Positions 1 to 64,000 of a stretch of 64,000 nt of DNA are shown piece by piece. The notes beneath the pieces were generated by a model. The model was given only the letters and a program-made list of their open reading frames with translations. It had not been told where the DNA came from and ran no database searches. Within the stretch, counting starts at the first letter, position 1. The number at the start of each line of letters is the position of its first letter. The DNA comes from Escherichia coli (GTDB lineage Bacteria; Pseudomonadota; Gammaproteobacteria; Enterobacterales; Enterobacteriaceae). The DNA lies in the NCBI RefSeq assembly GCF_003334335.1, contig NZ_QOWQ01000013.1, one strand, 5' to 3'. The translations under genes and the position numbers were made by a program.

Positions 1-928
<928 letters not shown>

Positions 929-958
929 TCAAATTTAAATGATCAGATCAGTATACCG

Positions 959-2281
959 TTATTCGCTGATACGGCGATAGACAGTTGGTGTGCTTTCCGG
1001 TGCTTTATCGGCAAGTTTAATTGCCGCTTTCACCGCTTTCGCCGCTTCCTGCCAGCTGTTTTCGTCTTTCGCGTGGATAACCGCCAGCGGACGCTGACCG
1101 TCTACCTGGTCGCCCAAACGCGCCATATCAGTAAAGCCGACGCTGTAATCGATGGTGTCAGATGCCTGACGACGACCGCCGCCCATTGCAACCACTGCCA
1201 TCCCCAGCGCGCGGGTATCCATTTCACTGACAAAACCTTCGGTATCAGCATAGACTGCTTTCGTCAGCATCGCTGTCGGCAGATACTTCGCGTAGTTCTC
1301 AACGAAGTCGGTCGGGCCTTTTTGTGCCGCTACCATACGACCAAAGACTTCTGCCGCTTTACCGTTGTCCAGCACCGCCTGCAATTTCGCGCGCGCTTCG
1401 GCGTCATCTTTCGCCAGTTTGCCGGAGATCAGCATCTCCACACACAGCGCCATCGTGACATCAAACAGACGCGGGTTACGATATTCACCCGTCAGGAACT
1501 GCACCGCTTCACGAACTTCAACCGCGTTACCGGCACTGGAGGCCAGCACCTGATTCATATCGGTGAGCAGCGCGGTGGTGCGCACGCCAGCGCCGTTAGC
1601 CACGCCAACAATCGCTTCAGCAAGGGCTTCAGAGAGTTCGTAGGTCGGCATAAATGCACCGCTACCCACTTTCACGTCCATCACCAGCGCATCCAGACCT
1701 TCCGCCAGTTTCTTCGCCAGGATCGAGGCAGTGATCAGCGGGATGGAGTCCACGGTTGCGGTAATATCACGGGTCGCGTAGAAACGTTTATCCGCCGGAG
1801 CCAGTGAGCTGGTCTGACCGATAATCGCCACGCCGACGTCTTTAATAATTTCGCGGAAACGGTTGTCATCCGGGAAAATGTCGAAGCCAGGGATGGATTC
1901 CAGTTTGTCGAGCGTACCGCCAGTATGACCGAGGCCGCGACCGGAGATCATCGGAATATAGCCGCCGCAGGCAGCGACCATCGGCCCCAACATCAGCGAA
2001 GTGACGTCGCCGACGCCACCAGTGGAATGTTTATCAACAATCGGGCCATTCAGATGCAGGCTTTTCCAGTCGAGAACGGTTCCTGAATCTCGCATCGCCA
2101 TGGTCAGCGAGACACGCTCAGGCATTGTCATATCGTGGAAGAAAATGGTCATCGCGAGGGCGGCAATCTGCCCTTCGGAGATAGTGTTGTCGCGAATACC
2201 GTTGATAAAGAAACGAATTTCTTCATCGCTCAGCGCATGACCATCACGTTTTTTACGAATAATTTCTTGTGCGAGAAACAA
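959..2281 (-). CDS. deoA: Thymidine phosphorylase
   Basis: 440-aa ORF; [31 protein letters not shown] ... KHSTGGVGD motif; synteny between deoB and deoC. Confidence 0.95.
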
Positions 2282-2310
2282 GGTAACCTCCCGTGGAAAA
2301 GAGTATGAGG

Positions 2311-2395
2311 CGGCTTTTGCCGGATGCGTCTACGCCTTATCCGGCCTACGGGTAGATACGTCTCGTAGGCCTGATAAGCGCAGCGCATCAGGCGT
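2311..2395. repeat. REP/BIME palindromic element in deoA-deoC intergenic region
   Basis: gccggatgcg...gccttatccggcctac and inverted partner ...gtaggcctgataagcgcagcgcatcaggc typical of REP units. Confidence 0.7.
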
Positions 2396-2407
2396 AAAGC
2401 ATCTTAC

Positions 2408-3187
2408 TTAGTAGCTGCTGGCGCTCTTACCGTCGCCGTGGCCCAGCGCTTTCAACAGGCTTGCCAGCAGGCTGGAAGCGCCAAAGCGGTAGTGACGCGC
2501 ATCTGCCCAGTCAGCACCGAACAGTTCATCTGCAATCGCGAGATATTTCTGCGCATCTTCCGCAGTACGCACGCCGCCCGCTGGTTTGAAACCAACGGTT
2601 TTTTCTACGCCCATATCACGGATCACTTCCATCATGATGCGCGCGCTTTCCGGCGTCGCGTTCACAGCCACTTTACCGGTAGAGGTTTTGATGAAGTCCG
2701 CACCCGCTTTGATGGAGATTTCAGACGCTTTACGGATCAGCGCTTCGTCTTTTAGTTCGCCGGTTTCGATGATCACTTTCAGCAGTACATTCGCTGCCGC
2801 GCAAGCCTCTTTACAGGCTTTCACCAGGTCAAAACCAACCTGCTCGTTACCCGCCATCAGCGCGCGGTACGGGAACACCACGTCAACTTCATCGGCACCG
2901 TAGGCGATTGCCGCACGGGTTTCTGCCAGCGCGATTTCGATGTCGTCGTTACCGTGTGGGAAGTTGGTTACCGTAGCAATACGGATTTCCGGGGTGCCCT
3001 GCTCTTTCAGTGTTTTGCGAGCAATCGGGATAAAGCGAGGATAGATACAGATAGCGGCGGTATTGCCGACCGGGGTTTTGGCCTGATGACACAGAGCAAT
3101 TACTTTCTCGTCGGTGTCGTCGTCATTCAGGGTGGTCAGGTCCATTAATTTCAGTGCACGCAGGCTGCTTGCTTTCAGATCAGTCAT
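2408..3187 (-). CDS. deoC: Deoxyribose-phosphate aldolase
   Basis: Track ORF 2408..3211; N-terminus as I recall it ([24 protein letters not shown]) begins at the 9th codon, giving 259 aa with start codon at 3185-3187. Confidence 0.95.
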
Positions 3188-3231
3188 TTCATTCTCCTGG
3201 CTTGTCGCCAATAAAATTCACCTTGCGAGTT

Positions 3232-3247
3232 TGTTAGTATTCTAACA
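3232..3247. promoter_or_regulatory. DeoR operator-like 16-bp palindrome (deoP2-proximal, O2)
   Basis: TGTTAGTATTCTAACA about 45 bp upstream of the deoC start; near-perfect match to the DeoR operator palindrome TGTTAGAA/TTCTAACA. Confidence 0.7.
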
Positions 3248-3444
3248 TCTACTCCGCAACACACTTCGATATACATCACAATTAAGGAAATCTACTTACA
3301 AGTTTGCATCACTGTAATGCGATCTGGTTCAAATAATTCACTTTCAAATGAATGCGTCAGTGGTGGCAAACGCATCAGGATCAAAGTGAACATCACGAAA
3401 CTTCTTACAATGGCGCATCACCTTCGGCATAAAAGGAAAAGAAG

Positions 3445-4995
3445 ATGCCCACTTCTCATGAAAATGCACTGCAACAACGTTGCCAGCAAATTGTCACCAG
3501 CCCAGTGCTTAGCCCGGAGCAGAAGCGCCATTTTCTGGCACTGGAAGCAGAAAACAATCTGCCTTATCCGCAGCTGCCTGCCGAGGCCCGCCGCGCGCTG
3601 GATGAGGGTGTAATCTGCGATATGTTTGAAGGTCATGCGCCGTACAAACCGCGCTATGTCTTACCCGATTACGCCCGTTTTCTGGCGAACGGTTCCGAAT
3701 GGCTGGAGCTGGAAGGCGCGAAAGATCTTGATGACGCACTCTCTCTGCTGACCATTCTTTACCACCACGTACCGTCGGTCACATCGATGCCGGTCTACCT
3801 GGGGCAACTGGATGCGTTGTTGCAACCGTATGTTAGAATTCTAACACAAGACGAGATCGATGTTCGAATAAAACGTTTCTGGCGTTACCTCGACAGAACC
3901 CTGCCAGACGCCTTTATGCACGCCAATATCGGCCCGTCTGATTCGCCCATTACCCGCGCGATCTTACGTGCAGACGCAGAGTTGAAGCAGGTTTCACCGA
4001 ACCTGACCTTTATCTACGATCCTGAAATCACCCCTGATGACCTGCTGCTGGAAGTGGCGAAGAACATCTGTGAATGTAGCAAACCGCACATCGCCAACGG
4101 TCCGGTGCATGATAAAATTTTCACAAAAGGGGGCTACGGGATTGTGAGCTGTTACAACTCACTGCCGCTGGCGGGTGGTGGCAGCACGCTGGTACGCCTT
4201 AACCTGAAAGCCATTGCCGAGCGCAGCGAATCGCTGGATGACTTCTTTACGCGCACTCTACCGCACTACTGCCAGCAGCAGATCGCCATCATCGATGCGC
4301 GGTGTGAATTCCTCTATCAACAATCACACTTCTTTGAGAATAGCTTCCTGGTGAAAGAAGGGCTGATTAACCCTGAACGTTTTGTGCCAATGTTTGGCAT
4401 GTATGGGCTGGCGGAAGCGGTTAACTTGCTGTGTGAGAAAGAAGGGATTGCCGCACGTTACGGTAAAGAAGCCGCCGCAAATGAAGTGGGTTATCGCATC
4501 AGCGCGCAACTGGCGGAGTTTGTCGCCAATACCCCCGTGAAATATGGCTGGCAAAAACGCGCCATGTTACACGCACAGTCGGGGATCAGTTCCGATATCG
4601 GCACCACGCCGGGCGCGCGTTTGCCGTATGGCGATGAGCCAGATCCGATCACCCATCTGCAAACTGTCGCCCCGCATCATGCTTATTATTATTCCGGCAT
4701 CAGCGACATTCTGACCCTCGACGAAACCATCAAACGTAACCCGCAGGCACTGGTACAGCTTTGCCTCGGTGCCTTTAAAGCCGGAATGCGTGAATTTACC
4801 GCCAATGTCAGCGGTAACGATCTGGTTCGCGTTACCGGTTATATGGTGCGTTTGTCGGATTTAGAAAAATATCGCGCCGAAGGTTCACGCACCAACACCA
4901 CCTGGCTGGGCGAAGAAGCCGCACGCAACACTCGTATTCTGGAACGCCAGCCGCGCGTGATAAGCCATGAACAGCAGATGCGCTTTAGTCAGTAA
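3445..4995 (+). CDS. yjjI: YjjI-family putative glycyl-radical enzyme (DUF3029)
   Basis: 516-aa ORF; 3' end overlaps the downstream radical-SAM activase gene; conserved position between deoC and yjjW. Confidence 0.85.
3831..3846. promoter_or_regulatory. DeoR operator, perfect palindrome (deoP1-associated, O1), inside yjjI coding sequence
   Basis: TGTTAGAATTCTAACA perfect 16-bp palindrome, exactly 599 bp from the 3232 palindrome; that spacing matches the two-operator deo promoter architecture as I recall it. Confidence 0.7.
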
Positions 4996-5830
4996 GATTA
5001 TCCCCTTCTCCTGCGTTGACGGGCCAGGCAGTCGTCTGGCTCTGTTTTTGCAGGGCTGCAATCTGCGCTGCAAAAACTGTCACAATCCGTGGACGATGGG
5101 ACGCTGCAATGATTGCGGAGAGTGCGTGCCACAGTGTCCGCATCAGGCGTTGCAGATTGTTGACGGCAAAGTGATGTGGAACGCTGTGGTCTGCGAGCAA
5201 TGTGATACCTGCCTGAAGATGTGTCCGCAACATGCCACGCCGATGGCGCAATCCATGAGCGTGGACGAAGTGCTTAGCCATGTCCGCAAAGCAGTGCTGT
5301 TTATCGAAGGGGTAACGGTAAGCGGCGGTGAAGCCACGACCCAGCTGCCGTTTGTGGTGGCGCTGTTTACTGCTATCAAAAACGATCCGCAACTGCACCA
5401 TCTCACCTGTCTGGTGGACAGTAACGGTATGTTGAGCGAAACCGGCTGGGAAAAATTGCTTCCGGTGTGCGACGGCGCAATGCTCGATCTCAAAGCGTGG
5501 GGGAGCGAATGTCATCAGCAATTAACCGGACGCGATAATCAGCAGATTAAGCGCAGCATCTGTTTGCTGGCAGAGCGTGGCAAGCTGGCAGAACTGCGTT
5601 TGCTGGTAATCCCTGGCCAGGTGGATTATTTGCAACACATCGAAGAACTGGCGGCGTTTATCAAGGGACTTGGCGATGTTCCGGTACGCCTGAACGCGTT
5701 TCATGCCCACGGCGTGTATGGCGAGGCGCAAAGCTGGGCGAGCGCCACGCCGGAAGACGTTGAGCCGTTGGCTGATGCATTAAAGGTGCGCGGGGTGAGC
5801 CGGTTGATATTTCCGGCGCTCTATTTGTGA
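4967..5830 (+). CDS. yjjW: Glycyl-radical enzyme activating protein (radical SAM, extra ferredoxin-like Cys clusters)
   Basis: 287 aa; [11 protein letters not shown] radical-SAM cysteine motif plus additional Cys-rich clusters ([24 protein letters not shown]); overlaps yjjI by 29 nt. Confidence 0.85.
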
Positions 5831-5831
5831 C

Positions 5832-7128
<1,297 letters not shown>

Positions 7129-7132
<4 letters not shown>

Positions 7133-8238
7133 GCCAGATCCTCATTGTTAAATGTCGGGTCGTTCGCCTGCGGAGCATCGCTCACTTCGGCAACCAGCGT
7201 ATCGTTGGCGACTGGCGCAGGCGGAATAACGATCGATTCCGGCGTCACCACTGGCACCAGATGGCGGGTAAGCGGCGCTTTTTCAGTTAATAGCTTGCCA
7301 ACCGTGGCGAGGAAATATCGCCCGCATAAACGCCCAAGTTTATAGTCTTCACGCAGCGCCGGAATCCGACTGCCAAGCGCGATACTATGTAATGGCTTCG
7401 GTGGATAAATTTCGAATATCCGCAGCTTGCCCGGTGGTTTCTCAATAAATTGCTGGATGTCACGATAGCTGGTTTCATGATGCTGCACCAGATTGACCAG
7501 CGGCTGCAGGCTACTGTCACCCAGCCAGCGTTCCATGCGTTTGAACCACTGCGGCGTGTAGTACATTTGTGACGGCACAGTGCGAATGACGACCAACGTT
7601 TTAGCGCCCTGCCTTGCCGCCTCTTTAACCGGAATCGCATCACTGATCCCGCCATCCAGGTAGTTAATGCCTTCCAGCGACACTCCGCTACGATAAAAGC
7701 CAGGTATCGCACTGGAGGCGCGAATCACATCCAGCCAGTTTTGTTTGGTTGGTAAAAAGTAATTCGGCGCATAGTCATCCTGACGACAGGCGCACATATA
7801 AAACGATTTGCCGCTGTCAAACAACCGCGCGGCGGTATCCATTTGCAACGGCATCTGACTTGCGGTGGCCTCCACCAGCCAGTCGAGATCGATAAGATTT
7901 CCTCCACGCACAAAGCGCAATGGATCGAAAAATTCGCGTTTTGTGGTATAGCGCATGATGACTTTGCGCGCGTAACCGGGCTGATTGCAGATATACGCCG
8001 AGAGGTTCTGCGCCCCGGCAGATGTGCCGAGATAAAGATCGAAAGGATTAAACTGCGCGCGCATAAACTCATCCAGCACGCCAGCCGTGAAAATTCCACG
8101 CTGTCCGCCGCCTTCGCACACCAGAGCTATTCGTCCAGGCTGGAACGGCCTTAGCGACAACGGCGCAATATTACCAAGCGTTACAGGTATTCGCTGCCCC
8201 ACCTCTGCCTTCCTGTTTTTGTTGTGAAAGAATGACAA
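7129..8238 (-). CDS. yjjU: Patatin-like phospholipase family protein
   Basis: 369-aa ORF with GGGQRG glycine-rich loop and GTSAG serine motif; true start may be the GTG about 12 codons downstream (about 8202). Confidence 0.8.
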
Positions 8239-8323
8239 AGTAACGCAATTTATTATTCGCTAAAACCGCAAAAGCCAGTCCGCTGGACTGGCTTTGGATA
8301 AAATTTTCTTAATGGTCTGAAAT

Positions 8324-8485
8324 CTAGGGTCGTTTTCGGCCCATGAACAAACTCACCAGGAACAGAATAATCCCGACGACAAAGACAATTTTAGCTGCGC
8401 CTGCAGCGGTACCGGCCAGACCACCAAACCCAAGTGCGGCGGCGATTAACGCGATAACCAGAAATATGATGCCCCAACGAAACAT
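8324..8485 (-). CDS. ytjA: Small membrane protein, DUF1328 family
   Basis: 53-aa product [25 protein letters not shown]... from the internal Met of track ORF 8324..8515. Confidence 0.75.
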
Positions 8486-8611
8486 AAGCGTCTCCTTTAC
8501 CATAGTTAATGTCACCGCTTGATATGAGCGTGAAAATCACTCAATGCGATATTTTTAGTGTGGTGCACATCGCGCCTCCCGACAAAGTTCGGGAGGACGA
8601 ATTACGACGAA

Positions 8612-9217
8612 TTACTTAGTTTTCAGATCATTTTTAACGCTTTTCACACCATCTACCGCTTTGGCGATACTTTCAGCACGGTCGCTCTGTGCCTGGGAAT
8701 CGACGGTACCGGAGAGCTGAACCACGCCGTCGGTGGTTTCAACTTTCACATGACGGGAAGGGACGATATCGTCCGCCAGCAGTTTGGCTTTGATTTCACT
8801 GGTGGTGGCGGTGTCACCCGCGTAGCCCTTCACCGAGCCTTCTTTAGCGTCGCGAACGTGCAGTTTGTCGCTGACAGAGGTCACCCCTTCAACGCCTTTC
8901 GCCACTTTCACTGCCTCTTCGGCCTGGGCCTGGCTTTCAACGAAACCGCTCAGGGTCACGACTTTTTGATCGGTTTTTACAGAGATATCGGTGCTCTTGA
9001 TGTTGTCATGATCCACCAGGGCCGCCTTCACTTTCGCGGTGATGGCGCTGTCATCCATGAAATTACCGACTTTATTCATAGAGCTATCGACTTTTTGCCC
9101 TGCGCTTTCATTGGTAGTCTGTGCGTTGTTTTCCGCGTAGGCAGAGCCGGTCGCGACGGCAGAGGTCAACATTACAGCCAGCAGAGTTTTCGAAATCTTC
9201 AGTCTTGTCATAGTCAT
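8612..9217 (-). CDS. osmY: Osmotically inducible periplasmic protein OsmY (two BON domains)
   Basis: Product from [28 protein letters not shown] (signal peptide) within track ORF 8612..9295; 201 aa. Confidence 0.9.
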
Positions 9218-9609
9218 CGATTTATTCCTGTATGTTTGCTCGTAATTTGAGCCTGGCAACACGAGGTTGCATTGCTGAATAGGGAGAGACTTCACCCTCT
9301 ACAGAAGTCAATGGTCGCCATCACAAAAGCGATGGGTGATGAATAACGACCATTACAGCCTCTGAATCAGTTATTAATATCGGTAGAATGACAATCGACG
9401 GCTTTAGATACTGATATCTACGCATTGAACGGTATTTAACGCCGTCAGAAATGTCATTACTTTGTTAAATATAGATCACAATTTTGAAACCGCTCGGGAT
9501 ATCAGCGAAAACATAAGCAAAAGTGAATGTTTTAAGAACATTCCGTAAGCGGCTAATAAGGAAGGGAAATTGACAGGGCGCAGCGGCTACCGCGCCCTGG
9601 AGGCAAGAA

Positions 9610-11199
9610 TTAATGCTCGCGGGTCTGGTGGAACTGAACGTCCGGATAACGTTCCTGCGCCAGGCGCAGGTTGACCATGCTGGTAGCGATGTAAGCGAGG
9701 TTATCGCCGCCATCAAGCGCCAGTTGGCTTTCGTTCTTACGCTTGAACTCTTCGAATTTCTTCGCGTCCGCACATTCTACCCAGCGGGCAGTGGCAACGT
9801 TGACTGATTCATATACTGCTTCAACGTTGTATTCGCTCTTCAGGCGCGATACCACCACATCAAACTGCAGCACACCAACAGCACCAACGATCAAATCGTT
9901 GTTGGAGATCGGACGGAACACCTGCACCGCGCCCTCTTCGGAAAGCTGTACCAGCCCTTTGAGCAGCTGTTTTTGCTTCAGCGGATCTTTCAGGCGGATA
10001 CGACGGAACAGTTCTGGTGCGAAGTTCGGAATACCGGTGAACTTCATCATCTCACCCTGGGTAAAGGTGTCGCCGATCTGAATAGTGCCGTGGTTGTGCA
10101 GGCCGAGGATATCGCCCGGATACGCTTCTTCAACGTGCGAACGGTCGCCCGCCATAAAGGTCAGCGCGTCGGAGATAACCACATCTTTCGCAGTACGCAC
10201 CTGGCGCAGCTTCATGCCTTTTTCATATTTACCGGATACTACGCGCATAAACGCCACGCGGTCGCGGTGTTTCGGGTCCATGTTGGCCTGAATTTTAAAT
10301 ACGAAGCCGGTAAATTTGTCTTCGCTCGCCTCTACGGTACGGGTATCAGTCTGACGCGGCATCGGCGCAGGGGCCCACTCCACCAGGCCATCCAGCATAT
10401 GATCAACGCCGAAGTTACCCAGCGCAGTACCGAAGAATACCGGAGTGATTTCGCCCGCAAGGAACAATTCTTTGTCGAACTCGTTAGACGCGCCTTTCAC
10501 CAGTTCCAGTTCGTCACGTAGCTGCTGTGCCAGATCTTCACCAACCGCAGCGTCGAGATCCGGGTTATTCAGCCCTTTAACAATACGGACTTCCTGAATC
10601 GTGTGGCCTTTACCGCTCTGATAGAGATAGGTTTCGTCTTTATAAAGGTGGTAAACGCCTTTAAACAGCTTGCCGCAGCCAATCGGCCAGGTGATCGGTG
10701 CGCAGCCGATTTTCAGCTCGTTCTCAACTTCATCGAGCAGTTCCATCGGGTCGCGGATATCACGGTCAAGTTTGTTCATAAAGGTGAGGATCGGCGTGTC
10801 GCGCAGACGGGTAACTTCCATCAGCTTACGGGTACGATCTTCAACACCTTTTGCAGCGTCGATAACCATCAGGCAGCAGTCCACCGCCGTCAGGGTACGA
10901 TAGGTATCTTCCGAGAAGTCTTCGTGCCCCGGGGTGTCGAGCAGGTTAACCAGGCAATCGTGATACGGAAACTGCATCACAGACGTAGTAATGGAGATCC
11001 CACGCTGCTTTTCCATCTCCATCCAGTCCGACTTAGCGTGCTGGTTGGAACCACGGCCTTTTACTGTACCGGCGGTCTGAATGGCCTGTCCGAACAGCAG
11101 CACCTTCTCGGTGATGGTAGTCTTACCGGCATCCGGGTGAGAAATAATGGCAAAAGTGCGGCGCTTCGCCACCTCTTGCAAATAAGGAGACAACGTCAT
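9610..11199 (-). CDS. prfC: Peptide chain release factor 3 (GTPase)
   Basis: [28 protein letters not shown] (G1 motif) from the internal Met of track ORF 9610..11226; 529 aa. Confidence 0.95.
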
Positions 11200-11289
11200 A
11201 ATTCTTTCTTCTTGAGTAAGCGGCATCGCGCCGCGCTTGTTGAAAACGAAAAATTGCGGCTATTTTACCCATCAACGGGGGGGAGGCAA

Positions 11290-11967
11290 TCAGTGTTTAC
11301 ACAGGAGCTGCTCCAGTTCGTGCAACGAAGAAACGGTCCAGGTGGGCGCGATGCCTTCTGGTTGCTCGCGATGGTGCGCATTCAGCCAGCAGGTCGCAAG
11401 CCCGGCGTTGATGCCACCGAGAATATCGGACTCGGCAGTGTCGCCAACCATCAGCACGCGTGAACGGTCAGGATTGCCCGCCTGTTCCAGCGCATAATCG
11501 AAAATTTTCTTATTCGGTTTGGCAACGCCAACTTCTTCGGAAATCACCAGCAAATCGAAGTAATCACGCAGGCCCGTGCGTTCCAGACGCACTTGCTGCA
11601 AGGCGCTAAAGCCGTTGGTGATGATGCCGATTTTGGCGTTGCCACGAATGGCGTTAAGCAGAGAAACCGCGCCCGGCAGCGGCGTGCAGATTTCCGCCAT
11701 CGCATTAATAAAGGCATCGTTAAGCAAGCCTGCTTCAACTTTCAGCCGTTCGGCCCAGCTCTCAAAACGCCCGTGCTGAAGCTGTAATGAAGTGATCGCG
11801 CCGTTTTGATAATCCACCCACAGTGGCTTGTTAACGGCCTGATAGTCCTGAAAATCTTCAGCGGTAAAGGTGACGCTGTAATCAAGAAACATCCGCTGCA
11901 GGCCGGTGAATGAGTCAAAGGTAAACAGCGTTTCATCGGCATCAAAGAAAATCCAGTCCCACTTCAT
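11290..11967 (-). CDS. yjjG: HAD-family pyrimidine 5'-nucleotidase
   Basis: 225 aa; [18 protein letters not shown] motif I (DxDxT). Confidence 0.9.
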
Positions 11968-11981
11968 TATTCCACCTTGTC

Positions 11982-12428
11982 TTACATACTGATTGGCAAC
12001 GCCATGATGATGGCGTCTTCGCGACCGTCCGTGGTGGGGTAGTAATTGCGGCGAATCGTCGCCTCGTTAAAGCCTAAACTTTCGTACAGGGCAATGGCGG
12101 CAGCATTTGAGGCACGGACTTCCAGCCATAGTGTCGCCACGCCGCGTTTTTCCAGTTCGTCGATCAGATGTTCCAGCAGCACCCTTCCCAATCCCTGACG
12201 CTGATAGTCAGGATCGACCGCAATATTGAACAATGTAGCTTCATCCAGCACCACTTGCGTAATCGCAAACGCCGCCATTTTGCCGTTTTGCGTTAACTGA
12301 AAGTTGAGATAACGCTCGCCCTGGTTGCTGGCAAAGGTTTTTTCACTCCACGGAAAGGCGTGGGCGCGTTGTTCAATGTGGTAAGCCGCCGGTAAATCAG
12401 TCGTTTCGAGGGAAGAAATCGTGTTCAT
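11982..12428 (-). CDS. rimI: Ribosomal protein S18 alanine N-acetyltransferase
   Basis: 148 aa GNAT fold ([13 protein letters not shown]); synteny with holD. Confidence 0.9.
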
Positions 12429-12810
12429 ATGTGCAAATTTGTTGCCATAACGCGGCGCGTGCCGTTGGGTTTGCCCGTAATTCGGTGAGCGCCGGTGATG
12501 CCACCTGAGCGCCTTCCAGTGATAGCGGTTCGTCAGTACCCAACCGCCAGCTGTTGCAGCGACTGCCTTGCGGCAGCATCGCGATTTTTTCTGGCGTCAG
12601 TTGCAGCACTTGATCGGGGCTGACGGTTAATGCGCGCAGAACATCGCTCACTAAAGGATCGGTCAGGGCGGGAAGATCGTTTGCCACCATCACCAGACGG
12701 ACGTGTGCCGGGATCGCAATGGCAATCTCCCCCTGCAACGCGCCAGGGCGACGCAGCGACCACTGGGTAATGCCCAGTTGCTGTAACTGCCAGTCTCGTC
12801 GGGATGTCAT
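12397..12810 (-). CDS. holD: DNA polymerase III psi subunit
   Basis: 137 aa MTSRRDWQLQQLGITQWSLRRP; 32-nt overlap with rimI. Confidence 0.9.
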   Translation of the reverse strand: MTSRRDWQLQQLGITQWSLRRPGALQGEIAIAIPAHVRLVMVANDLPALTDPLVSDVLRALTVSPDQVLQLTPEKIAMLPQGSRCNSWRLGTDEPLSLEGAQVASPALTELRANPTARAALWQQICTYEHDFFPRND

Positions 12811-12912
12811 AGCGAATCGCTCCTGTTGTCAGGGGCGCAAATATAGCAAATTCGTCGATACCGCGCCAACATATGGCTATAATCGCCGCCAGTATCAATT
12901 GAGGAGCATTCC

Positions 12913-13944
12913 ATGTCTGCATTTACCCCGGCAAGTGAAGTCTTGCTGCGTCACAGTGATGATTTCGAACAAAGCCGTATTCTGTTTGCCGGAGACTTAC
13001 AGGATGACCTGCCCGCGCGTTTAGATACCGCGGCCAGCCGTGCTCATACCCAGCAATTTCACCACTGGCAGGTGTTAAGCCGCCAGATGGGGGATAACGC
13101 CCGTTTTAGTCTGGTCGCCACGGCGGATGACGTCGCAGATTGCGATACGCTGATTTACTACTGGCCGAAGAACAAACCGGAAGCCCAGTTCCAGTTGATG
13201 AATTTACTTTCTCTGCTGCCGGTGGGCACTGATATTTTTGTCGTTGGCGAGAACCGCAGCGGCGTGCGCAGCGCCGAGCAGATGCTGGCTGATTATGCGC
13301 CGTTGAATAAAGTCGACAGCGCCCGTCGCTGTGGCCTCTATTTTGGTCGTCTGGAAAAACAGCCGGTATTTGATGCCGATAAATTCTGGGGCGAATACAG
13401 CGTCGATGGCCTGACGGTCAAAACGCTGCCTGGCGTGTTTAGCCGCGACGGTCTGGATGTCGGTAGCCAGTTGCTACTCTCGACGTTAACCCCGCACACG
13501 AAAGGTAAAGTGCTGGATGTCGGCTGTGGCGCGGGTGTGCTTTCAGTTGCCTTTGCGCGCCATTCACCGAAAATTCGTCTCACCTTGTGCGATGTCTCTG
13601 CCCCGGCGGTAGAAGCCAGCCGTGCGACGCTTGCGGCCAACGGTGTTGAAGGTGAAGTCTTTGCCAGCAACGTCTTTTCCGAGGTGAAAGGTCGTTTTGA
13701 TATGATCATCTCCAACCCGCCGTTCCACGATGGGATGCAAACCAGCCTGGATGCGGCGCAAACGCTGATTCGCGGCGCGGTGCGTCATCTTAATAGCGGC
13801 GGCGAGCTGCGAATTGTAGCGAACGCCTTCCTGCCTTATCCGGACGTGCTGGATGAGACATTTGGCTTCCACGAAGTGATCGCGCAAACAGGGCGCTTCA
13901 AGGTGTATCGCGCCATTATGACCCGCCAGGCGAAGAAAGGTTAA
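12913..13944 (+). CDS. rsmC: 16S rRNA (guanine1207-N2)-methyltransferase
   Basis: 343 aa; SAM-binding [11 protein letters not shown] and NPPFH catalytic motif. Confidence 0.9.
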
Positions 13945-14140
<196 letters not shown>

Positions 14141-14175
14141 TTTCCAGCAATTACACCTCCGGCGATAATTAACTA

Positions 14176-14203
14176 TTGACGAAAAGCTGAAAACCACTAG
14201 AAT
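14176..14203 (+). promoter_or_regulatory. Sigma-70 promoter for tRNA-Leu (TTGACG -35, 16-bp spacer, TAGAAT -10, GC-rich discriminator)
   Basis: ttgacg at 14176-14181 and tagaat at 14198-14203, followed by gcgcctcc discriminator typical of stringently controlled stable-RNA promoters, about 40 bp upstream of the tRNA. Confidence 0.65.
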
Positions 14204-14244
14204 GCGCCTCCGTGGTAGCAATTCTTTTTAAGAATTGATGGTAT

Positions 14245-14331
14245 GCGAAGGTGGCGGAATTGGTAGACGCGCTAGCTTCAGGTGTTAGTGTCCTTACGGA
14301 CGTGGGGGTTCAAGTCCCCCCCCTCGCACCA
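14245..14331 (+). tRNA. leuQ: tRNA-Leu (anticodon CAG)
   Basis: GCGAAGGTGGCGGAATTGGTAGACGCGCTAGCTTCAGGTGTTAGTGTCCTTACGGACGTGGGGGTTCAAGTCCCCCCCCTCGCACCA; type II tRNA with long variable arm, CAG anticodon in CTTCAGGT loop, encoded CCA end. Single copy here; which of leuQ/P/V it corresponds to is not determinable. Confidence 0.9.
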
Positions 14332-14369
14332 ATTATCTTTACTTCCTTTCTTGTTTCTTCCCTGTTTTG

Positions 14370-14606
14370 TCATCCCTGATTCAAATTCATTAGCATCAGC
14401 ATGATGCCAGCACTAAGCGTCAGGCACGATGGTAGCAAAACGTAATGCCGTAACTGTTTGTGATACAGCATCACCGGCGTCAATACTAATCCCATAAGAA
14501 TGACAATCCGCCATTGATCCGGCGATAAATCCGCATACATCAGCCCTGCAATCAGCAATCCTGGCAGCAACACTCCCCAGCCACTGCCCAGCGTACGTTG
14601 CAACAT
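14370..14606 (-). CDS. yjjZ: Small membrane protein YjjZ
   Basis: 78-aa product MLQRTLGSGWGVLLPGLLIAGLMYADL... from the internal Met of track ORF 14370..14717. Confidence 0.7.
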   Translation of the reverse strand: MLQRTLGSGWGVLLPGLLIAGLMYADLSPDQWRIVILMGLVLTPVMLYHKQLRHYVLLPSCLTLSAGIMLMLMNLNQG

Positions 14607-14621
14607 GGTTTCATCTCTTTC

Positions 14622-14665
14622 ATTGATAATGATAACCAATATCATATGATAATTTTTATCATTTG
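14622..14665. promoter_or_regulatory. Fur box region upstream of yjjZ
   Basis: gataatgataaccaatatcatatgataatttttatcatt; overlapping matches to Fur consensus GATAATGATAATCATTATC. Confidence 0.6.
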
Positions 14666-14710
14666 CAAGCCAGAGAAATCCCTTGCTATCGGATAAACCT
14701 ATCGCTAGGA

Positions 14711-14730
14711 TTAGCAATCATTATCATTTA
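14711..14730. promoter_or_regulatory. Fur box immediately upstream of fhuF
   Basis: ttagcaatcattatcattta, 17 bp before the fhuF ATG. Confidence 0.6.
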
Positions 14731-14746
14731 GATTACTATCCCGATT

Positions 14747-15535
14747 ATGGCCTATCGTTCCGCACCGCTCTATGAAGATGTTATCTGGCGAACGCATCTC
14801 CAGCCACAGGATGCTGGGCTTGCACAAGCCGTACGTGCGACGATCGCCAAACATCGTGAACATTTGCTCGAGTTTATCCGCCTGGATGAACCCGCTCCGC
14901 TTAACGCCATGACGCTGGCGCAATGGTCATCACCGAATGCGCTAAGTTCTCTACTCGCGGTCTATTCCGATCATATCTATCGCAACCAACCAACGATGAT
15001 CCGCGAGAACAAACCGCTGATCTCACTATGGGCACAATGGTATATCGGCCTGATGGTGCCACCATTAATGCTGGCGCTACTGACGCAGGAAAAGGCATTA
15101 GATGTGTCGCCGGAACATTTCCACGTTGAGTTTCACGAAACCGGCCGTGCCGCCTGTTTCTGGGTCGATGTGTGTGAAGATAAAAACGCAACACCACATT
15201 CGCCGCAGCAGCGAATGGAAACGTTAATCAGCCAGGCGCTGGTTCCGGTTGTGCAGGCACTAGAAGCGACCGGAGAGATCAACGGCAAACTTATCTGGAG
15301 TAATACCGGTTATTTGATCAACTGGTATCTCACTGAGATGAAGCAACTGCTCGGCGAGGCGACGGTTGAATCGCTGCGCCATGCCCTCTTTTTTGAGAAA
15401 ACGCTCACGAACGGTGAAGATAATCCACTCTGGCGTACCGTGGTACTGCGCGACGGCCTGCTGGTGCGCCGCACTTGCTGCCAGCGTTATCGCTTACCGG
15501 ATGTGCAGCAATGTGGCGATTGTACGCTGAAATGA
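14747..15535 (+). CDS. fhuF: Ferric-siderophore reductase FhuF (C-terminal 2Fe-2S cluster)
   Basis: 262 aa ending CCQRYRLPDVQQCGDCTLK (C-C-x10-C-x2-C). Confidence 0.9.
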   Translation: MAYRSAPLYEDVIWRTHLQPQDAGLAQAVRATIAKHREHLLEFIRLDEPAPLNAMTLAQWSSPNALSSLLAVYSDHIYRNQPTMIRENKPLISLWAQWYIGLMVPPLMLALLTQEKALDVSPEHFHVEFHETGRAACFWVDVCEDKNATPHSPQQRMETLISQALVPVVQALEATGEINGKLIWSNTGYLINWYLTEMKQLLGEATVESLRHALFFEKTLTNGEDNPLWRTVVLRDGLLVRRTCCQRYRLPDVQQCGDCTLK

Positions 15536-15572
15536 AAGCACTGCCGGGGAAGTAAACCCGGCATAATGCGGA

Positions 15573-16250
15573 TTAATAGGGATGCAACACATTACTTGCT
15601 TCGCAATGCCGCATACATAACAGAATATCTGCGGCCTCCAACAACCCTGCATCAGAACTGACGCCCAGTTTCGACATCACATTAAATTTATGTGCACGGA
15701 TCGTTTTGATATTGCGTTTAAGCTGCTCGGCAATTTGTGTCATTGAGTAGCCACGCGACATAAAGCGCAATATTTCTCTCTCCGTCGGGCTTAACGTCCG
15801 GCTTTGGTTAATGTACCACTGATTGTTCAGTCGGTCGGTCGCCTGACGTACACCATTTAATGACAAAAAGAGTTCCTGATGAAAAATCTCCAGCGTTGAC
15901 GCTTTACTTAATACACCGTCCAGCGGTGATGGCGACAATGAACCAATCAGCCGAGCTTCAATATCATCATCCGCAATAACTAAACGCCGGGTACGCGGAA
16001 ACTTAATCGCCAGTTCAGTCAGGCAAGATAATCCCTCTCTGCGCTCACTTCTCATGGCAGAAAAAGAAAAAATAACCGCCGCAAATGAGATCCGCGACAT
16101 GGCATCCTGAAATGACTCCTGACTGGTATAGGTATGGAGCTTATAAGGGTTACCCGCAAACTTTCTGAATAAACTCTCAATACCGATACTGCTCATGACG
16201 CATTTTTCTATGAGTGCGACATTTCTCTTCTTAATTCGGCTGTGTTCCAT
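15573..16250 (-). CDS. bglJ: LuxR-family transcriptional activator BglJ
   Basis: 225 aa with C-terminal LuxR HTH ([24 protein letters not shown]). Confidence 0.85.
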
Positions 16251-16933
16251 TCTGCGGCATCTCCATAAACAGAAGGCAAGTTAAGTTCTCTTGCACCCTG
16301 CGCGCTATTTATCCATGCATACATTTCAGCGTTGCTGTGAATTGCCAGTCGACGCATCGCACTGTTTTTTTGGGCGCTGATAGTTTTATTACTTTTCTTA
16401 AGCAACGAAGCTATCTGGTTGATGCCCCATCCTTTACCTAATAGCCGCAGTACCTTGCGCTCTGAAAGAGTGAGAATGACGGAGCGATAGCTAAAATCAT
16501 GAGTTTCAGTCATTGCCGGAGAGGTCAGCATGGCGCTGATACGCTCTGCGTGCGTATTGCCGGAACGTACGGTCTTGACCAGATTCTCAATGGGTTCAAC
16601 ATCAGACAATAACGTCGCCGTAGGGCACATGAGCAATTCTACTGCCTGGGAATACCAGGAGCGTGACACCATGAAAACCCAGTGAATTTCCCGATATTGT
16701 GAAATTAAAGAATAATAATGCTCACAAACAGAACGTGGATCTTCACTTTCACCGGCTAAATCAGCAATGACTAATCCGGAACGACGTAATTGTAATAAGG
16801 TAAGGTCCTCCGCAGAGGCGCTGGATATTATTTCATATTCAGGGAAGTGAGTCCTCATGACCTCTTTTAACCCTGCTTGCATAACAGGTATTTTACTGAT
16901 AACAATTCCATTTTTGCAGCATCCTGGCAACAT
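16208..16933 (-). CDS. yjjQ: LuxR-family transcriptional regulator YjjQ
   Basis: 241 aa, C-terminal LuxR HTH ([22 protein letters not shown]); overlaps bglJ by 43 nt. Confidence 0.85.
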
Positions 16934-17551
16934 ATTTCCTCCACATCCACTGTCTAAAAATCATGATGGTTTATTCAGGATATTCATTCCTTAAATGTTT
17001 CCAGCAAATTAATAGATTAAGCGAATAAATTATCCTTAGCATTCACTTTCATATCAGCATACTCCTGCTGCACAACAACTCCACTGCATGTGTCAGAAGG
17101 TTAGCATCAAATGATAACCTGGTGAAATAGCCTGGAGACATTTAAAATATCTACATTAAGTTGTTAGGAATACTTAATGAAAAACAGAAATCACATTCAT
17201 TTAATTTATAATTAAATGATATCCCTTCCCGCAGAATGAAAAATCACACAACCAATATTTATTCAATGAAATCTGATGGTTTTAACTTGTTAACATTAAA
17301 AAACGTGCCCGGTTATCTATAATCCTGATTCGTAAAGGCCAAACAATAAATTCATTATAGTGATAATATTCATGTGATAGTTTGTTTGCGGCGAGAGATA
17401 ATTCGCTTTTTATCACCGAGCTTGTCCCGATAACCAGGATTAATCAGCGCAATTTTGATCTTAACCTACCGCAAAACAACCGTGCTTCATGATACAAATG
17501 GATTCTCATTATCTGAACAATACGCAGCACGTCTATGACAAAGGGCGAGTT

Positions 17552-18786
<1,235 letters not shown>

Positions 18787-18892
18787 AATTGCCTCGCTTA
18801 AGCACACGGATGAGAGACAGCCTCCTCTCCTCCGTGTGTTACTATAAAAGTTATCTCCCTTCTCGTTCATCGTTCCATATTTGAGAAACAGT

Positions 18893-19432
18893 ATGTCTTC
18901 CAGAGTTTTGACCCCGGACGTCGTTGGTATTGACGCCCTGGTACACGATCACCAAACCGTTCTGGCAAAAGCTGAAGGCGGTGTGGTTGCCGTATTTGCT
19001 AACAATGCCCCGGCGTTTTATGCCGTCACGCCTGCACGCCTGGCTGAACTGCTGGCGCTGGAAGAAAAGCTGGCGCGTCCGGGAAGCGATGTCGCTCTGG
19101 ACGATCAACTCTATCAGGAACCGCAAGCCGCTCCCGTTGCTGTACCCATGGGGAAATTCGCCATGTATCCGGACTGGCAACCCGATGCCGACTTTATCCG
19201 CCTGGCGGCGCTATGGGGCGTGGCACTAAGAGAGCCGGTGACCACCGAAGAACTGGCCTCATTCATTGCCTACTGGCAGGCGGAAGGTAAAGTCTTTCAC
19301 CATGTACAGTGGCAACAAAAACTGGCGCGCAGCCTGCAAATCGGTCGTGCCAGCAACGGCGGACTGCCGAAACGAGATGTGAATACGGTCAGCGAACCTG
19401 ACAGCCAAATTCCACCAGGATTCAGAGGGTAA
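18893..19432 (+). CDS. dnaT: Primosomal protein DnaT
   Basis: 179 aa from [29 protein letters not shown]; immediately upstream of dnaC. Confidence 0.9.
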
Positions 19433-19434
19433 CG

Positions 19435-20172
19435 ATGAAAAACGTTGGCGACCTGATGCAACGCCTGCAAAAAATGATGCCTGCCCATATCAAACCTGCT
19501 TTCAAAACGGGTGAAGAACTACTGGCCTGGCAGAAAGAACAAGGGGCGATCCGCTCCGCCGCTCTCGAACGTGAAAATCGGGCGATGAAAATGCAGCGCA
19601 CCTTTAACCGCTCCGGTATTCGTCCACTGCATCAGAACTGCTCCTTTGAGAACTATCGCGTTGAGTGTGAAGGGCAAATGAATGCGTTAAGCAAAGCGCG
19701 CCAGTATGTCGAAGAGTTTGACGGCAACATCGCCAGCTTCATCTTTTCTGGTAAGCCAGGAACCGGTAAAAACCATCTGGCGGCAGCAATCTGCAACGAG
19801 CTGCTGCTACGCGGTAAATCCGTATTGATCATCACCGTGGCCGATATTATGTCGGCGATGAAAGATACCTTCAGGAATAGCGGTACCAGCGAAGAACAAC
19901 TGCTTAACGATCTGAGCAACGTTGATCTGCTGGTGATCGATGAGATCGGCGTGCAGACCGAATCGAAATACGAAAAAGTGATCATCAACCAGATCGTCGA
20001 TCGCCGCTCTTCTTCCAAACGCCCAACCGGGATGCTGACCAACAGTAATATGGAAGAGATGACCAAGTTGCTGGGCGAACGCGTGATGGACCGTATGCGC
20101 CTGGGTAACAGTTTGTGGGTGATCTTCAACTGGGATAGCTACCGTAGCCGGGTAACGGGTAAAGAGTATTAA
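19435..20172 (+). CDS. dnaC: DNA replication helicase loader DnaC
   Basis: 245 aa; Walker A GKPGTGKNHLAAAI, Walker B LLVIDEIG. Confidence 0.95.
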   Translation: MKNVGDLMQRLQKMMPAHIKPAFKTGEELLAWQKEQGAIRSAALERENRAMKMQRTFNRSGIRPLHQNCSFENYRVECEGQMNALSKARQYVEEFDGNIASFIFSGKPGTGKNHLAAAICNELLLRGKSVLIITVADIMSAMKDTFRNSGTSEEQLLNDLSNVDLLVIDEIGVQTESKYEKVIINQIVDRRSSSKRPTGMLTNSNMEEMTKLLGERVMDRMRLGNSLWVIFNWDSYRSRVTGKEY

Positions 20173-20217
20173 TCCCCGTTTCTGGCGGTATACTGCGACA
20201 CAATTCCACCTTGAGTA

Positions 20218-20715
20218 ATGATGATGAAAACTGTTAAACATCTTCTGTGCTGTGCCATTGCCGCCAGCGCATTAATTTCCACCGGGGTGCATGCTGCGTC
20301 CTGGAAAGATGCGCTCTCCAGCGCCGCCAGCGAACTTGGCAACCAAAACAGCACGACACAGGAAGGCGGTTGGTCGCTCGCGTCATTAACTAACTTGCTT
20401 AGCAGCGGGAACCAGGCCTTAAGCGCAGATAACATGAACAATGCCGCAGGCATTCTGCAATACTGCGCGAAGCAAAAGCTGGCGTCGGTAACCGATGCCG
20501 AAAACATCAAGAATCAGGTGCTGGAAAAGCTGGGCCTGAACAGTGAAGAGCAAAAAGAGGACACCAACTATCTGGACGGCATTCAGGGTTTGCTGAAAAC
20601 CAAAGATGGTCAGCAACTCAATCTGGATAACATCGGAACGACTCCGCTGGCAGAAAAGGTGAAAACCAAAGCCTGCGATCTGGTGTTAAAGCAGGGGCTG
20701 AACTTCATTTCCTGA
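20218..20715 (+). CDS. yjjA: Secreted/periplasmic protein YjjA (DUF2501)
   Basis: About 164 aa with N-terminal signal peptide (MKTVKHLLCCAIAASALISTGVHA); start may be 1-2 codons downstream. Confidence 0.8.
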   Translation: MMMKTVKHLLCCAIAASALISTGVHAASWKDALSSAASELGNQNSTTQEGGWSLASLTNLLSSGNQALSADNMNNAAGILQYCAKQKLASVTDAENIKNQVLEKLGLNSEEQKEDTNYLDGIQGLLKTKDGQQLNLDNIGTTPLAEKVKTKACDLVLKQGLNFIS

Positions 20716-20968
20716 ACCGTTAAACGCCGCGTTTTAGCTGTTACCCGGCTGACGCGGCTCTCTCCTGCCCTTTTCCCTGCTCGTGGACGGTTTTACCCCT
20801 GTTACACGGGAAGCGACCGCGATCAAAAAAGTCTGTTTATAAACTAATTCCTAACAACATCGCATTTTTTTGACACTAGAATTGCAGCAATATAGCGACG
20901 CCATTACATTGTGCTTCTCAAAAAGCTTAAACGTTGGCTAAACGGCCCGGTTTAGTGAGGATCGCCCG

Positions 20969-23260
20969 TTGTCAGAACTACTCTCTTTCGCCCTTTTTCT
21001 CGCCTCTGTGCTGATTTACGCATGGAAAGCGGGACGTAACACCTGGTGGTTTGCAGCCACATTAACGGTGCTGGGGCTATTTGTCGTTTTAAATATCACC
21101 CTGTTTGCCAGCGACTATTTTACTGGCGATGGTATTAACGACGCGGTTCTCTATACCTTAACCAACAGCCTGACCGGTGCTGGCGTCAGCAAATACATCC
21201 TGCCGGGTATCGGCATTGTGCTGGGGCTGACGGCGGTGTTCGGTGCGCTGGGCTGGATCCTGCGCCGTCGTCGTCATCATCCGCACCATTTTGGTTACAG
21301 CCTGCTGGCACTCTTACTGGCGCTGGGTTCAGTGGATGCCAGCCCGGCATTTCGTCAGATAACGGAACTGGTGAAATCCCAGTCACGCGACGGCGACCCG
21401 GACTTTGCGGCTTATTATAAAGAGCCGTCGAAAACTATCACTGACCCGAAACTCAACCTGGTTTATATCTACGGCGAAAGTCTCGAGCGAACCTATTTTG
21501 ATAACGAAGCTTTCCCGGATCTCACGCCTGAACTGGGCGCGTTGAAAAATGAAGGCCTAGATTTCAGCCACACGCAGCAGCTGCCAGGAACGGATTACAC
21601 GATTGCGGGCATGGTGGCTTCTCAGTGCGGCATACCGCTGTTTGCCCCCTTTGAAGGCAACGCCTCCGCTTCTGTTTCCAGCTTCTTCCCGCAGAACATC
21701 TGTCTGGGCGATATCCTGAAAAACTCGGGTTATCAGAACTATTTCGTGCAGGGCGCGAATCTGCGTTTTGCCGGTAAAGATGTGTTCCTGAAGTCGCATG
21801 GCTTCGACCACTTATACGGCTCAGAAGAGCTGAAAAGCGTGGTCGCCGACCCGCACTATCGCAACGACTGGGGATTCTACGACGATACCGTTCTCGATGA
21901 AGCGTGGAAAAAGTTTGAAGAGCTTTCCCGCTCAGGTCAGCGATTCTCACTGTTTACCCTGACAGTCGATACCCATCACCCGGATGGTTTTATCTCGCGC
22001 ACCTGTAACCGCAAAAAATATGATTTTGACGGTAAGCCGAATCAGTCATTCAGCGCGGTAAGTTGCAGCCAGGAGAACATCGCGACGTTTATCAACAAAA
22101 TCAAAGCGTCACCGTGGTTTAAAGATACTGTCATCGTCGTCTCTTCTGACCATTTAGCGATGAACAACACGGCGTGGAAATACCTCAATAAGCAGGATCG
22201 CAATAACCTGTTTTTTGTCATCCGTGGCGACAAGCCGCAGCAAGAGACGCTGGCAGTGAAGCGTAATACGATGGATAACGGCGCGACGGTGCTGGACATT
22301 CTCGGTGGCGATAACTATCTCGGACTTGGTCGTAGCAGTTTATCCGGGCAGTCAATGTCGGAAATCTTCCTCAATATCAAAGAGAAAACATTGGCGTGGA
22401 AGCCGGATATCATCCGCCTGTGGAAATTCCCTAAAGAGATGAAAGAGTTCACCATCGACCAGCAGAAAAACATGATTGCCTTCTCGGGTAGCCATTTCCG
22501 TTTGCCGCTGCTGTTGCGGGTTTCAGACAAACGCGTGGAACCGCTGCCGGAAAGCGAATACTCAGCACCGCTGCGTTTCCAGCTGGCCGATTTCGCTCCA
22601 CGCGACAATTTCGTCTGGGTTGACCGTTGCTATAAGATGGCACAACTCTGGGCTCCGGAACTGGCACTTTCCACCGACTGGTGTGTCTCGCAGGGGCAGC
22701 TTGGCGGTCAGCAAATTGTCCAGCATGTTGATAAAACAATGTGGAAGGGCAAAACGGCATTTAAAGATACGGTCATCGACATGGCGCGTTACAAAGGCAA
22801 TGTCGATACGCTGAAGATTGTTGATAACGATATTCGCTACAAAGCCGACAGTTTCATCTTTAACGTCGCCGGTGCGCCAGAAGAGGTGAAACAGTTTAGC
22901 GGGATTTCCCGTCCGGAGTCGTGGGGCCGCTGGTCCAACGCGCAGCTGGGCGATGAAGTAAAAATCGAGTACAAGCATCCGCTGCCGAAGAAATTTGACC
23001 TGGTGATTACCGCCAAAGCATACGGCAATAACGCCAGCCGTCCTATTCCGGTACGCGTAGGCAATGAAGAACAAACTCTTGTGCTGGGCAATGAAGTGAC
23101 CACCACCACACTGCATTTCGATAACCCAACCGATGCCGACACACTGGTAATTGTGCCGCCGGAACCTGTCTCAACCAACGAAGGGAATATCCTCGGACAC
23201 TCGCCGCGTAAGCTCGGGATCGGCATGGTGGAAATTAAAGTTGTGGAACGTGAAGGGTAA
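20969..23260 (+). CDS. opgB: Phosphoglycerol transferase I (osmoregulated periplasmic glucan biosynthesis)
   Basis: 763 aa; TTG start predicted by track; N-terminal TM segments plus sulfatase-like catalytic domain. Confidence 0.9.
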
Positions 23261-23265
23261 TTCCT

Positions 23266-23320
23266 GACTGATGTGTAGGTCGCATAAGGTGCGACCTACA
23301 CACCTTCTCCGGCCTACAAA
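23266..23320. repeat. REP palindrome downstream of opgB (likely also a transcript-stabilising/terminating hairpin)
   Basis: gtgtaggtcgcataaggtgcgacctacac perfect inverted repeat followed by ccggcctacaaa. Confidence 0.7.
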
Positions 23321-23399
23321 ACATCATTGAGAAACAGAAAAAAAACAGCGCCCAACACTTCCCCGGACGCTGCATGGCAACTTTAATAATCTCGCCTTA

Positions 23400-24422
23400 T
23401 CAGAAAGTAATTACACCCTTAATCAACTCACGATTGTTAATCACATCGCGCTCGTAGGTTTCTGCCAGCGTGGCGAACGGATAGCGATGGGTTAACATCA
23501 TGTCAGCAGTGATTTTTCCTTCCGCCATCAGTCGACCGACTTTAGCAAAATCTTCCGGCGTGGCGTTGCGGCTGCCCATCATCGTCGTTTCTTTTTTATG
23601 GAATTCCGGATCGGAGAACTGCAACTCACCTTTAAACAGGCCGACAAATACCACCGTGCCGCCGTGACGAATCAGATTTACGGTGTTATTCATCGCATGT
23701 TGATTACCTGTCGCGTCGATCACTTTCTGCGCCAGCGAACCACCAAACTGCGCCCGCAGCTGCGCGTCAAAATCTTCGGCTGACGGGTCCAGCACGGGCA
23801 ACTCCAGACGCGTTGCCACATGTTCTCGGCGTGCCGGACTGGTATCCGCCACCACCACCTGTGCGCCATCAGCTTTAGCGATTGCCGCCGCGCCCAGACC
23901 GATTGGCCCCGCCCCGACCACCAGCACCTGCTCGCCGGGAGCAATGGCTGCACGACGCACCGCATGTGCGCTAATAGCGAAAGGTTCAATCAATGCTGCC
24001 GCCTGCGGGTCAATACCGTCTGCGGGCAAAATGTTCGCCACCGGCACGCTCAAATACTCACTAAAACCACCATCCTGATGCACACCAATAACTGAAATTT
24101 TTTCACAGCAATTGGTACGCCCGCTTTTACACGCCGGACATTGCTGACAGGCAACATAAGGGATCACAGCAACTTGCTGACCATTTTTAAGATCAGCAAT
24201 ATTTTTACCCAGCCCAACAATCTCCCCACATATTTCATGGCCTAAAACCCGTGGATAACTAAAAAATGGTTGATTTCCACCCCAGGCATGAATATCGGTA
24301 CCGCAAATCCCGACAGACTTAATTTTTATTAATGCTTCATTGTCACCCGGAATAGGTATCTCGCGTTGTTTCCAGACTAATTCTTTCGGCTGCTGGCAAA
24401 TTAAAACATTCATTGTAGACAT
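23400..24422 (-). CDS. lgoD: L-galactonate 5-dehydrogenase (Zn-dependent MDR family)
   Basis: 340 aa from MSTMNVLICQQPKEL; GHEICGEI zinc-binding motif and VVGAGPIGL Rossmann motif. Confidence 0.9.
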   Translation of the reverse strand: MSTMNVLICQQPKELVWKQREIPIPGDNEALIKIKSVGICGTDIHAWGGNQPFFSYPRVLGHEICGEIVGLGKNIADLKNGQQVAVIPYVACQQCPACKSGRTNCCEKISVIGVHQDGGFSEYLSVPVANILPADGIDPQAAALIEPFAISAHAVRRAAIAPGEQVLVVGAGPIGLGAAAIAKADGAQVVVADTSPARREHVATRLELPVLDPSAEDFDAQLRAQFGGSLAQKVIDATGNQHAMNNTVNLIRHGGTVVFVGLFKGELQFSDPEFHKKETTMMGSRNATPEDFAKVGRLMAEGKITADMMLTHRYPFATLAETYERDVINNRELIKGVITF

Positions 24423-24560
24423 GATTCGGCTCTCCATTTTTTGTTGCCTTAGATATCAATGAAAATGAAAAATGGCAGCGGAACGGAAAATCTGTTTTGT
24501 GAAAACACACGCATAAAAATGTTTTAAATCGGGTTTTAATGGACTCACAAGGAGGAAAAT

Positions 24561-25475
24561 ATGAGTCGCTCACAAAATTTACGCCACAATGTGATTAACC
24601 AGGTCATTGATGATATGGCGCGGGGTCATATCCCTTCCCCACTTCCATCGCAAAGTGCGCTGGCGGAAATGTACAACATCAGCCGCACTACAGTGCGTCA
24701 TATTCTCAGCCACTTACGCGAATGCGGCGTCTTAACGCAGGTTGGAAACGACTATGTTATTGCGCGTAAACCTGACCATGATGACGGTTTCGCCTGTACT
24801 ACCGCTTCAATGAGTGAACAAAACAAAGTGTTTGAGCAGGCTTTTTTCACGATGATAAACCAGCGTCAGTTACGCCCTGGGGAAACTTTTTCTGAACTGC
24901 AACTGGCGCGGGCCGCGGGTGTCAGCCCGGTGGTTGTAAGAGAATATCTTTTAAAATTCGGCCGTTATAATCTTATTCAAAGCGAAAAGCGCGGCCAGTG
25001 GAGCATGAAGCAATTCGATCAATCCTACGCCGAGCAGCTGTTTGAGCTACGCGAAATGCTCGAAACACATTCACTTCAGCACTTTCTCAACCTGCCTGAT
25101 CATGATCCCCGCTGGCTGCAGGCGAAAACCATGCTCGAACGTCATCGGCTACTGCGTGACAACATCGGCAATAGCTTTCGCATGTTCTCGCAACTTGACA
25201 GAGATTTTCACTCCTTACTGCTTTCAGCTGCCGACAATATCTTTTTTGATCAATCGCTTGAGATCATCTCAGTCATCTTTCATTTTCACTATCAATGGGA
25301 CGAAAGCGATCTTAAACAGCGCAATATCATTGCCGTCGATGAGCATATGACCATTCTCAGCGCTCTGATTTGCCGCAGTGACCTTGATGCCACCCTTGCG
25401 CTCCGTAACCATTTGAATTCAGCTAAACAATCAATGATTCGATCCATTAATGAGAACACGCGTTATGCTCATTAA
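24561..25475 (+). CDS. lgoR: GntR/FadR-like transcriptional regulator of L-galactonate catabolism
   Basis: 304 aa; divergent from lgoD, upstream of lgoT; N-terminal HTH (ALAEMYNISRTTVRHIL). Confidence 0.85.
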   Translation: MSRSQNLRHNVINQVIDDMARGHIPSPLPSQSALAEMYNISRTTVRHILSHLRECGVLTQVGNDYVIARKPDHDDGFACTTASMSEQNKVFEQAFFTMINQRQLRPGETFSELQLARAAGVSPVVVREYLLKFGRYNLIQSEKRGQWSMKQFDQSYAEQLFELREMLETHSLQHFLNLPDHDPRWLQAKTMLERHRLLRDNIGNSFRMFSQLDRDFHSLLLSAADNIFFDQSLEIISVIFHFHYQWDESDLKQRNIIAVDEHMTILSALICRSDLDATLALRNHLNSAKQSMIRSINENTRYAH

Positions 25476-25689
25476 GTACGGATTAAAAACAGCAAACTAT
25501 TAGCGGGTGCACGGTTTTATCAAAAGATAAATACCGGGAAATTCCCGCTTACCTATGCTCACAATCAGTCGACTAAAAATGTTTTTGTGAGCGGTAGTAA
25601 AGTCCTAAAACTTTAACCTGCCGTTAATGTCAACCTTGCGTAATGCACAATTACGTAAACAATTAAAATTATAAATACAGGAGTCCGGC

Positions 25690-27051
25690 GTGGAAAAAGA
25701 AAATATCACCCTCGATCCGCGTTCTTCATTTACTCCATCTTCGTCGGCAGATATTCCCGTGCCACCAGATGGATTAGTTCAACGCAGTACCCGAATTAAA
25801 CGCATTCAAACCACCGCCATGTTGTTATTATTTTTTGCGGCGGTAATCAATTATCTCGACCGCAGTTCGCTGTCGGTAGCAAATTTAACGATTCGTGAAG
25901 AATTGGGATTAAGTGCCACCGAAATCGGCGCTTTGCTCTCCGTGTTTTCACTCGCTTACGGGATTGCGCAACTTCCTTGCGGCCCACTATTGGATCGTAA
26001 AGGCCCGCGCCTGATGCTGGGACTCGGGATGTTCTTCTGGTCACTGTTCCAGGCAATGTCTGGCATGGTGCACAGCTTTACGCAGTTCGTGTTGGTGCGT
26101 ATCGGTATGGGGATTGGTGAAGCGCCGATGAACCCATGCGGTGTAAAAGTCATTAACGACTGGTTCAACATCAAAGAGCGCGGACGCCCGATGGGCTTCT
26201 TCAACGCAGCTTCTACCATTGGCGTTGCCGTAAGCCCACCGATTCTGGCGGCGATGATGCTGGTGATGGGCTGGCGTGGGATGTTTATTACCATTGGTGT
26301 GCTGGGGATTTTTCTCGCCATTGGCTGGTATATGCTCTATCGCAACCGCGAGCACGTAGAACTGACTGCCGTTGAACAAGCTTACCTCAATGCTGGTAGC
26401 GTGAATGCCCGCCGAGATCCGCTCAGTTTTGCCGAATGGCGCAGCCTGTTCCGTAACCGCACAATGTGGGGAATGATGCTCGGATTCAGTGGCATCAACT
26501 ACACTGCGTGGCTGTATCTGGCCTGGCTTCCTGGTTACCTGCAAACAGCCTATAACCTGGATTTAAAAAGCACAGGGTTGATGGCGGCTATCCCTTTCCT
26601 GTTTGGGGCTGCCGGGATGCTGGTCAACGGTTACGTTACTGACTGGCTGGTCAAAGGGGGAATGGCTCCGATTAAAAGCCGTAAGATCTGCATTATTGCC
26701 GGGATGTTCTGTTCTGCCGCCTTTACGCTGGTCGTACCGCAAGCGACAACATCCATGACGGCGGTTCTGCTGATTGGCATGGCACTGTTCTGTATTCACT
26801 TTGCCGGAACATCCTGCTGGGGCTTGATCCACGTCGCAGTTGCTTCTCGCATGACTGCGTCGGTGGGCAGTATCCAGAACTTTGCCAGCTTCATCTGCGC
26901 CTCTTTCGCGCCGATCATTACTGGTTTTATTGTTGATACCACCCATTCATTCCGTCTGGCACTAATCATCTGCGGTTGCGTCACTGCGGCGGGTGCACTG
27001 GCGTACATCTTCCTGGTTCGTCAGCCGATCAACGACCCACGGAAAGATTAA
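25690..27051 (+). CDS. lgoT: MFS L-galactonate:H+ symporter
   Basis: 453 aa, 12-TM MFS with anion:cation symporter signature. Confidence 0.85.
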   Translation: MEKENITLDPRSSFTPSSSADIPVPPDGLVQRSTRIKRIQTTAMLLLFFAAVINYLDRSSLSVANLTIREELGLSATEIGALLSVFSLAYGIAQLPCGPLLDRKGPRLMLGLGMFFWSLFQAMSGMVHSFTQFVLVRIGMGIGEAPMNPCGVKVINDWFNIKERGRPMGFFNAASTIGVAVSPPILAAMMLVMGWRGMFITIGVLGIFLAIGWYMLYRNREHVELTAVEQAYLNAGSVNARRDPLSFAEWRSLFRNRTMWGMMLGFSGINYTAWLYLAWLPGYLQTAYNLDLKSTGLMAAIPFLFGAAGMLVNGYVTDWLVKGGMAPIKSRKICIIAGMFCSAAFTLVVPQATTSMTAVLLIGMALFCIHFAGTSCWGLIHVAVASRMTASVGSIQNFASFICASFAPIITGFIVDTTHSFRLALIICGCVTAAGALAYIFLVRQPINDPRKD

Positions 27052-27060
27052 TCTCCCTAT

Positions 27061-27094
27061 GCCCGATAACATTTTGCTTATCGGGCATTTTTAT
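27061..27094. terminator. Bidirectional Rho-independent terminator between lgoT and tsr
   Basis: gcccgataa-cattttgc-ttatcgggc stem-loop followed by attttta; A/T tracts on both sides. Confidence 0.6.
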
Positions 27095-27099
27095 GGCGA

Positions 27100-28764
27100 T
27101 TAAAACGTTTCCCAGTTCTCCCCGCTATCTGCCACGGCCATTTTACGCGGCGCAGCTGGCGTCACGGTTTTTACCACAGCCGATGTTTCACGCTGCTGTT
27201 GCTGCTGTTGCTGAATCCGGAACACTGCCACAGCTTCGGTCAGGCGACTGGCCTGCTCTTCCAGCGCGGCGGCGGCAGCGGCAGATTCTTCCACCAGCGC
27301 AGCGTTCTGTTGGGTTACTCTGTCCATCTCAGCGACCGCTAAGCCAACCTGATCGATACCACGGCTCTGCTCATCAGAAGCCGAAGCAATTTCGCCCATA
27401 ATGTCCGTCACGCGGGTCACGGCACTGACAATCTCCGCCATTGTTTCCCCTGCGCTTTCGACCAGCGTAGAGCCAACATCTACTTTCCCCACCGAGTCTT
27501 CAATCAGGCTTTTAATTTCACGAGCCGCCTGAGCGCTGCGCTGGGCCAGATTACGCACTTCACCCGCGACCACCGCAAAACCGCGCCCTTGCTCACCCGC
27601 GCGCGCTGCTTCAACCGCCGCGTTCAAAGCGAGAATATTGGTCTGGAAGGCAATGCCGTCAATTACGCTGATAATATCGGCGATTTTCTGCGAACTGGTG
27701 GAGATATCGCGCATGGTCTGCACCACGTTATCCACCACTTTGCCGCCGCGTTGCGCCGTTTCAGAAGCACTTAACGCCAGGTGGCTGGCCTGGCGCGCAT
27801 TTTCGGCGTTCTGCTTCACCGTTGCGGTCAGTTGCTCCATGCTGGCTGCCGTCTCTTCCAGCGAAGCGGCCTGTTGCTCGGTGCGCGAAGAGAGATCGTT
27901 ATTGCCGGTAGCGATTTCGCTGGCACCGCTATAGATGGCATTGGCCCCGTTGCGCACATCACCGACGGTACGCATCAGCTCTCCCTGCATATGGCGCAAA
28001 CTCTCAGCCAGTTGCCCCATCTCATTAGAGCCATCCACCTCAATCGGTTTCACCAGATCGCCGCCTGCAATATGACGAATGCTGTCAATCAGGCGATTCA
28101 TTGGCGCTACCAACGAGGCTTTAATACCGAACCAGACGGCGAAGATGACCGCCAGTACGACGATCATCACGCCCACCAGAATCCACATCGCCTGGCTGTA
28201 GGAGGCATTATTATCGCTGACGGCGATATCATAGAGCCGATCGTTTTGCTCCATGTAAGCCACATACTGCTTCTCGAAACCGTCCTGATATCCCTGGGTC
28301 GGCTGATCAAAGAACTCGTTGATTTTGCCTGCACCTAACAGTTGGATCAGCTCCGCCAGCGCATTGTGATAAATATCGTAATTACGTTTGATCTCTGCCG
28401 CTGCGGCGGTGCTCTGACGCGGGTCACGCGGCAACGCTTCGTAATCCGCCCAGTTTTTTTCCGCCTGTTTCAGCGAAATACTGGCACTCTGCATCAGCTC
28501 AGCAACGGTTGAACCGCTACCAATATTATTCTGATCCATCATGTAGCGGATACCCGCGCGGTTGAGGGTGTTACGCGTCTGCAACAACGCGACCCAGCTG
28601 CCATTCAGCGTGGATTGCTGCTGGCGAATGGTTTGTAAAACAGTGAAATTTTCTTTGTCATTCTTTAAGGCATTAAAGAACAGACCGCCTGATGTCAGTT
28701 GTAAAAGGCCAAAAACGGCCAAAACCAGCAGTAAGCTGGTCACGATCTTGATACGTTTTAACAT
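27100..28764 (-). CDS. tsr: Methyl-accepting chemotaxis protein I (serine chemoreceptor)
   Basis: 554 aa from [22 protein letters not shown]; HAMP and MCP signalling domain; C-terminal NWETF pentapeptide; run of 7 Gln in the C-terminal linker. Confidence 0.95.
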
Positions 28765-28795
28765 GGTTTCTCTTTCCACTAGACAGATACACTGG

Positions 28796-28822
28796 TTGTC
28801 GGCCTGGTGGTGGAAAACTTTA
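28796..28822 (-). promoter_or_regulatory. Sigma-28 (FliA) class III promoter of tsr
   Basis: Minus strand reads TAAAGTTT-N11-GCCGACAA, matching the FliA consensus TAAAGTTT-N11-GCCGATAA, about 35-60 bp upstream of the tsr start. Confidence 0.7.
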
Positions 28823-28903
28823 TGCTGTGGAAAAGCGTCGGCACTGCTTTTGTTGCAGCAAACTTGCGTTTTTTGTGAGGGTCACACTCTATAGCGGCAG
28901 TTT

Positions 28904-29809
28904 ATGGTACAAAGTATCAATCTTCTTCGAACCAGTGATACTCCTATGGCTTATAGCATCGATATCATCTCCTGCATTACCGAACGGTTTATGGCGTTAA
29001 CAGCCACTGAAAAGCGTATCGCACAATTTATTCTTGATGACGTCTCTGCCGCAGTAGAGTTGCCAATTGCTGAGCTGGCACGGTTAACGCAAACCAGTCA
29101 GGCGTCGGTGACGCGTTTTGCCCGTGCACTGGGGTGCAAAGATGTCCGCGAGTTGAAAGTCAAACTGGCGCAGTCACTGGCTGTCGGGCAGCGGTTTATT
29201 CTCGATGTACCGGATCTTGACGGTGTTCAGGGGATCTACGAAGCGATTATTAGCGTGCTGGAGACGCATCGTCGTTCGCTGGATATGAATGCCATCAGCC
29301 AGGCTGTAAGCTGGTTAAGTCAGGCGCGGCAAATTCTTGCGTTAGGAACTGGCGGCGGTTCCACTATCTGTTCACAGGAGATTCAGTACCGTTTATTCCG
29401 TCTGGGGCTACCGGTGGTCAGTCAGAATGATGCCCTGATGATGAGAATGATGTGCTCGGCAGTCATGCCGCAGGATGTGGTGATTGTGCTTTCGCTGGGC
29501 GGTTATACACCGGAAATCATCGAAAGTGCGGCAATCGCCCGTCAGTATGGCGCGCGTGTTATTGCCATTACGCCAGCACAAACACCGCTGGCGGAACAGG
29601 TGGATCTGGTATTGCCGTTACTGGTTCAGGAAAGTGATTACATCTTTAAGCCCACCCCTTCCCGCTACGCGATGTTAGCCATGGTCGATGTACTGGCAAC
29701 AGAACTGGCAATGGCAAATAAAGCGCAGGCGAAAGATCGCCTGCGGCGGATAAAACTCGTGTTAGACAGCCACCGTGGGGGCGCTAACCGCCAGCCACTT
29801 GGCGATTAG
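28904..29809 (+). CDS. RpiR/MurR-family transcriptional regulator (HTH_6 + SIS domain)
   Basis: 301-aa ORF; N-terminal HTH (TEKRIAQFILDD...LARLTQTSQASVTRFARALG) and C-terminal SIS sugar-phosphate-binding-like domain; alternative start at Met15 (28946). Not part of the K-12 tsr-btsT interval as I recall it. Confidence 0.75.
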   Translation: MVQSINLLRTSDTPMAYSIDIISCITERFMALTATEKRIAQFILDDVSAAVELPIAELARLTQTSQASVTRFARALGCKDVRELKVKLAQSLAVGQRFILDVPDLDGVQGIYEAIISVLETHRRSLDMNAISQAVSWLSQARQILALGTGGGSTICSQEIQYRLFRLGLPVVSQNDALMMRMMCSAVMPQDVVIVLSLGGYTPEIIESAAIARQYGARVIAITPAQTPLAEQVDLVLPLLVQESDYIFKPTPSRYAMLAMVDVLATELAMANKAQAKDRLRRIKLVLDSHRGGANRQPLGD

Positions 29810-29818
29810 CATTGTCGG

Positions 29819-31288
29819 TTATGCTTCTTCAGGTTTGGTGATCACGACACTCTGGTTTTCACGCTCATTGGTGATAATAGCCAAAGCTTCTTCCCGGCTG
29901 ACCTGACTTGCTGGCGTTACCAACGTCACCAGTACGCCAGCGACCAGGCTGCCCAGCACTGACGGAATACACGGGTTACCCCAGTAAGCCAGCCAGTCGG
30001 CATTCATCAGCACCACAATTGACATCACCATACCGCTCACTAACGCCGCCAGCGCGCCCTGCCAGTTAAAGCGTAGCCAGAAGCGACCGAGAATCGAGCA
30101 GATAAACAGCCCGGACATCAGCATCGAAATCATTTTGGTAATGTAGCTGATGATGTCATTAGAGGTCAGAGCAAAGACCAGCGCCAGGCCAATAACAAAG
30201 GTCAACATCCAGCGTGAGTAAGTAATGGCCTTGTCCTCCGGCGGCATTCTGCCGGTAATCATGGTGTAGACGTCGCGCATCATAATCGCCACCGCCGCGA
30301 TGGCATCGGAGCTGGCAGAAGACATGGTGGCTGAAAGCCCGGCAATCAGCACCACCAGCCCAAGAATGGCAGGTAAGAAACTGGTCGCGAACAAGAAGGC
30401 GTAGTTGCTGTTTTCCAGATTTGGGTTCATGGTGAACGCCGCCATGCCGATAATGGCAGGCAAAATCGAGAAGAACAGATATAACACCCCAGTAATAACA
30501 AACGAACGGCGTACAGAGGGAACATCTTTACCCGAGTAAATACGCTGGCGATAAGACGGTGTGGCCAGTACGCCGACACCAATAACCAGCGCCAGCGAAA
30601 GCGCAGGTAGAACGCCCATTTTATCAATCGCAAACAGGCTCATCGCTTTTGGGTCCATCGCCTGTTCAATCGCACTCCAGCCGCCAACGTGAACAACGGC
30701 GAGAATAGCCATCAATATAAAGCCAAAGAACAGAATTAAGGCCTGAATGGTGTCTGTCCACACTACCGCCGAATAACCGCCGATAATAACGTAAATCGCA
30801 AAAGCTAAGGCGATAATTAATTTTGCTACAGTAAGATCAATACCTGTTGCCCAGGCAAGATACATACTGCCACCTAATATATGCGCCCCCAGCCAGCCAA
30901 TAGAGGCAATAAATATCATCAGGCCGACAATATTTTTAATTAAATGACTCCCGCCAGTATAATAAGATATTTCTTCACTCATGGTCATAAAACGTAATTT
31001 ACGTACCGGTGCAAACAGCCACGCCACCAGTAATATACCTACGGCCCCACCGACGCCATAAAGCATTCCGGCCCAGCCATTGCTGTAGCCAAAGCCCACG
31101 GCGCCCATACTGGAACCCGTGCCAACCATCGTGGCAACGGTTGAGCCCAGCGTCAGAAACAGCGGCAACGAACGCCCGCCCAGCAGAAAATCTTCTCCGC
31201 TTTTCTGATTACGAGACACAAACCAACCAAGCCAAATCATGGCGATGGCATAAATAATAAAGCCGACTAAAAAGATATGACTGTTCAT
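29819..31288 (-). CDS. Sodium:solute symporter (SSF family) transporter
   Basis: 489 aa, about 13 TM segments; N-terminal region typical of PutP/PanF-type SSF carriers. Confidence 0.75.
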   Translation of the reverse strand: MNSHIFLVGFIIYAIAMIWLGWFVSRNQKSGEDFLLGGRSLPLFLTLGSTVATMVGTGSSMGAVGFGYSNGWAGMLYGVGGAVGILLVAWLFAPVRKLRFMTMSEEISYYTGGSHLIKNIVGLMIFIASIGWLGAHILGGSMYLAWATGIDLTVAKLIIALAFAIYVIIGGYSAVVWTDTIQALILFFGFILMAILAVVHVGGWSAIEQAMDPKAMSLFAIDKMGVLPALSLALVIGVGVLATPSYRQRIYSGKDVPSVRRSFVITGVLYLFFSILPAIIGMAAFTMNPNLENSNYAFLFATSFLPAILGLVVLIAGLSATMSSASSDAIAAVAIMMRDVYTMITGRMPPEDKAITYSRWMLTFVIGLALVFALTSNDIISYITKMISMLMSGLFICSILGRFWLRFNWQGALAALVSGMVMSIVVLMNADWLAYWGNPCIPSVLGSLVAGVLVTLVTPASQVSREEALAIITNERENQSVVITKPEEA

Positions 31289-31390
31289 AATTCACATCCT
31301 GCCAGTAGAGAGAGAATAAAGTAAGAGTTCCCGGAGTGCTGAATGTATTCAGCACTCAATTGCGGTCTATTTTTTTAATTCTTAAATTTA

Positions 31391-31786
31391 TTAGCGGGTC
31401 GCGTTATAACAGGTCACATCGACTTCAACTTTACAATCGACAACCAGATCAGCTACACAACAAATACGTGCAGGCGGATTCTCGCCAAAAAATTCTCTGA
31501 ATACTTTATTAAATGACTGGAAATAGCGGGCGTCGGTCAGGATCACTTTCACGTGAACCACATCCGCCAGGCTATAACCGGCTTCAGTCATGATGTCGAC
31601 ACAGTTTTGGATCGCCAGTCGTGACTGTTCAACGATACCGCCTTCTACCACTTCACCGTTTTTCATGGGGGTTTGCCCGGAGACGTACAGCCAGCCGCCC
31701 GCCTCAACCGCCCTGGCAAACGGCAAATGCTGCCCGCCAGTGCCTGTTCCACCTTCCGTACCGTAACGTTTAATACTCATATTCAC
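31391..31786 (-). CDS. RidA/YjgF-family reactive enamine/imine deaminase
   Basis: 131 aa with the conserved RidA C-terminal signature (PARICCVADL...VEVDV). Confidence 0.75.
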   Translation of the reverse strand: MNMSIKRYGTEGGTGTGGQHLPFARAVEAGGWLYVSGQTPMKNGEVVEGGIVEQSRLAIQNCVDIMTEAGYSLADVVHVKVILTDARYFQSFNKVFREFFGENPPARICCVADLVVDCKVEVDVTCYNATR

Positions 31787-31789
31787 TCC

Positions 31790-33241
31790 TTAATGTGAGG
31801 TCTGGCGGCGCAGGAAGCGTCCCGCACGGCCTGTAATGTGTTTATCGCGACCATAGCTCATAACGCCGTTCACCATCACCGCCTCAATGCCATCTGCCGG
31901 GCGTTTGGGATCAGAAAAGCTGGCAACATCACGAATGGTTTGTGGATCGAACAACACCAGGTCCGCAAAATAGCCGACTTTCACCAGCCCACGCTGAGGC
32001 AGACGAAAACGGCTGGCAGAAAGCCCGGTCATTTTGTGGATAGCCGTGGTCAGTGGGAATAAGCCTTCATCACGGCAATAGTGACCCAGCACGCGAGGGA
32101 AAGCGCCCCATAAACGCGGATGCGGCATGGGATCATTGGGCAGTCCGTCAGAGCCAATCATACTGACCGGATAACTCAACACTCTGCGGACGTCGCGCTC
32201 GTCCATGTTGTAATAGATAGCCCCGGCAGGCATCAGCAACTTCGCGGCCTCCAGCATACTCATCTGCCAGTCGATGGCGATTTGTGCCAGTGTTTTCCCG
32301 GCCTGCTGCGGATGTGTTTGTGACCAGGTGATCACAATATCGAATTCGTCGGTGACTTGTTTGAGATCCAGCGTTGAAGAACTGGCCGAGTAAGGGTAGA
32401 CATCGCAGCCAATTTCCTGGTGTTGACGCATTTGGTCAAAAAAGGCCAACGTTTCTTTTGTCCGCCCCCAGTTTTTCGCCCCGGCGCATTTATGGTGGGA
32501 AACCACGACAGGCACTTTGCCATGACGCCCAATACGAAACGCCTCATCCAGGGCATCGAGAATCGGTTCAAATTCAGAACGCAGATGGGTGGTATAAACG
32601 CCCTTCTCACCGGCTAATTCTTCCGCCAGCGCCATGACTTCTTCGGTAGTCGCCTGAAATGCCGTTGCATAGGCCAGCCCGGAACTTAACCCCAGCGCCC
32701 CCTGACTCAACGCCAGACGTAAGTCGGCACGCATAGCGGCAATTTCATCCACCGTCGCCGGGCGAAACAGGTCGTCCATATGGTTATTACGCAGCGCCGT
32801 ATGACCAATCAGCGTGCCAACGTTCAGTGACGGCCTGGCTGCTTCCACTGCCTGGGCATAGCTTTCAACGGTAGGATAAATAAAGTGCTCTGCTTCCCCC
32901 AACAGATTCATCGGGTCAGGAACTTCACCTTTCATTTTCGCCGACGCCGCACTGATCCCGCAGTTACCGACAATCACCGTAGTGATCCCCTGGCTGATCT
33001 TTGGCAGATATTCCGGGATGCGAATAACGTTGATATCGTCATGGGTATGAACGTCGATAAACCCTGGTGCCAGCACCCGCCCTTCCCCGTCAATGACCTG
33101 CTGCGCCGTAACGTTAAGCGCAGGGGCAATATCGACAATCCGATCACCTGTTATTGCCACGTCACCGCGAAATTCAGGGCCGCCGCTACCGTCGATAACG
33201 GTCACATTTTTGATTAACCAGTCAACCTGCATGTTCGTCAC
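31790..33241 (-). CDS. N-acyl-D-amino-acid deacylase-like amidohydrolase (D-aminoacylase family)
   Basis: 483 aa; N-terminus IKNVTVIDGSGGP...APGFIDVHTHDD is the metal-binding HxH start of D-aminoacylase-type amidohydrolases; 4-nt gap to the RidA gene. Confidence 0.75.
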   Translation of the reverse strand: MTNMQVDWLIKNVTVIDGSGGPEFRGDVAITGDRIVDIAPALNVTAQQVIDGEGRVLAPGFIDVHTHDDINVIRIPEYLPKISQGITTVIVGNCGISAASAKMKGEVPDPMNLLGEAEHFIYPTVESYAQAVEAARPSLNVGTLIGHTALRNNHMDDLFRPATVDEIAAMRADLRLALSQGALGLSSGLAYATAFQATTEEVMALAEELAGEKGVYTTHLRSEFEPILDALDEAFRIGRHGKVPVVVSHHKCAGAKNWGRTKETLAFFDQMRQHQEIGCDVYPYSASSSTLDLKQVTDEFDIVITWSQTHPQQAGKTLAQIAIDWQMSMLEAAKLLMPAGAIYYNMDERDVRRVLSYPVSMIGSDGLPNDPMPHPRLWGAFPRVLGHYCRDEGLFPLTTAIHKMTGLSASRFRLPQRGLVKVGYFADLVLFDPQTIRDVASFSDPKRPADGIEAVMVNGVMSYGRDKHITGRAGRFLRRQTSH

Positions 33242-33432
33242 TCCATTTCTGCAATGGTGACAAGTTAACCATTTACAAGGACGAAAAACAGTGGAAAACT
33301 ACGCAAAACCCAGATGATTTTATGATACTTTTATTCATAAATAATAAGATAAATAAACTAAATATTTATATTTCATTTAGTTACAAATGATACTCACATC
33401 CGATACGGTGAAAAACTTAAAAGGTAAATGTT

Positions 33433-34653
33433 ATGAAATACCACTCAGAACCTCTGGTTCCCCATAAATCTGCCCTGATGCAAATGCCCGCAAATCTCCT
33501 TGCCGAAGATGTCTGTTTACCTGCCGCGATCATTAAAAAGCAGGCCCTGGAGAACAACATTACGTGGATGCAACGCTACGCTGACGCGCGCGGCGTTTCA
33601 CTGGCACCGCACGGTAAAACCACCATGACGCCGTGGATTTTTCAGGCGCAGCAGGCGGCTGGTGCCTGGGCAATAGGTGTCGGTAGCGCATGGCAGGCTG
33701 GTGCGGCAATGGCGAGCGGTATTCAGCGAGTGCTGATGGTTAACCAGCTGGTCGGCAAGGCGAATATGCAGTTGATTGCCCAGTTGCAACAACATTACCC
33801 GACGGTCGATTTTATCTGCTGTATCGACAGCATTGAGAACGCCCGCGCTTTGTCTGCCTTTTTTGCCAGTCAGCAACAGACACTGAACGTGATGATTGAA
33901 CTGGGTGTTCCCGGCGGGCGCTGTGGTTGCCGCTCAACGGATGCCGCACTGGCACTGGCTAAACAGGCAGCCCAATTACCGGGGTTACGCCTGCGGGGGC
34001 TTGAGTTATATGAAGGCGTTTTACACGGTGACGATCCACAACCGCAGGTAGAAGCTCTGCTGCGGGATGCCGCACAACTGGCCTGTGATATGGCAAATCT
34101 GGTTGATGGCGAGTTTATTCTCACCGGAGCAGGCACGGTCTGGTATGACGTGGTGTGCAATATCTGGCTGGCGGCAGAAAAGCCTGATAACTGCCGCATT
34201 GTTATTCGCCCTGGCTGCTACATCACTCACGACACCGGGATCTACGACGCGGCACAACAACAGTTGCTTGCCCGTGATCCTGTGGCCTGCGATCTGGCAG
34301 GCGATCTCACATCTGCGCTGGAACTGGTCGCCATGGTGCAATCGGTGCCGGAAGCTGATCGTGCGGTGGTAAATTTTGGTAAGCGTGATTGCGCCTTCGA
34401 CGCCGGACTGCCGCAACCAGTCGCCCACTACCGCAACGGCAAATCACTGGCATTTGATCCACAGGCGATTCGCAGTACAGGTATTATGGATCAGCACTGC
34501 ATGTTGCAACTGTCAGCTAATAGCGACGTGCAAGTGGGGGATATTCTGGTGTTTGGCACATCGCATCCGTGCCTGACCTTCGACAAATGGAAAACGTTGT
34601 TATTGACTGATGACGACTACAACGTACTGGCAGAATTAGACACTCTCTTCTAA
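33433..34653 (+). CDS. Alanine-racemase-fold (type III PLP) D-serine-dehydratase-like enzyme (DSD1 family)
   Basis: 406 aa; probable PLP lysine in APHGKTT near the N-terminus; fold-type III architecture with C-terminal beta domain. Confidence 0.7.
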   Translation: MKYHSEPLVPHKSALMQMPANLLAEDVCLPAAIIKKQALENNITWMQRYADARGVSLAPHGKTTMTPWIFQAQQAAGAWAIGVGSAWQAGAAMASGIQRVLMVNQLVGKANMQLIAQLQQHYPTVDFICCIDSIENARALSAFFASQQQTLNVMIELGVPGGRCGCRSTDAALALAKQAAQLPGLRLRGLELYEGVLHGDDPQPQVEALLRDAAQLACDMANLVDGEFILTGAGTVWYDVVCNIWLAAEKPDNCRIVIRPGCYITHDTGIYDAAQQQLLARDPVACDLAGDLTSALELVAMVQSVPEADRAVVNFGKRDCAFDAGLPQPVAHYRNGKSLAFDPQAIRSTGIMDQHCMLQLSANSDVQVGDILVFGTSHPCLTFDKWKTLLLTDDDYNVLAELDTLF

Positions 34654-34657
34654 GAAC

Positions 34658-34693
34658 GCCCCTTCGGTTAATTATCGAAGGGGCATTTTTATT
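34658..34693 (+). terminator. Rho-independent terminator after the DSD1-like gene
   Basis: gccccttcg-gttaattat-cgaaggggc hairpin followed by atttttatt. Confidence 0.7.
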
Positions 34694-34756
34694 GTGATCT
34701 CAATCACATATCCACCCGACGAATAATTCTTGCCCAACCGCTCACCGCCATTCCTG

Positions 34757-34785
34757 ACCGCTTACATCCCTAAAATAACCACTCA
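34757..34785 (+). promoter_or_regulatory. BtsR (YehT) response-regulator binding site in the btsT promoter
   Basis: Direct repeat ACCGCTTA (34757-34764) and ACCACTCA (34778-34785) separated by 13 bp, matching the ACC(G/A)CT(C/T)A-N13 repeat described for the yjiY/btsT promoter. Confidence 0.65.
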
Positions 34786-34920
34786 GTTATTTACCTTACT
34801 TTACGCGCGCGTAACTCTGGCAACATCACTGCAGGATAGCGGTCAATTTACCTCCTCAAACGCAACGCAAACCTAGAACGGCTTCGGCCAACTATTAATC
34901 AATACATGCCAGGTTTTACT

Positions 34921-37071
34921 ATGGATACTAAAAAGATATTCAAGCACATACCCTGGGTGATTCTCGGAATCATCGGTGCATTCTGCCTCGCGGTAGTTGC
35001 ATTACGTCGGGGGGAGCACGTCAGTGCCCTGTGGATCGTGGTCGCCTCTGTGTCGGTGTATCTGGTGGCTTATCGCTACTACAGTCTGTACATCGCCCAG
35101 AAGGTGATGAAACTCGACCCCACGCGCGCGACGCCTGCGGTTATTAACAACGACGGTCTGAACTACGTTCCGACCAACCGTTACGTGTTGTTTGGTCACC
35201 ACTTCGCCGCTATCGCCGGTGCTGGTCCGCTGGTTGGTCCGGTTCTCGCCGCGCAGATGGGCTACCTGCCTGGCACGCTGTGGCTGCTGGCGGGGGTAGT
35301 GCTGGCCGGTGCAGTACAGGACTTTATGGTACTGTTTATCTCCTCTCGCCGTAACGGCGCATCTCTCGGTGAGATGATCAAAGAAGAGATGGGACCAGTA
35401 CCGGGGACTATCGCGCTGTTTGGCTGTTTCTTAATCATGATCATCATCCTTGCCGTCCTGGCGCTGATTGTGGTTAAAGCCCTGGCCGAAAGTCCGTGGG
35501 GTGTCTTCACCGTTTGCTCAACCGTACCGATTGCGCTGTTTATGGGTATCTACATGCGCTTTATTCGTCCGGGGCGTGTGGGTGAAGTCTCTGTCATTGG
35601 TATCGTGCTGCTGGTTGCCTCTATCTACTTCGGTGGCGTGATTGCTCACGATCCGTACTGGGGTCCGGCACTGACCTTTAAAGACACCACCATTACCTTC
35701 GCGCTGATTGGCTATGCGTTTGTTTCCGCACTGCTGCCAGTGTGGCTGATCCTCGCACCGCGCGACTATCTGGCAACCTTCCTGAAAATCGGCGTTATCG
35801 TCGGCCTGGCGCTGGGTATCGTGGTGTTGAACCCGGAACTGAAAATGCCTGCGATGACCCAGTACATTGACGGTACTGGCCCGCTGTGGAAAGGCGCTCT
35901 GTTCCCGTTCCTGTTCATCACCATCGCCTGTGGTGCGGTATCTGGCTTCCACGCGCTGATCTCTTCCGGCACGACACCGAAACTGCTGGCTAACGAAACC
36001 GACGCGCGTTTCATTGGCTACGGCGCAATGCTGATGGAGTCCTTCGTGGCGATTATGGCGCTGGTTGCTGCGTCCATCATCGAACCGGGTCTTTACTTCG
36101 CGATGAATACCCCGCCTGCTGGCCTTGGCATCACCATGCCTAACCTGCATGAAATGGGTGGCGAGAACGCGCCGATCATCATGGCGCAGCTGAAAGACGT
36201 TACCGCACACGCGGCAGCGACCGTCAGCTCCTGGGGCTTCGTGATTTCGCCAGAGCAGATCCTGCAAACAGCGAAAGATATTGGTGAGCCTTCTGTCCTG
36301 AACCGTGCAGGTGGTGCGCCGACGCTGGCGGTAGGTATCGCTCACGTGTTCCACAAAGTGCTGCCGATGGCTGACATGGGCTTCTGGTATCACTTCGGTA
36401 TTCTGTTCGAAGCCCTGTTCATCCTGACCGCGCTGGATGCGGGTACCCGTTCTGGCCGCTTTATGCTGCAAGACCTGCTGGGTAACTTCATCCCGTTCCT
36501 GAAAAAAACCGACTCTCTGGTTGCCGGTATCATCGGTACTGCGGGCTGTGTGGGTCTGTGGGGCTACCTGCTGTATCAGGGCGTGGTCGATCCGCTGGGC
36601 GGCGTTAAGAGCCTGTGGCCGCTGTTCGGTATCTCCAACCAGATGCTGGCAGCCGTAGCGCTGGTACTGGGCACCGTTGTGCTGATTAAGATGAAGCGCA
36701 CCCAATACATCTGGGTAACTGTTGTTCCGGCTGTATGGCTGCTTATCTGCACCACCTGGGCGCTGGGCCTGAAACTGTTCAGCACCAACCCGCAGATGGA
36801 AGGCTTCTTCTACATGGCAAGCCAGTACAAAGAGAAGATTGCTAACGGTACTGACCTGACGGCACAGCAGATTGCCAACATGAACCACATCGTTGTGAAC
36901 AACTACACCAACGCGGGCCTGAGTATTCTGTTCCTGATTGTGGTGTACAGCATCATCTTCTACGGTTTCAAAACCTGGCTGAAGGTGCGTAACAGCGACA
37001 AACGTACTGACAAAGAAACTCCGTACGTTCCAATCCCGGAAGGCGGCGTGAAGATCTCTTCGCACCACTAA
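34921..37071 (+). CDS. btsT: Pyruvate/H+ symporter, CstA family
   Basis: 716 aa from MDTKKIFKHIPWVILGIIGAFCLAVVAL; polytopic CstA-family transporter. Confidence 0.9.
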   Translation: MDTKKIFKHIPWVILGIIGAFCLAVVALRRGEHVSALWIVVASVSVYLVAYRYYSLYIAQKVMKLDPTRATPAVINNDGLNYVPTNRYVLFGHHFAAIAGAGPLVGPVLAAQMGYLPGTLWLLAGVVLAGAVQDFMVLFISSRRNGASLGEMIKEEMGPVPGTIALFGCFLIMIIILAVLALIVVKALAESPWGVFTVCSTVPIALFMGIYMRFIRPGRVGEVSVIGIVLLVASIYFGGVIAHDPYWGPALTFKDTTITFALIGYAFVSALLPVWLILAPRDYLATFLKIGVIVGLALGIVVLNPELKMPAMTQYIDGTGPLWKGALFPFLFITIACGAVSGFHALISSGTTPKLLANETDARFIGYGAMLMESFVAIMALVAASIIEPGLYFAMNTPPAGLGITMPNLHEMGGENAPIIMAQLKDVTAHAAATVSSWGFVISPEQILQTAKDIGEPSVLNRAGGAPTLAVGIAHVFHKVLPMADMGFWYHFGILFEALFILTALDAGTRSGRFMLQDLLGNFIPFLKKTDSLVAGIIGTAGCVGLWGYLLYQGVVDPLGGVKSLWPLFGISNQMLAAVALVLGTVVLIKMKRTQYIWVTVVPAVWLLICTTWALGLKLFSTNPQMEGFFYMASQYKEKIANGTDLTAQQIANMNHIVVNNYTNAGLSILFLIVVYSIIFYGFKTWLKVRNSDKRTDKETPYVPIPEGGVKISSHH

Positions 37072-37080
37072 CCGTGTTTA

Positions 37081-37107
37081 GCCCCGCTTCGGCGGGGCTT
37101 TGTTCTT
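37081..37107 (+). terminator. Rho-independent terminator after btsT
   Basis: gccccgc-ttcg-gcggggc hairpin (GNRA-like loop) followed by tttgttctt. Confidence 0.75.
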
Positions 37108-37120
37108 ATCAGAGTGAACT

Positions 37121-37324
37121 ATGTTTGGTAACTTAGGACAGGCAAAAAAATATCTCGGCCAGGCGGCGAAGATGTTGATTGGCATTCCAGACTACGACAA
37201 CTACGTCGAGCATATGAAGACCAACCATCCCGACAAGCCGTACATGAGCTATGAAGAATTCTTCCGCGAACGCCAGAACGCGCGCTACGGCGGCGATGGT
37301 AAAGGCGGTATGCGCTGTTGTTAA
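37121..37324 (+). CDS. yjiX: DUF466-family small protein YjiX
   Basis: 67 aa [58 protein letters not shown]. Confidence 0.8.
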
Positions 37325-37334
37325 TGGAGAGAGC

Positions 37335-38291
37335 ATGAACCCGATTGCAGTTACCCTACTCACCGGTTTTTTAGGCGCGGGCAAAACCACCCTGCTGCGC
37401 CATATTCTTAATGAACAGCACGGCTACAAAATTGCCGTGATTGAAAACGAATTCGGCGAAGTCTCCGTTGATGATCAACTGATTGGCGATCGCGCCACGC
37501 AGATCAAAACGCTGACCAACGGCTGCATCTGTTGTTCGCGCTCCAACGAGCTGGAGGACGCGCTACTCGACCTGCTGGATAATCTCGACAAGGGCAATAT
37601 TCAGTTCGACCGTCTGGTCATTGAATGCACAGGCATGGCCGATCCCGGCCCGATTATTCAGACCTTTTTCTCCCATGAGATTTTATGCCAGCGTTACCTG
37701 CTGGACGGCGTGATTGCGCTGGTGGATGCGGTACATGCCGATGAGCAGATGAACCAGTTCACCATCGCCCAGTCACAGGTTGGCTACGCCGACCGTATTC
37801 TGCTGACTAAAACCGACGTCGCAGGTGAAGCAGAAAAACTGCGCGAACGCCTGGCACGCATCAACGCCCGCGCACCGGTCTACACCGTCACCCACGGCGA
37901 CATCGACCTGGGCCTGCTGTTCAACACCAACGGTTTTATGCTGGAAGAAAACGTCATCAGCACCAAACCGCGTTTCCACTTTATCGCGGATAAACAAAAC
38001 GATATTTCGTCGATTGTGGTGGAACTGGATTACCCGGTAGATATCAGCGAAGTTTCCCGCGTGATGGAAAACCTGCTGCTGGAATCGGCAGATAAACTGC
38101 TGCGTTACAAAGGGATGCTGTGGATTGACGGCGAACCTAACCGCCTGCTGTTCCAGGGCGTCCAGCGCCTCTACAGCGCCGACTGGGACAGGCCGTGGGG
38201 CGATGAAAAACCGCATAGCACGATGGTGTTTATCGGGATTCAGCTGCCGGAGGAAGAGATTCGGGCTGCGTTTGCGGGGTTGAGGAAGTAA
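37335..38291 (+). CDS. yjiA: COG0523-family metal-chaperone GTPase
   Basis: 318 aa from MNPIAVTLLTGFLGAGKTTLL (P-loop); CxCC motif (GCICCS). Confidence 0.9.
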   Translation: MNPIAVTLLTGFLGAGKTTLLRHILNEQHGYKIAVIENEFGEVSVDDQLIGDRATQIKTLTNGCICCSRSNELEDALLDLLDNLDKGNIQFDRLVIECTGMADPGPIIQTFFSHEILCQRYLLDGVIALVDAVHADEQMNQFTIAQSQVGYADRILLTKTDVAGEAEKLRERLARINARAPVYTVTHGDIDLGLLFNTNGFMLEENVISTKPRFHFIADKQNDISSIVVELDYPVDISEVSRVMENLLLESADKLLRYKGMLWIDGEPNRLLFQGVQRLYSADWDRPWGDEKPHSTMVFIGIQLPEEEIRAAFAGLRK

Positions 38292-38301
38292 GGGGTTATG
38301 G

Positions 38302-38328
38302 GCCGGATAAGGCGCAGCCGCATCCGGC
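38302..38328. repeat. REP-like palindrome between convergent yjiA and mrr
   Basis: gccggataaggcgcagccgcatccggc. Confidence 0.6.
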
Positions 38329-38336
38329 CTGATATT

Positions 38337-39251
38337 TCACTCAAAATAGTCCATATCCAGTTTCGGCACCTTCAACAAACGTGAAGAAACCCCTACTTCG
38401 TTTTCGATCATTAAGTGCACCAGGCGTTCCCCATCAACCAACACCATACCCTCAACGGATTGGGCAAAGTCACGCGCCTGAGAAGTAAATCCAGAAGTGG
38501 TAATAAACACCCCACGTTTCGCTTTTTGCCCAGCCAGTGCGCCGTAAAATGCCTGTAATTCTGGCCTGCCTACAGTATTCTGCCAACGTTTTGCCTGAAC
38601 ATAAACTTTCTCCAGGCCAAGTTTATCAAGCGATATCACACCATCGATGCCACCATCTCCAGTACCGCCAACACGCTGCAAATCATCACGGTGGCCGCCA
38701 TACCCCAGGCGATGCAAAACATCCAGAACAATGACTTCAAAGCGCGAAGGAGAAACCTGCAATAAGTTTTCCAGAGCCTCATCAGCCACCGCATCACGAA
38801 GCTCTTTTAGCGCCTGATCTAACCGATCGTCCGGGCTGCTCTTTGCAAGTTCTTCATGATCGGGAGAGTCGGCTTTCGGATCTAAATCGACGGCATCCGG
38901 CCGTGACTTAAGTTTGACATTCACAAAATCGAAGGCCAGATGGTTCGTCTCCTGCTCCGTCATTGGCTGGGGATGAGACGCAACCCAGTCAAAACCCGCA
39001 GGAGTCAGGCACCATTTGCCACGCGACAAACTTTGCGACAACCCGGCACGTTTTAAACGGTCATGCGCCCAGCCTGCACGATTTTTATAAACAAGTTGTC
39101 CGCTGGTAATGACTTTCGCTCGCTGGCTGTCATCCAGTCCTAATGCATCCGCGGCAGCCTCATGAACATCACGCGCGGCTGCACCTTCCGGTTTTGTCGC
39201 CAGATAACGCAGAACAGGTTCAATAAATTTGTCATAGGTTGGAACCGTCAT
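38337..39251 (-). CDS. mrr: Type IV methylation-dependent restriction endonuclease Mrr
   Basis: 304 aa MTVPTYDKFIEPVLRYLATKPEGAAARDVHEAAADALGL; N-terminal winged helix plus C-terminal PD-(D/E)xK region. Confidence 0.9.
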   Translation of the reverse strand: MTVPTYDKFIEPVLRYLATKPEGAAARDVHEAAADALGLDDSQRAKVITSGQLVYKNRAGWAHDRLKRAGLSQSLSRGKWCLTPAGFDWVASHPQPMTEQETNHLAFDFVNVKLKSRPDAVDLDPKADSPDHEELAKSSPDDRLDQALKELRDAVADEALENLLQVSPSRFEVIVLDVLHRLGYGGHRDDLQRVGGTGDGGIDGVISLDKLGLEKVYVQAKRWQNTVGRPELQAFYGALAGQKAKRGVFITTSGFTSQARDFAQSVEGMVLVDGERLVHLMIENEVGVSSRLLKVPKLDMDYFE

Positions 39252-39438
39252 AGTACATCCTTGCAGAATCAGGTAGATGTTTTTCGGCTACTATAACACT
39301 ACCAAAATAGGCGAACACGTTAGAAATGAGTCAGTTGCTGTGACCGTGGTCATTGCCCGGAAAGGTACAGAAAGCTAAGATGAGATGTTATGGGCCTTAA
39401 ATATTTGGACAGGCCCGCACAGCAATGGATTAATAACA

Positions 39439-42400
39439 ATGATGAATAAATCCAATTTTGAATTCCTGAAGGGCGTCAACGACTTCACTTATGCCATCGC
39501 CTGTGCGGCGGAAAATAACTACCCGGATGATCCCAACACGACGCTGATTAAAATGCGTATGTTTGGCGAAGCCACAGCGAAACATCTTGGTCTGTTACTC
39601 AACATCCCCCCTTGTGAGAATCAACACGATCTCCTGCGCGAACTCGGCAAAATCGCCTTCGTTGATGACAACATCCTCTCTGTATTCCACAAATTACGCC
39701 GCATTGGTAACCAGGCGGTGCACGAATATCATAACGATCTCGACGATGCCCAGATGTGTCTGCGGCTCGGGTTCCGCCTGGCTGTCTGGTACTACCGTCT
39801 GGTCACCAAAGATTATGACTTCCCGGTGCCGGTGTTTGTGTTGCCGGAACGTGGCAAAAACCTCTATTACCAGGAAGTGCTGACGCTAAAACAACAGCTT
39901 GAACAGCAGGCGCGAGAAAAAGCGCAGACTCAGGCAGAAGTCGAAGCGCAACAGCAGAAGCTGGTTGCCCTGAACGGCTATATCGCCATTCTGGAAGGCA
40001 AACAGCAGGAAACAGAAGCGCAAACCCAGGCTCGCCTTGCGGCGCTGGAAGCACAGCTTGCCGAGAAGAACGCGGAACTGGCAAAACAGACCGAACAGGA
40101 ACGTAAGGCTTACCACAAAGAAATTACCGATCAGGCCATCAAGCGCACACTCAACCTTAGCGAAGAAGAGAGTCGCTTCCTGATTGACGCGCAACTGCGT
40201 AAAGCAGGCTGGCAGGCCGATAGCAAAACCCTGCGCTTCTCCAAAGGCGCGCGCCCGGAACCCGGCGTCAATAAAGCCATTGCCGAATGGCCGACCGGGA
40301 AAGATGAAACGGGTAATCAGGGCTTTGCGGATTATGTGCTGTTTGTCGGCCTCAAGCCCATCGCGGTGGTAGAGGCGAAACGTAAAAATATCGACGTTCC
40401 CGGCAAGCTCAATGAGTCGTATCGCTACAGCAAATGCTTCGATAATGGCTTCCTGCGGGAAACCTTGCTTGAGCATTACTCGCCGGATGAAGTGCATGAA
40501 GCGGTGCCGGAGTATGAAACCAGCTGGCAGGACACCAGCGGCCAACAACGGTTTAAAATCCCCTTCTGCTACTCGACCAACGGGCGCGAATACCGCGCAG
40601 CAATGAAAACTAAAAGCGGCATCTGGTATCGCGACGTGCGTGATACCCGTAATATGTCGAAAGCCTTACCCGAGTGGCATCGCCCGGAAGAGCTGCTGGA
40701 AATGCTCGGCAGTGAACCGCAAAAACAGAATCAGTGGTTTGCCGATAACCCTGGCATGAGCGAGCTGGGCCTGCGTTATTATCAGGAAGATGCCGTCCGC
40801 GCGGTTGAAAAGGCAATCGTCAAGGGTCAACAAGAGATCCTGCTGGCGATGGCGACCGGTACCGGTAAAACCCGTACGGCAATCGCCATGATGTTCCGCC
40901 TGATCCAGTCCCAGCGTTTTAAACGCATTCTCTTCCTTGTCGACCGCCGTTCTCTTGGCGAGCAGGCGCTGGGGGCGTTTGAAGATACGCGTATTAACGG
41001 CGACACTTTCAACAGCATTTTCGACATTAAAGGGCTGACGGATAAATTCCCCGAAGACAGCACCAAAATTCACGTTGCCACCGTACAGTCGCTGGTGAAA
41101 CGCACCCTGCAATCAGATGAACCGATGCCGGTGGCCCGTTACGACTGTATCGTCGTCGATGAAGCGCATCGCGGCTATATTCTCGATAAAGAGCAGACCG
41201 AAGGCGAACTGCAGTTTCGCAGCCAGCTGGATTATGTCTCTGCCTACCGTCGCATTCTCGATCACTTCGATGCGGTAAAAATCGCCCTCACCGCCACCCC
41301 GGCGCTGCATACTGTGCAGATTTTCGGCGAGCCGGTTTACCGTTATACCTACCGTACCGCGGTTATCGACGGTTTTCTGATCGACCAGGATCCGCCTATT
41401 CAGATCATCACCCGCAACGCGCAGGAGGGGGTTTATCTCTCCAAAGGCGAGCAGGTAGAGCGCATCAGCCCGCAGGGAGAAGTGATCAACGACACCCTGG
41501 AAGACGATCAGGATTTTGAGGTCGCCGACTTTAACCGTGGCCTGGTGATCCCGGCGTTTAACCGCGCCGTCTGTAACGAACTCACCAATTATCTTGACCC
41601 GACCGGGTCACAAAAAACGCTGGTCTTCTGCGTCACTAATGCCCATGCCGATATGGTGGTGGAAGAGCTGCGTGCCGCGTTCAAGAAAAAGTATCCGCAA
41701 CTGGAGCACGACGCGATCATCAAGATCACCGGTGATGCCGATAAAGACGCGCGCAAAGTGCAGACCATGATCACCCGCTTCAATAAAGAGCGGTTGCCCA
41801 ATATCGTGGTGACCGTCGACCTGCTGACGACCGGCGTCGATATTCCGTCGATCTGTAATATCGTGTTCCTGCGTAAAGTACGCAGCCGCATTCTGTACGA
41901 ACAGATGAAAGGCCGCGCCACGCGCTTATGCCCGGAGGTGAATAAAACTAGCTTTAAGATTTTTGACTGTGTCGATATCTACAGCACGCTGGAGAGCGTC
42001 GACACCATGCGTCCGGTGGTGGTGCGCCCGAAGGTGGAACTGCAAACGCTGGTCAACGAAATTACCGATTCAGAAACCTATAAAATCACCGAAGCGGATG
42101 GCCGCAGTTTTGCCGAGCACAGCCATGAACAACTGGTGGCGAAGCTCCAGCGCATCATCGGCCTGGCCACGTTTAACCGTGACCGCAGCGAAACGATAGA
42201 TAAACAGGTGCGTCGTCTGGATGAGCTATGCCAGGACGCGGCGGGGGTGAACTTTAACGGCTTCGCCTCGCGTCTGCGGGAAAAAGGACCGCACTGGAGC
42301 GCCGAAGTCTTTAACAAACTGCCTGGCTTTATCGCCCGTCTGGAAAAGCTGAAAACCGATATCAACAATCTGAATGATGCGCCGATCTTCCTCGATATCG

Positions 42401-42951
42401 ACGATGAAGTGGTGAGTGTAAAATCGCTGTACGGTGATTACGACACACCGCAGGATTTCCTCGAAGCCTTTGACTCGCTGGTGCAACGTTCCCCGAACGC
42501 GCAACCGGCATTGCAGGCGGTGATCAATCGCCCGCGCGATCTCACCCGTAAAGGGCTGGTCGAGCTACAGGAGTGGTTTGACCGCCAGCACTTTGAGGAA
42601 TCTTCCCTGCGCAAAGCATGGAAAGAGACGCGCAATGAAGATATCGCCGCCCGGCTGATTGGTCATATTCGCCGCGCTGCGGTGGGCGATGCGCTGAAAC
42701 CGTTTGAGGAACGTGTCGATCACGCGCTGACGCGTATCAAGGGCGAAAACGACTGGAGCAGCGAGCAATTAAGCTGGCTCGATCGTTTAGCGCAGGCGCT
42801 GAAAGAGAAAGTGGTGCTCGACGACGATGTCTTCAAAACCGGCAACTTCCACCGTCGCGGCGGGAAGGCGATGCTGCAAAGAACCTTTGACGATAATCTC
42901 GATACCCTGCTGGGCAAATTCAGCGATTACATCTGGGACGAGCTCGCCTGA
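39439..42951 (+). CDS. hsdR: Type I restriction enzyme R subunit (EcoKI-like, family IA)
   Basis: 1170 aa from MMNKSNFEFLKGVNDFTYAIACAAENNYPDD; DEAD-box motifs (AMATGTGKT, VVDEAH). Confidence 0.95.
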   Translation: MMNKSNFEFLKGVNDFTYAIACAAENNYPDDPNTTLIKMRMFGEATAKHLGLLLNIPPCENQHDLLRELGKIAFVDDNILSVFHKLRRIGNQAVHEYHNDLDDAQMCLRLGFRLAVWYYRLVTKDYDFPVPVFVLPERGKNLYYQEVLTLKQQLEQQAREKAQTQAEVEAQQQKLVALNGYIAILEGKQQETEAQTQARLAALEAQLAEKNAELAKQTEQERKAYHKEITDQAIKRTLNLSEEESRFLIDAQLRKAGWQADSKTLRFSKGARPEPGVNKAIAEWPTGKDETGNQGFADYVLFVGLKPIAVVEAKRKNIDVPGKLNESYRYSKCFDNGFLRETLLEHYSPDEVHEAVPEYETSWQDTSGQQRFKIPFCYSTNGREYRAAMKTKSGIWYRDVRDTRNMSKALPEWHRPEELLEMLGSEPQKQNQWFADNPGMSELGLRYYQEDAVRAVEKAIVKGQQEILLAMATGTGKTRTAIAMMFRLIQSQRFKRILFLVDRRSLGEQALGAFEDTRINGDTFNSIFDIKGLTDKFPEDSTKIHVATVQSLVKRTLQSDEPMPVARYDCIVVDEAHRGYILDKEQTEGELQFRSQLDYVSAYRRILDHFDAVKIALTATPALHTVQIFGEPVYRYTYRTAVIDGFLIDQDPPIQIITRNAQEGVYLSKGEQVERISPQGEVINDTLEDDQDFEVADFNRGLVIPAFNRAVCNELTNYLDPTGSQKTLVFCVTNAHADMVVEELRAAFKKKYPQLEHDAIIKITGDADKDARKVQTMITRFNKERLPNIVVTVDLLTTGVDIPSICNIVFLRKVRSRILYEQMKGRATRLCPEVNKTSFKIFDCVDIYSTLESVDTMRPVVVRPKVELQTLVNEITDSETYKITEADGRSFAEHSHEQLVAKLQRIIGLATFNRDRSETIDKQVRRLDELCQDAAGVNFNGFASRLREKGPHWSAEVFNKLPGFIARLEKLKTDINNLNDAPIFLDIDDEVVSVKSLYGDYDTPQDFLEAFDSLVQRSPNAQPALQAVINRPRDLTRKGLVELQEWFDRQHFEESSLRKAWKETRNEDIAARLIGHIRRAAVGDALKPFEERVDHALTRIKGENDWSSEQLSWLDRLAQALKEKVVLDDDVFKTGNFHRRGGKAMLQRTFDDNLDTLLGKFSDYIWDELA

Positions 42952-43027
42952 CACGGTATCATTCCCGGCAATTTCTTCTTCTGCGGCCCCGAACATGCGG
43001 GCCGCTGCTTAATTTACGGAACTCACA

Positions 43028-44617
43028 ATGAACAATAACGATCTGGTCGCGAAGCTGTGGAAGCTGTGCGACAACCTGCGCGATGGCGGCGTTTCCTATC
43101 AAAACTATGTCAATGAACTCGCCTCGCTGCTGTTTTTGAAAATGTGTAAAGAGACCGGGCAGGAAGCGGAATACCTGCCGGAAGGCTACCGCTGGGATGA
43201 CCTGAAATCCCGCATCGGCCAGGAGCAGTTGCAGTTCTACCGTAACCTGCTGGTACATCTGGGCGCCGACAATCAAAAGCTGGTGCAGGCGGTGTTCCAG
43301 AACGTCAACACCACCATTACCCAGCCAAAACAGTTGACCGAACTGGTCAGCAATATGGATTCACTGGACTGGTACAACGGTGCGCACGGTAAGTCGCGCG
43401 ATGACTTCGGCGATATGTACGAAGGGTTGTTGCAGAAGAACGCGAACGAAACCAAGTCTGGCGCGGGCCAGTACTTCACCCCGCGTCCGCTGATTAAAAC
43501 CATTATTCATCTGCTGAAACCGCAGCCGCGTGAAGTAGTGCAGGACCCGGCAGCAGGTACAGCGGGCTTTTTGATTGAAGCCGACCGCTACGTTAAGTCG
43601 CAAACCAATGATCTGGACGACCTTGATGGCGACACGCAGGATTTCCAGATCCACCGCGCGTTTATCGGCCTCGAACTGGTGCCTGGCACCCGTCGTCTGG
43701 CGCTGATGAACTGCCTGCTGCACGATATTGAAGGCAACCTCGACCACGGCGGCGCAATCCGTCTGGGCAACACCCTGGGTAGCGATGGTGAAAACCTGCC
43801 AAAGGCGCATATTGTCGCCACTAACCCGCCGTTTGGCAGCGCCGCAGGCACCAACATTACCCGCACCTTTGTCCACCCGACCAGCAACAAACAGTTGTGC
43901 TTTATGCAGCATATTATCGAAACGCTGCATCCCGGCGGTCGTGCGGCGGTGGTGGTGCCGGATAACGTGCTGTTTGAAGGCGGCAAAGGCACCGACATCC
44001 GTCGTGACCTGATGGATAAGTGTCATCTGCACACCATTCTGCGTCTGCCGACCGGTATTTTTTACGCGCAGGGCGTGAAAACCAACGTGCTGTTCTTTAC
44101 CAAAGGGACGGTGGCAAATCCGCATCAGGATAAGAACTGTACTGATGACGTGTGGGTGTATGACCTGCGGACCAATATGCCGAGCTTCGGCAAGCGCACG
44201 CCGTTTACCGACGAGCATTTGCAGCCGTTTGAGCGCGTATATGGCGAAAACCCGCACGGCTTAAGCCCGCGCACGGAAGGGGAATGGAGTTTTAACGCCG
44301 AAGAGACGGAAGTTGCCGACAGCGAAGAGAACAAAAATACCGATCAGCATCTGGCTACCAGCCGCTGGCGCAAGTTCAGCCGCGAGTGGATCCGCACCGC
44401 GAAATCCGATTCGCTGGATATCTCCTGGTTAAAAGATAAAGACAGTATTGATGCTGACAGCCTGCCGGAGCCGGATGTATTAACGGCAGAAGCGATGGGC
44501 GAGCTGGTACAGGCATTGGGTGAACTGGATGCGCTGATGCGTGAACTGGGGGCGAGCGATGAGGCGGATGCGCAGCGTCAATTGCTGGAAGAAGCGTTTG
44601 GTGGGGTGAAGGAATGA
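43028..44617 (+). CDS. hsdM: Type I restriction-modification N6-adenine methyltransferase M subunit (EcoKI-like)
   Basis: 529 aa MNNNDLVAKLWKLCDNLRDGGVSYQNYVNELASLLFLKMC; NPPF catalytic motif (VATNPPFG). Confidence 0.95.
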   Translation: MNNNDLVAKLWKLCDNLRDGGVSYQNYVNELASLLFLKMCKETGQEAEYLPEGYRWDDLKSRIGQEQLQFYRNLLVHLGADNQKLVQAVFQNVNTTITQPKQLTELVSNMDSLDWYNGAHGKSRDDFGDMYEGLLQKNANETKSGAGQYFTPRPLIKTIIHLLKPQPREVVQDPAAGTAGFLIEADRYVKSQTNDLDDLDGDTQDFQIHRAFIGLELVPGTRRLALMNCLLHDIEGNLDHGGAIRLGNTLGSDGENLPKAHIVATNPPFGSAAGTNITRTFVHPTSNKQLCFMQHIIETLHPGGRAAVVVPDNVLFEGGKGTDIRRDLMDKCHLHTILRLPTGIFYAQGVKTNVLFFTKGTVANPHQDKNCTDDVWVYDLRTNMPSFGKRTPFTDEHLQPFERVYGENPHGLSPRTEGEWSFNAEETEVADSEENKNTDQHLATSRWRKFSREWIRTAKSDSLDISWLKDKDSIDADSLPEPDVLTAEAMGELVQALGELDALMRELGASDEADAQRQLLEEAFGGVKE

Positions 44618-45963
44618 GTGCGGGGAAATTGCCGGAGGGGTGGGTTGAAACCTACCTTTCTGAAATATGTAGTAAACCACAATATGGTTATACAACTAAG
44701 TCGAGCTTTACAGGTAATGTAAAATTTTTAAGAACTACAGATATTACTAAAGGTACTGTGGATTGGTCCACTGTACCTTATTGTTTGCAAAATCCTGATG
44801 ATATACTTAAATATCAGCTTCAAGATCGAGATATTGTTATATCCCGGGCTGGTTCCGTAGGTTTTAGTTTTTTAGTAAAAAACCCACCGAATAATGCTGT
44901 CTTTGCTTCGTACCTGATCAGATTCAAACCTTTTGATAATATTTCAGAGCTTTACTTGAAGCGTTTTTTAGAGTCCGGCAACTATTGGGTTCAGCTTGCC
45001 TCTATGTCGGCTGGAAATGCATTACAAAATGTAAATGCTCAAAAATTATCCACGCTTATAGTACCAATTCCTCCACTTGCCGAACAAAAAATCATCGCTG
45101 AAAAACTCGATACGCTGCTGGCGCAGGTAGAGAGCACCAAAGCACGTCTTGAGCAAATCCCACAAATCCTGAAACGTTTTCGTCAGGCGGTGCTATCTAG
45201 TGCTGTTAGCGGTAAGTTAATTGACAAAAGCTTCGAAAATAAATTAGAAAAGCTCAATTCGTTTGTATCTATAGATATTGGTAATGCGTTCAAAAGCTCA
45301 GAGTTTAGTGATGAAGGCGTTCCATTACTCCGAGGACAAAATATAGAACCCGGAGCATTACGTTGGGATGACACAAAAAAATTCCCAATAGATAAACTTC
45401 AAAAATATTCTCATTTATTTATTAATGAGGGCGATATTATATTAGCAATGGATCGCCCAATAATATCAAGCGGGTTAAAAATAGCTAAAGCCAAAAAAAG
45501 TGATCTTCCTTGCGTTCTGGTTCAACGAGTTGCCAGATTTAAAGATTTCGAAAATCTAATTCCTGACTATCTGTATTTGTTATTGAATGATGTGTCTTTT
45601 ATTAATTATATTCAACCAAATCAGACTGGTAGCGACATTCCGCATATCAGTGGAAAACAAATTTTAAACTTTGAGTGTAATGTCCCCTCTATCCCCGAAC
45701 AACGCGAAATCGTTCGCCGCGTCGAGCAACTCTTCGCCTACGCCGACACTATAGAAAAACAGGTTAACAACGCCTTAGCCCGCGTCAACAACCTGACGCA
45801 ATCCATCCTGGCAAAAGCGTTCCGTGGTGAGCTCACCGCCCAGTGGCGGGCCGAAAACCCGGAATTAATCAGCGGAGAAAACAGCGCCGCCGCGTTGCTG
45901 GAGAAAATCAAAGCTGAATGCGCAGCCAGCGGGGGTAAAAAAGCCTCGAGTAAAAAATCCTGA
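44614..45963 (+). CDS. hsdS: Type I R-M specificity subunit with EcoKI-type conserved framework but divergent target recognition domains
   Basis: 449 aa; conserved N-terminus (MSAGKLPEGWV), central (PIPPLAEQKIIAEKLDTLLAQV) and C-terminal (EIVRRVEQLFAYADTIEKQVNNALARV...) regions as in EcoKI HsdS from memory; the two intervening TRDs are AT-rich and different. ATGA start/stop overlap with hsdM. Confidence 0.9.
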   Translation: MSAGKLPEGWVETYLSEICSKPQYGYTTKSSFTGNVKFLRTTDITKGTVDWSTVPYCLQNPDDILKYQLQDRDIVISRAGSVGFSFLVKNPPNNAVFASYLIRFKPFDNISELYLKRFLESGNYWVQLASMSAGNALQNVNAQKLSTLIVPIPPLAEQKIIAEKLDTLLAQVESTKARLEQIPQILKRFRQAVLSSAVSGKLIDKSFENKLEKLNSFVSIDIGNAFKSSEFSDEGVPLLRGQNIEPGALRWDDTKKFPIDKLQKYSHLFINEGDIILAMDRPIISSGLKIAKAKKSDLPCVLVQRVARFKDFENLIPDYLYLLLNDVSFINYIQPNQTGSDIPHISGKQILNFECNVPSIPEQREIVRRVEQLFAYADTIEKQVNNALARVNNLTQSILAKAFRGELTAQWRAENPELISGENSAAALLEKIKAECAASGGKKASSKKS

Positions 45964-45975
45964 TCATTATTTTCT

Positions 45976-46003
45976 GGCGCACCTTTCCGGTGCGCTTTTT
46001 ATT
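45976..46003 (+). terminator. Rho-independent terminator after hsdS
   Basis: ggcgcacc-tttcc-ggtgcgc hairpin followed by tttttatt. Confidence 0.7.
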
Positions 46004-46097
46004 ATTTTACACCAATCATAACCCACACAAATATATTTAAATCATTCCAGAAATTGCCTATTTTATTCTATTTTTAGCTGGACTTTCCCTGTATTTA

Positions 46098-46113
46098 CTG
46101 ATGATATATCCAG
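46098..46113. promoter_or_regulatory. LexA (SOS) box upstream of symE
   Basis: CTGATGATATATCCAG fits CTG-N10-CAG with AT-rich centre (consensus CTGTATATATATACAG), about 80 bp upstream of the symE ATG. Confidence 0.65.
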
Positions 46114-46139
46114 GTATTTAGCGCGGTGCGGATGTGCGC

Positions 46140-46220
46140 CAACACACCCGCACCGCTAATCACAATCACTATTTATAGGGAATAGCAGTTATGACTGACA
46201 CGCATTCTATTGCACAACCG
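46140..46220 (-). ncRNA. symR: Probable SymR antisense sRNA (type I antitoxin) overlapping the symE 5' end
   Basis: Placement from the known K-12 arrangement, where SymR is encoded antisense across the symE ribosome-binding site and start codon; boundaries not determinable from sequence alone. Confidence 0.35.
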
Positions 46221-46532
46221 TTCGAAGCAGAAGTCTCCCCGGCAAATAACCGTCAATTAACCGTGAGTTATGCGAGTCGCTACCCGGATTACAGCCGTAT
46301 TCCCGCCATCACCCTGAAAGGTCAGTGGCTGGAAACCGCCGGTTTTGCTACCGGCACGGCGGTAGATGTCAAAGTGATGGAAGGCTGTATTGTCCTCACC
46401 GCCCAACCACCTGCCGCCGAAGAGAGCGAACTGATGCAGTCACTGCGCCAGGTGTGCAAACTGTCGGCGCGTAAACAAAAGCAGGTGCAGGAATTTATTG
46501 AGGTGATTGCCGGTAAACGAAAAGTCGCCTGA
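46191..46532 (+). CDS. symE: SOS-induced toxin SymE (AbrB/MazE-fold endoribonuclease-like)
   Basis: 113 aa [48 protein letters not shown]. Confidence 0.9.
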
Positions 46533-46540
46533 TACATTGA

Positions 46541-46570
46541 CCCGGTAGCGCCAGTGCTACCGGGTATTAT
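46541..46570. terminator. Bidirectional terminator between convergent symE and the GmrSD-like gene
   Basis: cccggtagc-gccagt-gctaccggg hairpin followed by tattatt. Confidence 0.6.
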
Positions 46571-46578
46571 TCGCCACG

Positions 46579-48672
46579 TTATACCAACGCGCTCTCCATC
46601 TGTTTTTCAAATGCCTGACGGATTAATCCCATAATGTAAGGAAGTTGTGCGAGGTCGCTGAAACCAATTTCTACATCGCCATTGCCCCAGCGCCCAACAT
46701 TTGTCACATCTTTGGCAATACCTTTCGGATCGACCAGTTCATGAAACTGCATATTAAGCGACAATCGCAGTCGGCTTTTTTGCGGCACAACATCAACAAA
46801 GTTCGTTTCCGCTTTAAACGCAATATAGAGCTTCAATACTTCCTGCGTGATCCCTGCGTCCAGGCGCATAACTTCATCGCGAAGATGATCGAATAACTCC
46901 CGACTATGCGAACCATCAGCAAGAAAAGGAAAATCATTCAGGCTGTAATTGGTTTTGTTTTCAGGCTTCCCCCGATAAACAGCTAAAACCTCTTCAGGAA
47001 GAGCAGGCGCTTGCCAGACCTGAATTGCAAGCTCTGCCAGACGATCGGCTCGGGCGTGAATGGCGGCTTCATCCCATTTTTCGCACTGTCCAAGACCGAT
47101 ATTCAAATAGAGCGGGCTATGTTTAAAGCCGTCTTCAATATCGCGTTTTTCCGCGAAAGGTCTGTCACTGTAGCGGGAGTTATAGCGCGTTAATGTGAGA
47201 TTCCCCAACGTATGCAACAGTTCTTTATGAATGCGTTGCCAGTCACTTCCCAGCTCTTCACGCCATTTAGCCGACAAATTTTCGTTCTGCGGCATAATAT
47301 GTTCAATCGTAAACTCTTCCACGCGCTCTCTGCGTTTATCGTTTTCCAGTCGTCGTAACCAGTAACTGCGACTGCGGAAGTTATAGAGATCGCGAACTTT
47401 TAATTCCCGTTTAAATTCATCATCGTTGGGGAAACGACGATATGAAGGTAGATTCAGAAAATGTACCTGAATACTTTCCAGATAATTTTCTTTATTAATG
47501 ACCTTATAAAAAGTAGCAAACGTCTTGTTAAGAGAATTTGTCGGAATCGCACATACTGCACGGCGGAAAACATAAGATTCAATTAAACGAATTATGTTCA
47601 GGAAATCTTCTTGAGACAAAACGCCATTTTTATAGTCATGATAAAGCGCCAGTAAGAAAGGATACGCCACATCGACCTTTAACTCGCGCAAATCCTGAAA
47701 AGCCGTAGCAAGCGATTTGTCACTTTCTTTTCCCAATGCCATTGCACAGTAATACTCCGCGTAGATGTGAATATCTTCAACCAGCCGATCTACGCCTTTT
47801 TCAGCAACACTCTGGCTGCGGGCATGGAGTTTAAATGCCTCATAGACTTCATCTGTCCGAGGGATCTCCCCTGTTTTTACCGTCAGATAATGACGCATAA
47901 AACTGTCAAAATATTCGCTGTAACCTTGCTGACCAAACGCGACTTCCATTGGACGCCAGTGATCTTCATACAACCGGGTTTGATGCTCTGGTTCGAGGCC
48001 CATCAGAATAAAATTGCGCACCAGATCGGCCTGACTTAACGCCTTACCGGTGGAGTTCATACTTTCAAAAATCAGTTGCGGATTATCCTGACCACGATTA
48101 AGCGCCACATCGACAATTAATAATTTTGCTAACCCACGACATAAGGGAATCAAATCATCCCCGAGTTTGGCAATTTGTTCATCAAAGAAAGTAAAGTTTT
48201 CCATTATTCGATGGGAATAGTTTTCTGGCATTGGTCTTTGTTTTATTAACGCCAGCAAACTGTCTTTATCAGTCTCGGTCAGCAGTAATTTAAATCCTTT
48301 CTCGCCGGACTCATAAGGATTGAGTAAATAATAATTACGCAATTTCATTGCTGAAAAGCCATCAAAAACTTCGTCTTCGCCAAGATGACGCGATAAAGCC
48401 TCAATCAGCAACATTGCGGTCGTCAGCCTTTGTTGACCATCAATGACCAGTAACGGAGAAATACCAGAAACCTGATACAACCCCTGCTCAATATAAACAA
48501 CCGAACCGATAAAATGCGCTGATATATCGTCACGCTTTCCGGCACGAATGATGTCGTCCCAAAGTTGCCGACATTGTTGTTCTGTCCATGAATAAGTCCG
48601 TTGATAAATGGGAATAACAAACTGCTGCGAACGTTTTAAAAAATCGAGTAGGCGGGCTTCTGTAGCTTTCAT
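46579..48672 (-). CDS. DUF262-DUF1524 (GmrSD-like) putative modification-dependent type IV restriction nuclease with unassigned C-terminal extension
   Basis: 697 aa; N-terminal IPIYQRTYSW and LLVIDGQQRLTTAML (DUF262 DGQQR motif); EHIMPQN...LGNLTL (DUF1524 His-Me finger-like); about 140 further residues of unknown affinity; sits where I recall K-12 having mcrBC. Confidence 0.75.
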   Translation of the reverse strand: MKATEARLLDFLKRSQQFVIPIYQRTYSWTEQQCRQLWDDIIRAGKRDDISAHFIGSVVYIEQGLYQVSGISPLLVIDGQQRLTTAMLLIEALSRHLGEDEVFDGFSAMKLRNYYLLNPYESGEKGFKLLLTETDKDSLLALIKQRPMPENYSHRIMENFTFFDEQIAKLGDDLIPLCRGLAKLLIVDVALNRGQDNPQLIFESMNSTGKALSQADLVRNFILMGLEPEHQTRLYEDHWRPMEVAFGQQGYSEYFDSFMRHYLTVKTGEIPRTDEVYEAFKLHARSQSVAEKGVDRLVEDIHIYAEYYCAMALGKESDKSLATAFQDLRELKVDVAYPFLLALYHDYKNGVLSQEDFLNIIRLIESYVFRRAVCAIPTNSLNKTFATFYKVINKENYLESIQVHFLNLPSYRRFPNDDEFKRELKVRDLYNFRSRSYWLRRLENDKRRERVEEFTIEHIMPQNENLSAKWREELGSDWQRIHKELLHTLGNLTLTRYNSRYSDRPFAEKRDIEDGFKHSPLYLNIGLGQCEKWDEAAIHARADRLAELAIQVWQAPALPEEVLAVYRGKPENKTNYSLNDFPFLADGSHSRELFDHLRDEVMRLDAGITQEVLKLYIAFKAETNFVDVVPQKSRLRLSLNMQFHELVDPKGIAKDVTNVGRWGNGDVEIGFSDLAQLPYIMGLIRQAFEKQMESALV

Positions 48673-48768
48673 TCTGACGTCTTTCCGTGAAGCGATGATT
48701 TCGCAATAATAACCACTTCCTTGTGGAGGTTATAGAGAAATCCTGTTTATCCGCGACGAACTGCCCCC

Positions 48769-48933
48769 TCACTCCACATCCTCCCTGCGTAACCCAATAT
48801 CCCTCAACCGCTCATCACTCATCTGCTGTAACACTCGTCGGGTCTGCATTTGCCGCCGCCAAAGCCTCACCGCCTGCCAGAGTTGCACAAGTCCAATAAA
48901 CGGTGCTTTAGCTTTGTTTTCGTGAAATTCCAT
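48769..48933 (-). CDS. yjiS: DUF1127 small protein YjiS
   Basis: Hand-translated (below the track length cutoff): MEFHENKAKAPFIGLVQLWQAVRLWRRQMQTRRVLQQMSDERLRDIGLRREDVE, 54 aa; strong RBS (gaggagg) upstream; 96 bp upstream of the GmrSD-like gene on the same strand. Confidence 0.75.
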   Translation of the reverse strand: MEFHENKAKAPFIGLVQLWQAVRLWRRQMQTRRVLQQMSDERLRDIGLRREDVE

Positions 48934-49109
48934 CTGCTGCCTCCTCATCTTTCAGAGGCTTCATCATCCGCCTTCTGGCAGCTCACAATACAGATGCAAA
49001 TATTAGTTTTATTTAACATACAAACAGGTTAAAACAGCATCTGCATCCGGTTTTTTAGCCTCATCTGTACCGGTTTTTCCCTCTGTATGGTCCAAATAAG
49101 GAATACAGC

Positions 49110-50522
49110 ATGACGCGTTATCAACATCTGGCGACTCTACTTGCCGAGCGGATTGAGCAGGGGCTGTATCGTCACGGGGAGAAATTGCCGTCGGTGCGCA
49201 GCTTAAGTCAGGAGCACGGCGTCAGTATCAGCACCGTGCAGCAGGCGTACCAGACGCTGGAGACGATGAAGCTCATCACTCCGCAGCCGTGTTCGGGTTA
49301 TTTTGTCGCACAACGGAAAGCCCAGCCGCCAGTACCGCCAATGACCCGTCCGGTGCAGCGCCCGGTGGAAATTACCCAGTGGGATCAGGTGCTGGATATG
49401 CTGGAGGCGCATAGCGACAGTTCCATTGTTCCGTTAAGTAAAAGCACGCCGGATGTCGAAACGCCCAGCCTGAAACCGCTGTGGCGGGAGCTAAGCCGGG
49501 TGGTGCAGCATAATCTGCAAACCGTTCTCGGTTATGACTTGTTAGCCGGTCAGCGAGTGTTGCGAGAGCAGATTGCCCGCCTGATGCTCGACAGCGGCTC
49601 GGTAGTCACCGCCGATGACATCATCATTACCAGCGGCTGCCATAACTCGATGTCGCTGGCGTTAATGGCGGTGTGTAAACCGGGCGATATTGTCGCGGTC
49701 GAATCCCCCTGTTATTACGGTTCGATGCAGATGCTGCGTGGCATGGGCGTGAAAGTGATTGAAATCCCAACCGATCCAGAAACAGGCATCAGCGTTGAAG
49801 CGCTGGAACTGGCGCTGGAGCAGTGGCCGATTAAAGGCATCATTCTGGTGCCAAACTGTAATAATCCGCTGGGATTTATTATGCCGGACGCGCGCAAACG
49901 GGCCGTTCTCTCTCTCGCTCAACGTCATGATATTGTGATTTTTGAAGATGATGTCTACGGTGAACTGGCAACGGAGTATCCGCGCCCGCGGACCATTCAT
50001 TCCAGGGATATCGACGGGCGAGTGCTGCTGTGCGGCTCGTTCAGTAAAAGTATTGCACCTGGCCTGCGCGTGGGCTGGGTCGCACCGGGGCGCTATCACG
50101 ATAAACTGCTGCATATGAAATATGCCATCAGCAGCTTTAATGTGCCGTCCACGCAAATGGCGGCGGCAACGTTTGTGCTGGAAGGTCACTATCATCGCCA
50201 TATCCGGCGGATGCGGCAGATCTATCAGCGCAATCTGGCACTTTATACCTGCTGGATACGGGAATATTTTCCCTGCGAAATCTGTATTACGCGCCCGAAA
50301 GGCGGATTTTTACTGTGGATAGAATTGCCTGAACAGGTCGATATGGTCTGCGTCGCGCGGCAGCTGTGCCGCATGAAAATCCAGGTGGCGGCAGGCTCGA
50401 TTTTCTCGGCTTCCGGCAAATACCGTAATTGTCTGCGCACCAACTGCGCTTTGCCGCTCAGCGAAACCTATCGCGAAGCACTGAAGCAAATTGGCGAGGC
50501 CGTGTATCGGGCAATGGAATAA
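49110..50522 (+). CDS. yjiR: MocR-family regulator (GntR HTH fused to aminotransferase-like PLP domain)
   Basis: 470 aa; N-terminal GntR HTH (LPSVRSLSQEHGVSISTVQQAYQTLE), C-terminal fold-type I aminotransferase domain. Confidence 0.85.
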   Translation: MTRYQHLATLLAERIEQGLYRHGEKLPSVRSLSQEHGVSISTVQQAYQTLETMKLITPQPCSGYFVAQRKAQPPVPPMTRPVQRPVEITQWDQVLDMLEAHSDSSIVPLSKSTPDVETPSLKPLWRELSRVVQHNLQTVLGYDLLAGQRVLREQIARLMLDSGSVVTADDIIITSGCHNSMSLALMAVCKPGDIVAVESPCYYGSMQMLRGMGVKVIEIPTDPETGISVEALELALEQWPIKGIILVPNCNNPLGFIMPDARKRAVLSLAQRHDIVIFEDDVYGELATEYPRPRTIHSRDIDGRVLLCGSFSKSIAPGLRVGWVAPGRYHDKLLHMKYAISSFNVPSTQMAAATFVLEGHYHRHIRRMRQIYQRNLALYTCWIREYFPCEICITRPKGGFLLWIELPEQVDMVCVARQLCRMKIQVAAGSIFSASGKYRNCLRTNCALPLSETYREALKQIGEAVYRAME

Positions 50523-50621
50523 ATTCGACATAGTGGCGAAGCGCCTGATTTCCTCTCACGAATAGAGTGTGACTCGTTTTATCTTTGCAGGGTAATCGCC
50601 ACGTTCCAGCATGGCTTAGGC

Positions 50622-50745
50622 AAAGTGCGCTTTGTTCATACCGGATGCGATGTGAACGCCTTACCAGGTCTACAAAATCTTTAAAGTTAAATATATTTAA
50701 TGGGTTATGTAGACCTGATAAGCGTAGCGCATCAGGCTGCTTTGC
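50622..50745. repeat. REP/BIME pair flanking an AT-rich core downstream of yjiR
   Basis: ccggatgcgatgtgaacgccttaccaggtctacaaaa ... ttatgtagacctgataagcgtagcgcatcaggc inverted arrangement. Confidence 0.7.
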
Positions 50746-50764
50746 GTTTGTCATCAGTCTCTGA

Positions 50765-51721
50765 TTAGTACTCGATCCATGGATCGCGCTTGCTTTCAGG
50801 CAAGGGCTGATCTAATGCCTGCATTTGCTCTGCCGAAAGTCCGGTATATCGTTGTATCCATTCAGGATCCGCCCCATTCTGCAACAACAATCGGAGGAGG
50901 CTCTTTTCCCCTTCTTCTTTCCCTTCTTTCCTCCCCCTCTCCCTTCCCAACAGCCATCCATCATTATGAATTCGCTCTGCAATCGTCATTATTCGCTCCC
51001 TGTGTTGTGGCATTCGACGGATAAGTTCGCTGATAAACTCATTAAAACGCGCTTCATCGCCAGTCAGTAAAATGTAATTTAACAGCGCGGTTATCTGGCT
51101 GTCATTAGCGCACCCTGTAACCAGTAATACTGCCAGTTGATCAATAAGCCCCATTAGATCGCGCTGGCGAATATGCTTTTGGATCAACTCCAGCAGGGCG
51201 ACTCTGCGATGCTGCACAATCTCGTCGTCTGGCACGACAGTGACATCCACCAGCGGGAACGCTGCGGTATAAAGCTTCCGTGCGGTAGCCGGGTCGGCAA
51301 ATTCGTCCAGCCAGCACAAAGACCAGGGGTAAGGACTACGGCTACCGTGATAAAACAGCATCGGGATGACCAGCGGTAGCGGCCGGCGTTTATCATGCTC
51401 GATATGGCGCTGCATCACCGCCATGGAATATCGCATCAGGCGAAAGGCCATATGGATATCCTCGCGGCTCTGATGTTCAATCACCACATAAATATAGCCA
51501 TCTCCTTCGCGGGTCTTTACCGACCACAGAATATCGGAATGTAGCGCCCGCAATTTTTCATCGACAAAGCTGGCGTATTCCAGTTTTAAGCTGTCGAGAT
51601 CGCACAGTTCACGTAAATCTTTGGGTAAGTGGATCTCCATAAAATCCCGCGCGGTGTCAGGGTGGGTGAGAAAAGATTTAAATAATGCGTCATGCGGCGT
51701 GCTGGTCGTGAAGTTTGTCAT
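50765..51721 (-). CDS. rpnD: Rpn-family recombination-promoting nuclease (PD-(D/E)xK, transposase_31-like), apparently intact
   Basis: 318 aa [33 protein letters not shown]...; single uninterrupted frame; the gene is split as yjiP/yjiQ in K-12 (from memory). Confidence 0.7.
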
Positions 51722-52187
51722 GGCGATCCGTCACCTGTAGATAAGATGGCCCGACTGTAGCGACTAACAAAACCATTCTCACCCGGCAATTTCCCATTCC
51801 CCGAGGTGCTTTCCAGGCTATTTTTGTTCCTCTGCAAACGATACATTTTTCCGGAAACAGGCTCGCGTTTTACATTTCCTGTACCCGGCAGATATTCCCC
51901 TTTCCACCGCACTCTTTTGATTAACCGCAAATTTTAATTACACTTAAGGTGTATATTTTCTATGCAACCCATCAATTCAAGAGGTGTAATGTGCTGATGA
52001 CTATTTGTAATCGTTATACATTCTGACCTGGAGTCAGAAGGTATTTCTCTGTCTGTGTGTTCACAGGCAGTGTGGTTGATTACATGAAATTCAGTACATT
52101 TGTCCTTCTCGCCTGCCTTTCGTCATTACCGACGGTATTGAATTTCGTTTTCCCCATTGGGGTTCTCCGGACAAGGAGTTGTTTGTT

Positions 52188-53420
52188 ATGCCACGTTTTT
52201 TTGCCCGCCATGCCGCCACGCTGTTTTTCCCGATGGCGTTGATTTTGTATGACTTTGCTGCGTATCTGTCGACGGACCTGATCCAGCCAGGGATCATTAA
52301 TGTGGTCCGTGATTTTAATGCCGATGTCAGTCTGGCCCCTGCTGCCGTCAGTCTCTATCTTGCTGGCGGTATGGCGTTACAGTGGCTGCTGGGGCCGCTT
52401 TCCGACAGAATTGGCCGCAGGCCGGTGCTGATTACCGGGGCGTTAATTTTTACCCTTGCCTGCGCCGCGACAATGTTCACCACGTCAATGACACAATTTC
52501 TTATCGCGCGTGCAATTCAGGGCACCAGTATCTGTTTTATTGCCACCGTTGGTTATGTCACGGTGCAGGAGGCGTTCGGACAGACAAAAGGGATCAAGTT
52601 GATGGCGATTATCACCTCCATCGTACTGATTGCGCCGATTATCGGCCCGCTTTCCGGCGCAGCTCTGATGCACTTTGTGCACTGGAAAGTCCTTTTTGCC
52701 ATCATTGCGGTTATGGGTTTTATCTCATTTGTTGGCTTACTGCTGGCGATGCCAGAGACGGTGAAGCGCGGCGCGGTTCCATTTAGCGCCAAAAGCGTCT
52801 TGCGCGATTTTCGTAATGTCTTTTGCAATCGGCTGTTCCTCTTTGGCGCAGCAACCATCTCTTTAAGCTATATCCCCATGATGAGTTGGGTGGCTGTCTC
52901 GCCGGTGATCCTGATCGACGCGGGCGGCTTAACAACTTCGCAGTTCGCCTGGACACAGGTTCCGGTGTTCGGCGCGGTGATTGTCGCGAATGCCATCGTG
53001 GCGCGTTTCGTTAAAGATCCGACCGAACCGCGCTTTATCTGGCGTGCCGTACCCCTTCAACTGGTTGGCCTCGCGCTGTTGATTATCGGCAATCTGCTGT
53101 CACCGCACGTCTGGCTGTGGTCGGTGCTGGGCACCAGTCTGTATGCTTTCGGGATTGGTTTGATCTTCCCGACCTTATTCCGCTTTACGCTGTTTTCCAA
53201 TAACTTACCGAAAGGGACCGTCTCCGCATCGCTAAATATGGTGATCCTGATGGTGATGTCGGTCTCGGTCGAAATCGGCCGCTGGCTGTGGTTTAACGGC
53301 GGTCGCTTGCCGTTTCATCTATTAGCCGTTGTGGCGGGCGTTATCGTCGTTTTCACCCTGGCGGGATTGCTCAATCGCGTGCGCCAACATCAGGCTGCCG
53401 AGCTGGCGGAGGAGCGGTGA
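52188..53420 (+). CDS. mdtM: MFS multidrug efflux transporter MdtM
   Basis: 410 aa from [31 protein letters not shown]; 12-TM MFS. Confidence 0.9.
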
Positions 53421-53460
53421 TTTTTGCGCGATCCTACCGTCAGGCTCTATTCTTAACGTT

Positions 53461-54741
53461 ATGAATAAACTCATTGAACTCAGACGCGCCAAAATGTTGG
53501 CGCTCTCTTTATTGCTTATCGCCGCTGCTACCTTTGTCGTTACGCTGTTTTTGCCGCCCAATTTTTGGGTGAGCGGCGTGAAGGCGATTGCTGAAGCGGC
53601 GATGGTCGGCGCGCTGGCGGACTGGTTTGCGGTGGTGGCGCTGTTTCGCCGCGTGCCGATTCCGATCATTTCTCGTCATACGGCGATTATCCCGCGTAAT
53701 AAAGACCGGATTGGCGAAAATCTCGGTCAGTTCGTGCAGGAAAAATTTCTCGATACCCAGTCACTGGTGGCATTGATTCGACGTCACGAACCGGCGTTGT
53801 TGATTGGCAACTGGTTTAGTCAGCCGGAGAACGCCCGCCGCGTTGGTCAGCATCTGTTGCAGATCATGAGCGGTTTTCTTGAACTGACCGATGATGCGCG
53901 TATTCAGCGCCTGCTTAAGCGCGCGGTCCACCGGGCGATTGATAAGGTTGATCTTTCTGGCACCAGTGCGTTGATGCTGGAGAGTATGACCAAAAACGAT
54001 CGTCATCAGGTGCTGCTCGATACGCTGATCGCACAGTTGATCGCCCTGCTCCAGCGCGATAAATCGCGCAAGTTTATCGCCCAGCAAATTGTTCGCTGGC
54101 TGGAGAGCGAGCATCCGCTAAAAGCCAAAATTTTGCCCACTGAATGGCTGGGCGAACATAGCGCGGAGTTAGTTTCTGACGCGGTGAATTCTTTGCTTGA
54201 TGATATTAGTCGCGATCGTGCGCATCAGATCCGCCATGCGTTTGATCGCGCCACTTTTGCCCTGATCGACAAGCTGAAAAACGATCCTGAAATGGCAGCG
54301 CGAGCCGATGCCGTAAAAAGCTATCTGAAAGAAGATGAAGCTTTTAACCGCTATCTCAGTGAATTGTGGAGGGATTTACGGGAATGGCTGAAAGCGGATA
54401 TCAACAGTGAAGATTCTCGTGTGAAAGAACGTATCGCACGAGCGGGTCAATGGTTTGGCGAAACGTTAATTGCCGATGATGCCTTGCGGGCGTCGTTAAA
54501 TGGTCATCTGGAACAAGCCGCGCACCGCGTCGCGCCTGAGTTTTCCGCATTCCTGACGCGCCACATCAGCGATACGGTAAAAAGCTGGGATGCCAGGGAT
54601 ATGTCGCGGCAAATCGAGTTAAATATCGGCAAAGATCTGCAGTTTATTCGTGTTAACGGTACGCTGGTTGGCGGATGTATTGGGCTGATTTTGTATTTGC
54701 TTTCGCAGCTCCCGGCCTTGTTCCCCCTCGGCAATTTTTAG
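53461..54741 (+). CDS. yjiN: DUF445-family inner membrane protein
   Basis: 426 aa from [27 protein letters not shown] within track ORF 53329..54741. Confidence 0.85.
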
Positions 54742-54856
54742 AAATCCATGAAAAACTAAGTGGCTAACCGCGAGAGAGATCAAATAAACCATACTAAAAG
54801 AATGGTAATAATGTGGCCTCTTTTCATTATCTCCCGTGGTACGGGGAAGGAAAATC

Positions 54857-56008
54857 ATGTCACTTGTCACCGATCTACCCGCCATTTTCGATCAGTTCTC
54901 TGAAGCTCGCCAGAAAGGCTTTCTCACCGTCATGGATCTCAAGGAGCGCGGCATTCCGCTGGTTGGCACCTACTGCACCTTTATGCCGCAAGAGATCCCG
55001 ATGGCAGCCGGTGCAGTTGTGGTTTCGCTCTGTTCCACCTCTGATGAAACCATTGAAGAAGCCGAGAAAGATCTGCCGCGCAACCTCTGCCCGCTGATTA
55101 AAAGCAGCTACGGCTTCGGCAAAACCGATAAATGCCCCTACTTCTACTTTTCTGATCTGGTGGTCGGTGAAACCACCTGCGACGGCAAAAAGAAAATGTA
55201 TGAATACATGGCGGAGTTTAAGCCTGTTCATGTGATGCAGTTACCGAACAGCGTTAAGGACGATGCCTCGCGTGCATTGTGGAAAGCCGAGATGCTGCGC
55301 TTGCAAAAAACGGTAGAAGAACGTTTTGGGCACGAGATTAGCGAAGATGCTCTGCGCGATGCCATTGCGCTGAAAAACCGCGAACGTCGCGCACTGGCTA
55401 ATTTTTATCATCTTGGGCAGTTAAATCCTCCGGCGCTTAGCGGCAGCGACATTCTGAAAGTGGTTTACGGCGCAACCTTCCGGTTCGATAAAGAGGCGTT
55501 GATCAATGAACTGGATGCAATGACCGCCCGCGTTCGTCAGCAGTGGGAAGAAGGCCAGCGACTGGACCCGCGTCCGCGCATTTTAATCACCGGCTGCCCG
55601 ATTGGCGGCGCAGCAGAAAAAGTGGTGCGCGCGATTGAAGAGAATGGCGGCTGGGTTGTCGGTTATGAAAACTGCACCGGGGCGAAAGCGACCGAGCAAT
55701 GCGTGGCAGAAACGGGCGATGTCTACGACGCGCTGGCGGATAAATATCTGGCGATTGGCTGCTCCTGTGTTTCGCCGAACGATCAGCGCCTGCAAATGCT
55801 CAGCCAGATGGTTGAAGAATATCAGGTCGATGGCGTAGTTGATGTGATTTTGCAGGCGTGCCATACCTACGCGGTGGAATCGCTGGCAATTAAACGTCAT
55901 GTGCGTCAGCAGCACAACATTCCTTATATCGCTATTGAAACAGACTACTCCACCTCAGATGTCGGGCAGCTCAGCACCCGCGTCGCGGCCTTTATTGAGA
56001 TGCTGTAA
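54857..56008 (+). CDS. yjiM: 2-hydroxyacyl-CoA dehydratase-like protein (HGD-D family component)
   Basis: 383 aa from MSLVTDLPAIFDQFSEARQKGFLTVMDL; conserved Cys residues typical of the dehydratase component. Confidence 0.8.
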   Translation: MSLVTDLPAIFDQFSEARQKGFLTVMDLKERGIPLVGTYCTFMPQEIPMAAGAVVVSLCSTSDETIEEAEKDLPRNLCPLIKSSYGFGKTDKCPYFYFSDLVVGETTCDGKKKMYEYMAEFKPVHVMQLPNSVKDDASRALWKAEMLRLQKTVEERFGHEISEDALRDAIALKNRERRALANFYHLGQLNPPALSGSDILKVVYGATFRFDKEALINELDAMTARVRQQWEEGQRLDPRPRILITGCPIGGAAEKVVRAIEENGGWVVGYENCTGAKATEQCVAETGDVYDALADKYLAIGCSCVSPNDQRLQMLSQMVEEYQVDGVVDVILQACHTYAVESLAIKRHVRQQHNIPYIAIETDYSTSDVGQLSTRVAAFIEML

Positions 56009-56017
56009 GGAGTGGCA

Positions 56018-56781
<764 letters not shown>

Positions 56782-56785
<4 letters not shown>

Positions 56786-57048
56786 AAGAGTTTTTATTTT
56801 TATTTCACTCCACGGTCGGCGTCATACAAACCCGCAAGGCGTTGCAGGCAGCGGGCATGACTTTTCGCGTCAGCGATATTCCCCGTGATTTACGCGGCGG
56901 CTGCGGGTTATGCATTTGGCTGACCTGTCCCCCCGGCGAGGAAATACAATGGGTGATCCCTGGGCAAACCGAAGCGATATATTGCCAGCAGGGCAGCGAC
57001 TGGCAGTGCGTGGTGCATTACGATGCAGAAGCGTCAACCAGGCAATAA
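56782..57048 (+). CDS. Small Cys-containing protein, possible DUF3343-like accessory partner of YjiL/YjiM
   Basis: 88-aa ORF whose ATG overlaps the yjiL stop (ATGA); MKEFLFLFHSTVGVIQTRKALQAAGMTFRVSDIPRDLRGGCGLC...; family assignment is by recollection of fold-like pattern only. Confidence 0.45.
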
Positions 57049-57360
57049 GATCTTTAAATATACCAACCGGATAATTGGCTGCGCATAATCCTGCATGAAG
57101 GAAGTTGTATTAAATATCTCACCTGCCATGAAATATTTCCCATCCACAAAATGAGCGATTTTTGATAGCACCTTACCATTTTACGTCTAAAATACAAAAT
57201 ACATTTTATTATACTTAAACCCATAATTATGCATAGAGAAATAAAATGATTACCGGGTGAGATAATGATAAAAGATAAGTTTCTGTGCGAAGCTTATCTT
57301 TACCCATCCCCCTGATTATTTTAGATTTAGAAGAACATTTCACAATTCAAGGATAAAAAT

Positions 57361-64000: not shown

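Follow-up and report, generated by a model that had tools for sequence, protein, structure and literature searches.

What do the genes between tsr and btsT do for the strains of Escherichia coli that carry them? In the stretch of 64,000 nucleotides analysed here, which we call the window, a first-pass annotation had placed within 29819-34653 four open reading frames, for an SSF symporter, a RidA protein, an amidohydrolase and a PLP enzyme, and had proposed uptake, deacylation and PLP-dependent deamination of a D-amino-acid-like substrate with RidA quenching under an RpiR/SIS regulator. All four frames exist as claimed, the RefSeq annotation gives the same families, and the proposed order of events is the logic of the ong pathway established by experiment (PMC9537276); we regard this interpretation of the gene set as supported. 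The regulator gene is present as well but lies outside that interval, at 28946-29809, and with it the accessory unit comprises five genes, not just four, and occupies 28825-34691, between tsr (27100-28764, minus strand) and btsT (34921-37071, plus strand).

Relative to K-12, this islet is an insertion/deletion polymorphism of 5.87 kb: genomes of K-12 type match the window up to 28824 and again from ~34692, with ~95 bp of unrelated sequence at the site. No IS element, tRNA or flanking repeat was found at 28825-34691, and the GC content is 0.515 for the islet and 0.507 for the window. The islet is found in 195 of 5426 complete E. coli genomes (3.6%), where its alleles are 95-99.9% identical, much like those of the flanking tsr, and in the genomes inspected all five frames are intact and free of pseudogene flags. 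The same five genes stand in identical order in the loci of 13 other Enterobacterales species and in Vibrio, where kdgK and eda come after them, and in Citrobacter freundii the cluster occupies the identical tsr-btsT site; the association is therefore far beyond chance.

We consider it highly probable that the islet is an 'ong'-type module that breaks down an N-acetyl-D-hexosaminic acid, in other words an N-acetyl amino sugar oxidised at C1; the substrate, earlier described as not evident, can thus be narrowed to this class. OngIT would import the acid sugar by cation symport, and OngB, as a mononuclear Cys/His/His metallo-amidohydrolase, would remove the acetyl group to give acetate and the free 2-amino-2-deoxy-aldonate. 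The latter is chemically a D-alpha-amino acid, which OngC might bind as a PLP aldimine; abstraction of the alpha proton and elimination of the C3 hydroxyl, aided by the His/Cys metal site, would produce an enamine/imine that OngD, the RidA protein, would hydrolyse to 2-keto-3-deoxy-hexonate and NH3. The finishing enzymes would be chromosomal and outside the islet, KdgK and Eda for KDG or DgoK and DgoA for KDGal (2-keto-3-deoxy-D-galactonate), with pyruvate and glyceraldehyde-3-P as the end products. Family assignments, active-site residues, synteny and conserved non-coding blocks are what we observe; from them, and by analogy, we infer every one of the reactions in E. coli, the RidA step included, as well as the operator. 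In Pseudoalteromonas, experiments have demonstrated the OngB and OngC reactions, a need for both OngIT and OngD, and the role of OngR as a repressor, with OngB, OngC and KdgK of P. prydzensis characterised biochemically and OngIT, OngD and OngR genetically (PMC9537276). Our orthology to the tested P. prydzensis OngC, OngD, OngIT and OngR runs through Vibrio proxies and those authors' BLAST table. Supplementary Data 3 of the same paper scores E. coli strains '+' for ongC, ongR, ongB, ongD and ongIT and '-' for lpmo, ongOT-1, kdgK and ongA, so that the kind of system and, as predicted from sequence, the membership of E. coli in it are already published; what appears to be new is that the enterobacterial orthologous operons carry DgoK and DgoA rather than KdgK and Eda.

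The side-chain pocket of OngB carries much of the argument. The gene (31790-33232, minus strand; 480 aa; Pfam Amidohydro_3, E 7e-41) encodes a subtype-V (Cys/His/His) amidohydrolase, predicted to be of the N-acetyl-hexosaminate deacetylase type, and a phmmer search against the PDB returns KleDacyl (9g5m, 938 bits, 84% identity), PpOngB (9kb1, 560 bits, 54%) and the Alcaligenes D-aminoacylase (1m7j, 458 bits, 47%). The protein retains 17 of the 18 PpOngB residues tabulated as catalytic or in contact with substrate, and the same 17 positions are invariant in 80 of 80 related loci; they include the metal ligands (C/H/H), the catalytic Asp and all seven acetamido/carboxylate anchors, and the OngB-specific residues A193, E226, A256, S290, S292 and Q298 are also conserved. 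The sole exception is Gly348, which is replaced by Asn (Asn342 in E. coli/KleDacyl numbering). This polar pocket of OngB type, as opposed to a hydrophobic one, indicates that, of the two branches which the first-pass annotation left open, its hint at an amino-sugar acid, as against a simple D-amino acid, is the correct one. GlcNAc1A (2-acetamido-2-deoxy-D-gluconate), an oxidised chitin sugar, is the only proven substrate of the family: PfOngB (57%) is a proven GlcNAc1A-only enzyme, and PpOngB reaches 1.6 per mM per s on this compound (Wang et al., JBC 2025, PMC12017989). By analogy we take GlcNAc1A as the default candidate for the islet. For this pathway E. coli possesses neither an LPMO nor a hexosaminidase nor a TonB receptor, and it would scavenge the free monomer.

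The remaining structural genes fit the same scheme. OngC (33433-34653, plus strand; 406 aa), annotated 'amino acid deaminase', is a fold-type III PLP dehydratase/deaminase of DSD1 type. Its Pfam domains are Ala_racemase_N and D-ser_dehydrat. The PLP lysine of OngC is K62, in a P-H-G-K motif, the H-x-C motif is present, and the C-terminal motif reads S-H-P-C where D-threonine aldolase has S-H-V-D. Its top PDB match, 3gwq (362 bits), is the OngC orthologue of Paraburkholderia ong-type loci, being 94% identical to the OngC homologue of one of them; identity to OngC of the Vibrio clusters is just 44-46%. OngD (31391-31780, minus strand; 129 aa) scores 82 bits against TIGR00004, under the cut-off of 106, aligns with RidA/YjgF structures and retains the P-A-R motif with the catalytic arginine; its identity is 95% to the C. 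freundii protein and 84-86% to OngD of the Vibrio clusters, and by analogy with P. prydzensis, where OngD is essential in vivo (PMC9537276), it would serve as the imine hydrolase. OngIT (29819-31288, minus strand; 489 aa; TIGR00813 sss, 168 bits), a sodium:solute symporter family importer, is 68-69% identical to the Vibrio ong-cluster SSS transporter and 90% to that of C. freundii; its P. prydzensis counterpart is needed for growth on GlcNAc1A (PMC9537276).

How might the unit be controlled? OngR (28946-29809, plus strand; 287 aa) is a MurR/RpiR-family regulator (HTH_6 plus SIS, the Pfam domains of its orthologues) whose best NCBIfam match is HexR, at 199 bits, under the cut-off of 296; its identity to the regulator of the C. 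freundii cluster is 91%, and to that of Vibrio 51-55%. We place its start at 28946, not 28904, with the backing of PGAP and of a conserved upstream palindrome, TGGTAC-AAA-GTATCA (28905-28919, plus strand), which is our candidate for the OngR operator. There TGGTACAAAGTA(C/T)C is invariant 25-40 bp 5' of the ongR ATG in 14 of 14 Enterobacterales loci amid unalignable surroundings, and the palindrome is the sole match in the window at one mismatch or fewer. Because ongR and the symporter gene are convergent, with 9 bp between their stop codons, there is no promoter downstream of the RpiR gene such as had been suggested for a reporter fusion; the promoters of the structural genes must be situated within the 200 bp that separate the divergent ongB and ongC (33233-33432). 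Three blocks in that region are invariant or nearly so in 14 Enterobacterales loci, AAGTTAACCATTTACAAG (33262-33279), AAAAACAGTGGAAAA (33284-33298) and TGATACTTTTATTCA (33323-33337), and their conservation suggests a regulatory function; the last shares a TGATAC/GTATCA half-site with the ongR palindrome. OngR would repress ongB-ongD-ongIT and ongC, and probably ongR too, likely through the conserved TGGTAC-N3-GTAYCA palindrome and the related half-sites. For the ongB-ongD-ongIT transcript, a terminator-like stem-loop (29724-29745, minus strand) lies antisense within the 3' end of ongR, 75 nt past the ongIT stop; its 9-bp stem (7 GC) with a T-rich tail, kept with the same sequence in C. freundii, makes it a putative terminator by consensus match. 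The 102-nt ongD-ongIT spacer (MFE -21.1 kcal/mol, z = -2.3) holds a perfect 10-bp hairpin, GAGUGCUGAA-UACA-UUCAGCACUC (31334-31357, minus strand), which could be an attenuator, a processing site or a stabiliser. A predicted intrinsic terminator for ongC (34658-34684, plus strand; 11-bp stem with 7 GC, 5-nt loop, then ATTTTTATT) lies within the islet, 5 nt beyond the ongC stop.

The most serious challenge concerns the sugar itself. DgoK/DgoA, never KdgK/Eda, occur in the orthologous operons of Citrobacter, Klebsiella, Leclercia, Rahnella, Cedecea and Buttiauxella, a linkage that GlcNAc1A-to-KDG chemistry leaves unexplained, and Asn, not Gly, at position 348 (PpOngB numbering) of E. coli OngB tracks with it; the substrate may therefore be N-acetyl-D-galactosaminic acid (GalNAc1A) rather than, or as well as, GlcNAc1A. 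Let us suppose that the enterobacterial branch, islet included, acts on GalNAc1A. It would then proceed through D-galactosaminate to KDGal, which DgoK and DgoA would convert to pyruvate and G3P, and E. coli, having deleted the operon's own dgoK-dgoA, would rely on its core dgo genes. Between ongIT and ongR, 11 loci from at least nine genera encode a DgoA-type aldolase and a DGOK-family kinase (Pfam PF05035, E 4e-90; 312 bits to K. pneumoniae DgoK 3r1x); the start and stop codons of these two genes overlap those of their neighbours, and KdgK and Eda are absent from the loci. The aldolase scores 302 bits against NF006600 (cut-off 207), retains the Schiff-base Lys126 and Val154 positions, and is 66-71% identical to E. 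coli DgoA and just 27-36% to Eda. C. freundii carries the seven-gene version at the exact E. coli site (yjiA-yjiX-btsT, cluster, tsr-lgoT) with proteins 81-95% identical to those of E. coli, and in the OngB tree E. coli branches among taxa that bear dgoKA. Every Enterobacterales and Burkholderiaceae locus has Asn at position 348, and every KdgK-linked one (P. prydzensis, two Vibrio, Andreprevotia, P. entomophila) has Gly or Cys; in the KleDacyl crystal, where a glycerol (polyol) in the side-chain pocket touches Glu220, Lys248 and Asn342, that Asn meets the polyol beside Glu220, the C4-OH ligand of PpOngB. GalNAc1A is absent from the substrates named for PpOngB in the accessible part of its description (PMC12017989).

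Against this, Glu226 and the other hydroxyl-binding residues are unaltered, we found neither literature on GalNAc1A nor a natural source of it, and the covariation of Asn with DgoKA spans just two or three lineages whose branching is unsettled in the OngB tree. In Paraburkholderia, moreover, dgoK-dgoA come after a separate regulator, of IclR type, alongside a sugar dehydrogenase and an ABC transporter, and may belong to a neighbouring galactose operon. Linked dgoKA occurs in 0 of 5426 E. coli genomes. D-galactonate induces the core dgo operon, which KDGal is not known to do; a KDGal-producing islet would then be poorly served in E. coli. Weighing these points, we hold a galacto-specific branch to be a strong contender that falls somewhat short of an even chance; N-acetyl-D-galactosaminate, the C4 epimer, as the main or an additional substrate comes nearer to even, since the E. 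coli genes derive from an operon of enterobacteria that ends in DgoK/DgoA.

The islet has no kinase or aldolase gene and the whole cluster has been lost from most E. coli, so it could be under relaxed selection. Carried further, this would make it a decaying relic, ancestral at the tsr-btsT site in the Escherichia/Citrobacter lineage, from which E. coli first lost dgoK-dgoA and is now losing the rest, with no useful growth phenotype left. The shared C. freundii site with its 81-95% identical proteins, the unremarkable GC (0.515 vs 0.507), retention by just 3.6% of complete E. coli genomes, the lack of dgoKA in all that bear the cluster and an ongIT-ongR stop junction of merely 9 bp agree with such a history. 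We nevertheless think it unlikely: the five frames are intact and unflagged in the genomes inspected, the identity of 95-99.9% among the alleles of 195 genomes, similar to that of tsr, suggests that purifying selection has acted across the divergence of E. coli as a whole, the regulatory palindrome is preserved, as are the terminators, and the kinase-less five-gene version also occurs in E. pulveris and Shimwellia.

A genuine N-acyl-D-amino-acid pathway, in which a D-aminoacylase (EC 3.5.1.81) frees D-Ser, D-Thr or another D-amino acid, the DSD1-type enzyme deaminates it and RidA quenches 2-aminoacrylate or 2-iminobutanoate, draws on the 84%-identical KleDacyl, which was published as a D-acylase and cleaves N-acetyl-D-Met, -Phe, -Trp and -aminobutyrate (PMC12149444), on PpOngC, which deaminates D-Ser and D-Thr as well (PMC9537276), and on the origin of classical RidA substrates from Ser/Thr dehydratases, but it is very improbable, as the hydrophobic D-aminoacylase pocket (F191, M254, L298, M346 and the Thr equivalent to Ser292) has become A, A, Q, N and S, the KleDacyl pocket is polar, water-filled and glycerol-binding, the operons of the relatives pair these genes with sugar-acid enzymes (KdgK/Eda or DgoK/DgoA) and, in Pseudomonas, with a permease of the GntP gluconate family, and the islet regulator is of the SIS-domain sugar type. 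That KleDacyl, the closest characterised protein, acts on such compounds, unlike PpOngB, which does not hydrolyse N-acetyl-D-Met, -Phe or -Trp (PMC12017989), does count against an ong-type assignment; its efficiency of ~47 per M per s on N-acetyl-D-Met (2.8 per min per mM; Km 32 mM, within a range of 19-32 mM), with 1 mM Co2+, is typical of a side activity (PMC12149444).

Lastly, we set the proposed ong-type module beside known systems. The Salmonella dga system for D-glucosaminate likewise turns an amino-aldonate into a 2-keto-3-deoxy acid by PLP-dependent elimination; it differs in its PTS uptake and sigma-54 control, in a phosphorylated, non-acetylated substrate (the DgaE ammonia-lyase acts on D-glucosaminate-6-P, followed by the DgaF aldolase) and in having no deacetylase or RidA. 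DgaE is of fold-type I. Mentions of 'D-glucosaminate degradation' in E. coli refer to the dga pathway. OngC shares fold-type III, the PHxK lysine and H-x-C with DSD1-type D-serine dehydratases, D-threo-3-hydroxyaspartate dehydratase and 3GWQ, annotated 'D-serine deaminase' of Burkholderia xenovorans, while D-threonine aldolases have H-x-D in place of H-x-C; its predicted substrate is a C6 amino-aldonate rather than D-serine. The Alcaligenes faecalis D-aminoacylase (1M7J) and Bordetella N-acyl-D-Glu deacylase (3GIP) resemble OngB in fold, metal site and carboxylate/acetamido anchoring, but their pockets are hydrophobic or cationic (F191, M254, L298 or R295, M346, Thr) where E. coli OngB has Ala, Ala, Gln, Asn and Ser. 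KleDacyl (Klebsiella pneumoniae 'D-acylase', PDB 9G5M/9GV8, PMC12149444) has the same active-site residues, Asn342 included, and its Klebsiella-type homologue (92% identical) sits in the same ongC/ongB-ongD-ongIT...ongR arrangement, plus DgoK and DgoA. PpOngB (PDB 9KB1/9KB3, PMC12017989) aligns without gaps to E. coli OngB at 54% identity, with a common subtype-V Cys/His/His site, catalytic Asp and all ligand contacts bar one. Compared with the ong cluster of Pseudoalteromonas prydzensis ACAM 620, which serves oxidative chitin utilisation (Jiang et al., Nat Commun 2022, PMC9537276), the E. coli islet lacks kdgK, the ongA hexosaminidase, the TonB-dependent receptor and the LPMO; its ongR stands convergent at the far end, where P. 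prydzensis has the gene within an ongCRBD operon, its ongIT belongs to the ongB-ongD operon instead of being grouped with kdgK-ongA, its OngB has Asn rather than Gly at position 348, and its close relatives carry DgoK/DgoA rather than KdgK. Both have OngR (MurR/RpiR), OngB (D-aminoacylase-like deacetylase), OngC (fold-III PLP deaminase), OngD (RidA) and OngIT (SSS), and the chemistry known from P. prydzensis, deacetylation followed by deamination to a 2-keto-3-deoxy acid, is that which we propose for the islet.

The islet, a five-gene accessory unit at 28825-34691 of the window, lies between tsr (27100-28764, minus strand) and btsT/yjiY (34921-37071, plus strand), and we name its genes after the ong cluster of Pseudoalteromonas prydzensis: ongR for a MurR/RpiR regulator (28946-29809, plus), ongIT for a sodium:solute symporter (29819-31288, minus), ongD for a RidA protein (31391-31780, minus), ongB for a D-aminoacylase-family amidohydrolase (31790-33232, minus) and ongC for a fold-type III PLP 'amino acid deaminase' (33433-34653, plus). 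The four genes that the first-pass annotation had put at 29819-34653 are present as placed, but its coordinates left out the regulator. Because ongR is convergent with ongIT, with 9 bp between the two stop codons, the structural genes form two divergent units, ongB-ongD-ongIT on the minus strand and ongC on the plus strand, with a common control region of 200 bp (33233-33432).

In P. prydzensis, LPMO-oxidised chitin gives 2-acetamido-2-deoxy-D-gluconate (GlcNAc1A), which is imported by the SSS transporter OngIT and deacetylated by OngB; the fold-III PLP enzyme OngC then converts D-glucosaminate to the 2-keto-3-deoxy acid KDG and ammonia, and KDG is phosphorylated by KdgK, while the RidA protein OngD is essential in vivo, with an inferred role and no assigned reaction, and the MurR/RpiR protein OngR is the repressor (PMC9537276). 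We believe that the islet is, at the level of substrate class, probably an ong-type module for the catabolism of N-acetyl-D-hexosaminates. The presence of the five ong core functions and an OngB-type polar pocket supports the earlier reading of uptake, deacylation and PLP-dependent deamination with RidA quenching, including its hint that the substrate could be an amino-sugar acid.

None of the five islet proteins reached the curated cut-off of any NCBIfam model, which explains their generic RefSeq names. The amidohydrolase has the Pfam domain Amidohydro_3 and matches 9G5M, the Klebsiella pneumoniae 'D-acylase' KleDacyl (938 bits, 84% identity), 9KB1, the P. prydzensis GlcNAc1A deacetylase PpOngB (560 bits, 54%), and 1M7J, the Alcaligenes D-aminoacylase (458 bits, 47%), and is thus nearer to PpOngB than to the D-aminoacylases. 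The metal site of PpOngB (C97/H222/H252), its catalytic base D368 and its acetamido/carboxylate anchors (L116, Y194, K254, Y285, S291, L370, R379) are common to D-aminoacylases; its polar pocket (A193, E226, A256, S290, S292, Q298, G348) binds the C3-C6 hydroxyls, and at these positions true D-aminoacylases have F, M, G, T, L or R, and M (PMC12017989). E. coli OngB aligns with PpOngB without gaps and is identical at 17 of the 18 listed residues, comprising the metal site, the Asp368 base, all seven anchors and six of the seven pocket residues; G348 is replaced by Asn. These 17 positions are invariant across all the related loci fetched, the best 80 from a scan of genome contigs, all at least 61% identical to the query, with Pseudoalteromonas absent from the set. 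The hydrophobic pocket of the D-aminoacylases (F191, M254, L298, M346 and Thr at the Ser292 position) is replaced in E. coli by A, A, Q, N and S, so that the protein, as judged from these residues, lacks the classical D-aminoacylase hallmark and fits the OngB family, whose features it carries bar one substitution.

In the three-gene unit of Pseudomonas vancouverensis (L014, 7667-11458) and about 50 other Pseudomonas loci (L014-L081), OngB, 63% identical and with Gly348, is accompanied by a GntP gluconate-family permease and an OngR-like regulator. OngC, OngD and the SSS transporter are absent within 10 kb in most of these loci, P. entomophila (L044) being an exception, so that the deaminase there would be encoded elsewhere or be of another type. 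The GntP linkage supports, independently, a sugar-acid substrate of the OngB family.

The PLP enzyme, OngC, has the Pfam domains Ala_racemase_N (E 8e-13) and D-ser_dehydrat (E 4e-16), and its PLP lysine is K62, within P-H-G-K. A C-terminal S-H-P-C aligns with S-H-V-D of the D-threonine aldolase 4v15; His-x-Cys is the dehydratase-type metal site, as in the structures of chicken D-serine dehydratase and D-threo-3-hydroxyaspartate dehydratase. The first-pass annotation had named dihydroorotase and alanine racemase proper as families that would speak against its pathway. We reject both identities, the former because its models match only the first ~65 and the C-terminal ~50 residues of the amidohydrolase, with scores of 54 bits at most, and the latter because of the D-ser_dehydrat domain. 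The best structural relative of OngC is 3GWQ, deposited by structural genomics as a 'D-serine deaminase' of Burkholderia xenovorans. Its identity is 94% with the OngC homologue in one ong-type locus of Paraburkholderia (L032, 7653-8831) and 79-80% with those of seven further Burkholderia and Paraburkholderia loci (L054, L058, L061, L069, L070, L074, L077), and OngC homologues of this type adjoin homologues of OngR, OngB and OngD. 3GWQ thus belongs to a sugar-acid operon, and the name under which it was deposited probably does not describe its role in the cell. OngD has a P-A-R motif that lines up with that of PH0854 and of further RidA structures, and keeps the catalytic arginine (Arg105 of RidA); the score against TIGR00004 is 82 with a cut-off of 106, which makes OngD a diverged RidA subfamily. 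The nearest model to OngR is HexR, at 199 bits and under cut-off.

Which C4 epimer the module serves is less clear. Most Enterobacterales loci, including those of Leclercia, Cedecea, Enterobacter sp. R1, three Rahnella, Buttiauxella, strain RIT691, C. freundii and a Klebsiella-type homologue, have ongIT and ongR separated by two extra genes, whose start and stop codons overlap with those of the adjoining genes. One encodes a kinase of the DGOK family (PF05035, E 4e-90; 312 bits to the K. pneumoniae 2-oxo-3-deoxygalactonate kinase 3R1X), 51-55% identical to E. coli DgoK. The other encodes a DgoA-type aldolase (302 bits to NF006600, cut-off 207) that keeps the Lys126 and Val154 positions and is 66-71% identical to the E. 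coli KDPGal aldolase (289 bits to 2V81) but only 27-36% to Eda. An additional 'kdgA' in Klebsiella and Serratia has been read as a KDG-6-P aldolase (PMC9537276); judged by its sequence, it is instead the galacto-specific enzyme. Since C2-C3 elimination leaves C4 untouched, a pathway ending in DgoK and DgoA implies a galacto-configured substrate, N-acetyl-D-galactosaminate (GalNAc1A, the C4 epimer of GlcNAc1A). The enterobacterial ong branch, islet included, might then be an as yet undescribed pathway for GalNAc1A in place of GlcNAc1A, with flux via the matching 2-keto-3-deoxy acid KDGal and dedicated DgoK/DgoA paralogues and with OngB Asn342 (PpOngB position 348) as specificity switch, a scenario we hold tentatively and rate below its negation. 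It is favoured by the occurrence of DgoK and DgoA in most Enterobacterales loci, with neither KdgK nor Eda in any of those bearing dgoK/dgoA, and by the covariation of residue 348 with this linkage: all Enterobacterales and Burkholderiaceae loci have Asn there, and every KdgK-linked locus has Gly or Cys. In KleDacyl, the corresponding Asn touches a bound polyol, beside the Glu whose PpOngB counterpart binds the C4 hydroxyl. However, this Glu is unchanged, the covariation is drawn from two or three lineages, the deep branching of which the OngB tree does not settle, and no known source of, or literature on, GalNAc1A was found; literature searches on galactosaminate, N-acetylgalactosaminic acid, glucosaminate ammonia-lyase and RB-TnSeq data gave nothing relevant. 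The Paraburkholderia dgoK/dgoA were also downgraded as independent support: they come after an IclR regulator of their own, together with an SDR sugar dehydrogenase and an AraG-type ABC ATPase, and resemble a separate galactose operon next door. In P. lycopersici (L058, 12504-18706), an IclR/KdgR-like regulator, DgoK, DgoA, an SDR glucose-1-dehydrogenase-like protein, an unassigned 343-aa ORF and the AraG-type ATPase come directly after the ong-type genes. No galactonate dehydratase (DgoD) homologue was found in any of the loci, including the 21 kb of L058, which might be a complete oxidative route from hexosamine to KDPGal, OngB and OngC replacing DgoD, or just an adjacent galactose operon.

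The E. coli islet shares with the dgoK/dgoA-bearing variant of C. freundii, Leclercia and Klebsiella its orthology, the C. freundii site and the Asn at OngB 348, but is without the operon-borne kinase and aldolase. When 5426 E. coli genomes were searched with the dgoK-dgoA segment of C. freundii, none reached 80% coverage; 5023 had a match, and those among the matches listed are to the core dgoKA, 60-80% identical. The OngB tree places E. coli within a set of dgoKA-bearing taxa, and at its ongIT/ongR junction dgoK-dgoA seem to have been cleanly excised. KDG induces kdgK and eda via KdgR, so that the E. coli pathway would be self-sufficient if its product is KDG. If the product is KDGal, E. coli would have to rely on its dgo operon, which responds to D-galactonate and is not known to respond to KDGal; the islet would then be a weakened version, fitting its rarity. 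We leave the C4 configuration open and give the galacto epimer, as main or additional substrate, slightly less than an even chance. Should the galacto scenario hold, the true activity of the Klebsiella 'D-acylase' would be deacetylation of GalNAc1A, gut Enterobacteriaceae could use oxidised GalNAc, such as that from oxidised mucin sugars, and the E. coli islet would be a truncated version relying on core dgoKA. The ong family would have a second substrate class with a single candidate specificity residue, which would bear on nutrient-niche differences among gut Enterobacteriaceae.

The islet occurs in 195 of the 5426 complete E. coli genomes, at 95-99.9% identity. In K-12-type genomes homology ends at 28824 and restarts at ~34692, with ~95 bp of unrelated sequence between, which makes the islet a 5.87-kb presence/absence polymorphism. 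We reject a horizontal origin by way of a mobile element: the islet edges show neither IS element nor integrase, tRNA or repeat, the GC content is native (0.515, window 0.507), and the site is common to Citrobacter. The C. freundii cluster lies at the exact E. coli site (yjiA-yjiX-btsT / cluster / tsr-lgoT) in the order btsT / ongC ongB ongD ongIT dgoK dgoA ongR / tsr, with proteins 81-95% identical, and in Leclercia and E. pulveris, too, the cluster adjoins tsr. The shared site and native composition point to an old Escherichia/Citrobacter resident lost by most E. coli, not a recent import. That the islet is a functionless relic seems unlikely to us; it is rare and would have lost dgoK-dgoA, and all five of its genes are intact between tsr and btsT in this E. 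coli chromosome.

The flanks of the islet are lgoRDT-tsr on one side and btsT-yjiX-yjiA on the other. Its immediate left neighbours, at 23400-27051, are lgoD-lgoR-lgoT for L-galactonate utilisation, which places it in a sugar-acid neighbourhood; in C. freundii and the Klebsiella-type contig, too, the neighbour at the ongR end of the cluster encodes a 453-residue MFS_1 protein, a likeness that is probably coincidental synteny. The right edge (34692-34711) abuts TTGTGATCTCAATCACATAT, which resembles a CRP-type site (TGTGA-N6-TCACA) and is found, slightly diverged, upstream of btsT in K-12 as well, so that the islet parts tsr from the shared tsr/btsT control region. Beyond yjiA, a 304-aa ORF (38337-39251, minus) stands where strain LR-03 has mrr and then hsdR and strain ECCNB12-2, whose annotation was used only where in register with the window (~23 to 38.6 kb), has a 3'-5' exonuclease, a truncated hsdR, symE and GmrSD. 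The variation in this stretch, the hypervariable 'immigration control' region, is independent of the islet.

As to control, a palindrome TGGTAC-AAA-GTA(C/T)CA lies 25-40 bp upstream of the ongR start, at 28905-28919 in E. coli, and is invariant in 14 of 14 Enterobacterales loci whose flanking sequence does not align. We infer that it is a candidate operator. The case rests on cross-species invariance, since the motif statistics within the window are weak: AAAGTATCA has 2 matches with 0.43 expected, a number reached by 7 of 100 shuffles, and the palindrome 15-mer with up to 3 mismatches is not significant there. Its position argues that the true ongR start is 28946; the longer ORF, from 28904, would translate through the palindrome. 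Mechanical ORF calls likewise start too far upstream for tsr (GTG 28779, not 28764) and ongB (33241, not 33232). The divergent ongB/ongC region has three invariant or near-invariant blocks, of which TGATACTTTTATTCA (33323-33337) carries a palindrome half-site. A sigma-70 promoter scan found 7 candidates with 7.1 expected from shuffles, so no promoter is assigned, and an Rfam scan of 28600-35000 gave no real match. A strong terminator is predicted 3' of ongC (34658-34684), and the minus-strand operon would end at a terminator-like hairpin within the ongR 3' end (29745-29724). The ongD-ongIT spacer holds a perfect 10-bp hairpin (GAGUGCUGAA/UUCAGCACUC; 31334-31357, minus) ~45 nt upstream of the ongIT start. 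The P. prydzensis ongIT is in a different operon, which is independent of OngR.

A true N-acyl-D-amino-acid function, which the published activity of KleDacyl might suggest, we consider very improbable given the following. KleDacyl was described in 2025 as a D-acylase for D-amino-acid production, with a Km of 32 mM, kcat of 90 per min and kcat/Km of 2.8 per min per mM (~47 per M per s) on N-acetyl-D-Met with 1 mM Co2+, a kcat/Km range of 1.5-2.8 per min per mM on N-acetyl-D-amino acids, and sugar acids never offered as substrate (PMC12149444). PpOngB acts on GlcNAc1A at 1.6 per mM per s. Like two homologues, of which one shares only 57% identity with it, PpOngB cleaves GlcNAc1A but none of the N-acetyl-D-amino acids; true D-aminoacylases show the reverse preference (PMC12017989). 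The KleDacyl kinetics are those of a side reaction. Its crystal has a polar, water-filled side-chain pocket with glycerol touching Glu220, Lys248 and Asn342, equivalent to PpOngB E226, K254 and G348. An exact-sequence look-up gave no record of KleDacyl, and we used the context of a homologue 92% identical to it in a metagenomic contig (L085, 42-7248), taken from this identity to be Klebsiella-type. The arrangement there is ongC / ongB-ongD-ongIT ... ongR, and OngC, RidA, SSS transporter, DgoK, DgoA and RpiR regulator surround the KleDacyl-type enzyme, which belongs to a sugar-acid operon.

Lastly, we compare the ong-type module with known systems. Mentions of E. coli 'D-glucosaminate degradation' in the literature refer to the unrelated dga PTS pathway, and the GapMind glucosamine pathway is NagX-based. 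Like the P. prydzensis cluster, the islet has exactly the five core functions OngR, OngB, OngC, OngD and OngIT; unlike it, the islet is without kdgK (no tblastn match with Vibrio KdgK in the locus, where only the 9 bp separate the ongIT and ongR stops), and neither the islet nor its flanks hold the OngA hexosaminidase, the OngOT TonB receptor or an AA10 LPMO. With Vibrio clusters standing in for P. prydzensis OngC, OngD, OngIT and OngR, identities are 61-62% (OngB), 44-46% (OngC), 84-86% (OngD), 68-69% (OngIT) and 51-55% (OngR), and in Vibrio kdgK and eda come after the transporter. The five-gene order recurs in the loci of 13 Enterobacterales species, at 78-84%, 73-82%, 84-96%, 73-85% and 78-86% identity for the same proteins. 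Literature searches turned up neither an experiment with an enterobacterial member nor any further paper on the E. coli cluster. Supplementary Data 3 of the ong study lists about fifteen environmental or farm E. coli strains and E. fergusonii with consecutive tags for ongC, ongR, ongB, ongD and ongIT, and '-' for lpmo, ongOT-1, kdgK and ongA in all E. coli genomes (PMC9537276), so that the E. coli cluster had already been catalogued by BLAST as an ong cluster. The basic pathway logic is likewise published and will not surprise a specialist. A specific and testable predicted function, scavenging of C1-oxidised N-acetyl amino sugars, can now be given to five proteins that carry generic RefSeq names in ~4% of E. 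coli genomes, as well as in many Klebsiella, Citrobacter, Enterobacter and Serratia. Systems of this kind are known and were recently described; the worth of the finding lies in the misannotations resolved and in the DgoK/DgoA-Asn348 signal, a hint of another substrate class within the family.

Follow-up and report, generated by a model that had tools for sequence, protein, structure and literature searches.

Reassortment of target recognition domains (TRDs) on a conserved framework, at a locus within the immigration control region (ICR), has been the textbook model of type IA restriction-modification (R-M) diversity since the 1980s. Among the described systems, EcoKI of Escherichia coli K-12 (target AAC N6 GTGC) and EcoBI of E. 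coli B (TGA N8 TGCT) are the closest to the locus considered here. Membership of the type IA family rests on subunit exchange and complementation (PMC12707154), and TRD reassortment drives type I diversification (PMC3874165). All type IA enzymes leave 8 bp between the methylated bases (PMC3874165 Table 1), a spacing that the conserved helical regions determine (PMC3874165, PMC12707154).

The stretch of DNA analysed herein, 64 kb in length (the window), very probably carries an intact chromosomal type IA R-M system of the ICR, with TRDs bearing no relation to their EcoKI and EcoBI counterparts; this hsdS would be an allele from a cassette pool, with a target other than that of EcoKI. The locus and its neighbours are laid out as follows:

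38337..39251, minus strand: mrr (type IV restriction enzyme), left neighbour in the ICR; 99.3% amino acid identity to K-12 Mrr; PADLOC mREase_IV
39439..42951, plus strand: hsdR, type IA restriction/translocase subunit, 1170 aa counted from the K-12 start
43028..44617, plus strand: hsdM, type IA m6A methyltransferase subunit, 529 aa
44614..45963, plus strand: hsdS, specificity subunit, 449 aa, open reading frame intact
45976..45996, plus strand: terminator-like GC-rich hairpin, then a T-run, 13 nt past the hsdS stop
46120-46196, minus strand: symR, antisense to symE; Rfam RF01809, 94.3 bits
46191..46532, plus strand: symE, conserved right neighbour of hsdS; NCBIfam NF010128, 229 bits

The gene order mrr-hsdR-hsdM-hsdS-symE is the same in K-12 and REL606, i.e., the loci are syntenic. 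For hsdR, an in-frame ATG at 39385 provides an alternative start (yielding 1188 aa). The start codon of hsdS and the stop codon of hsdM overlap within the sequence ATGA, keeping the translational coupling of the two genes, and the ribosome-binding site GAAGGA is preserved. Past hsdS, the hairpin (an 8-bp stem with 6 GC pairs, then TTTTTATTATT) was detected by a consensus scan as a pattern match only, and this candidate probably terminates the hsdMS transcript. Further downstream in the window, a GmrSD-like gene takes the place occupied by mcrBC in K-12. With best matches at 97-99%, an origin of the window outside E. coli was considered and discarded: the window flanks display up to 99.2% identity to E. 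coli genomes, the exact HsdS carries an E. coli annotation, and the lower identity over hsd reflects the known hypervariability of this locus.

As the initial annotation had maintained, HsdR and HsdM are close to their EcoKI counterparts, with 99.2% amino acid (97.95% nucleotide) and 97.2% amino acid (94.8% nucleotide) identity, respectively; these values serve as a sequence proxy for interchangeability with the EcoKI subunits. HsdR matches NCBIfam NF008521 at 1740 bits (cut-off 729) and carries the DEAH (motor) motif at residue 574, while HsdM is detected by PADLOC as MTase_I (764 bits) and carries the NPPF (m6A methyltransferase) motif at residue 266, each motif being at the same position as in K-12. 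The differences between HsdM and its EcoKI counterpart are clustered, with 10 of 15 located in residues 73-105; within hsdM, positions 43137-43436 resemble E. coli B (97.7% identity, vs 88.7% to K-12). The hsdR, hsdM, and hsdS reading frames are all full length, with catalytic motifs present, and would together encode a putatively active type I R-M enzyme. Beyond the similarity of hsdR and hsdM, the allelic ICR position next to mrr and symE is that of the type IA family, as is the HsdS layout (TRD1-CR1-TRD2-CR2), the segments of which are:

44614..44646, plus strand: hsdS N-terminal conserved framework (aa 1-11), 33 of 33 nt identical to K-12 hsdS
44647..45061, plus strand: TRD1, N-terminal target recognition domain (hsdS nt 34-448, aa 12-149), expected reader of the 5' half-site
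45062..45191, plus strand: central conserved region, first coiled-coil helix (hsdS nt 449-578)
45192..45696, plus strand: TRD2, C-terminal target recognition domain (hsdS nt 579-1083, aa 194-361), expected reader of the 3' half-site
45697..45963, plus strand: C-terminal conserved region, second coiled-coil helix plus tail (hsdS nt 1084-1350)

The initial annotation had proposed that hsdS keeps its framework segments while both TRDs differ from K-12, and this contrast is borne out. The three framework segments are 95-100% identical to K-12 at the nucleotide level (100%, 96.2%, and 95.1% for the N-terminal, central, and C-terminal segments, respectively) and 93-100% identical to EcoKI at the amino acid level. 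In the central region, 41 of 44 residues are identical to EcoKI (and 41 of 44 to EcoBI), as are 84 of 88 residues to EcoKI in the C-terminal region, with zero indels in either. In contrast, neither TRD1 (nt 34-448) nor TRD2 (nt 579-1083) yields any nucleotide alignment to K-12 hsdS; the limits suggested for these domains (~44650-45050 and 45200-45700) lie within about 10 nt of those measured. A changed specificity had been made to hinge on the TRDs not being identical to those of EcoKI HsdS, and amino acid identity is 20% for TRD1 and 25% for TRD2, with multiple indels in the alignments; relative to EcoBI (REL606 HsdS), the values are 15% and 22%. HsdS matches NCBIfam NF007278 over its full length at 558.5 bits, under the EcoKI-equivalog cut-off of 662, a value that fits a shared scaffold bearing different TRDs. 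HsdS thus does not group as an isoschizomer of EcoKI, nor, at the TRD identities above, of EcoBI.

The AlphaFold model of HsdS (pLDDT 83.5) displays two globular domains and long helices at residues 155-199 and 360-402, i.e., the predicted structure has the type I S-subunit fold, with two TRDs joined by two long antiparallel helices. Its best PDB match is EcoKI S (2y7c; Foldseek E=1e-30), with further matches to 1yf2, 5ybb (TMt 0.77), and 3okg, and the protein carries Pfam PF01420. For the TRDs themselves, PDB sequence and fold searches returned remote relatives only (<=20% identity), too distant for a half-site to be transferred.

On this scaffold, the conserved segments of HsdS would form an antiparallel coiled coil and provide the docking sites for two HsdM subunits. 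Following the established type I mechanism, M2S would methylate one adenine per half of the bipartite target, and R2M2S would translocate and then cut DNA with unmethylated targets. Of the two half-sites, the 5' one would be dictated by TRD1 and the 3' one, as its complement, by TRD2. As the coiled-coil framework is that of EcoKI without indels, the two methylated adenines are expected to keep the 8-bp distance common to the type IA family. Given that the TRDs are unrelated to those of EcoKI, and that such modules are exchanged between alleles, we strongly infer from the sequence that the target differs from AAC N6 GTGC. Low-identity TRDs can occasionally read the same half-site, including diverged TRDs of different families, and non-identity to the EcoKI TRDs is thus no strict proof of a different target. 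Even so, with identities this low, multiple indels, and an NF007278 score under the equivalog cut-off, it is barely conceivable that these TRDs read the EcoKI half-sites (AAC, GCAC) and leave the target unchanged.

Base composition sets the TRDs apart from their surroundings. TRD1 has a GC content of 0.353 and TRD2 one of 0.343 (vs 0.49 in the central and 0.55 in the C-terminal region of hsdS, 0.556 in hsdM, and 0.507 in the whole window), with a TRD1 GC3 of 0.26. The GC-window check that the initial annotation had recommended places both TRDs in the lowest 2-3% of same-size windows over the 64 kb (z ~ -2.6 to -2.9). The excess of A and T over the framework was hence rightly perceived, yet its interpretation as a signature of TRD swapping has to be abandoned. 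The EcoKI TRDs are equally AT-rich (GC 0.349 and 0.348), and TRD GC is 0.33-0.39 in EcoBI, strain 1105, HKUOPY1, and the Klebsiella and Salmonella orthologues; across this comparison set of EcoKI, EcoBI, and four other alleles, AT-richness characterises type IA TRDs in general and so is no mark of a swap here.

With GC values of 0.34-0.35 and a GC3 far under host values, and with TRD1 homologues at 50-60% identity in distant phyla, the TRDs might be regarded as a recent import from a low-GC donor, their AT-richness being the unameliorated trace of a single transfer. We consider this very improbable, since every type IA allele examined has such TRDs. Moreover, the Klebsiella and Salmonella orthologues retain a GC of 0.35-0.37 and a GC3 of 0.23-0.28 despite synonymous sites that are saturated relative to the window; low GC kept across such divergence indicates that the composition is long-standing and maintained rather than freshly imported. 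A tblastn search of 72,556 plasmids also returned no close TRD match (best full-length match <=41% identity), leaving a plasmid origin of the TRDs unsupported. That the AT-richness of type IA TRDs is generic, and is kept over saturated synonymous divergence, is a mildly interesting by-product of our study, and argues against taking it as evidence for recent acquisition.

Support for exchange comes instead from the distribution of the two modules. In E. albertii, E. coli, and E. marmotae, copies of TRD1 with 98-100% amino acid identity are combined with TRD2s unrelated to that of the window, and E. marmotae and E. albertii likewise have TRD2 (>=98%; e.g., proteins P0211 and P0226) next to an unrelated TRD1; this mix-and-match set comprises about 40 proteins from 3 Escherichia species, with TRD1 found in the complete genomes 1105, MS1170, MS1266, and VTB97074v. 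Set against an E. coli allele of 98% identity, the hsdS of the window shows 0.2% nucleotide divergence in TRD2 but 5.2% in the adjoining C-terminal framework. The occurrence of each TRD at >=98% with unrelated partners is real evidence for cassette shuffling. The initial proposal of TRD swapping by recombination therefore holds on account of these exchanged modules, though not through the AT-richness first advanced for it. The allele of the window would be one draw from a cassette pool, common to Escherichia, Klebsiella, Salmonella, and other Enterobacterales, in which TRDs are reshuffled by recombination in the conserved framework DNA.

The same TRD pair is present at the syntenic locus in Klebsiella (Klebsiella pasteurii) and Salmonella, and the allele is no recent one-off. 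In this comparison, synonymous sites of both TRDs are at or near saturation, dN is 0.13-0.20, and TRD1 dN/dS is about 0.07; the pair is under strong purifying selection. A more far-reaching reading, which we advance tentatively and consider rather less than evenly probable, is that the bipartite m6A target of this pair is unassigned in REBASE, and that the pair is a trans-species allele under balancing selection, with AT-rich TRDs that are actively maintained. That selection would be frequency-dependent and act across Escherichia, Klebsiella, and Salmonella; a GC3 that stays near 0.26 although synonymous sites are saturated would then reflect upkeep and not a relic of import.

Some related alleles are interrupted, with hsdS truncated by IS1 in strain HCP6S3_I1 and an ISL3 element inserted beside hsdS in L007. 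The system in the window could itself be silent or decaying, whether as an orphan remnant or through an hsdS that is inactive or not expressed. This is very improbable in light of the three full-length reading frames with intact catalytic motifs, the ATGA coupling and GAAGGA ribosome-binding site, the low TRD1 dN/dS, and the confident structure prediction for HsdS, all of which favour an intact system.

An identical HsdS protein is public (P0194; UniRef UPI000B4272A1) and was detected in 60 index blocks of an assembly collection, the public copies being from E. coli draft assemblies; 98% variants are present in 301 contigs (complete genomes among them), as well as in E. marmotae. The allele is already known to databases and is not new there. 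Of the new type IA specificity that had been proposed, the replacement of the EcoKI TRDs stands, whereas novelty is not established. Within complete E. coli genomes, TRD2 was detected in 2 of 5426 by sensitive blastn (plus one weak partial match), and the full TRD1+TRD2 pair is equally rare (2 of 5426). Carriers include strain 23AR0806 (NZ_CP195434) and the strains of assemblies GCA_040707435.1, GCA_052183855.1, and GCA_036619415.1. Since, among complete E. coli genomes, TRD2 is confined to the two carriers of the full allele, no well-studied strain can lend a motif. When the TRDs alone were queried against a 5.8-billion-protein collection, candidates were apparently limited to about the query length, rendering the full-length HsdS query the informative one; the TRD-alone matches were short fragments only, with 50-60% homologues in many phyla and no named, characterised enzyme among them.

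The pair, or each TRD, may nevertheless match an enzyme in REBASE whose motif is known, making the system merely another isoschizomer, a possibility to which we assign slightly less than an even chance. The exact protein and its 98% variants are publicly widespread, REBASE sorts E. coli type I systems by motif at scale (with 104 under Eco646I; PMC8287963), and TRD1 is carried by several complete genomes of E. albertii and E. coli that may have been SMRT-sequenced. Against this, the full pair is rare among complete E. coli genomes, and the literature searched yielded no methylome for any carrier strain or HsdS protein accession; E. coli type I methylome surveys, together with Salmonella and E. 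albertii methylomes, contained no motif assignable to either TRD.

At a practical level, K-12 modification would not protect DNA transformed or transduced into carrier strains, and assignment of the target would add one or two TRD-to-half-site entries to the code used for type I specificity prediction. The practical value is thus limited and the conceptual addition none, as the phenomenon is ordinary, well-understood, textbook allelic variation.

Ultimately, the system resembles EcoKI in locus, gene order, HsdR and HsdM, HsdS framework, and S-subunit fold, and differs from it in both TRDs, which are unrelated in sequence, and in HsdS length (449 aa vs 464 aa in EcoKI). EcoBI likewise shares the central and C-terminal regions (the latter at 82 of 88 residues) and the B-like hsdM segment, and is distinguished by its own TRDs and by a longer N-terminus (3 of 11 residues identical). 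As in the natural and laboratory reassortants of type IA (StySPI, StyLTIII, and hybrid specificities that arose through recombination in the central conserved region), TRD1 and TRD2 would assort independently via conserved framework DNA; the TRD cassettes are presumably different from those of the StySPI/StyLTIII reassortants. The ICR architecture is the documented one, down to the presence of a GmrSD homologue instead of McrBC, itself a variant on record (PMC4437046, PMC12707154), and the ICR of the window is one more combination of known modules.

The hsdS open reading frame proposed in the initial annotation is present, and lies in the following cluster:

38337-39251, minus strand: mrr
39439-42951: hsdR
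43028-44617: hsdM, 529 aa
44614-45963, plus strand: hsdS, 449 aa
45976-45996: GC-rich hairpin and T-run, 3' of the hsdS stop codon
46120-46196, minus strand: symR antisense RNA (Rfam RF01809, 94 bits)
46191-46532, plus strand: symE, its product 93.8% identical to the K-12 protein
46579-48672, minus strand: GmrSD-type gene, 697 aa (DUF262/DUF1524 plus DUF5655; PADLOC "Orf5", 740 bits; HEC-06 also matches)

The hsdS ATG is preceded by GAAGGA and, within the sequence ATGA, overlaps the hsdM stop codon. As in K-12, symR overlaps the 5' end of symE. Elsewhere in the window, five tandem naRNA4/REP-type elements (Rfam RF02564) occupy 5869-6353, and one more (14023-14105) lies beside tRNA-Leu(CAG) at 14245-14331.

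At the nucleotide level, just three stretches of hsdS align with the K-12 gene, namely nt 1-33 (100% identity), 449-578 (96.2%), and 1084-1350 (95.1%). Neither target recognition domain (TRD), i.e., TRD1 at 44647-45061 or TRD2 at 45192-45696, yielded a nucleotide alignment to K-12 hsdS; the retained framework and replaced TRDs described in the initial annotation are thus borne out, with its estimated TRD boundaries within about 10 nt of those measured. When the protein was aligned jointly with its EcoKI and EcoBI counterparts, the central region of HsdS matched each at 41 of 44 residues and the C-terminal region matched them at 84 and 82 of 88, respectively, with no indels in either region. 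Identity to EcoKI and EcoBI was 20% and 15% for TRD1, and 25% and 22% for TRD2. The NCBIfam equivalog model for EcoKI-type S subunits aligned end to end at 558.5 bits, below its cut-off of 662, as expected from a conserved scaffold with foreign TRDs. An AlphaFold model (pLDDT 83.5) comprises two globular domains plus a pair of long helices (residues 155-199 and 360-402); its closest PDB matches are type I S subunits, with the EcoKI S model 2y7c the best.

In type I S subunits, an antiparallel coiled coil of the conserved regions sets a fixed spacing of the two TRDs; M2S methylates one adenine per half-site, while R2M2S restricts DNA with unmethylated sites. Given non-EcoKI TRDs on a type IA scaffold, a target different from that of EcoKI is well supported. 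New specificities arise by recombination between TRDs (PMC3874165), and in every type IA enzyme the methylated bases lie 8 bp apart, a spacing set by the conserved helices (PMC3874165; PMC12707154). Because the helices of the window HsdS equal those of EcoKI in length, this rule would give a bipartite target methylated at an 8-bp interval, with half-sites predicted to be other than AAC and GCAC.

Both TRDs are indeed more AT-rich than the flanking framework, with GC contents of 0.353 (GC3 0.26) for TRD1 and 0.343 (GC3 0.27) for TRD2, against 0.49 for the central region, 0.55 for the C-terminal region, 0.556 for hsdM, and 0.507 for the whole window; both fall within the lowest 2-3% of same-size windows over the 64 kb. 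The initial annotation took this as the signature of TRD swapping. However, composition is non-diagnostic here, as the TRDs of EcoKI itself have GC contents of 0.349 and 0.348. Those of EcoBI stand at 0.367 and 0.328, those of the strain 1105 and HKUOPY1 alleles between 0.345 and 0.39, and those of Klebsiella and Salmonella orthologues at 0.35-0.37. Moreover, the latter hold a GC3 of about 0.23-0.28 despite synonymous saturation relative to the window (pS 0.67-0.80); in the Klebsiella pasteurii (L012) and Salmonella enterica (L014) loci, with hsdS at 6001-7350, TRD GC3 is still low while the hosts' hsdM has a GC of 0.58. AT-richness is therefore a long-standing trait of TRDs in the type IA family, and not the trace of a swap made recently in this strain. 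The persistently low GC3 in these hosts suggests that the AT-rich composition is kept up, whether by selection or by a common pool of cassettes, and does not drift toward that of the host. GC is lowest in the window at 57000-59000 and 16500-17000 (0.29-0.31), below even the hsdS TRDs; one of these stretches lies inside a 712-aa ORF (57361-59499), in the region that is annotated in relatives as a pentapeptide-repeat protein or inverse autotransporter IatD.

The TRD1+TRD2 pair recurs at 76-80% amino acid identity per TRD at the syntenic mrr-hsdRMS-symE locus of Klebsiella pasteurii/michiganensis and one Salmonella enterica assembly. With dN/dS of about 0.07 for TRD1, and dN of 0.14-0.20 at saturated dS for TRD2, the cassettes are old, under purifying selection, and apparently functional.

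TRD modularity was examined by scoring each TRD separately across 120 full-length HsdS homologues. Both TRDs were matched at ≥98% in E. coli, E. marmotae, and an Escherichia sp.; TRD1 at 98-100% accompanied an unrelated TRD2 in many E. albertii and several E. coli and E. marmotae proteins, and TRD2 at ≥98% an unrelated TRD1 in E. marmotae, E. albertii, and metagenomic proteins. TRD1 at about 80%, or TRD2 at about 72-85%, occurred with other partners in Salmonella, Klebsiella, Serratia, Pantoea, Proteus, Citrobacter, Providencia, and Enterobacter. The type IA hsdS framework was matched in 926 of 5426 complete E. coli genomes, and the whole allele in just two (98.1% nucleotide identity). TRD1 is present in five further genomes, of which four pair it with a different TRD2 and the fifth has the gene cut short by IS1; a sensitive search of the complete E. 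coli genomes found TRD2 only in the two full-allele carriers. In strain HCP6S3_I1 (L004, 3001-4642), IS1 truncates an hsdS bearing the same TRD1; in a draft genome with an identical hsdS (L007, 4525-5745), an ISL3-family transposase and a DUF1706 gene sit between hsdS and symE.

Relative to the 98% E. coli allele (L001), TRD2 has a single change in 504 nt (0.2%), and the C-terminal framework (window 45697-45963; L001 10084-10350) 14 changes in 267 nt (5.2%). This mosaic of near-identical TRD2 and divergent framework points to recombination within the gene. Within this allele class, the "conserved" C-terminal framework is more polymorphic than the adjoining TRD2. Compared with K-12, B, and other strains, the entire hsd locus is a fine-grained mosaic, and hsdM itself is pieced together by recombination from blocks that are K-like or B-like. 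Its segment 43137-43436 (residues about 73-105) is only 88.7% identical to K-12, against about 98% for both E. coli B and strain 23AR0806; 10 of the 15 HsdM amino acid differences from EcoKI fall there. The complete genome nearest in the upstream flank (99.2%) carries an hsdS of EcoKI length (464 aa) and mcrBC. Over the flank 3' of hsdS (46000-64000), the best match among complete E. coli genomes is 97.5-98% identical and most (4669 records) are at 90-95%; the right-hand side of the immigration control region in this strain belongs to a lineage poorly represented among them.

The novelty initially claimed is unproven, an identical HsdS being already public (P0194; UniRef UPI000B4272A1, "restriction endonuclease subunit S [Escherichia coli]"). 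Identical HsdS recurs in the assembly collection (60 index blocks), likewise within hsdR-hsdM-hsdS-symE-GmrSD, and the 98% variant on 301 contigs. The searchable literature yielded neither a recognition sequence for the allele nor a methylome for any carrier, and plasmids and PDB entries no relative close enough for half-site transfer. This hsdS is an already catalogued allele, assembled from cassettes that many lineages share, and an ordinary case of a long-understood phenomenon.

As initially annotated, HsdR and HsdM are near-EcoKI (99.2% and 97.2% protein identity; Mrr, 99.3%), with the NPPF (HsdM) and DEAH (HsdR) motifs at the same residue positions as in K-12. Gene order from mrr to symE is that of the immigration control region of K-12 and E. 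coli B, whereas the GmrSD-type gene, a putative type IV restriction enzyme whose homologue in strain NY1601 is broken into fragments, occupies the position of their mcrBC, a variant previously described (He et al. 2015, PMC4437046; EcoSal Plus 2025, PMC12707154).

Follow-up and report, generated by a model that had tools for sequence, protein, structure and literature searches.

A complete symE/SymR locus next to a GmrSD-type gene in the ICR of Escherichia coli

Introduction

The closest described relative of the locus analysed here is the symE/SymR pair of Escherichia coli K-12. The K-12 symE operator is LexA-dependent, with an HI of 7.9 (PMC11228462, PMC1891008), and induction of symE is weak under some genotoxic treatments (PMC11228462). 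SymE is toxic when over-produced, is neutralised by the antisense RNA SymR and is turned over in a Lon-dependent manner (PMC1891008). Mutation of the symR promoter in K-12 raises SymE approximately seven-fold; the change of CATTCT to CACTCC inside symE abolishes SymR (Kawano et al., PMC1891008). As for its activity, SymE is a non-specific DNA-binding and nucleoid-condensing protein according to the summary of Thompson 2022 that is given in PMC11894785.

[quoted passage not shown] GmrSD homologues have been described to replace McrBC in the ICR (He et al. 2015, PMC4437046; 2025 EcoSal Plus review, PMC12707154), and the review also names symE-symR as one of the toxin-antitoxin systems found alongside the type I and type IV families (PMC12707154). 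Both the symE/SymR locus and its GmrSD-adjacent layout are already known.

Here, we analyse such a locus in a stretch of 64,000 nucleotides of E. coli DNA (hereafter, the window). We conclude with high confidence that it represents the canonical form of the chromosomal type I toxin-antitoxin locus symE/SymR in the E. coli ICR, that it is complete and that it presumably works as in K-12.

Results

symE is the only real ORF between hsdS and a GmrSD-type gene

The intergenic span 45964-46578 is flanked by hsdS (44614-45963, +) and a convergent gene encoding a protein of 697 aa, and it holds one real ORF, symE, in the same orientation as in the MG1655 annotation (Table 1). The encoded protein matches the NCBIfam equivalog NF010128, "endoribonuclease SymE", with 229.4 bits (cut-off 132) over residues 1-112 of 113, as well as Pfam SymE_toxin (PF08845; 8.5e-21), and it is 94% identical to K-12 SymE at the amino acid level with seven differences. 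Against relatives, dN/dS is 0.08-0.38 and symE is under purifying selection. These matches, together with that of SymR to Rfam, bear out the preliminary description of this DNA, in which a symE/SymR type I toxin-antitoxin locus with a LexA operator had been recognised. The same description referred to SymE as a toxin; this (endoribonuclease) label has been revised to that of a DNA-binding nucleoid protein in the summary in PMC11894785, and SymE is annotated in MG1655 as a nucleoid-associated protein. None of the PADLOC defence models matches SymE.

Among 5426 complete E. coli genomes, the best match to the symE locus has an identity of only 96.7%. We suspected a non-E. coli origin on this ground and ruled it out because the flanking 18 kb are 99.2% identical to E. 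coli 2014C-3075; thus, the divergence of the symE region is confined to the ICR. The dS between E. coli symE alleles is 0.10-0.18, which is several-fold above typical E. coli core-gene divergence. This divergence, and the lack of a complete genome with a match above 96.7%, are consistent with the ICR being a long-maintained polymorphic region.

Table 1. Features of the symE/SymR locus and its immediate surroundings (window coordinates)
Feature	Position	Strand	Basis
Intrinsic terminator of hsdS, GGCGCACC-TTTCC-GGTGCGCT then TTTTTATTATT	45976-45996	+	Terminator scan
Putative symE -35, TGGACT	46079-46084	+	Inferred; within conserved motif CTGGACTTT
LexA operator (SOS box), TACTGATGATATATCCAGGT	46096-46115	.	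Best weight-matrix match; one base from K-12
SymR antisense RNA, 77 nt	46120-46196	-	Rfam RF01809, fold, covariation
symE Shine-Dalgarno region, AGGGA (K-12 GGAG)	46177-46181	+	Read from sequence; K-12 alignment
symE CDS, 113 aa, intact	46191-46532	+	NCBIfam NF010128, Pfam SymE_toxin
SymR promoter within the symE ORF	46204-46232	-	Identity to K-12, conservation
10-bp GC-rich hairpin, convergent symE/GmrSD	46540-46565	.	Folding
Predicted single-chain GmrSD-family type IV restriction enzyme, 697 aa, intact	46579-48672	-	Pfam, PADLOC

A LexA operator overlaps the putative symE promoter

The 16-mer CTGATGATATATCCAG at 46098-46113, at which a LexA box ahead of symE had been proposed, is the CTG-N10-CAG core of a LexA operator. 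With 26 matches in the window versus 13 expected, the bare CTG-N10-CAG pattern is not discriminating, and it was therefore replaced by a scan with a symmetrised LexA weight matrix of 20 nt, which was derived from 26 E. coli SOS boxes and excluded the symE box. With this matrix, the operator in Table 1 scores 16.7 bits, which is the best score in the 64 kb and is followed by 11.3 bits for the next best site; for reference, the training boxes score from 12.1 to 26.6 bits and the K-12 symE box 17.9 bits. A site scoring as well is found in 7% of shuffled 64-kb windows. By the same scan of the window, no LexA-like site was detected at the restriction genes.

The operator can be aligned with the K-12 symE box over its full length, the only difference being a single A-to-C change (ATACAG to ATCCAG); this places it 1.2 bits below the K-12 box, which we count against the canonical reading. 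The CCAG form is that of most Escherichia loci examined, including those of O157, ATCC 25922, E. whittamii and E. albertii, and -CCAG ends are found in bona fide SOS boxes. For a broader comparison, we used 41 species-level loci, which encode SymE relatives down to 54% identity. In almost all informative loci, CTG-N10-CAG lies 93-100 nt 5' of the ATG while its interior varies; on sequence grounds, this positional constancy with a variable interior amounts to a phylogenetic footprint. The operator is an SOS box of the TACTG(TA)5CAGTA type, as expected for the LexA regulon, at the putative symE promoter.

The putative -35 element of symE is part of a motif (46078-46086) that is kept in nearly all 41 loci although the DNA further upstream diverges. 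With a spacer of 18 nt, this element would place the -10 at approximately 46103-46108 in the LexA box and the start site near 46115. As a consequence of this overlap, LexA would occlude the symE promoter. A sigma-70 consensus scan of 45900-46700 picked up neither the symE nor the SymR promoter, its sole match being at 46606-46635 inside the GmrSD gene. Both promoters have weak -35 elements and are missed by the scan for this reason, which also counts against the canonical reading; in its place, we use the identity to the promoter verified in K-12 and the conservation across loci.

SymR covers the translation start of symE and is conserved as a structure

SymR matches Rfam RF01809 with 94.3 bits (gathering score 61) over model positions 1-77 of 77 and is the top RNA match of the entire window in the Rfam scan. 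The expectation that SymR is encoded on the minus strand was correct, while the range suggested for it, 46140-46230, was slightly off from the position at which Rfam places the RNA. The complementarity of SymR extends over almost all of the symE 5' UTR, takes in the Shine-Dalgarno region and reaches 6 nt into the CDS, so that the 5' end of SymR overlaps codons 1-2 of symE; its span (46196 down to 46120) stops 5 nt from the LexA 20-mer. The Shine-Dalgarno sequence of symE lies opposite the loop of SymR hairpin 1; its AGGG is weaker than GGAG in K-12, which we also count against the canonical reading.

SymR folds into two hairpins with an MFE of -40.1 kcal/mol (z = -5.9). When the 41 loci are aligned on the Rfam structure, 92% of the cells are paired versus approximately 23-50% with the partners slid, and compensatory changes are present in 11 pairs (8 of 14 in helix 2). 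By count from the pairing table, G-U pairs make up approximately 19% of the alignment cells. Because these would be C-A on the mRNA strand, the structural constraint falls on the SymR strand. The second hairpin is strong and without a U-tract; the terminator scan calls no terminator for SymR, and none of the classical type is present. A plus-strand match to the Enterococcus Ref66 family of Rfam was rejected as a chance overlap with the SymR hairpins, having 24.6 bits against a gathering score of 92.

The SymR promoter consists of a -10, TAGAAT (reverse complement of 46204-46209), and a weak -35-like element, TTCTGC (reverse complement of 46227-46232), with a spacer of 17 nt and a start site at 46196. 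The region 46191-46290 is identical to K-12, and the CATTCT hexamer that was mutated in K-12 lies at 46203-46208 here. In approximately 40 loci, the -10 stays TAGAAT or TACAAT and ACTTCTG is invariant despite Ser to Cys and His to Asp/Asn changes in the protein. Because these elements are kept while the encoded residues change, we conclude that the promoter itself is under selection.

Upstream, the intrinsic terminator of hsdS folds at -14.6 kcal/mol and is conserved in K-12; it shields symE from hsdRMS read-through and thus makes symE its own transcription unit. Downstream, where symE and the GmrSD gene converge, a hairpin of -20.2 kcal/mol on the plus and -19.6 kcal/mol on the minus strand is a probable shared bidirectional terminator with weak T-tracts; it is absent from the calls of the terminator scan because it lacks a T-run. 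Thus, the identity, integrity and conservation of all cis elements and of the ORF are established, as far as sequence can establish them.

The neighbouring GmrSD-type gene and the ICR of the window

The preliminary description had noted a GmrSD-like neighbour, and this gene proved genuine: the predicted protein carries both GmrSD domains in one chain, GmrSD_N (DUF262; 9.4e-35) and GmrSD_C (DUF1524; 1.5e-26), with an extra C-terminal DUF5655 (4e-14), and its ORF is open over 697 codons. It has a DGQQR motif at residue 78 and an HNH-type EH...N motif at approximately residue 457, and matches the PADLOC models Orf5, HEC-06, mREase_IV and SspE. At the NCBIfam thresholds, no model matches the GmrSD protein, YjiS or Mrr.

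The gene order of the window is yjiA (37251-38291), mrr, hsdR, hsdM, hsdS, symE, GmrSD, yjiS, yjiR and rpn, as in the K-12, O157 and ATCC 25922 loci, and the type I system, hsdRMS, belongs to family IA; the window thus has the arrangement of the ICR. In E. coli 2014C-3075 (L046), the strain with the 99.2% identical flanks and the closest relative in backbone, the ICR instead contains BrnTA, a PD-(D/E)XK-type restriction endonuclease, type ID hsdMSR and a symE that abuts yjiS. Over window positions 38337-48672, the comparison with this strain clearly reveals an exchange of cassettes in which symE was kept.

The GmrSD-family ORF is also open over 697 codons in the O157:H7 locus (L004, 9521-11614) and in loci L005 and L010. 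RefSeq annotates the O157 copy as a 387-aa CDS plus a pseudogene fragment, "DUF262, incomplete", and, judged by feature names, most E. coli copies are annotated as a 387-aa CDS and a fragment. This split annotation looks like an artefact and not a real disruption. In strain PS2Canimalfeces12, the GmrSD gene is genuinely interrupted by IS1.

Regarding the type IA system itself, HsdR and HsdM are 97-99% identical to their K-12 counterparts. HsdS shares only 41-50% identity with the type IA HsdS proteins sampled for comparison (44% with that of EcoKI) and scores 558 bits, below the NCBIfam equivalog cut-off of 662; the system probably differs in the sequence that it recognises, and this specificity may be an uncharacterised one. 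The predicted hsdR ORF (39385-42951, +) starts 18 codons upstream (MLWALNIW...) of the K-12 start MMNKSNFEFLKG. The real start is probably the one annotated in K-12 (3513-nt CDS), at approximately 39439.

symE follows type I operons of three families

Among the 5426 complete E. coli genomes, symE is present in approximately 2870 and lacking in approximately 47%. The junction of symE with GmrSD is found in 1286 genomes, O157:H7 included, and the K-12-type junction of symE with mcrB in 590; the remaining symE-bearing genomes include a form in which symE directly abuts yjiS. Calling the restriction locus of the window remodelled, as had been done, was thus a K-12-centred view, and the layout has been published (PMC4437046, PMC12707154). 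The comparative loci agree with the observation that the symE module keeps its place beside a GmrSD-like type IV gene rather than McrBC: symE is in the same position across three E. coli ICR configurations and in several other genera. The proposal that symE is a stable part of this island holds in a relative sense, given the genomes that lack the gene.

On the upstream side, hsdS(IA)-symE junctions occur in 916 genomes, hsdS(IB)-symE in 798 and hsdR(ID)-symE in 963, which together account for approximately 93% of the approximately 2871 symE-bearing E. coli genomes. Thus, the constant partner of symE is the upstream type I R-M operon and not the downstream type IV gene. Adjacency of a type I system and symE is also seen in Pseudocitrobacter, Pantoea, Raoultella, Citrobacter, E. 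albertii and E. whittamii. Approximately 20 of the 41 species-level loci lack a recognisable type I gene within 6 kb of symE.

Homology among ICR variants spans from approximately 46059-46070 to approximately 46508-46532, with unrelated DNA on both sides; it starts just upstream of the symE -35, approximately 10 nt before the conserved motif CTGGACTTT, and ends in the last symE codons. In a comparison of 11 alleles, symE alleles do not cluster by either flanking cassette, and the allele of a type ID locus without a type IV gene is closest, at 97.5%, to an allele of a type IA locus. A role of symE as a junction or anchor in the exchange of cassettes accounts for this pattern no less well than a functional partnership does.

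Several of the sampled loci have features of their own. In two Pantoea genomes (L013, 1869-2030; L014, 5581-5771), only the last approximately 50 codons of a type IA hsdS precede symE, at 82-85% amino acid identity, and hsdM and hsdR are absent; this suggests that symE either moved together with the 3' end of a type I operon or outlasted it. Citrobacter sp. wls619 (L029/L032) and On2M (L027/L035) each have two diverged symE paralogues approximately 30-36 kb apart on the same contig, and both copies come with a LexA-type box and a SymR-like antisense region of their own. The contigs of L007 and L010 are labelled "MAG: Bacillota bacterium" and carry E. coli-type ICR DNA, with HsdM, HsdR and GmrSD proteins that share 97-100% identity with those of E. 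coli; these contigs are almost certainly Enterobacteriaceae sequence assigned to the wrong bin.

Further observations in the window

Outside the ICR, approximately six tandem REP/BIME-type elements with a spacing of approximately 100 bp are present at 5869-6353 (Rfam naRNA4, RF02564; 64-79 bits), and one more naRNA4-type copy is found near rsmC at 14023-14105. A 186-aa ORF at 5998-6558 that overlaps the array is probably spurious. A single tRNA-Leu(CAG) gene is located at 14245-14331 (+), where the closest complete genome has three tandem tRNA-Leu genes between rsmC and fhuF, which suggests either that recombination between the repeats has caused a deletion or that the repeats were collapsed in the assembly.

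Discussion

The data reported here confirm a textbook locus and correct a K-12-centred impression of its surroundings, since in E. coli symE is found beside GmrSD more often than beside mcrB. By analogy with the experiments in K-12, LexA binding, SymR expression, translational repression and SymE activity are all to be expected at this locus, and we suggest the following model for its regulation. In an undamaged cell, LexA on its operator overlapping the symE promoter would block transcription, while SymR would be made constitutively from the promoter inside the symE ORF. Because the leader, ribosome-binding site and start codon of symE have a perfect complement in SymR, translation of symE mRNA would be blocked, and Lon protease, as in K-12, may also remove SymE protein. 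Upon DNA damage, cleavage of LexA would cause symE mRNA to rise and some SymE would be made. SymE, with a predicted AbrB/MazE fold, would be growth-inhibitory if over-produced; its activity, first thought to be that of an RNase, would be the non-specific DNA binding and nucleoid condensation that are now reported. With its position directly downstream of type IA hsdRMS and convergent with a GmrSD-type gene, the locus represents a common and described ICR configuration.

The two differences that we count against the canonical reading raise the question of whether the A-to-C change in the operator or the weaker Shine-Dalgarno sequence has uncoupled symE from the SOS response or silenced it. The operator's lower score relative to K-12, the AGGG in place of GGAG and the modest best match of the locus among the complete genomes could be read in this way. 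By contrast, the symE ORF is intact with a low dN/dS, the CCAG operator recurs in the O157, ATCC 25922, E. whittamii and E. albertii loci, and SymR and its promoter are fully conserved. We consider such a decay highly improbable.

The quantitative value of this analysis lies in the linkage counts: symE is missing in nearly half of the genomes and is otherwise almost always behind a type I operon, which can be of any of three families, and symE alleles are shuffled relative to both flanks. These counts sharpen an old question, namely whether symE is a companion of type I restriction, a recombination anchor or a selfish passenger. We tentatively entertain, as a possibility short of an even chance, that the approximately 450-bp symE/SymR cassette (from approximately 46059/46070 to approximately 46508-46517) persists as a conserved junction between type I and type IV genes, which offers homology for exchange and is not an aid to restriction; it is perhaps also a selfish, addiction-like element. 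The homology limits at the edges of symE, with unrelated DNA on either side, are in line with this idea, as are the variety of operons that symE follows (IA, IB or ID) and of genes that it precedes (GmrSD, McrBC or nothing), the lack of clustering of alleles by either flank, and the strain with a 99.2% identical backbone and a different ICR that still has symE. Moreover, in a proposal by Kawano et al., SymE modules are selfish and share their locations with mobile DNA. However, the allele comparison covers just 11 alleles and approximately 47% of E. coli genomes manage without symE, while the purifying selection on SymE and the retention of the LexA box, the SymR structure and its promoter across genera point to selection on function.

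A function in restriction was envisaged in the preliminary description, in which symE was considered as a back-up when restriction or DNA damage occurs. In a fuller form of this idea, SOS-induced SymE would partner the restriction systems and arrest the cell, or protect the nucleoid, after restriction enzymes have damaged the host chromosome or phage DNA has escaped restriction. We regard this speculative reading as unlikely. It would account for the position of approximately 93% of E. coli symE genes immediately downstream of a type I R-M operon of one of three families and for the repetition of this adjacency in Pseudocitrobacter, Pantoea, Raoultella, Citrobacter, E. albertii and E. whittamii; in addition, symE-family genes recur in Pseudomonas defence hotspots, for which a role in defence or addiction has been suggested (PMC10250203). 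However, SymE matches no PADLOC defence model, symE has its own promoter behind the hsdS terminator and is not co-transcribed with hsd, the restriction genes are without a LexA-like site, and approximately 20 of the 41 loci have symE without a recognisable type I gene within 6 kb. Moreover, a shared hotspot or a recombination anchor explains the adjacency equally well. Because so many E. coli symE genes are directly behind an IA, IB or ID operon, symE/SymR could still be functionally tied to type I R-M specifically, with SOS-induced SymE acting as a safeguard that compacts or coats the chromosome or arrests the cell; this, too, we regard as unlikely. If true, SymE would serve the ICR as an arm for host protection or abortive infection once unmodified host DNA comes under attack by type I enzymes or an infection sets off the SOS response.

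Compared to known systems, the locus is overall most similar to K-12 symE/SymR (yjiW/RyjC; Kawano, Aravind & Storz 2007; RF01809; PF08845), with which it shares the order of hsdS, terminator, LexA box and symE/SymR, a 77-nt SymR with two hairpins, the position of the LexA box, and a SymR promoter and first 100 nt of symE that are 100% identical. It differs from K-12 in four bases in the loop of SymR hairpin 1, which correspond to the Shine-Dalgarno region of the mRNA, in a G for A that closes an extra G-C pair in hairpin 2, and in the downstream neighbour, which is GmrSD here and mcrBC in K-12. With the GmrSD variant of the ICR (PMC4437046, PMC12707154), the window shares the order yjiA, mrr, hsdRMS, "endoribonuclease" (symE), GmrSD homologue with DUF262 and DUF1524, yjiS, yjiR and rpn, while its exact allele is found in none of the complete genomes searched, the best matches being 96.7% for symE and 98.0% for GmrSD. 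The tisB/istR-1 and dinQ/agrB systems likewise combine a LexA-repressed toxin gene with a constitutive small RNA that blocks translation (PMC4147584). However, the toxins of these systems are small membrane peptides, in contrast to the 113-aa SymE, which has an AbrB fold and binds nucleic acids. IstR-1 is encoded divergently and is not fully antisense, while SymR is a true cis-antisense RNA that covers the leader and the start codon.

Follow-up and report, generated by a model that had tools for sequence, protein, structure and literature searches.

A three-domain GmrSD-family nuclease with a DUF5655 tail in the mcrBC slot of the Escherichia coli immigration control region

The immigration control region (ICR) of the Escherichia coli strain studied here encodes, between symE and yjiS, an intact 697-aa protein that is probably a functional single-chain GmrSD nuclease of a three-domain, DUF5655-containing subfamily and is predicted to serve as an NTP- and modification-dependent (Type IV) backup to Type I restriction. 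Its open reading frame (ORF) starts with ATG and occupies positions 46579 to 48672 on the minus strand of the window, by which we mean the whole 64,000-nucleotide stretch of DNA that was analyzed. The gene is already known at this spot in the ICR and is ordinary apart from its tail domain, the fold of which is newly assigned.

RESULTS

The ORF list and its translation confirmed the intact minus-strand frame that a sequence-only reading had placed between symE and yjiS/yjiR. Its Pfam E values and its stop-free length of 2.1 kb are far beyond chance, and we therefore regard the ORF as real. The flank gene symE (46191 to 46532, plus strand), recognized from its ORF and from the RefSeq annotation of collinear strains, is convergent with the nuclease gene, and 46 bp separate the two stop codons. 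Its antisense small RNA, symR, was found at 46120 to 46196 on the minus strand (Rfam, 94.3 bits; E = 1.9e-18). ORFs of a Type IA restriction-modification (R-M) system, namely, hsdR (1188 aa), hsdM (529 aa), and hsdS (449 aa), extend over positions 39385 to 45963 on the plus strand, with mrr (38337 to 39251, minus strand) just upstream of hsdR. On the opposite side lie yjiS, which encodes a DUF1127 protein of 54 aa when counted from the ATG chosen in the sequence-only reading (48769 to 48933, minus strand), and yjiR (49110 to 50522, plus strand). The hsdRMS region is collinear with that of the annotated strain NY1601 at 95 to 98% identity, the target-recognition regions of hsdS excepted. The ORFs and this collinear strain bore out that the nuclease gene adjoins Type IA hsdRMS, mrr, and symE. 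The rest of the window, from deo-prfC to iatD, is ordinary E. coli chromosome. Since the best full-length hit was only 97.9% identical, an origin of the window outside E. coli was suspected. It was rejected because the flanking housekeeping DNA is 99.4% identical to that of E. coli and because the exact 697-aa protein is on record from this species (EHW5729125.1, "DUF262 domain-containing protein").

Alignment with K-12 MG1655 by blastn showed that homology ends at window position 46528 and restarts at 48764. The variable cassette absent from K-12 thus spans 46529 to 48763 and takes in the leader of the nuclease gene minus its last 5 nt. Between the same flanks, K-12 carries yjiT, yjiV', mcrC, and mcrB, so that the nuclease fills a 2.2-kb symE-yjiS slot where K-12 has mcrBC-yjiV'-yjiT. 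Empty-site strains have neither the nuclease nor mcrBC there. Hence, the slot has three alternative fillings: the GmrSD cassette, the K-12 arrangement, and the empty site. Both blastn and this comparison of alleles support the earlier proposal that the nuclease occupies the ICR position of mcrBC. The novelty which that proposal implied for the gene at this locus did not stand, as He et al. 2015 (PMC4437046) had described a diverged GmrSD homologue replacing McrBC in the ICR and a 2025 review (PMC12707154) tabulated such loci, counting GmrSD in 12% of them. We found the nuclease gene in approximately 24% of complete E. coli genomes; near-full-length copies from E. coli numbered 1,288. It is reasonable to suppose that the Type IV specificity of this strain differs from that of McrBC. 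Concerning the locus, our results mainly confirm textbook ICR biology, in which restriction genes vary as cassettes, here with a GmrSD-type enzyme instead of McrBC. Strains with the GmrSD allele may restrict modified-base DNA differently from K-12, which matters for the choice of cloning hosts and for phage therapy.

The ATG of the nuclease gene follows the stop codon of yjiS after a gap of 96 bp (48673 to 48768), confirming that yjiS lies at this distance upstream on the same strand; the span 46579 to 48933, which had been singled out previously, comprises the nuclease ORF plus yjiS. A promoter and terminator scan of the 96-bp gap detected no terminator or consensus promoter above background. 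Co-transcription of the two genes, as suggested by the sequence-only reading, may occur in this strain. A link between yjiS and the nuclease was not supported. The small gene is a conserved flank outside the cassette, present in K-12 (upstream of yjiT) and kept in empty-site strains. In B2 strains that retain an intact nuclease gene, CFT073 and H22 among them, only 26 aa of yjiS are left. Based on this distribution, yjiS was rejected as a partner gene.

RefSeq splits the intact ORF into a 387-aa coding sequence and a "pseudo" N terminus in every sampled genome. Because the ORF contains no internal stop, this split is an artefact, and surveys based on protein annotation will count too few copies of the nuclease or get its size wrong. 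The pseudogene status suggested by the annotation was rejected: the frame is open in six of the eight other E. coli copies checked and in Escherichia albertii. Intact ORFs were present in the window, CFT073, 2013C-4538, ETEC O6:H16, H22, NY1601, SCPM-O-B-8794, and E. albertii, and 13 of 697 residues differ between the CFT073 and window proteins. Among intact copies, dN/dS relative to the window copy ranged from 0.06 to 0.11 at dS values of 0.08 to 0.19, indicating purifying selection. Independent 1-nt deletions were found in O157:H7 (nt 801) and strain H3 (nt 473), and other strains carry IS1 insertions or partial remnants of the gene. These frameshifts and insertions show that the gene is dispensable. 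Along with the leader devoid of a consensus promoter and the failure of RefSeq to annotate a single gene, such losses would agree with a cryptic or decaying passenger, that is, an ICR copy poorly expressed or unused in E. coli and kept by its linkage to the polymorphic region. We consider this explanation highly improbable, as it is opposed by the low dN/dS, by an ORF that is intact in all sampled lineages but two, and by the artefactual nature of the RefSeq split. The invariant residues of the family are also the window protein's own, a match that follows from the construction of the 39-sequence alignment.

Pfam searches located a DUF262/GmrSD_N ParB-like NTPase domain (PF03235; E = 9.4e-35) at residues 9 to 222 (48007 to 48648; this and all following domains on the minus strand) and a DUF1524/GmrSD_C His-Me finger (HNH-type) domain (PF07510; E = 1.5e-26) at residues 415 to 547 (47032 to 47430). 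The former contains the DGQQR motif (residues 78 to 82; 48427 to 48441) and the latter contains EHIMPQ (residues 457 to 462; 47287 to 47304), followed by GNLTL at residues 490 to 494 and by N498. They are joined by an all-helical linker (residues 223 to 414; 47431 to 48006), for which AlphaFold predicted helices over residues 228 to 406 with pLDDT values mostly between 77 and 96. The modeled His-Me finger has strands at residues 455 to 458 and 492 to 495 and a helix at residues 506 to 511. The full-length model is poor in DUF262, with pLDDT below 50 across much of residues 1 to 134 and 187 to 212. The protein thereby displays three of the features by which the GmrSD family is recognized: DUF262 with DGQQR, DUF1524 with (D/E)HxxP and downstream Asn residues, and a helical linker. 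A fourth, the Type IV activity of cleaving DNA with modified cytosines under NTP stimulation, is predicted for it. An alpha-helical linker of 200 to 400 residues between the domains was given as a GmrSD feature by Machnicka et al. 2015. An NCBIfam search of the protein assigned no family.

Conservation among homologues followed the same pattern. Residues D78, G79, Q80, Q81, and R82 do not vary among 39 homologues. In a set of 90 sequences made up of the query and 89 homologues, the conservation of the DGQQR residues is 97% or higher. E457, H458, P461, Q462, N491, and N498 are likewise conserved among homologues. All of the modules, including DUF5655, have a median identity of 62 to 68% to the window protein across the 89 homologues, and the helical linker (median, 68%) is as conserved as the catalytic domains. 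The only poorly conserved stretch is the hinge at residues 548 to 588 (46909 to 47031), with a median identity of 41% and a dip in pLDDT. Profile search and motif conservation therefore support the DUF262-DUF1524 architecture with DGQQR and EHIMPQ that had been recognized initially.

The approximately 140 C-terminal residues had been described as unassignable, which was refuted by profile search and structure prediction. Residues 589 to 690 (46603 to 46908) match Pfam DUF5655 (PF18899, COG3586; E = 4.4e-14) over model positions 11 to 108 of 109, and their predicted fold is of the YdhG/YjbR/frataxin-like alpha-beta-alpha type. The domain was modeled with confidence (pLDDT, 93.7). As modeled, it has the helix, the four- to five-stranded antiparallel sheet, and the long C-terminal helix that make up the "double-wing" of YdhG/YjbR (DUF1801/DUF419) proteins, and it is superposable on solved members of that group. 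No significant match was obtained when PDB sequences were searched with the profile of the tail. Among 1.84 billion representatives, 1472 DUF5655 relatives were recovered at E ≤ 1e-3. The domain is mildly acidic (pI 5.2), which weakens a DNA-binding reading of the double-wing-like fold.

The three-domain protein retains approximately 57 to 73% identity over a range of more than 10 phyla, archaea among them, and the family persists at approximately 60 to 70% identity in methanogens, actinobacteria, and other groups. We know of no glucosyl-hmC phages described for such hosts, and for this reason the target is not simply T-even DNA. At 29 of 41 informative species-level loci, hsdM, hsdS, or hsdR was found within 10 kb, and in 26 of the 29 on the same strand as the nuclease gene. 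With the nuclease gene written as [G], the operon order was typically MS[G]R or M[G]SR, often with ATGA overlaps. Loci devoid of Type I genes contained Type IIG/DrmMI-like methylases and Snf2 or other helicases instead. At 80 other loci, neighbors were searched for hsd genes only, which dominate; nine neighbors were scanned with PADLOC, and no Dnd or Ssp hits were obtained among these nine. Pairwise identity was 67% for the nuclease versus 29 to 30% for the adjacent HsdM, HsdR, and HsdS proteins, showing that the nuclease gene is not tied to a particular Type I family. In E. coli itself, the adjacent system is Type IA in some strains and Type IB in others.

Embedding and translational coupling of this kind resemble those of prrC inside EcoPrrI. 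The nuclease could then be a guardian that is silenced by contact with the host R-M complex, possibly via DUF5655, and freed by a phage anti-restriction protein. The acidic and conserved tail would be compatible with a protein-protein contact, and DUF5655 is also present in PDC-S18, the PDC label denoting defence candidates embedded in BREX, DISARM, or Type I systems. We rate such a role as very unlikely, however, since the partner Hsd proteins are unrelated between loci (approximately 30% identity) while the tail is conserved, the E. coli gene is convergent with the hsd operon, with symE in between and different Type I families alongside, and tested relatives such as HEC-06 and BrxU act alone. 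Seeming fusions to HsdM, HsdS, or HsdR in some close DUF5655 relatives, considered as Rosetta-stone evidence tying the tail to Type I complexes, were rejected as such. Protein P0218 combines an HsdM N-terminal part, a GmrSD_C fragment, and DUF5655 and is encoded alone among housekeeping genes, and P0206 and P0220 combine HsdS pieces with DUF5655 and adjoin an integrase or further hsdS fragments. All of these apparent Hsd-DUF5655 fusions are most plausibly what remained of embedded loci after deletions, which also speaks against the guardian role.

By sequence and by fold, the closest solved relative of the window protein is DndI (PDB 9jfl), matched by profile at E = 4e-16 over residues 10 to 556 and by Foldseek at 2e-12, with 18 to 19% identity in the Foldseek alignment. 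SspE profiles match the N-terminal domain too, covering only the first ~95 residues. DndI is not a Type IV enzyme, since unmodified DNA is what it restricts and a host mark holds it back; its proximity thus counts against the Type IV reading. By the same DndI/SspE-like mechanism, the ICR nuclease would scan DNA and nick unmarked foreign molecules, with m6A from the methyltransferase of the surrounding system stimulating the NTPase and releasing the enzyme from self DNA. It would act as a second effector of that methylation system rather than as a Type IV enzyme. Its location inside methylase-containing operons in most lineages, often with translational coupling to hsdM, hsdS, or hsdR, fits this scheme. 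Nevertheless, it appears unlikely. No dnd or ssp genes lie near the nuclease gene in the ICR of the window or of the annotated collinear strain, and the 67% identity of the nuclease holds between loci with methyltransferases that share only approximately 30% identity and differ in specificity. Furthermore, in E. coli it stands beside both Type IA and Type IB genes on the opposite strand, a minority of loci have no Type I genes nearby, and most coliphage DNA entering Dam+ E. coli is already m6A marked. In DndI, a tyrosine implicated in phosphorothioate sensing falls, in the alignment, on the Y of the "P.YQR" motif of DUF262, and this motif does not vary within the DUF5655 subfamily. As it is, to our knowledge, general to DUF262, it is not diagnostic.

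DISCUSSION

We favor a Type IV backup nuclease, for which the following mechanism is proposed by analogy with characterized relatives. The ParB-like DUF262 domain would bind and hydrolyze NTP via DGQQR and, together with the helical linker, would sense whether and how DNA is modified. Nicking or cleavage would be the task of the His-Me finger (E457/H458, N491, and N498), and DUF5655 may be an integral accessory module that binds DNA or a partner. Phage DNA with hypermodified bases that evade the adjacent Type I restriction would be the predicted target. The embedding of the gene in R-M operons is in favor of such a role, and there are precedents in BrxU, which is embedded in BREX, in TgvAB, which belongs to a Type I operon of Vibrio, and in a general survey of embedded genes. 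A backup role of this kind was also put forward for the ICR homologue by He et al. 2015 (PMC4437046).

What is still of scientific interest is the subfamily, not the ICR locus. It is unusual for a 700-aa defence nuclease to keep approximately 65% identity between bacteria and archaea and to reside inside unrelated R-M operons. One might imagine that DUF5655-GmrSD proteins are not free-standing Type IV enzymes but ultra-conserved, pan-prokaryotic "plug-in" effectors for methylation-based defence, inserting into operons that are unrelated to each other, whether Type I, Type IIG, or Hma-like. The tail would sense a generic feature, such as the methyl mark, the translocating complex, or inhibition by a phage anti-restriction protein. 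This idea, which we deem quite unlikely, would explain an identity of approximately 60 to 70% from E. coli to methanogens while other GmrSD proteins diversify against phage inhibitors.

Among known systems, the ICR homologue of He et al. (PMC4437046) is the same gene at the same locus, flanked by symE/hsdSMR/mrr and by the yji genes with McrBC absent, and shows no material difference. That study reported 733 aa for the APEC O1 protein, presumably from an upstream start, did not note DUF5655, and contained no biochemistry. A Nature Communications 2025 study of phage defence (PMC12373910) describes CLS_001 as the largest enterobacterial GmrSD cluster, with 116 members. One of these, AGB79837.1 (P0032), is 74% identical to the window protein and has the same three domains, and its gene adjoins hsdM and a yjiA-like GTPase gene. 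From this member and the many E. coli WP_000648xxx entries in the cluster, we infer that the window protein probably belongs to CLS_001. In that study, T2, T4, and T6 were used to challenge one representative per group for 15 enterobacterial GmrSD groups, of which CLS_001 was evidently one.

The prototype, Eco94GmrSD/CT596 GmrSD, shares the DUF262-linker-DUF1524 organization and the proposed NTP-stimulated HNH cleavage. It differs in being prophage borne and devoid of DUF5655, and its glc-hmC/hmC specificity and IPI* sensitivity are known. The ICR homologue APECO1_2080 is only 24% identical to it (He et al., PMC4437046). DndI and SspE are similar in combining a DGQQR NTPase with an HNH nickase. 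In contrast, they lack DUF5655, operate alongside phosphorothioation genes (dnd or ssp), and leave self DNA that bears the mark uncut. Like the predicted activity of the window protein, McrBC restriction is Type IV, NTP dependent, and modification dependent, and its genes take the same chromosomal position in K-12. However, McrBC belongs to an unrelated family with two subunits, the AAA+ GTPase McrB and the PD-(D/E)xK nuclease McrC. Pfam detected no AAA+ or PD-(D/E)xK domain in our ORF, and K-12 mcrBC had no blastn homology to the cassette. The McrBC cassette measures 7.5 kb, including yjiT and yjiV', versus 2.2 kb for the GmrSD cassette.

PADLOC matched the protein to Orf5 (PDLC02693) at E = 5e-223 and to the HEC-06 profiles PDLC04155 (1.7e-67, residues 8 to 555), PDLC04157 (7.5e-67), and PDLC04154 (6.1e-62), which together cover residues 2 to 555, with mREase_IV also among the nearest defence profiles. 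Its better match to Orf5 places the protein in a sister group of HEC-06. The latter is a validated anti-phage protein in which mutation of the DGQQR or EH motif abolishes defence (bioRxiv 10.1101/2024.01.29.577857). Both are single-chain and GmrSD-like with DGQQR and EHxxP, and HEC-06 was found embedded in a methylase-helicase system. In contrast, the HEC-06 profile has approximately 560 positions and ends before the DUF5655 tail, and HEC-06 is defined inside Hma (helicase-methylase-ATPase) systems, whereas the window nuclease lies beside a Type IA R-M system.

BrxU (GmrSD-ECOR21; PMC12373910) and TgvAB (PMC11014532) are GmrSD-like Type IV enzymes embedded in BREX and in a Vibrio Type I operon, respectively. 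A sequence search with the window protein did not recover BrxU at E ≤ 1. Both provide complementary defence against phages with modified DNA, as stated in PMC11014532 and PMC12373910. TgvAB is encoded by two genes, whereas the window protein is a single chain with an extra domain.

Domain architecture and integrity of the nuclease gene

The nuclease ORF occupies positions 46579 to 48672 on the minus strand, begins with ATG, and comprises 697 codons. The exact 697-aa protein sequence is on record from E. coli isolates. The sequence-only reading had extended the feature to 48933; the ORF stood, but the remainder of that span takes in a separate gene, yjiS. Two domains had been proposed, a DGQQR-containing DUF262 and an EHIMPQ-containing DUF1524, and a profile search recovered both at significant scores: GmrSD_N/DUF262 at residues 9 to 222 (Pfam E value, 9.4e-35) and GmrSD_C/DUF1524 at residues 415 to 547 (1.5e-26). 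The motifs, DGQQR at residues 78 to 82 and EHIMPQ at residues 457 to 462, did not vary among 39 aligned full-length homologues.

The approximately 140 C-terminal residues, previously regarded as unassignable, were assigned to DUF5655 (residues 589 to 690; Pfam E value, 4.4e-14), known in older annotation as COG3586, "predicted transport protein." This assigns a fold but no function. With a pI of 5.2, the domain is mildly acidic, and a simple DNA-binding role is therefore not favored. Among 89 homologues, median identity to the window protein was 62% for DUF5655 and 68% for the catalytic domains, and only the hinge at residues 548 to 588 varied freely (41%). Being nearly as conserved as the catalytic domains, DUF5655 is an integral component of the enzyme. 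Its AFDB occurrences are mainly at the C terminus of approximately 700-aa GmrSD proteins and in approximately 300-aa "predicted transport proteins"; the PADLOC candidate PDC-S18 ends in it too. In some proteins, namely, P0133 (470 aa), P0233 (628 aa), P0132, and P0195, DUF5655 occurs as two or three tandem copies and is the only domain recognized.

In every genome sampled, RefSeq/PGAP splits the ORF into two features, as exemplified by the window (46579 to 48672), by copies in loci L001 (9001 to 11094) and L096 (46626 to 48719), and by loci L103 to L105. The downstream feature begins at an internal start and is named a "GmrSD restriction endonuclease domain-containing protein" (387 aa). A "DUF262" fragment represents the N terminus and, in those intact copies that were inspected, bears a pseudogene flag; some 90 intervening codons carry no annotation. 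Direct translation of the CFT073 copy gave 697 open codons, with 13 residues differing from the window protein. The frame was also open in 2013C-4538, an ETEC O6:H16 strain, H22, NY1601, and SCPM-O-B-8794, and over 698 codons in E. albertii. The split is thus an annotation artifact, and surveys built on protein annotation will overlook the gene or give it the wrong size. Pseudogene status, as suggested by RefSeq, was rejected on account of these uninterrupted frames.

Inactivated copies do occur. The gene carries a 1-nt deletion at nt 801 in O157:H7 strain 4276 (locus L101) and another at nt 473, within an A-run, in strain H3 (L102); the two arose independently. Several further strains (among genome matches H95 and H100 to H105) harbor IS1 insertions, and 75- to 327-nt remnants of the 5' end lie beside yjiS in some strains that otherwise do not have the gene. 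For intact copies, dN/dS ranged from 0.06 to 0.11 at dS values of 0.08 to 0.19. The gene is thus kept by purifying selection and occasionally lost, the behavior to be expected for a defense gene. That it is a cryptic passenger is contradicted by these ratios and is very unlikely.

An exchangeable cassette in the immigration control region

The neighbors reported earlier, namely, a type I R-M system, Mrr, and SymE on one side and yjiS and yjiR on the other, were all located as described. They comprise mrr (38337 to 39251, minus strand), the Type IA genes hsdR, hsdM, and hsdS (39385 to 45963, plus strand), and symE (46191 to 46532, plus strand), which lies between the hsd genes and the nuclease. 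The symR small RNA (46120 to 46196, minus strand; Rfam, 94.3 bits) overlaps the 5' part of symE in antisense orientation, so the SymE/SymR module beside the cassette is complete. On the opposite side, yjiS (48769 to 48933) is separated from the nuclease ORF by 96 bp, with yjiR beyond it. The first 11.2 kb of the window is 99.4% identical to E. coli deo-prfC DNA, and the window represents ordinary E. coli chromosomal DNA.

By blastn, homology to K-12 MG1655 stops at position 46528, four bases short of the symE end, and restarts at 48764, five bases beyond the yjiS stop. In K-12, the interval between these two points holds yjiT, the pseudogene yjiV, mcrC, and mcrB, bearing out the proposed replacement of mcrBC. 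In other strains (genome matches H119 to H127), symE directly adjoins yjiS, leaving the site empty. Given shared breakpoints with alternative contents, the nuclease ORF constitutes a 2,235-bp cassette, and the slot in the immigration control region has at least three alleles, this one included. A match to the gene was detected in 1,404 of 5,426 complete E. coli genomes, covering at least 80% of it in 1,288.

The suggested cotranscription with yjiS found no support, since yjiS accompanies all three alleles and the nuclease ORF is intact in phylogroup-B2-type strains (CFT073, H22), in which only a 26-aa remnant of yjiS is left and yjiR is missing. yjiS is part of the flank and outside the cassette. 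Neither a terminator nor a consensus sigma-70 promoter was predicted in the 96-bp leader; read-through from yjiS is possible in this strain and cannot be required.

Other features of the region were also noted. The hsdR and hsdM genes are 95 to 98% identical to those of strain NY1601, whereas the target-recognition regions of hsdS (44645 to 45076 and 45192 to 45696) had no megablast match to it; the Type IA recognition sequence should therefore differ from that of NY1601. A 5.9-kb insertion between tsr and btsT (28807 to 34738), missing from the otherwise collinear NY1601, encodes an RpiR/HexR-like regulator, a sodium:solute symporter, a RidA-family protein, an amidohydrolase, and a protein with weak similarity to hydroxy-aspartate aldolase. 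This small islet of metabolic genes has no connection with the nuclease. Just past yjiR lies a gene for an Rpn-family recombination-promoting nuclease (RpnD/YjiP-like, 318 aa; 50765 to 51721, minus strand). yjiP has been linked to RecA-independent horizontal transfer (PMC4498929), and this gene may be relevant to cassette turnover. In other E. coli strains, a 77% identical second copy of the GmrSD-family nuclease (P0019, 699 aa; loci L010 to L012) sits at the opposite, yjiA/mrr end of the region, where the window has mrr; it adjoins yjiA, yjiX, and btsT, and a different hsdM-hsdS-hsdR operon diverges from it.

A conserved subfamily in unrelated methylation-based systems

The three-domain architecture proved to be common and strikingly uniform. 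A word-indexed search returned thousands of matches, the best 120 of which were almost all 696 to 702 aa long, with 70 to 98% identity and all three Pfam domains. Scanning one genome per species gave 80 loci (L016 to L095) at 57 to 98% identity. The hosts belong to Proteobacteria, Campylobacterota, Planctomycetota, Verrucomicrobiota (including Akkermansia), Actinomycetota, Chloroflexota, Acidobacteriota, Bacteroidota, Cyanobacteria, and a CPR lineage, joined by the methanogenic archaea Methanosaeta (70%) and Methanosarcina (65%). Over its whole length of approximately 700 aa, the E. coli protein is 57 to 73% identical to homologues from more than 10 phyla, methanogens included. Such uniformity is the reverse of the "virtually no similarity" described for other GmrSD subtypes.

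Context was counted for the 41 loci flanked on each side by 5 kb or more. hsdM, hsdS, or hsdR lay within 10 kb in 29 of them, on the same strand as the nuclease gene (G) in 26; hsdM-hsdS-G-hsdR (10 loci) and hsdM-G-hsdS-hsdR (8 loci) were the commonest orders, and ATGA stop/start overlaps were frequent in hsd-embedded loci. Where Type I genes were absent, neighbors matched defense proteins in four of five loci scanned, the matches in the fifth (L021) being weak. The matching neighbors were a Type IIG/DrmMI-like methylase with an Snf2 helicase, a Type IIG enzyme with an Hhe-like helicase, Mokosh-like proteins, and GajB-like proteins. Across 33 loci, median pairwise identity was 67% for the nuclease versus 30%, 30%, and 29% for the HsdM, HsdR, and HsdS proteins encoded beside it. 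Far better conserved than its hosts, the nuclease thus behaves like a constant cassette inserted into methylation-based systems that are themselves unrelated. It is quite unlikely that it serves these systems as a generic plug-in effector, sensing their state via DUF5655.

The closest solved relative is DndI rather than a Type IV enzyme (profile E value of 4e-16 over residues 10 to 556; Foldseek, 2e-12). DndI nicks unmarked DNA and is released from self DNA that bears phosphorothioate marks. A version of this logic in which a methyl mark set by the host operon spares self DNA and unmarked DNA is nicked would suit embedding in hsd operons. However, the nuclease is nearly constant beside unrelated methyltransferases of different specificities, it lies on the opposite strand to hsd in E. 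coli, and dnd and ssp genes are absent from its neighborhood; we consider this reading unlikely. A PrrC-like guardian role is very unlikely; the apparent HsdM/HsdS-DUF5655 fusions that would have supported it look like deletion remnants. These chimeric ORFs, P0218 (loci L097 and L098), P0206 (L099), and P0220 (L100), join the 5' part of hsdM or hsdS to the 3' end of the nuclease gene (a GmrSD_C fragment plus DUF5655). They were rejected as genuine fusions and read as scars of Type I-embedded loci, although they could pass for real ones in domain-architecture surveys.

Relation to known systems

The sequence-only reading was right in its observation and core interpretation, whereas its implied novelty did not hold: a GmrSD-type nuclease in the immigration control region is already in the literature. 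A 2025 EcoSal Plus review includes gmrSD homologues in its figure of the region and tabulates GmrSD in 12% of 9,040 loci, against 6% for McrBC. In a clustering of enterobacterial GmrSD proteins (PMC12373910), the largest cluster, CLS_001, includes AGB79837.1, and one representative of each of 15 groups was synthesized and tried on T-even phages. AGB79837.1 (P0032) is 74% identical to the window protein, has the same three domains, and adjoins hsdM. That GmrSD-like genes are embedded in Type I systems has likewise been published. In the literature searched, we found no account of the subfamily's DUF5655 tail or its fold, of its cross-domain conservation relative to host operons, or of the RefSeq split annotation. 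The remaining interest lies in the three-domain subfamily as a whole, not in this locus.

The nearest defense profiles were PADLOC "Orf5" (5e-223) and HEC-06 (1.7e-67), followed by the generic Type IV profile. Of these, HEC-06 has been validated by experiment as a single-gene defense, and its activity is lost upon DGQQR mutations (Q79A, R80A) or mutations of the EH in its nuclease motif (bioRxiv 10.1101/2024.01.29.577857). By analogy with HEC-06, Eco94GmrSD (PMC4437046), and BrxU, we infer an NTP-dependent enzyme in which DUF262 would bind and hydrolyze NTP and share in substrate discrimination, while the His-Me finger would do the cutting. Such a nuclease probably backs up a methylation-based system against modified DNA, the presumed substrate. 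Its genomic setting matches that of two embedded GmrSD-like enzymes, each of which attacks modified DNA that evades the methylation-based system around it: BrxU in BREX (PMC12373910) and TgvAB in a Vibrio Type I operon (PMC11014532).
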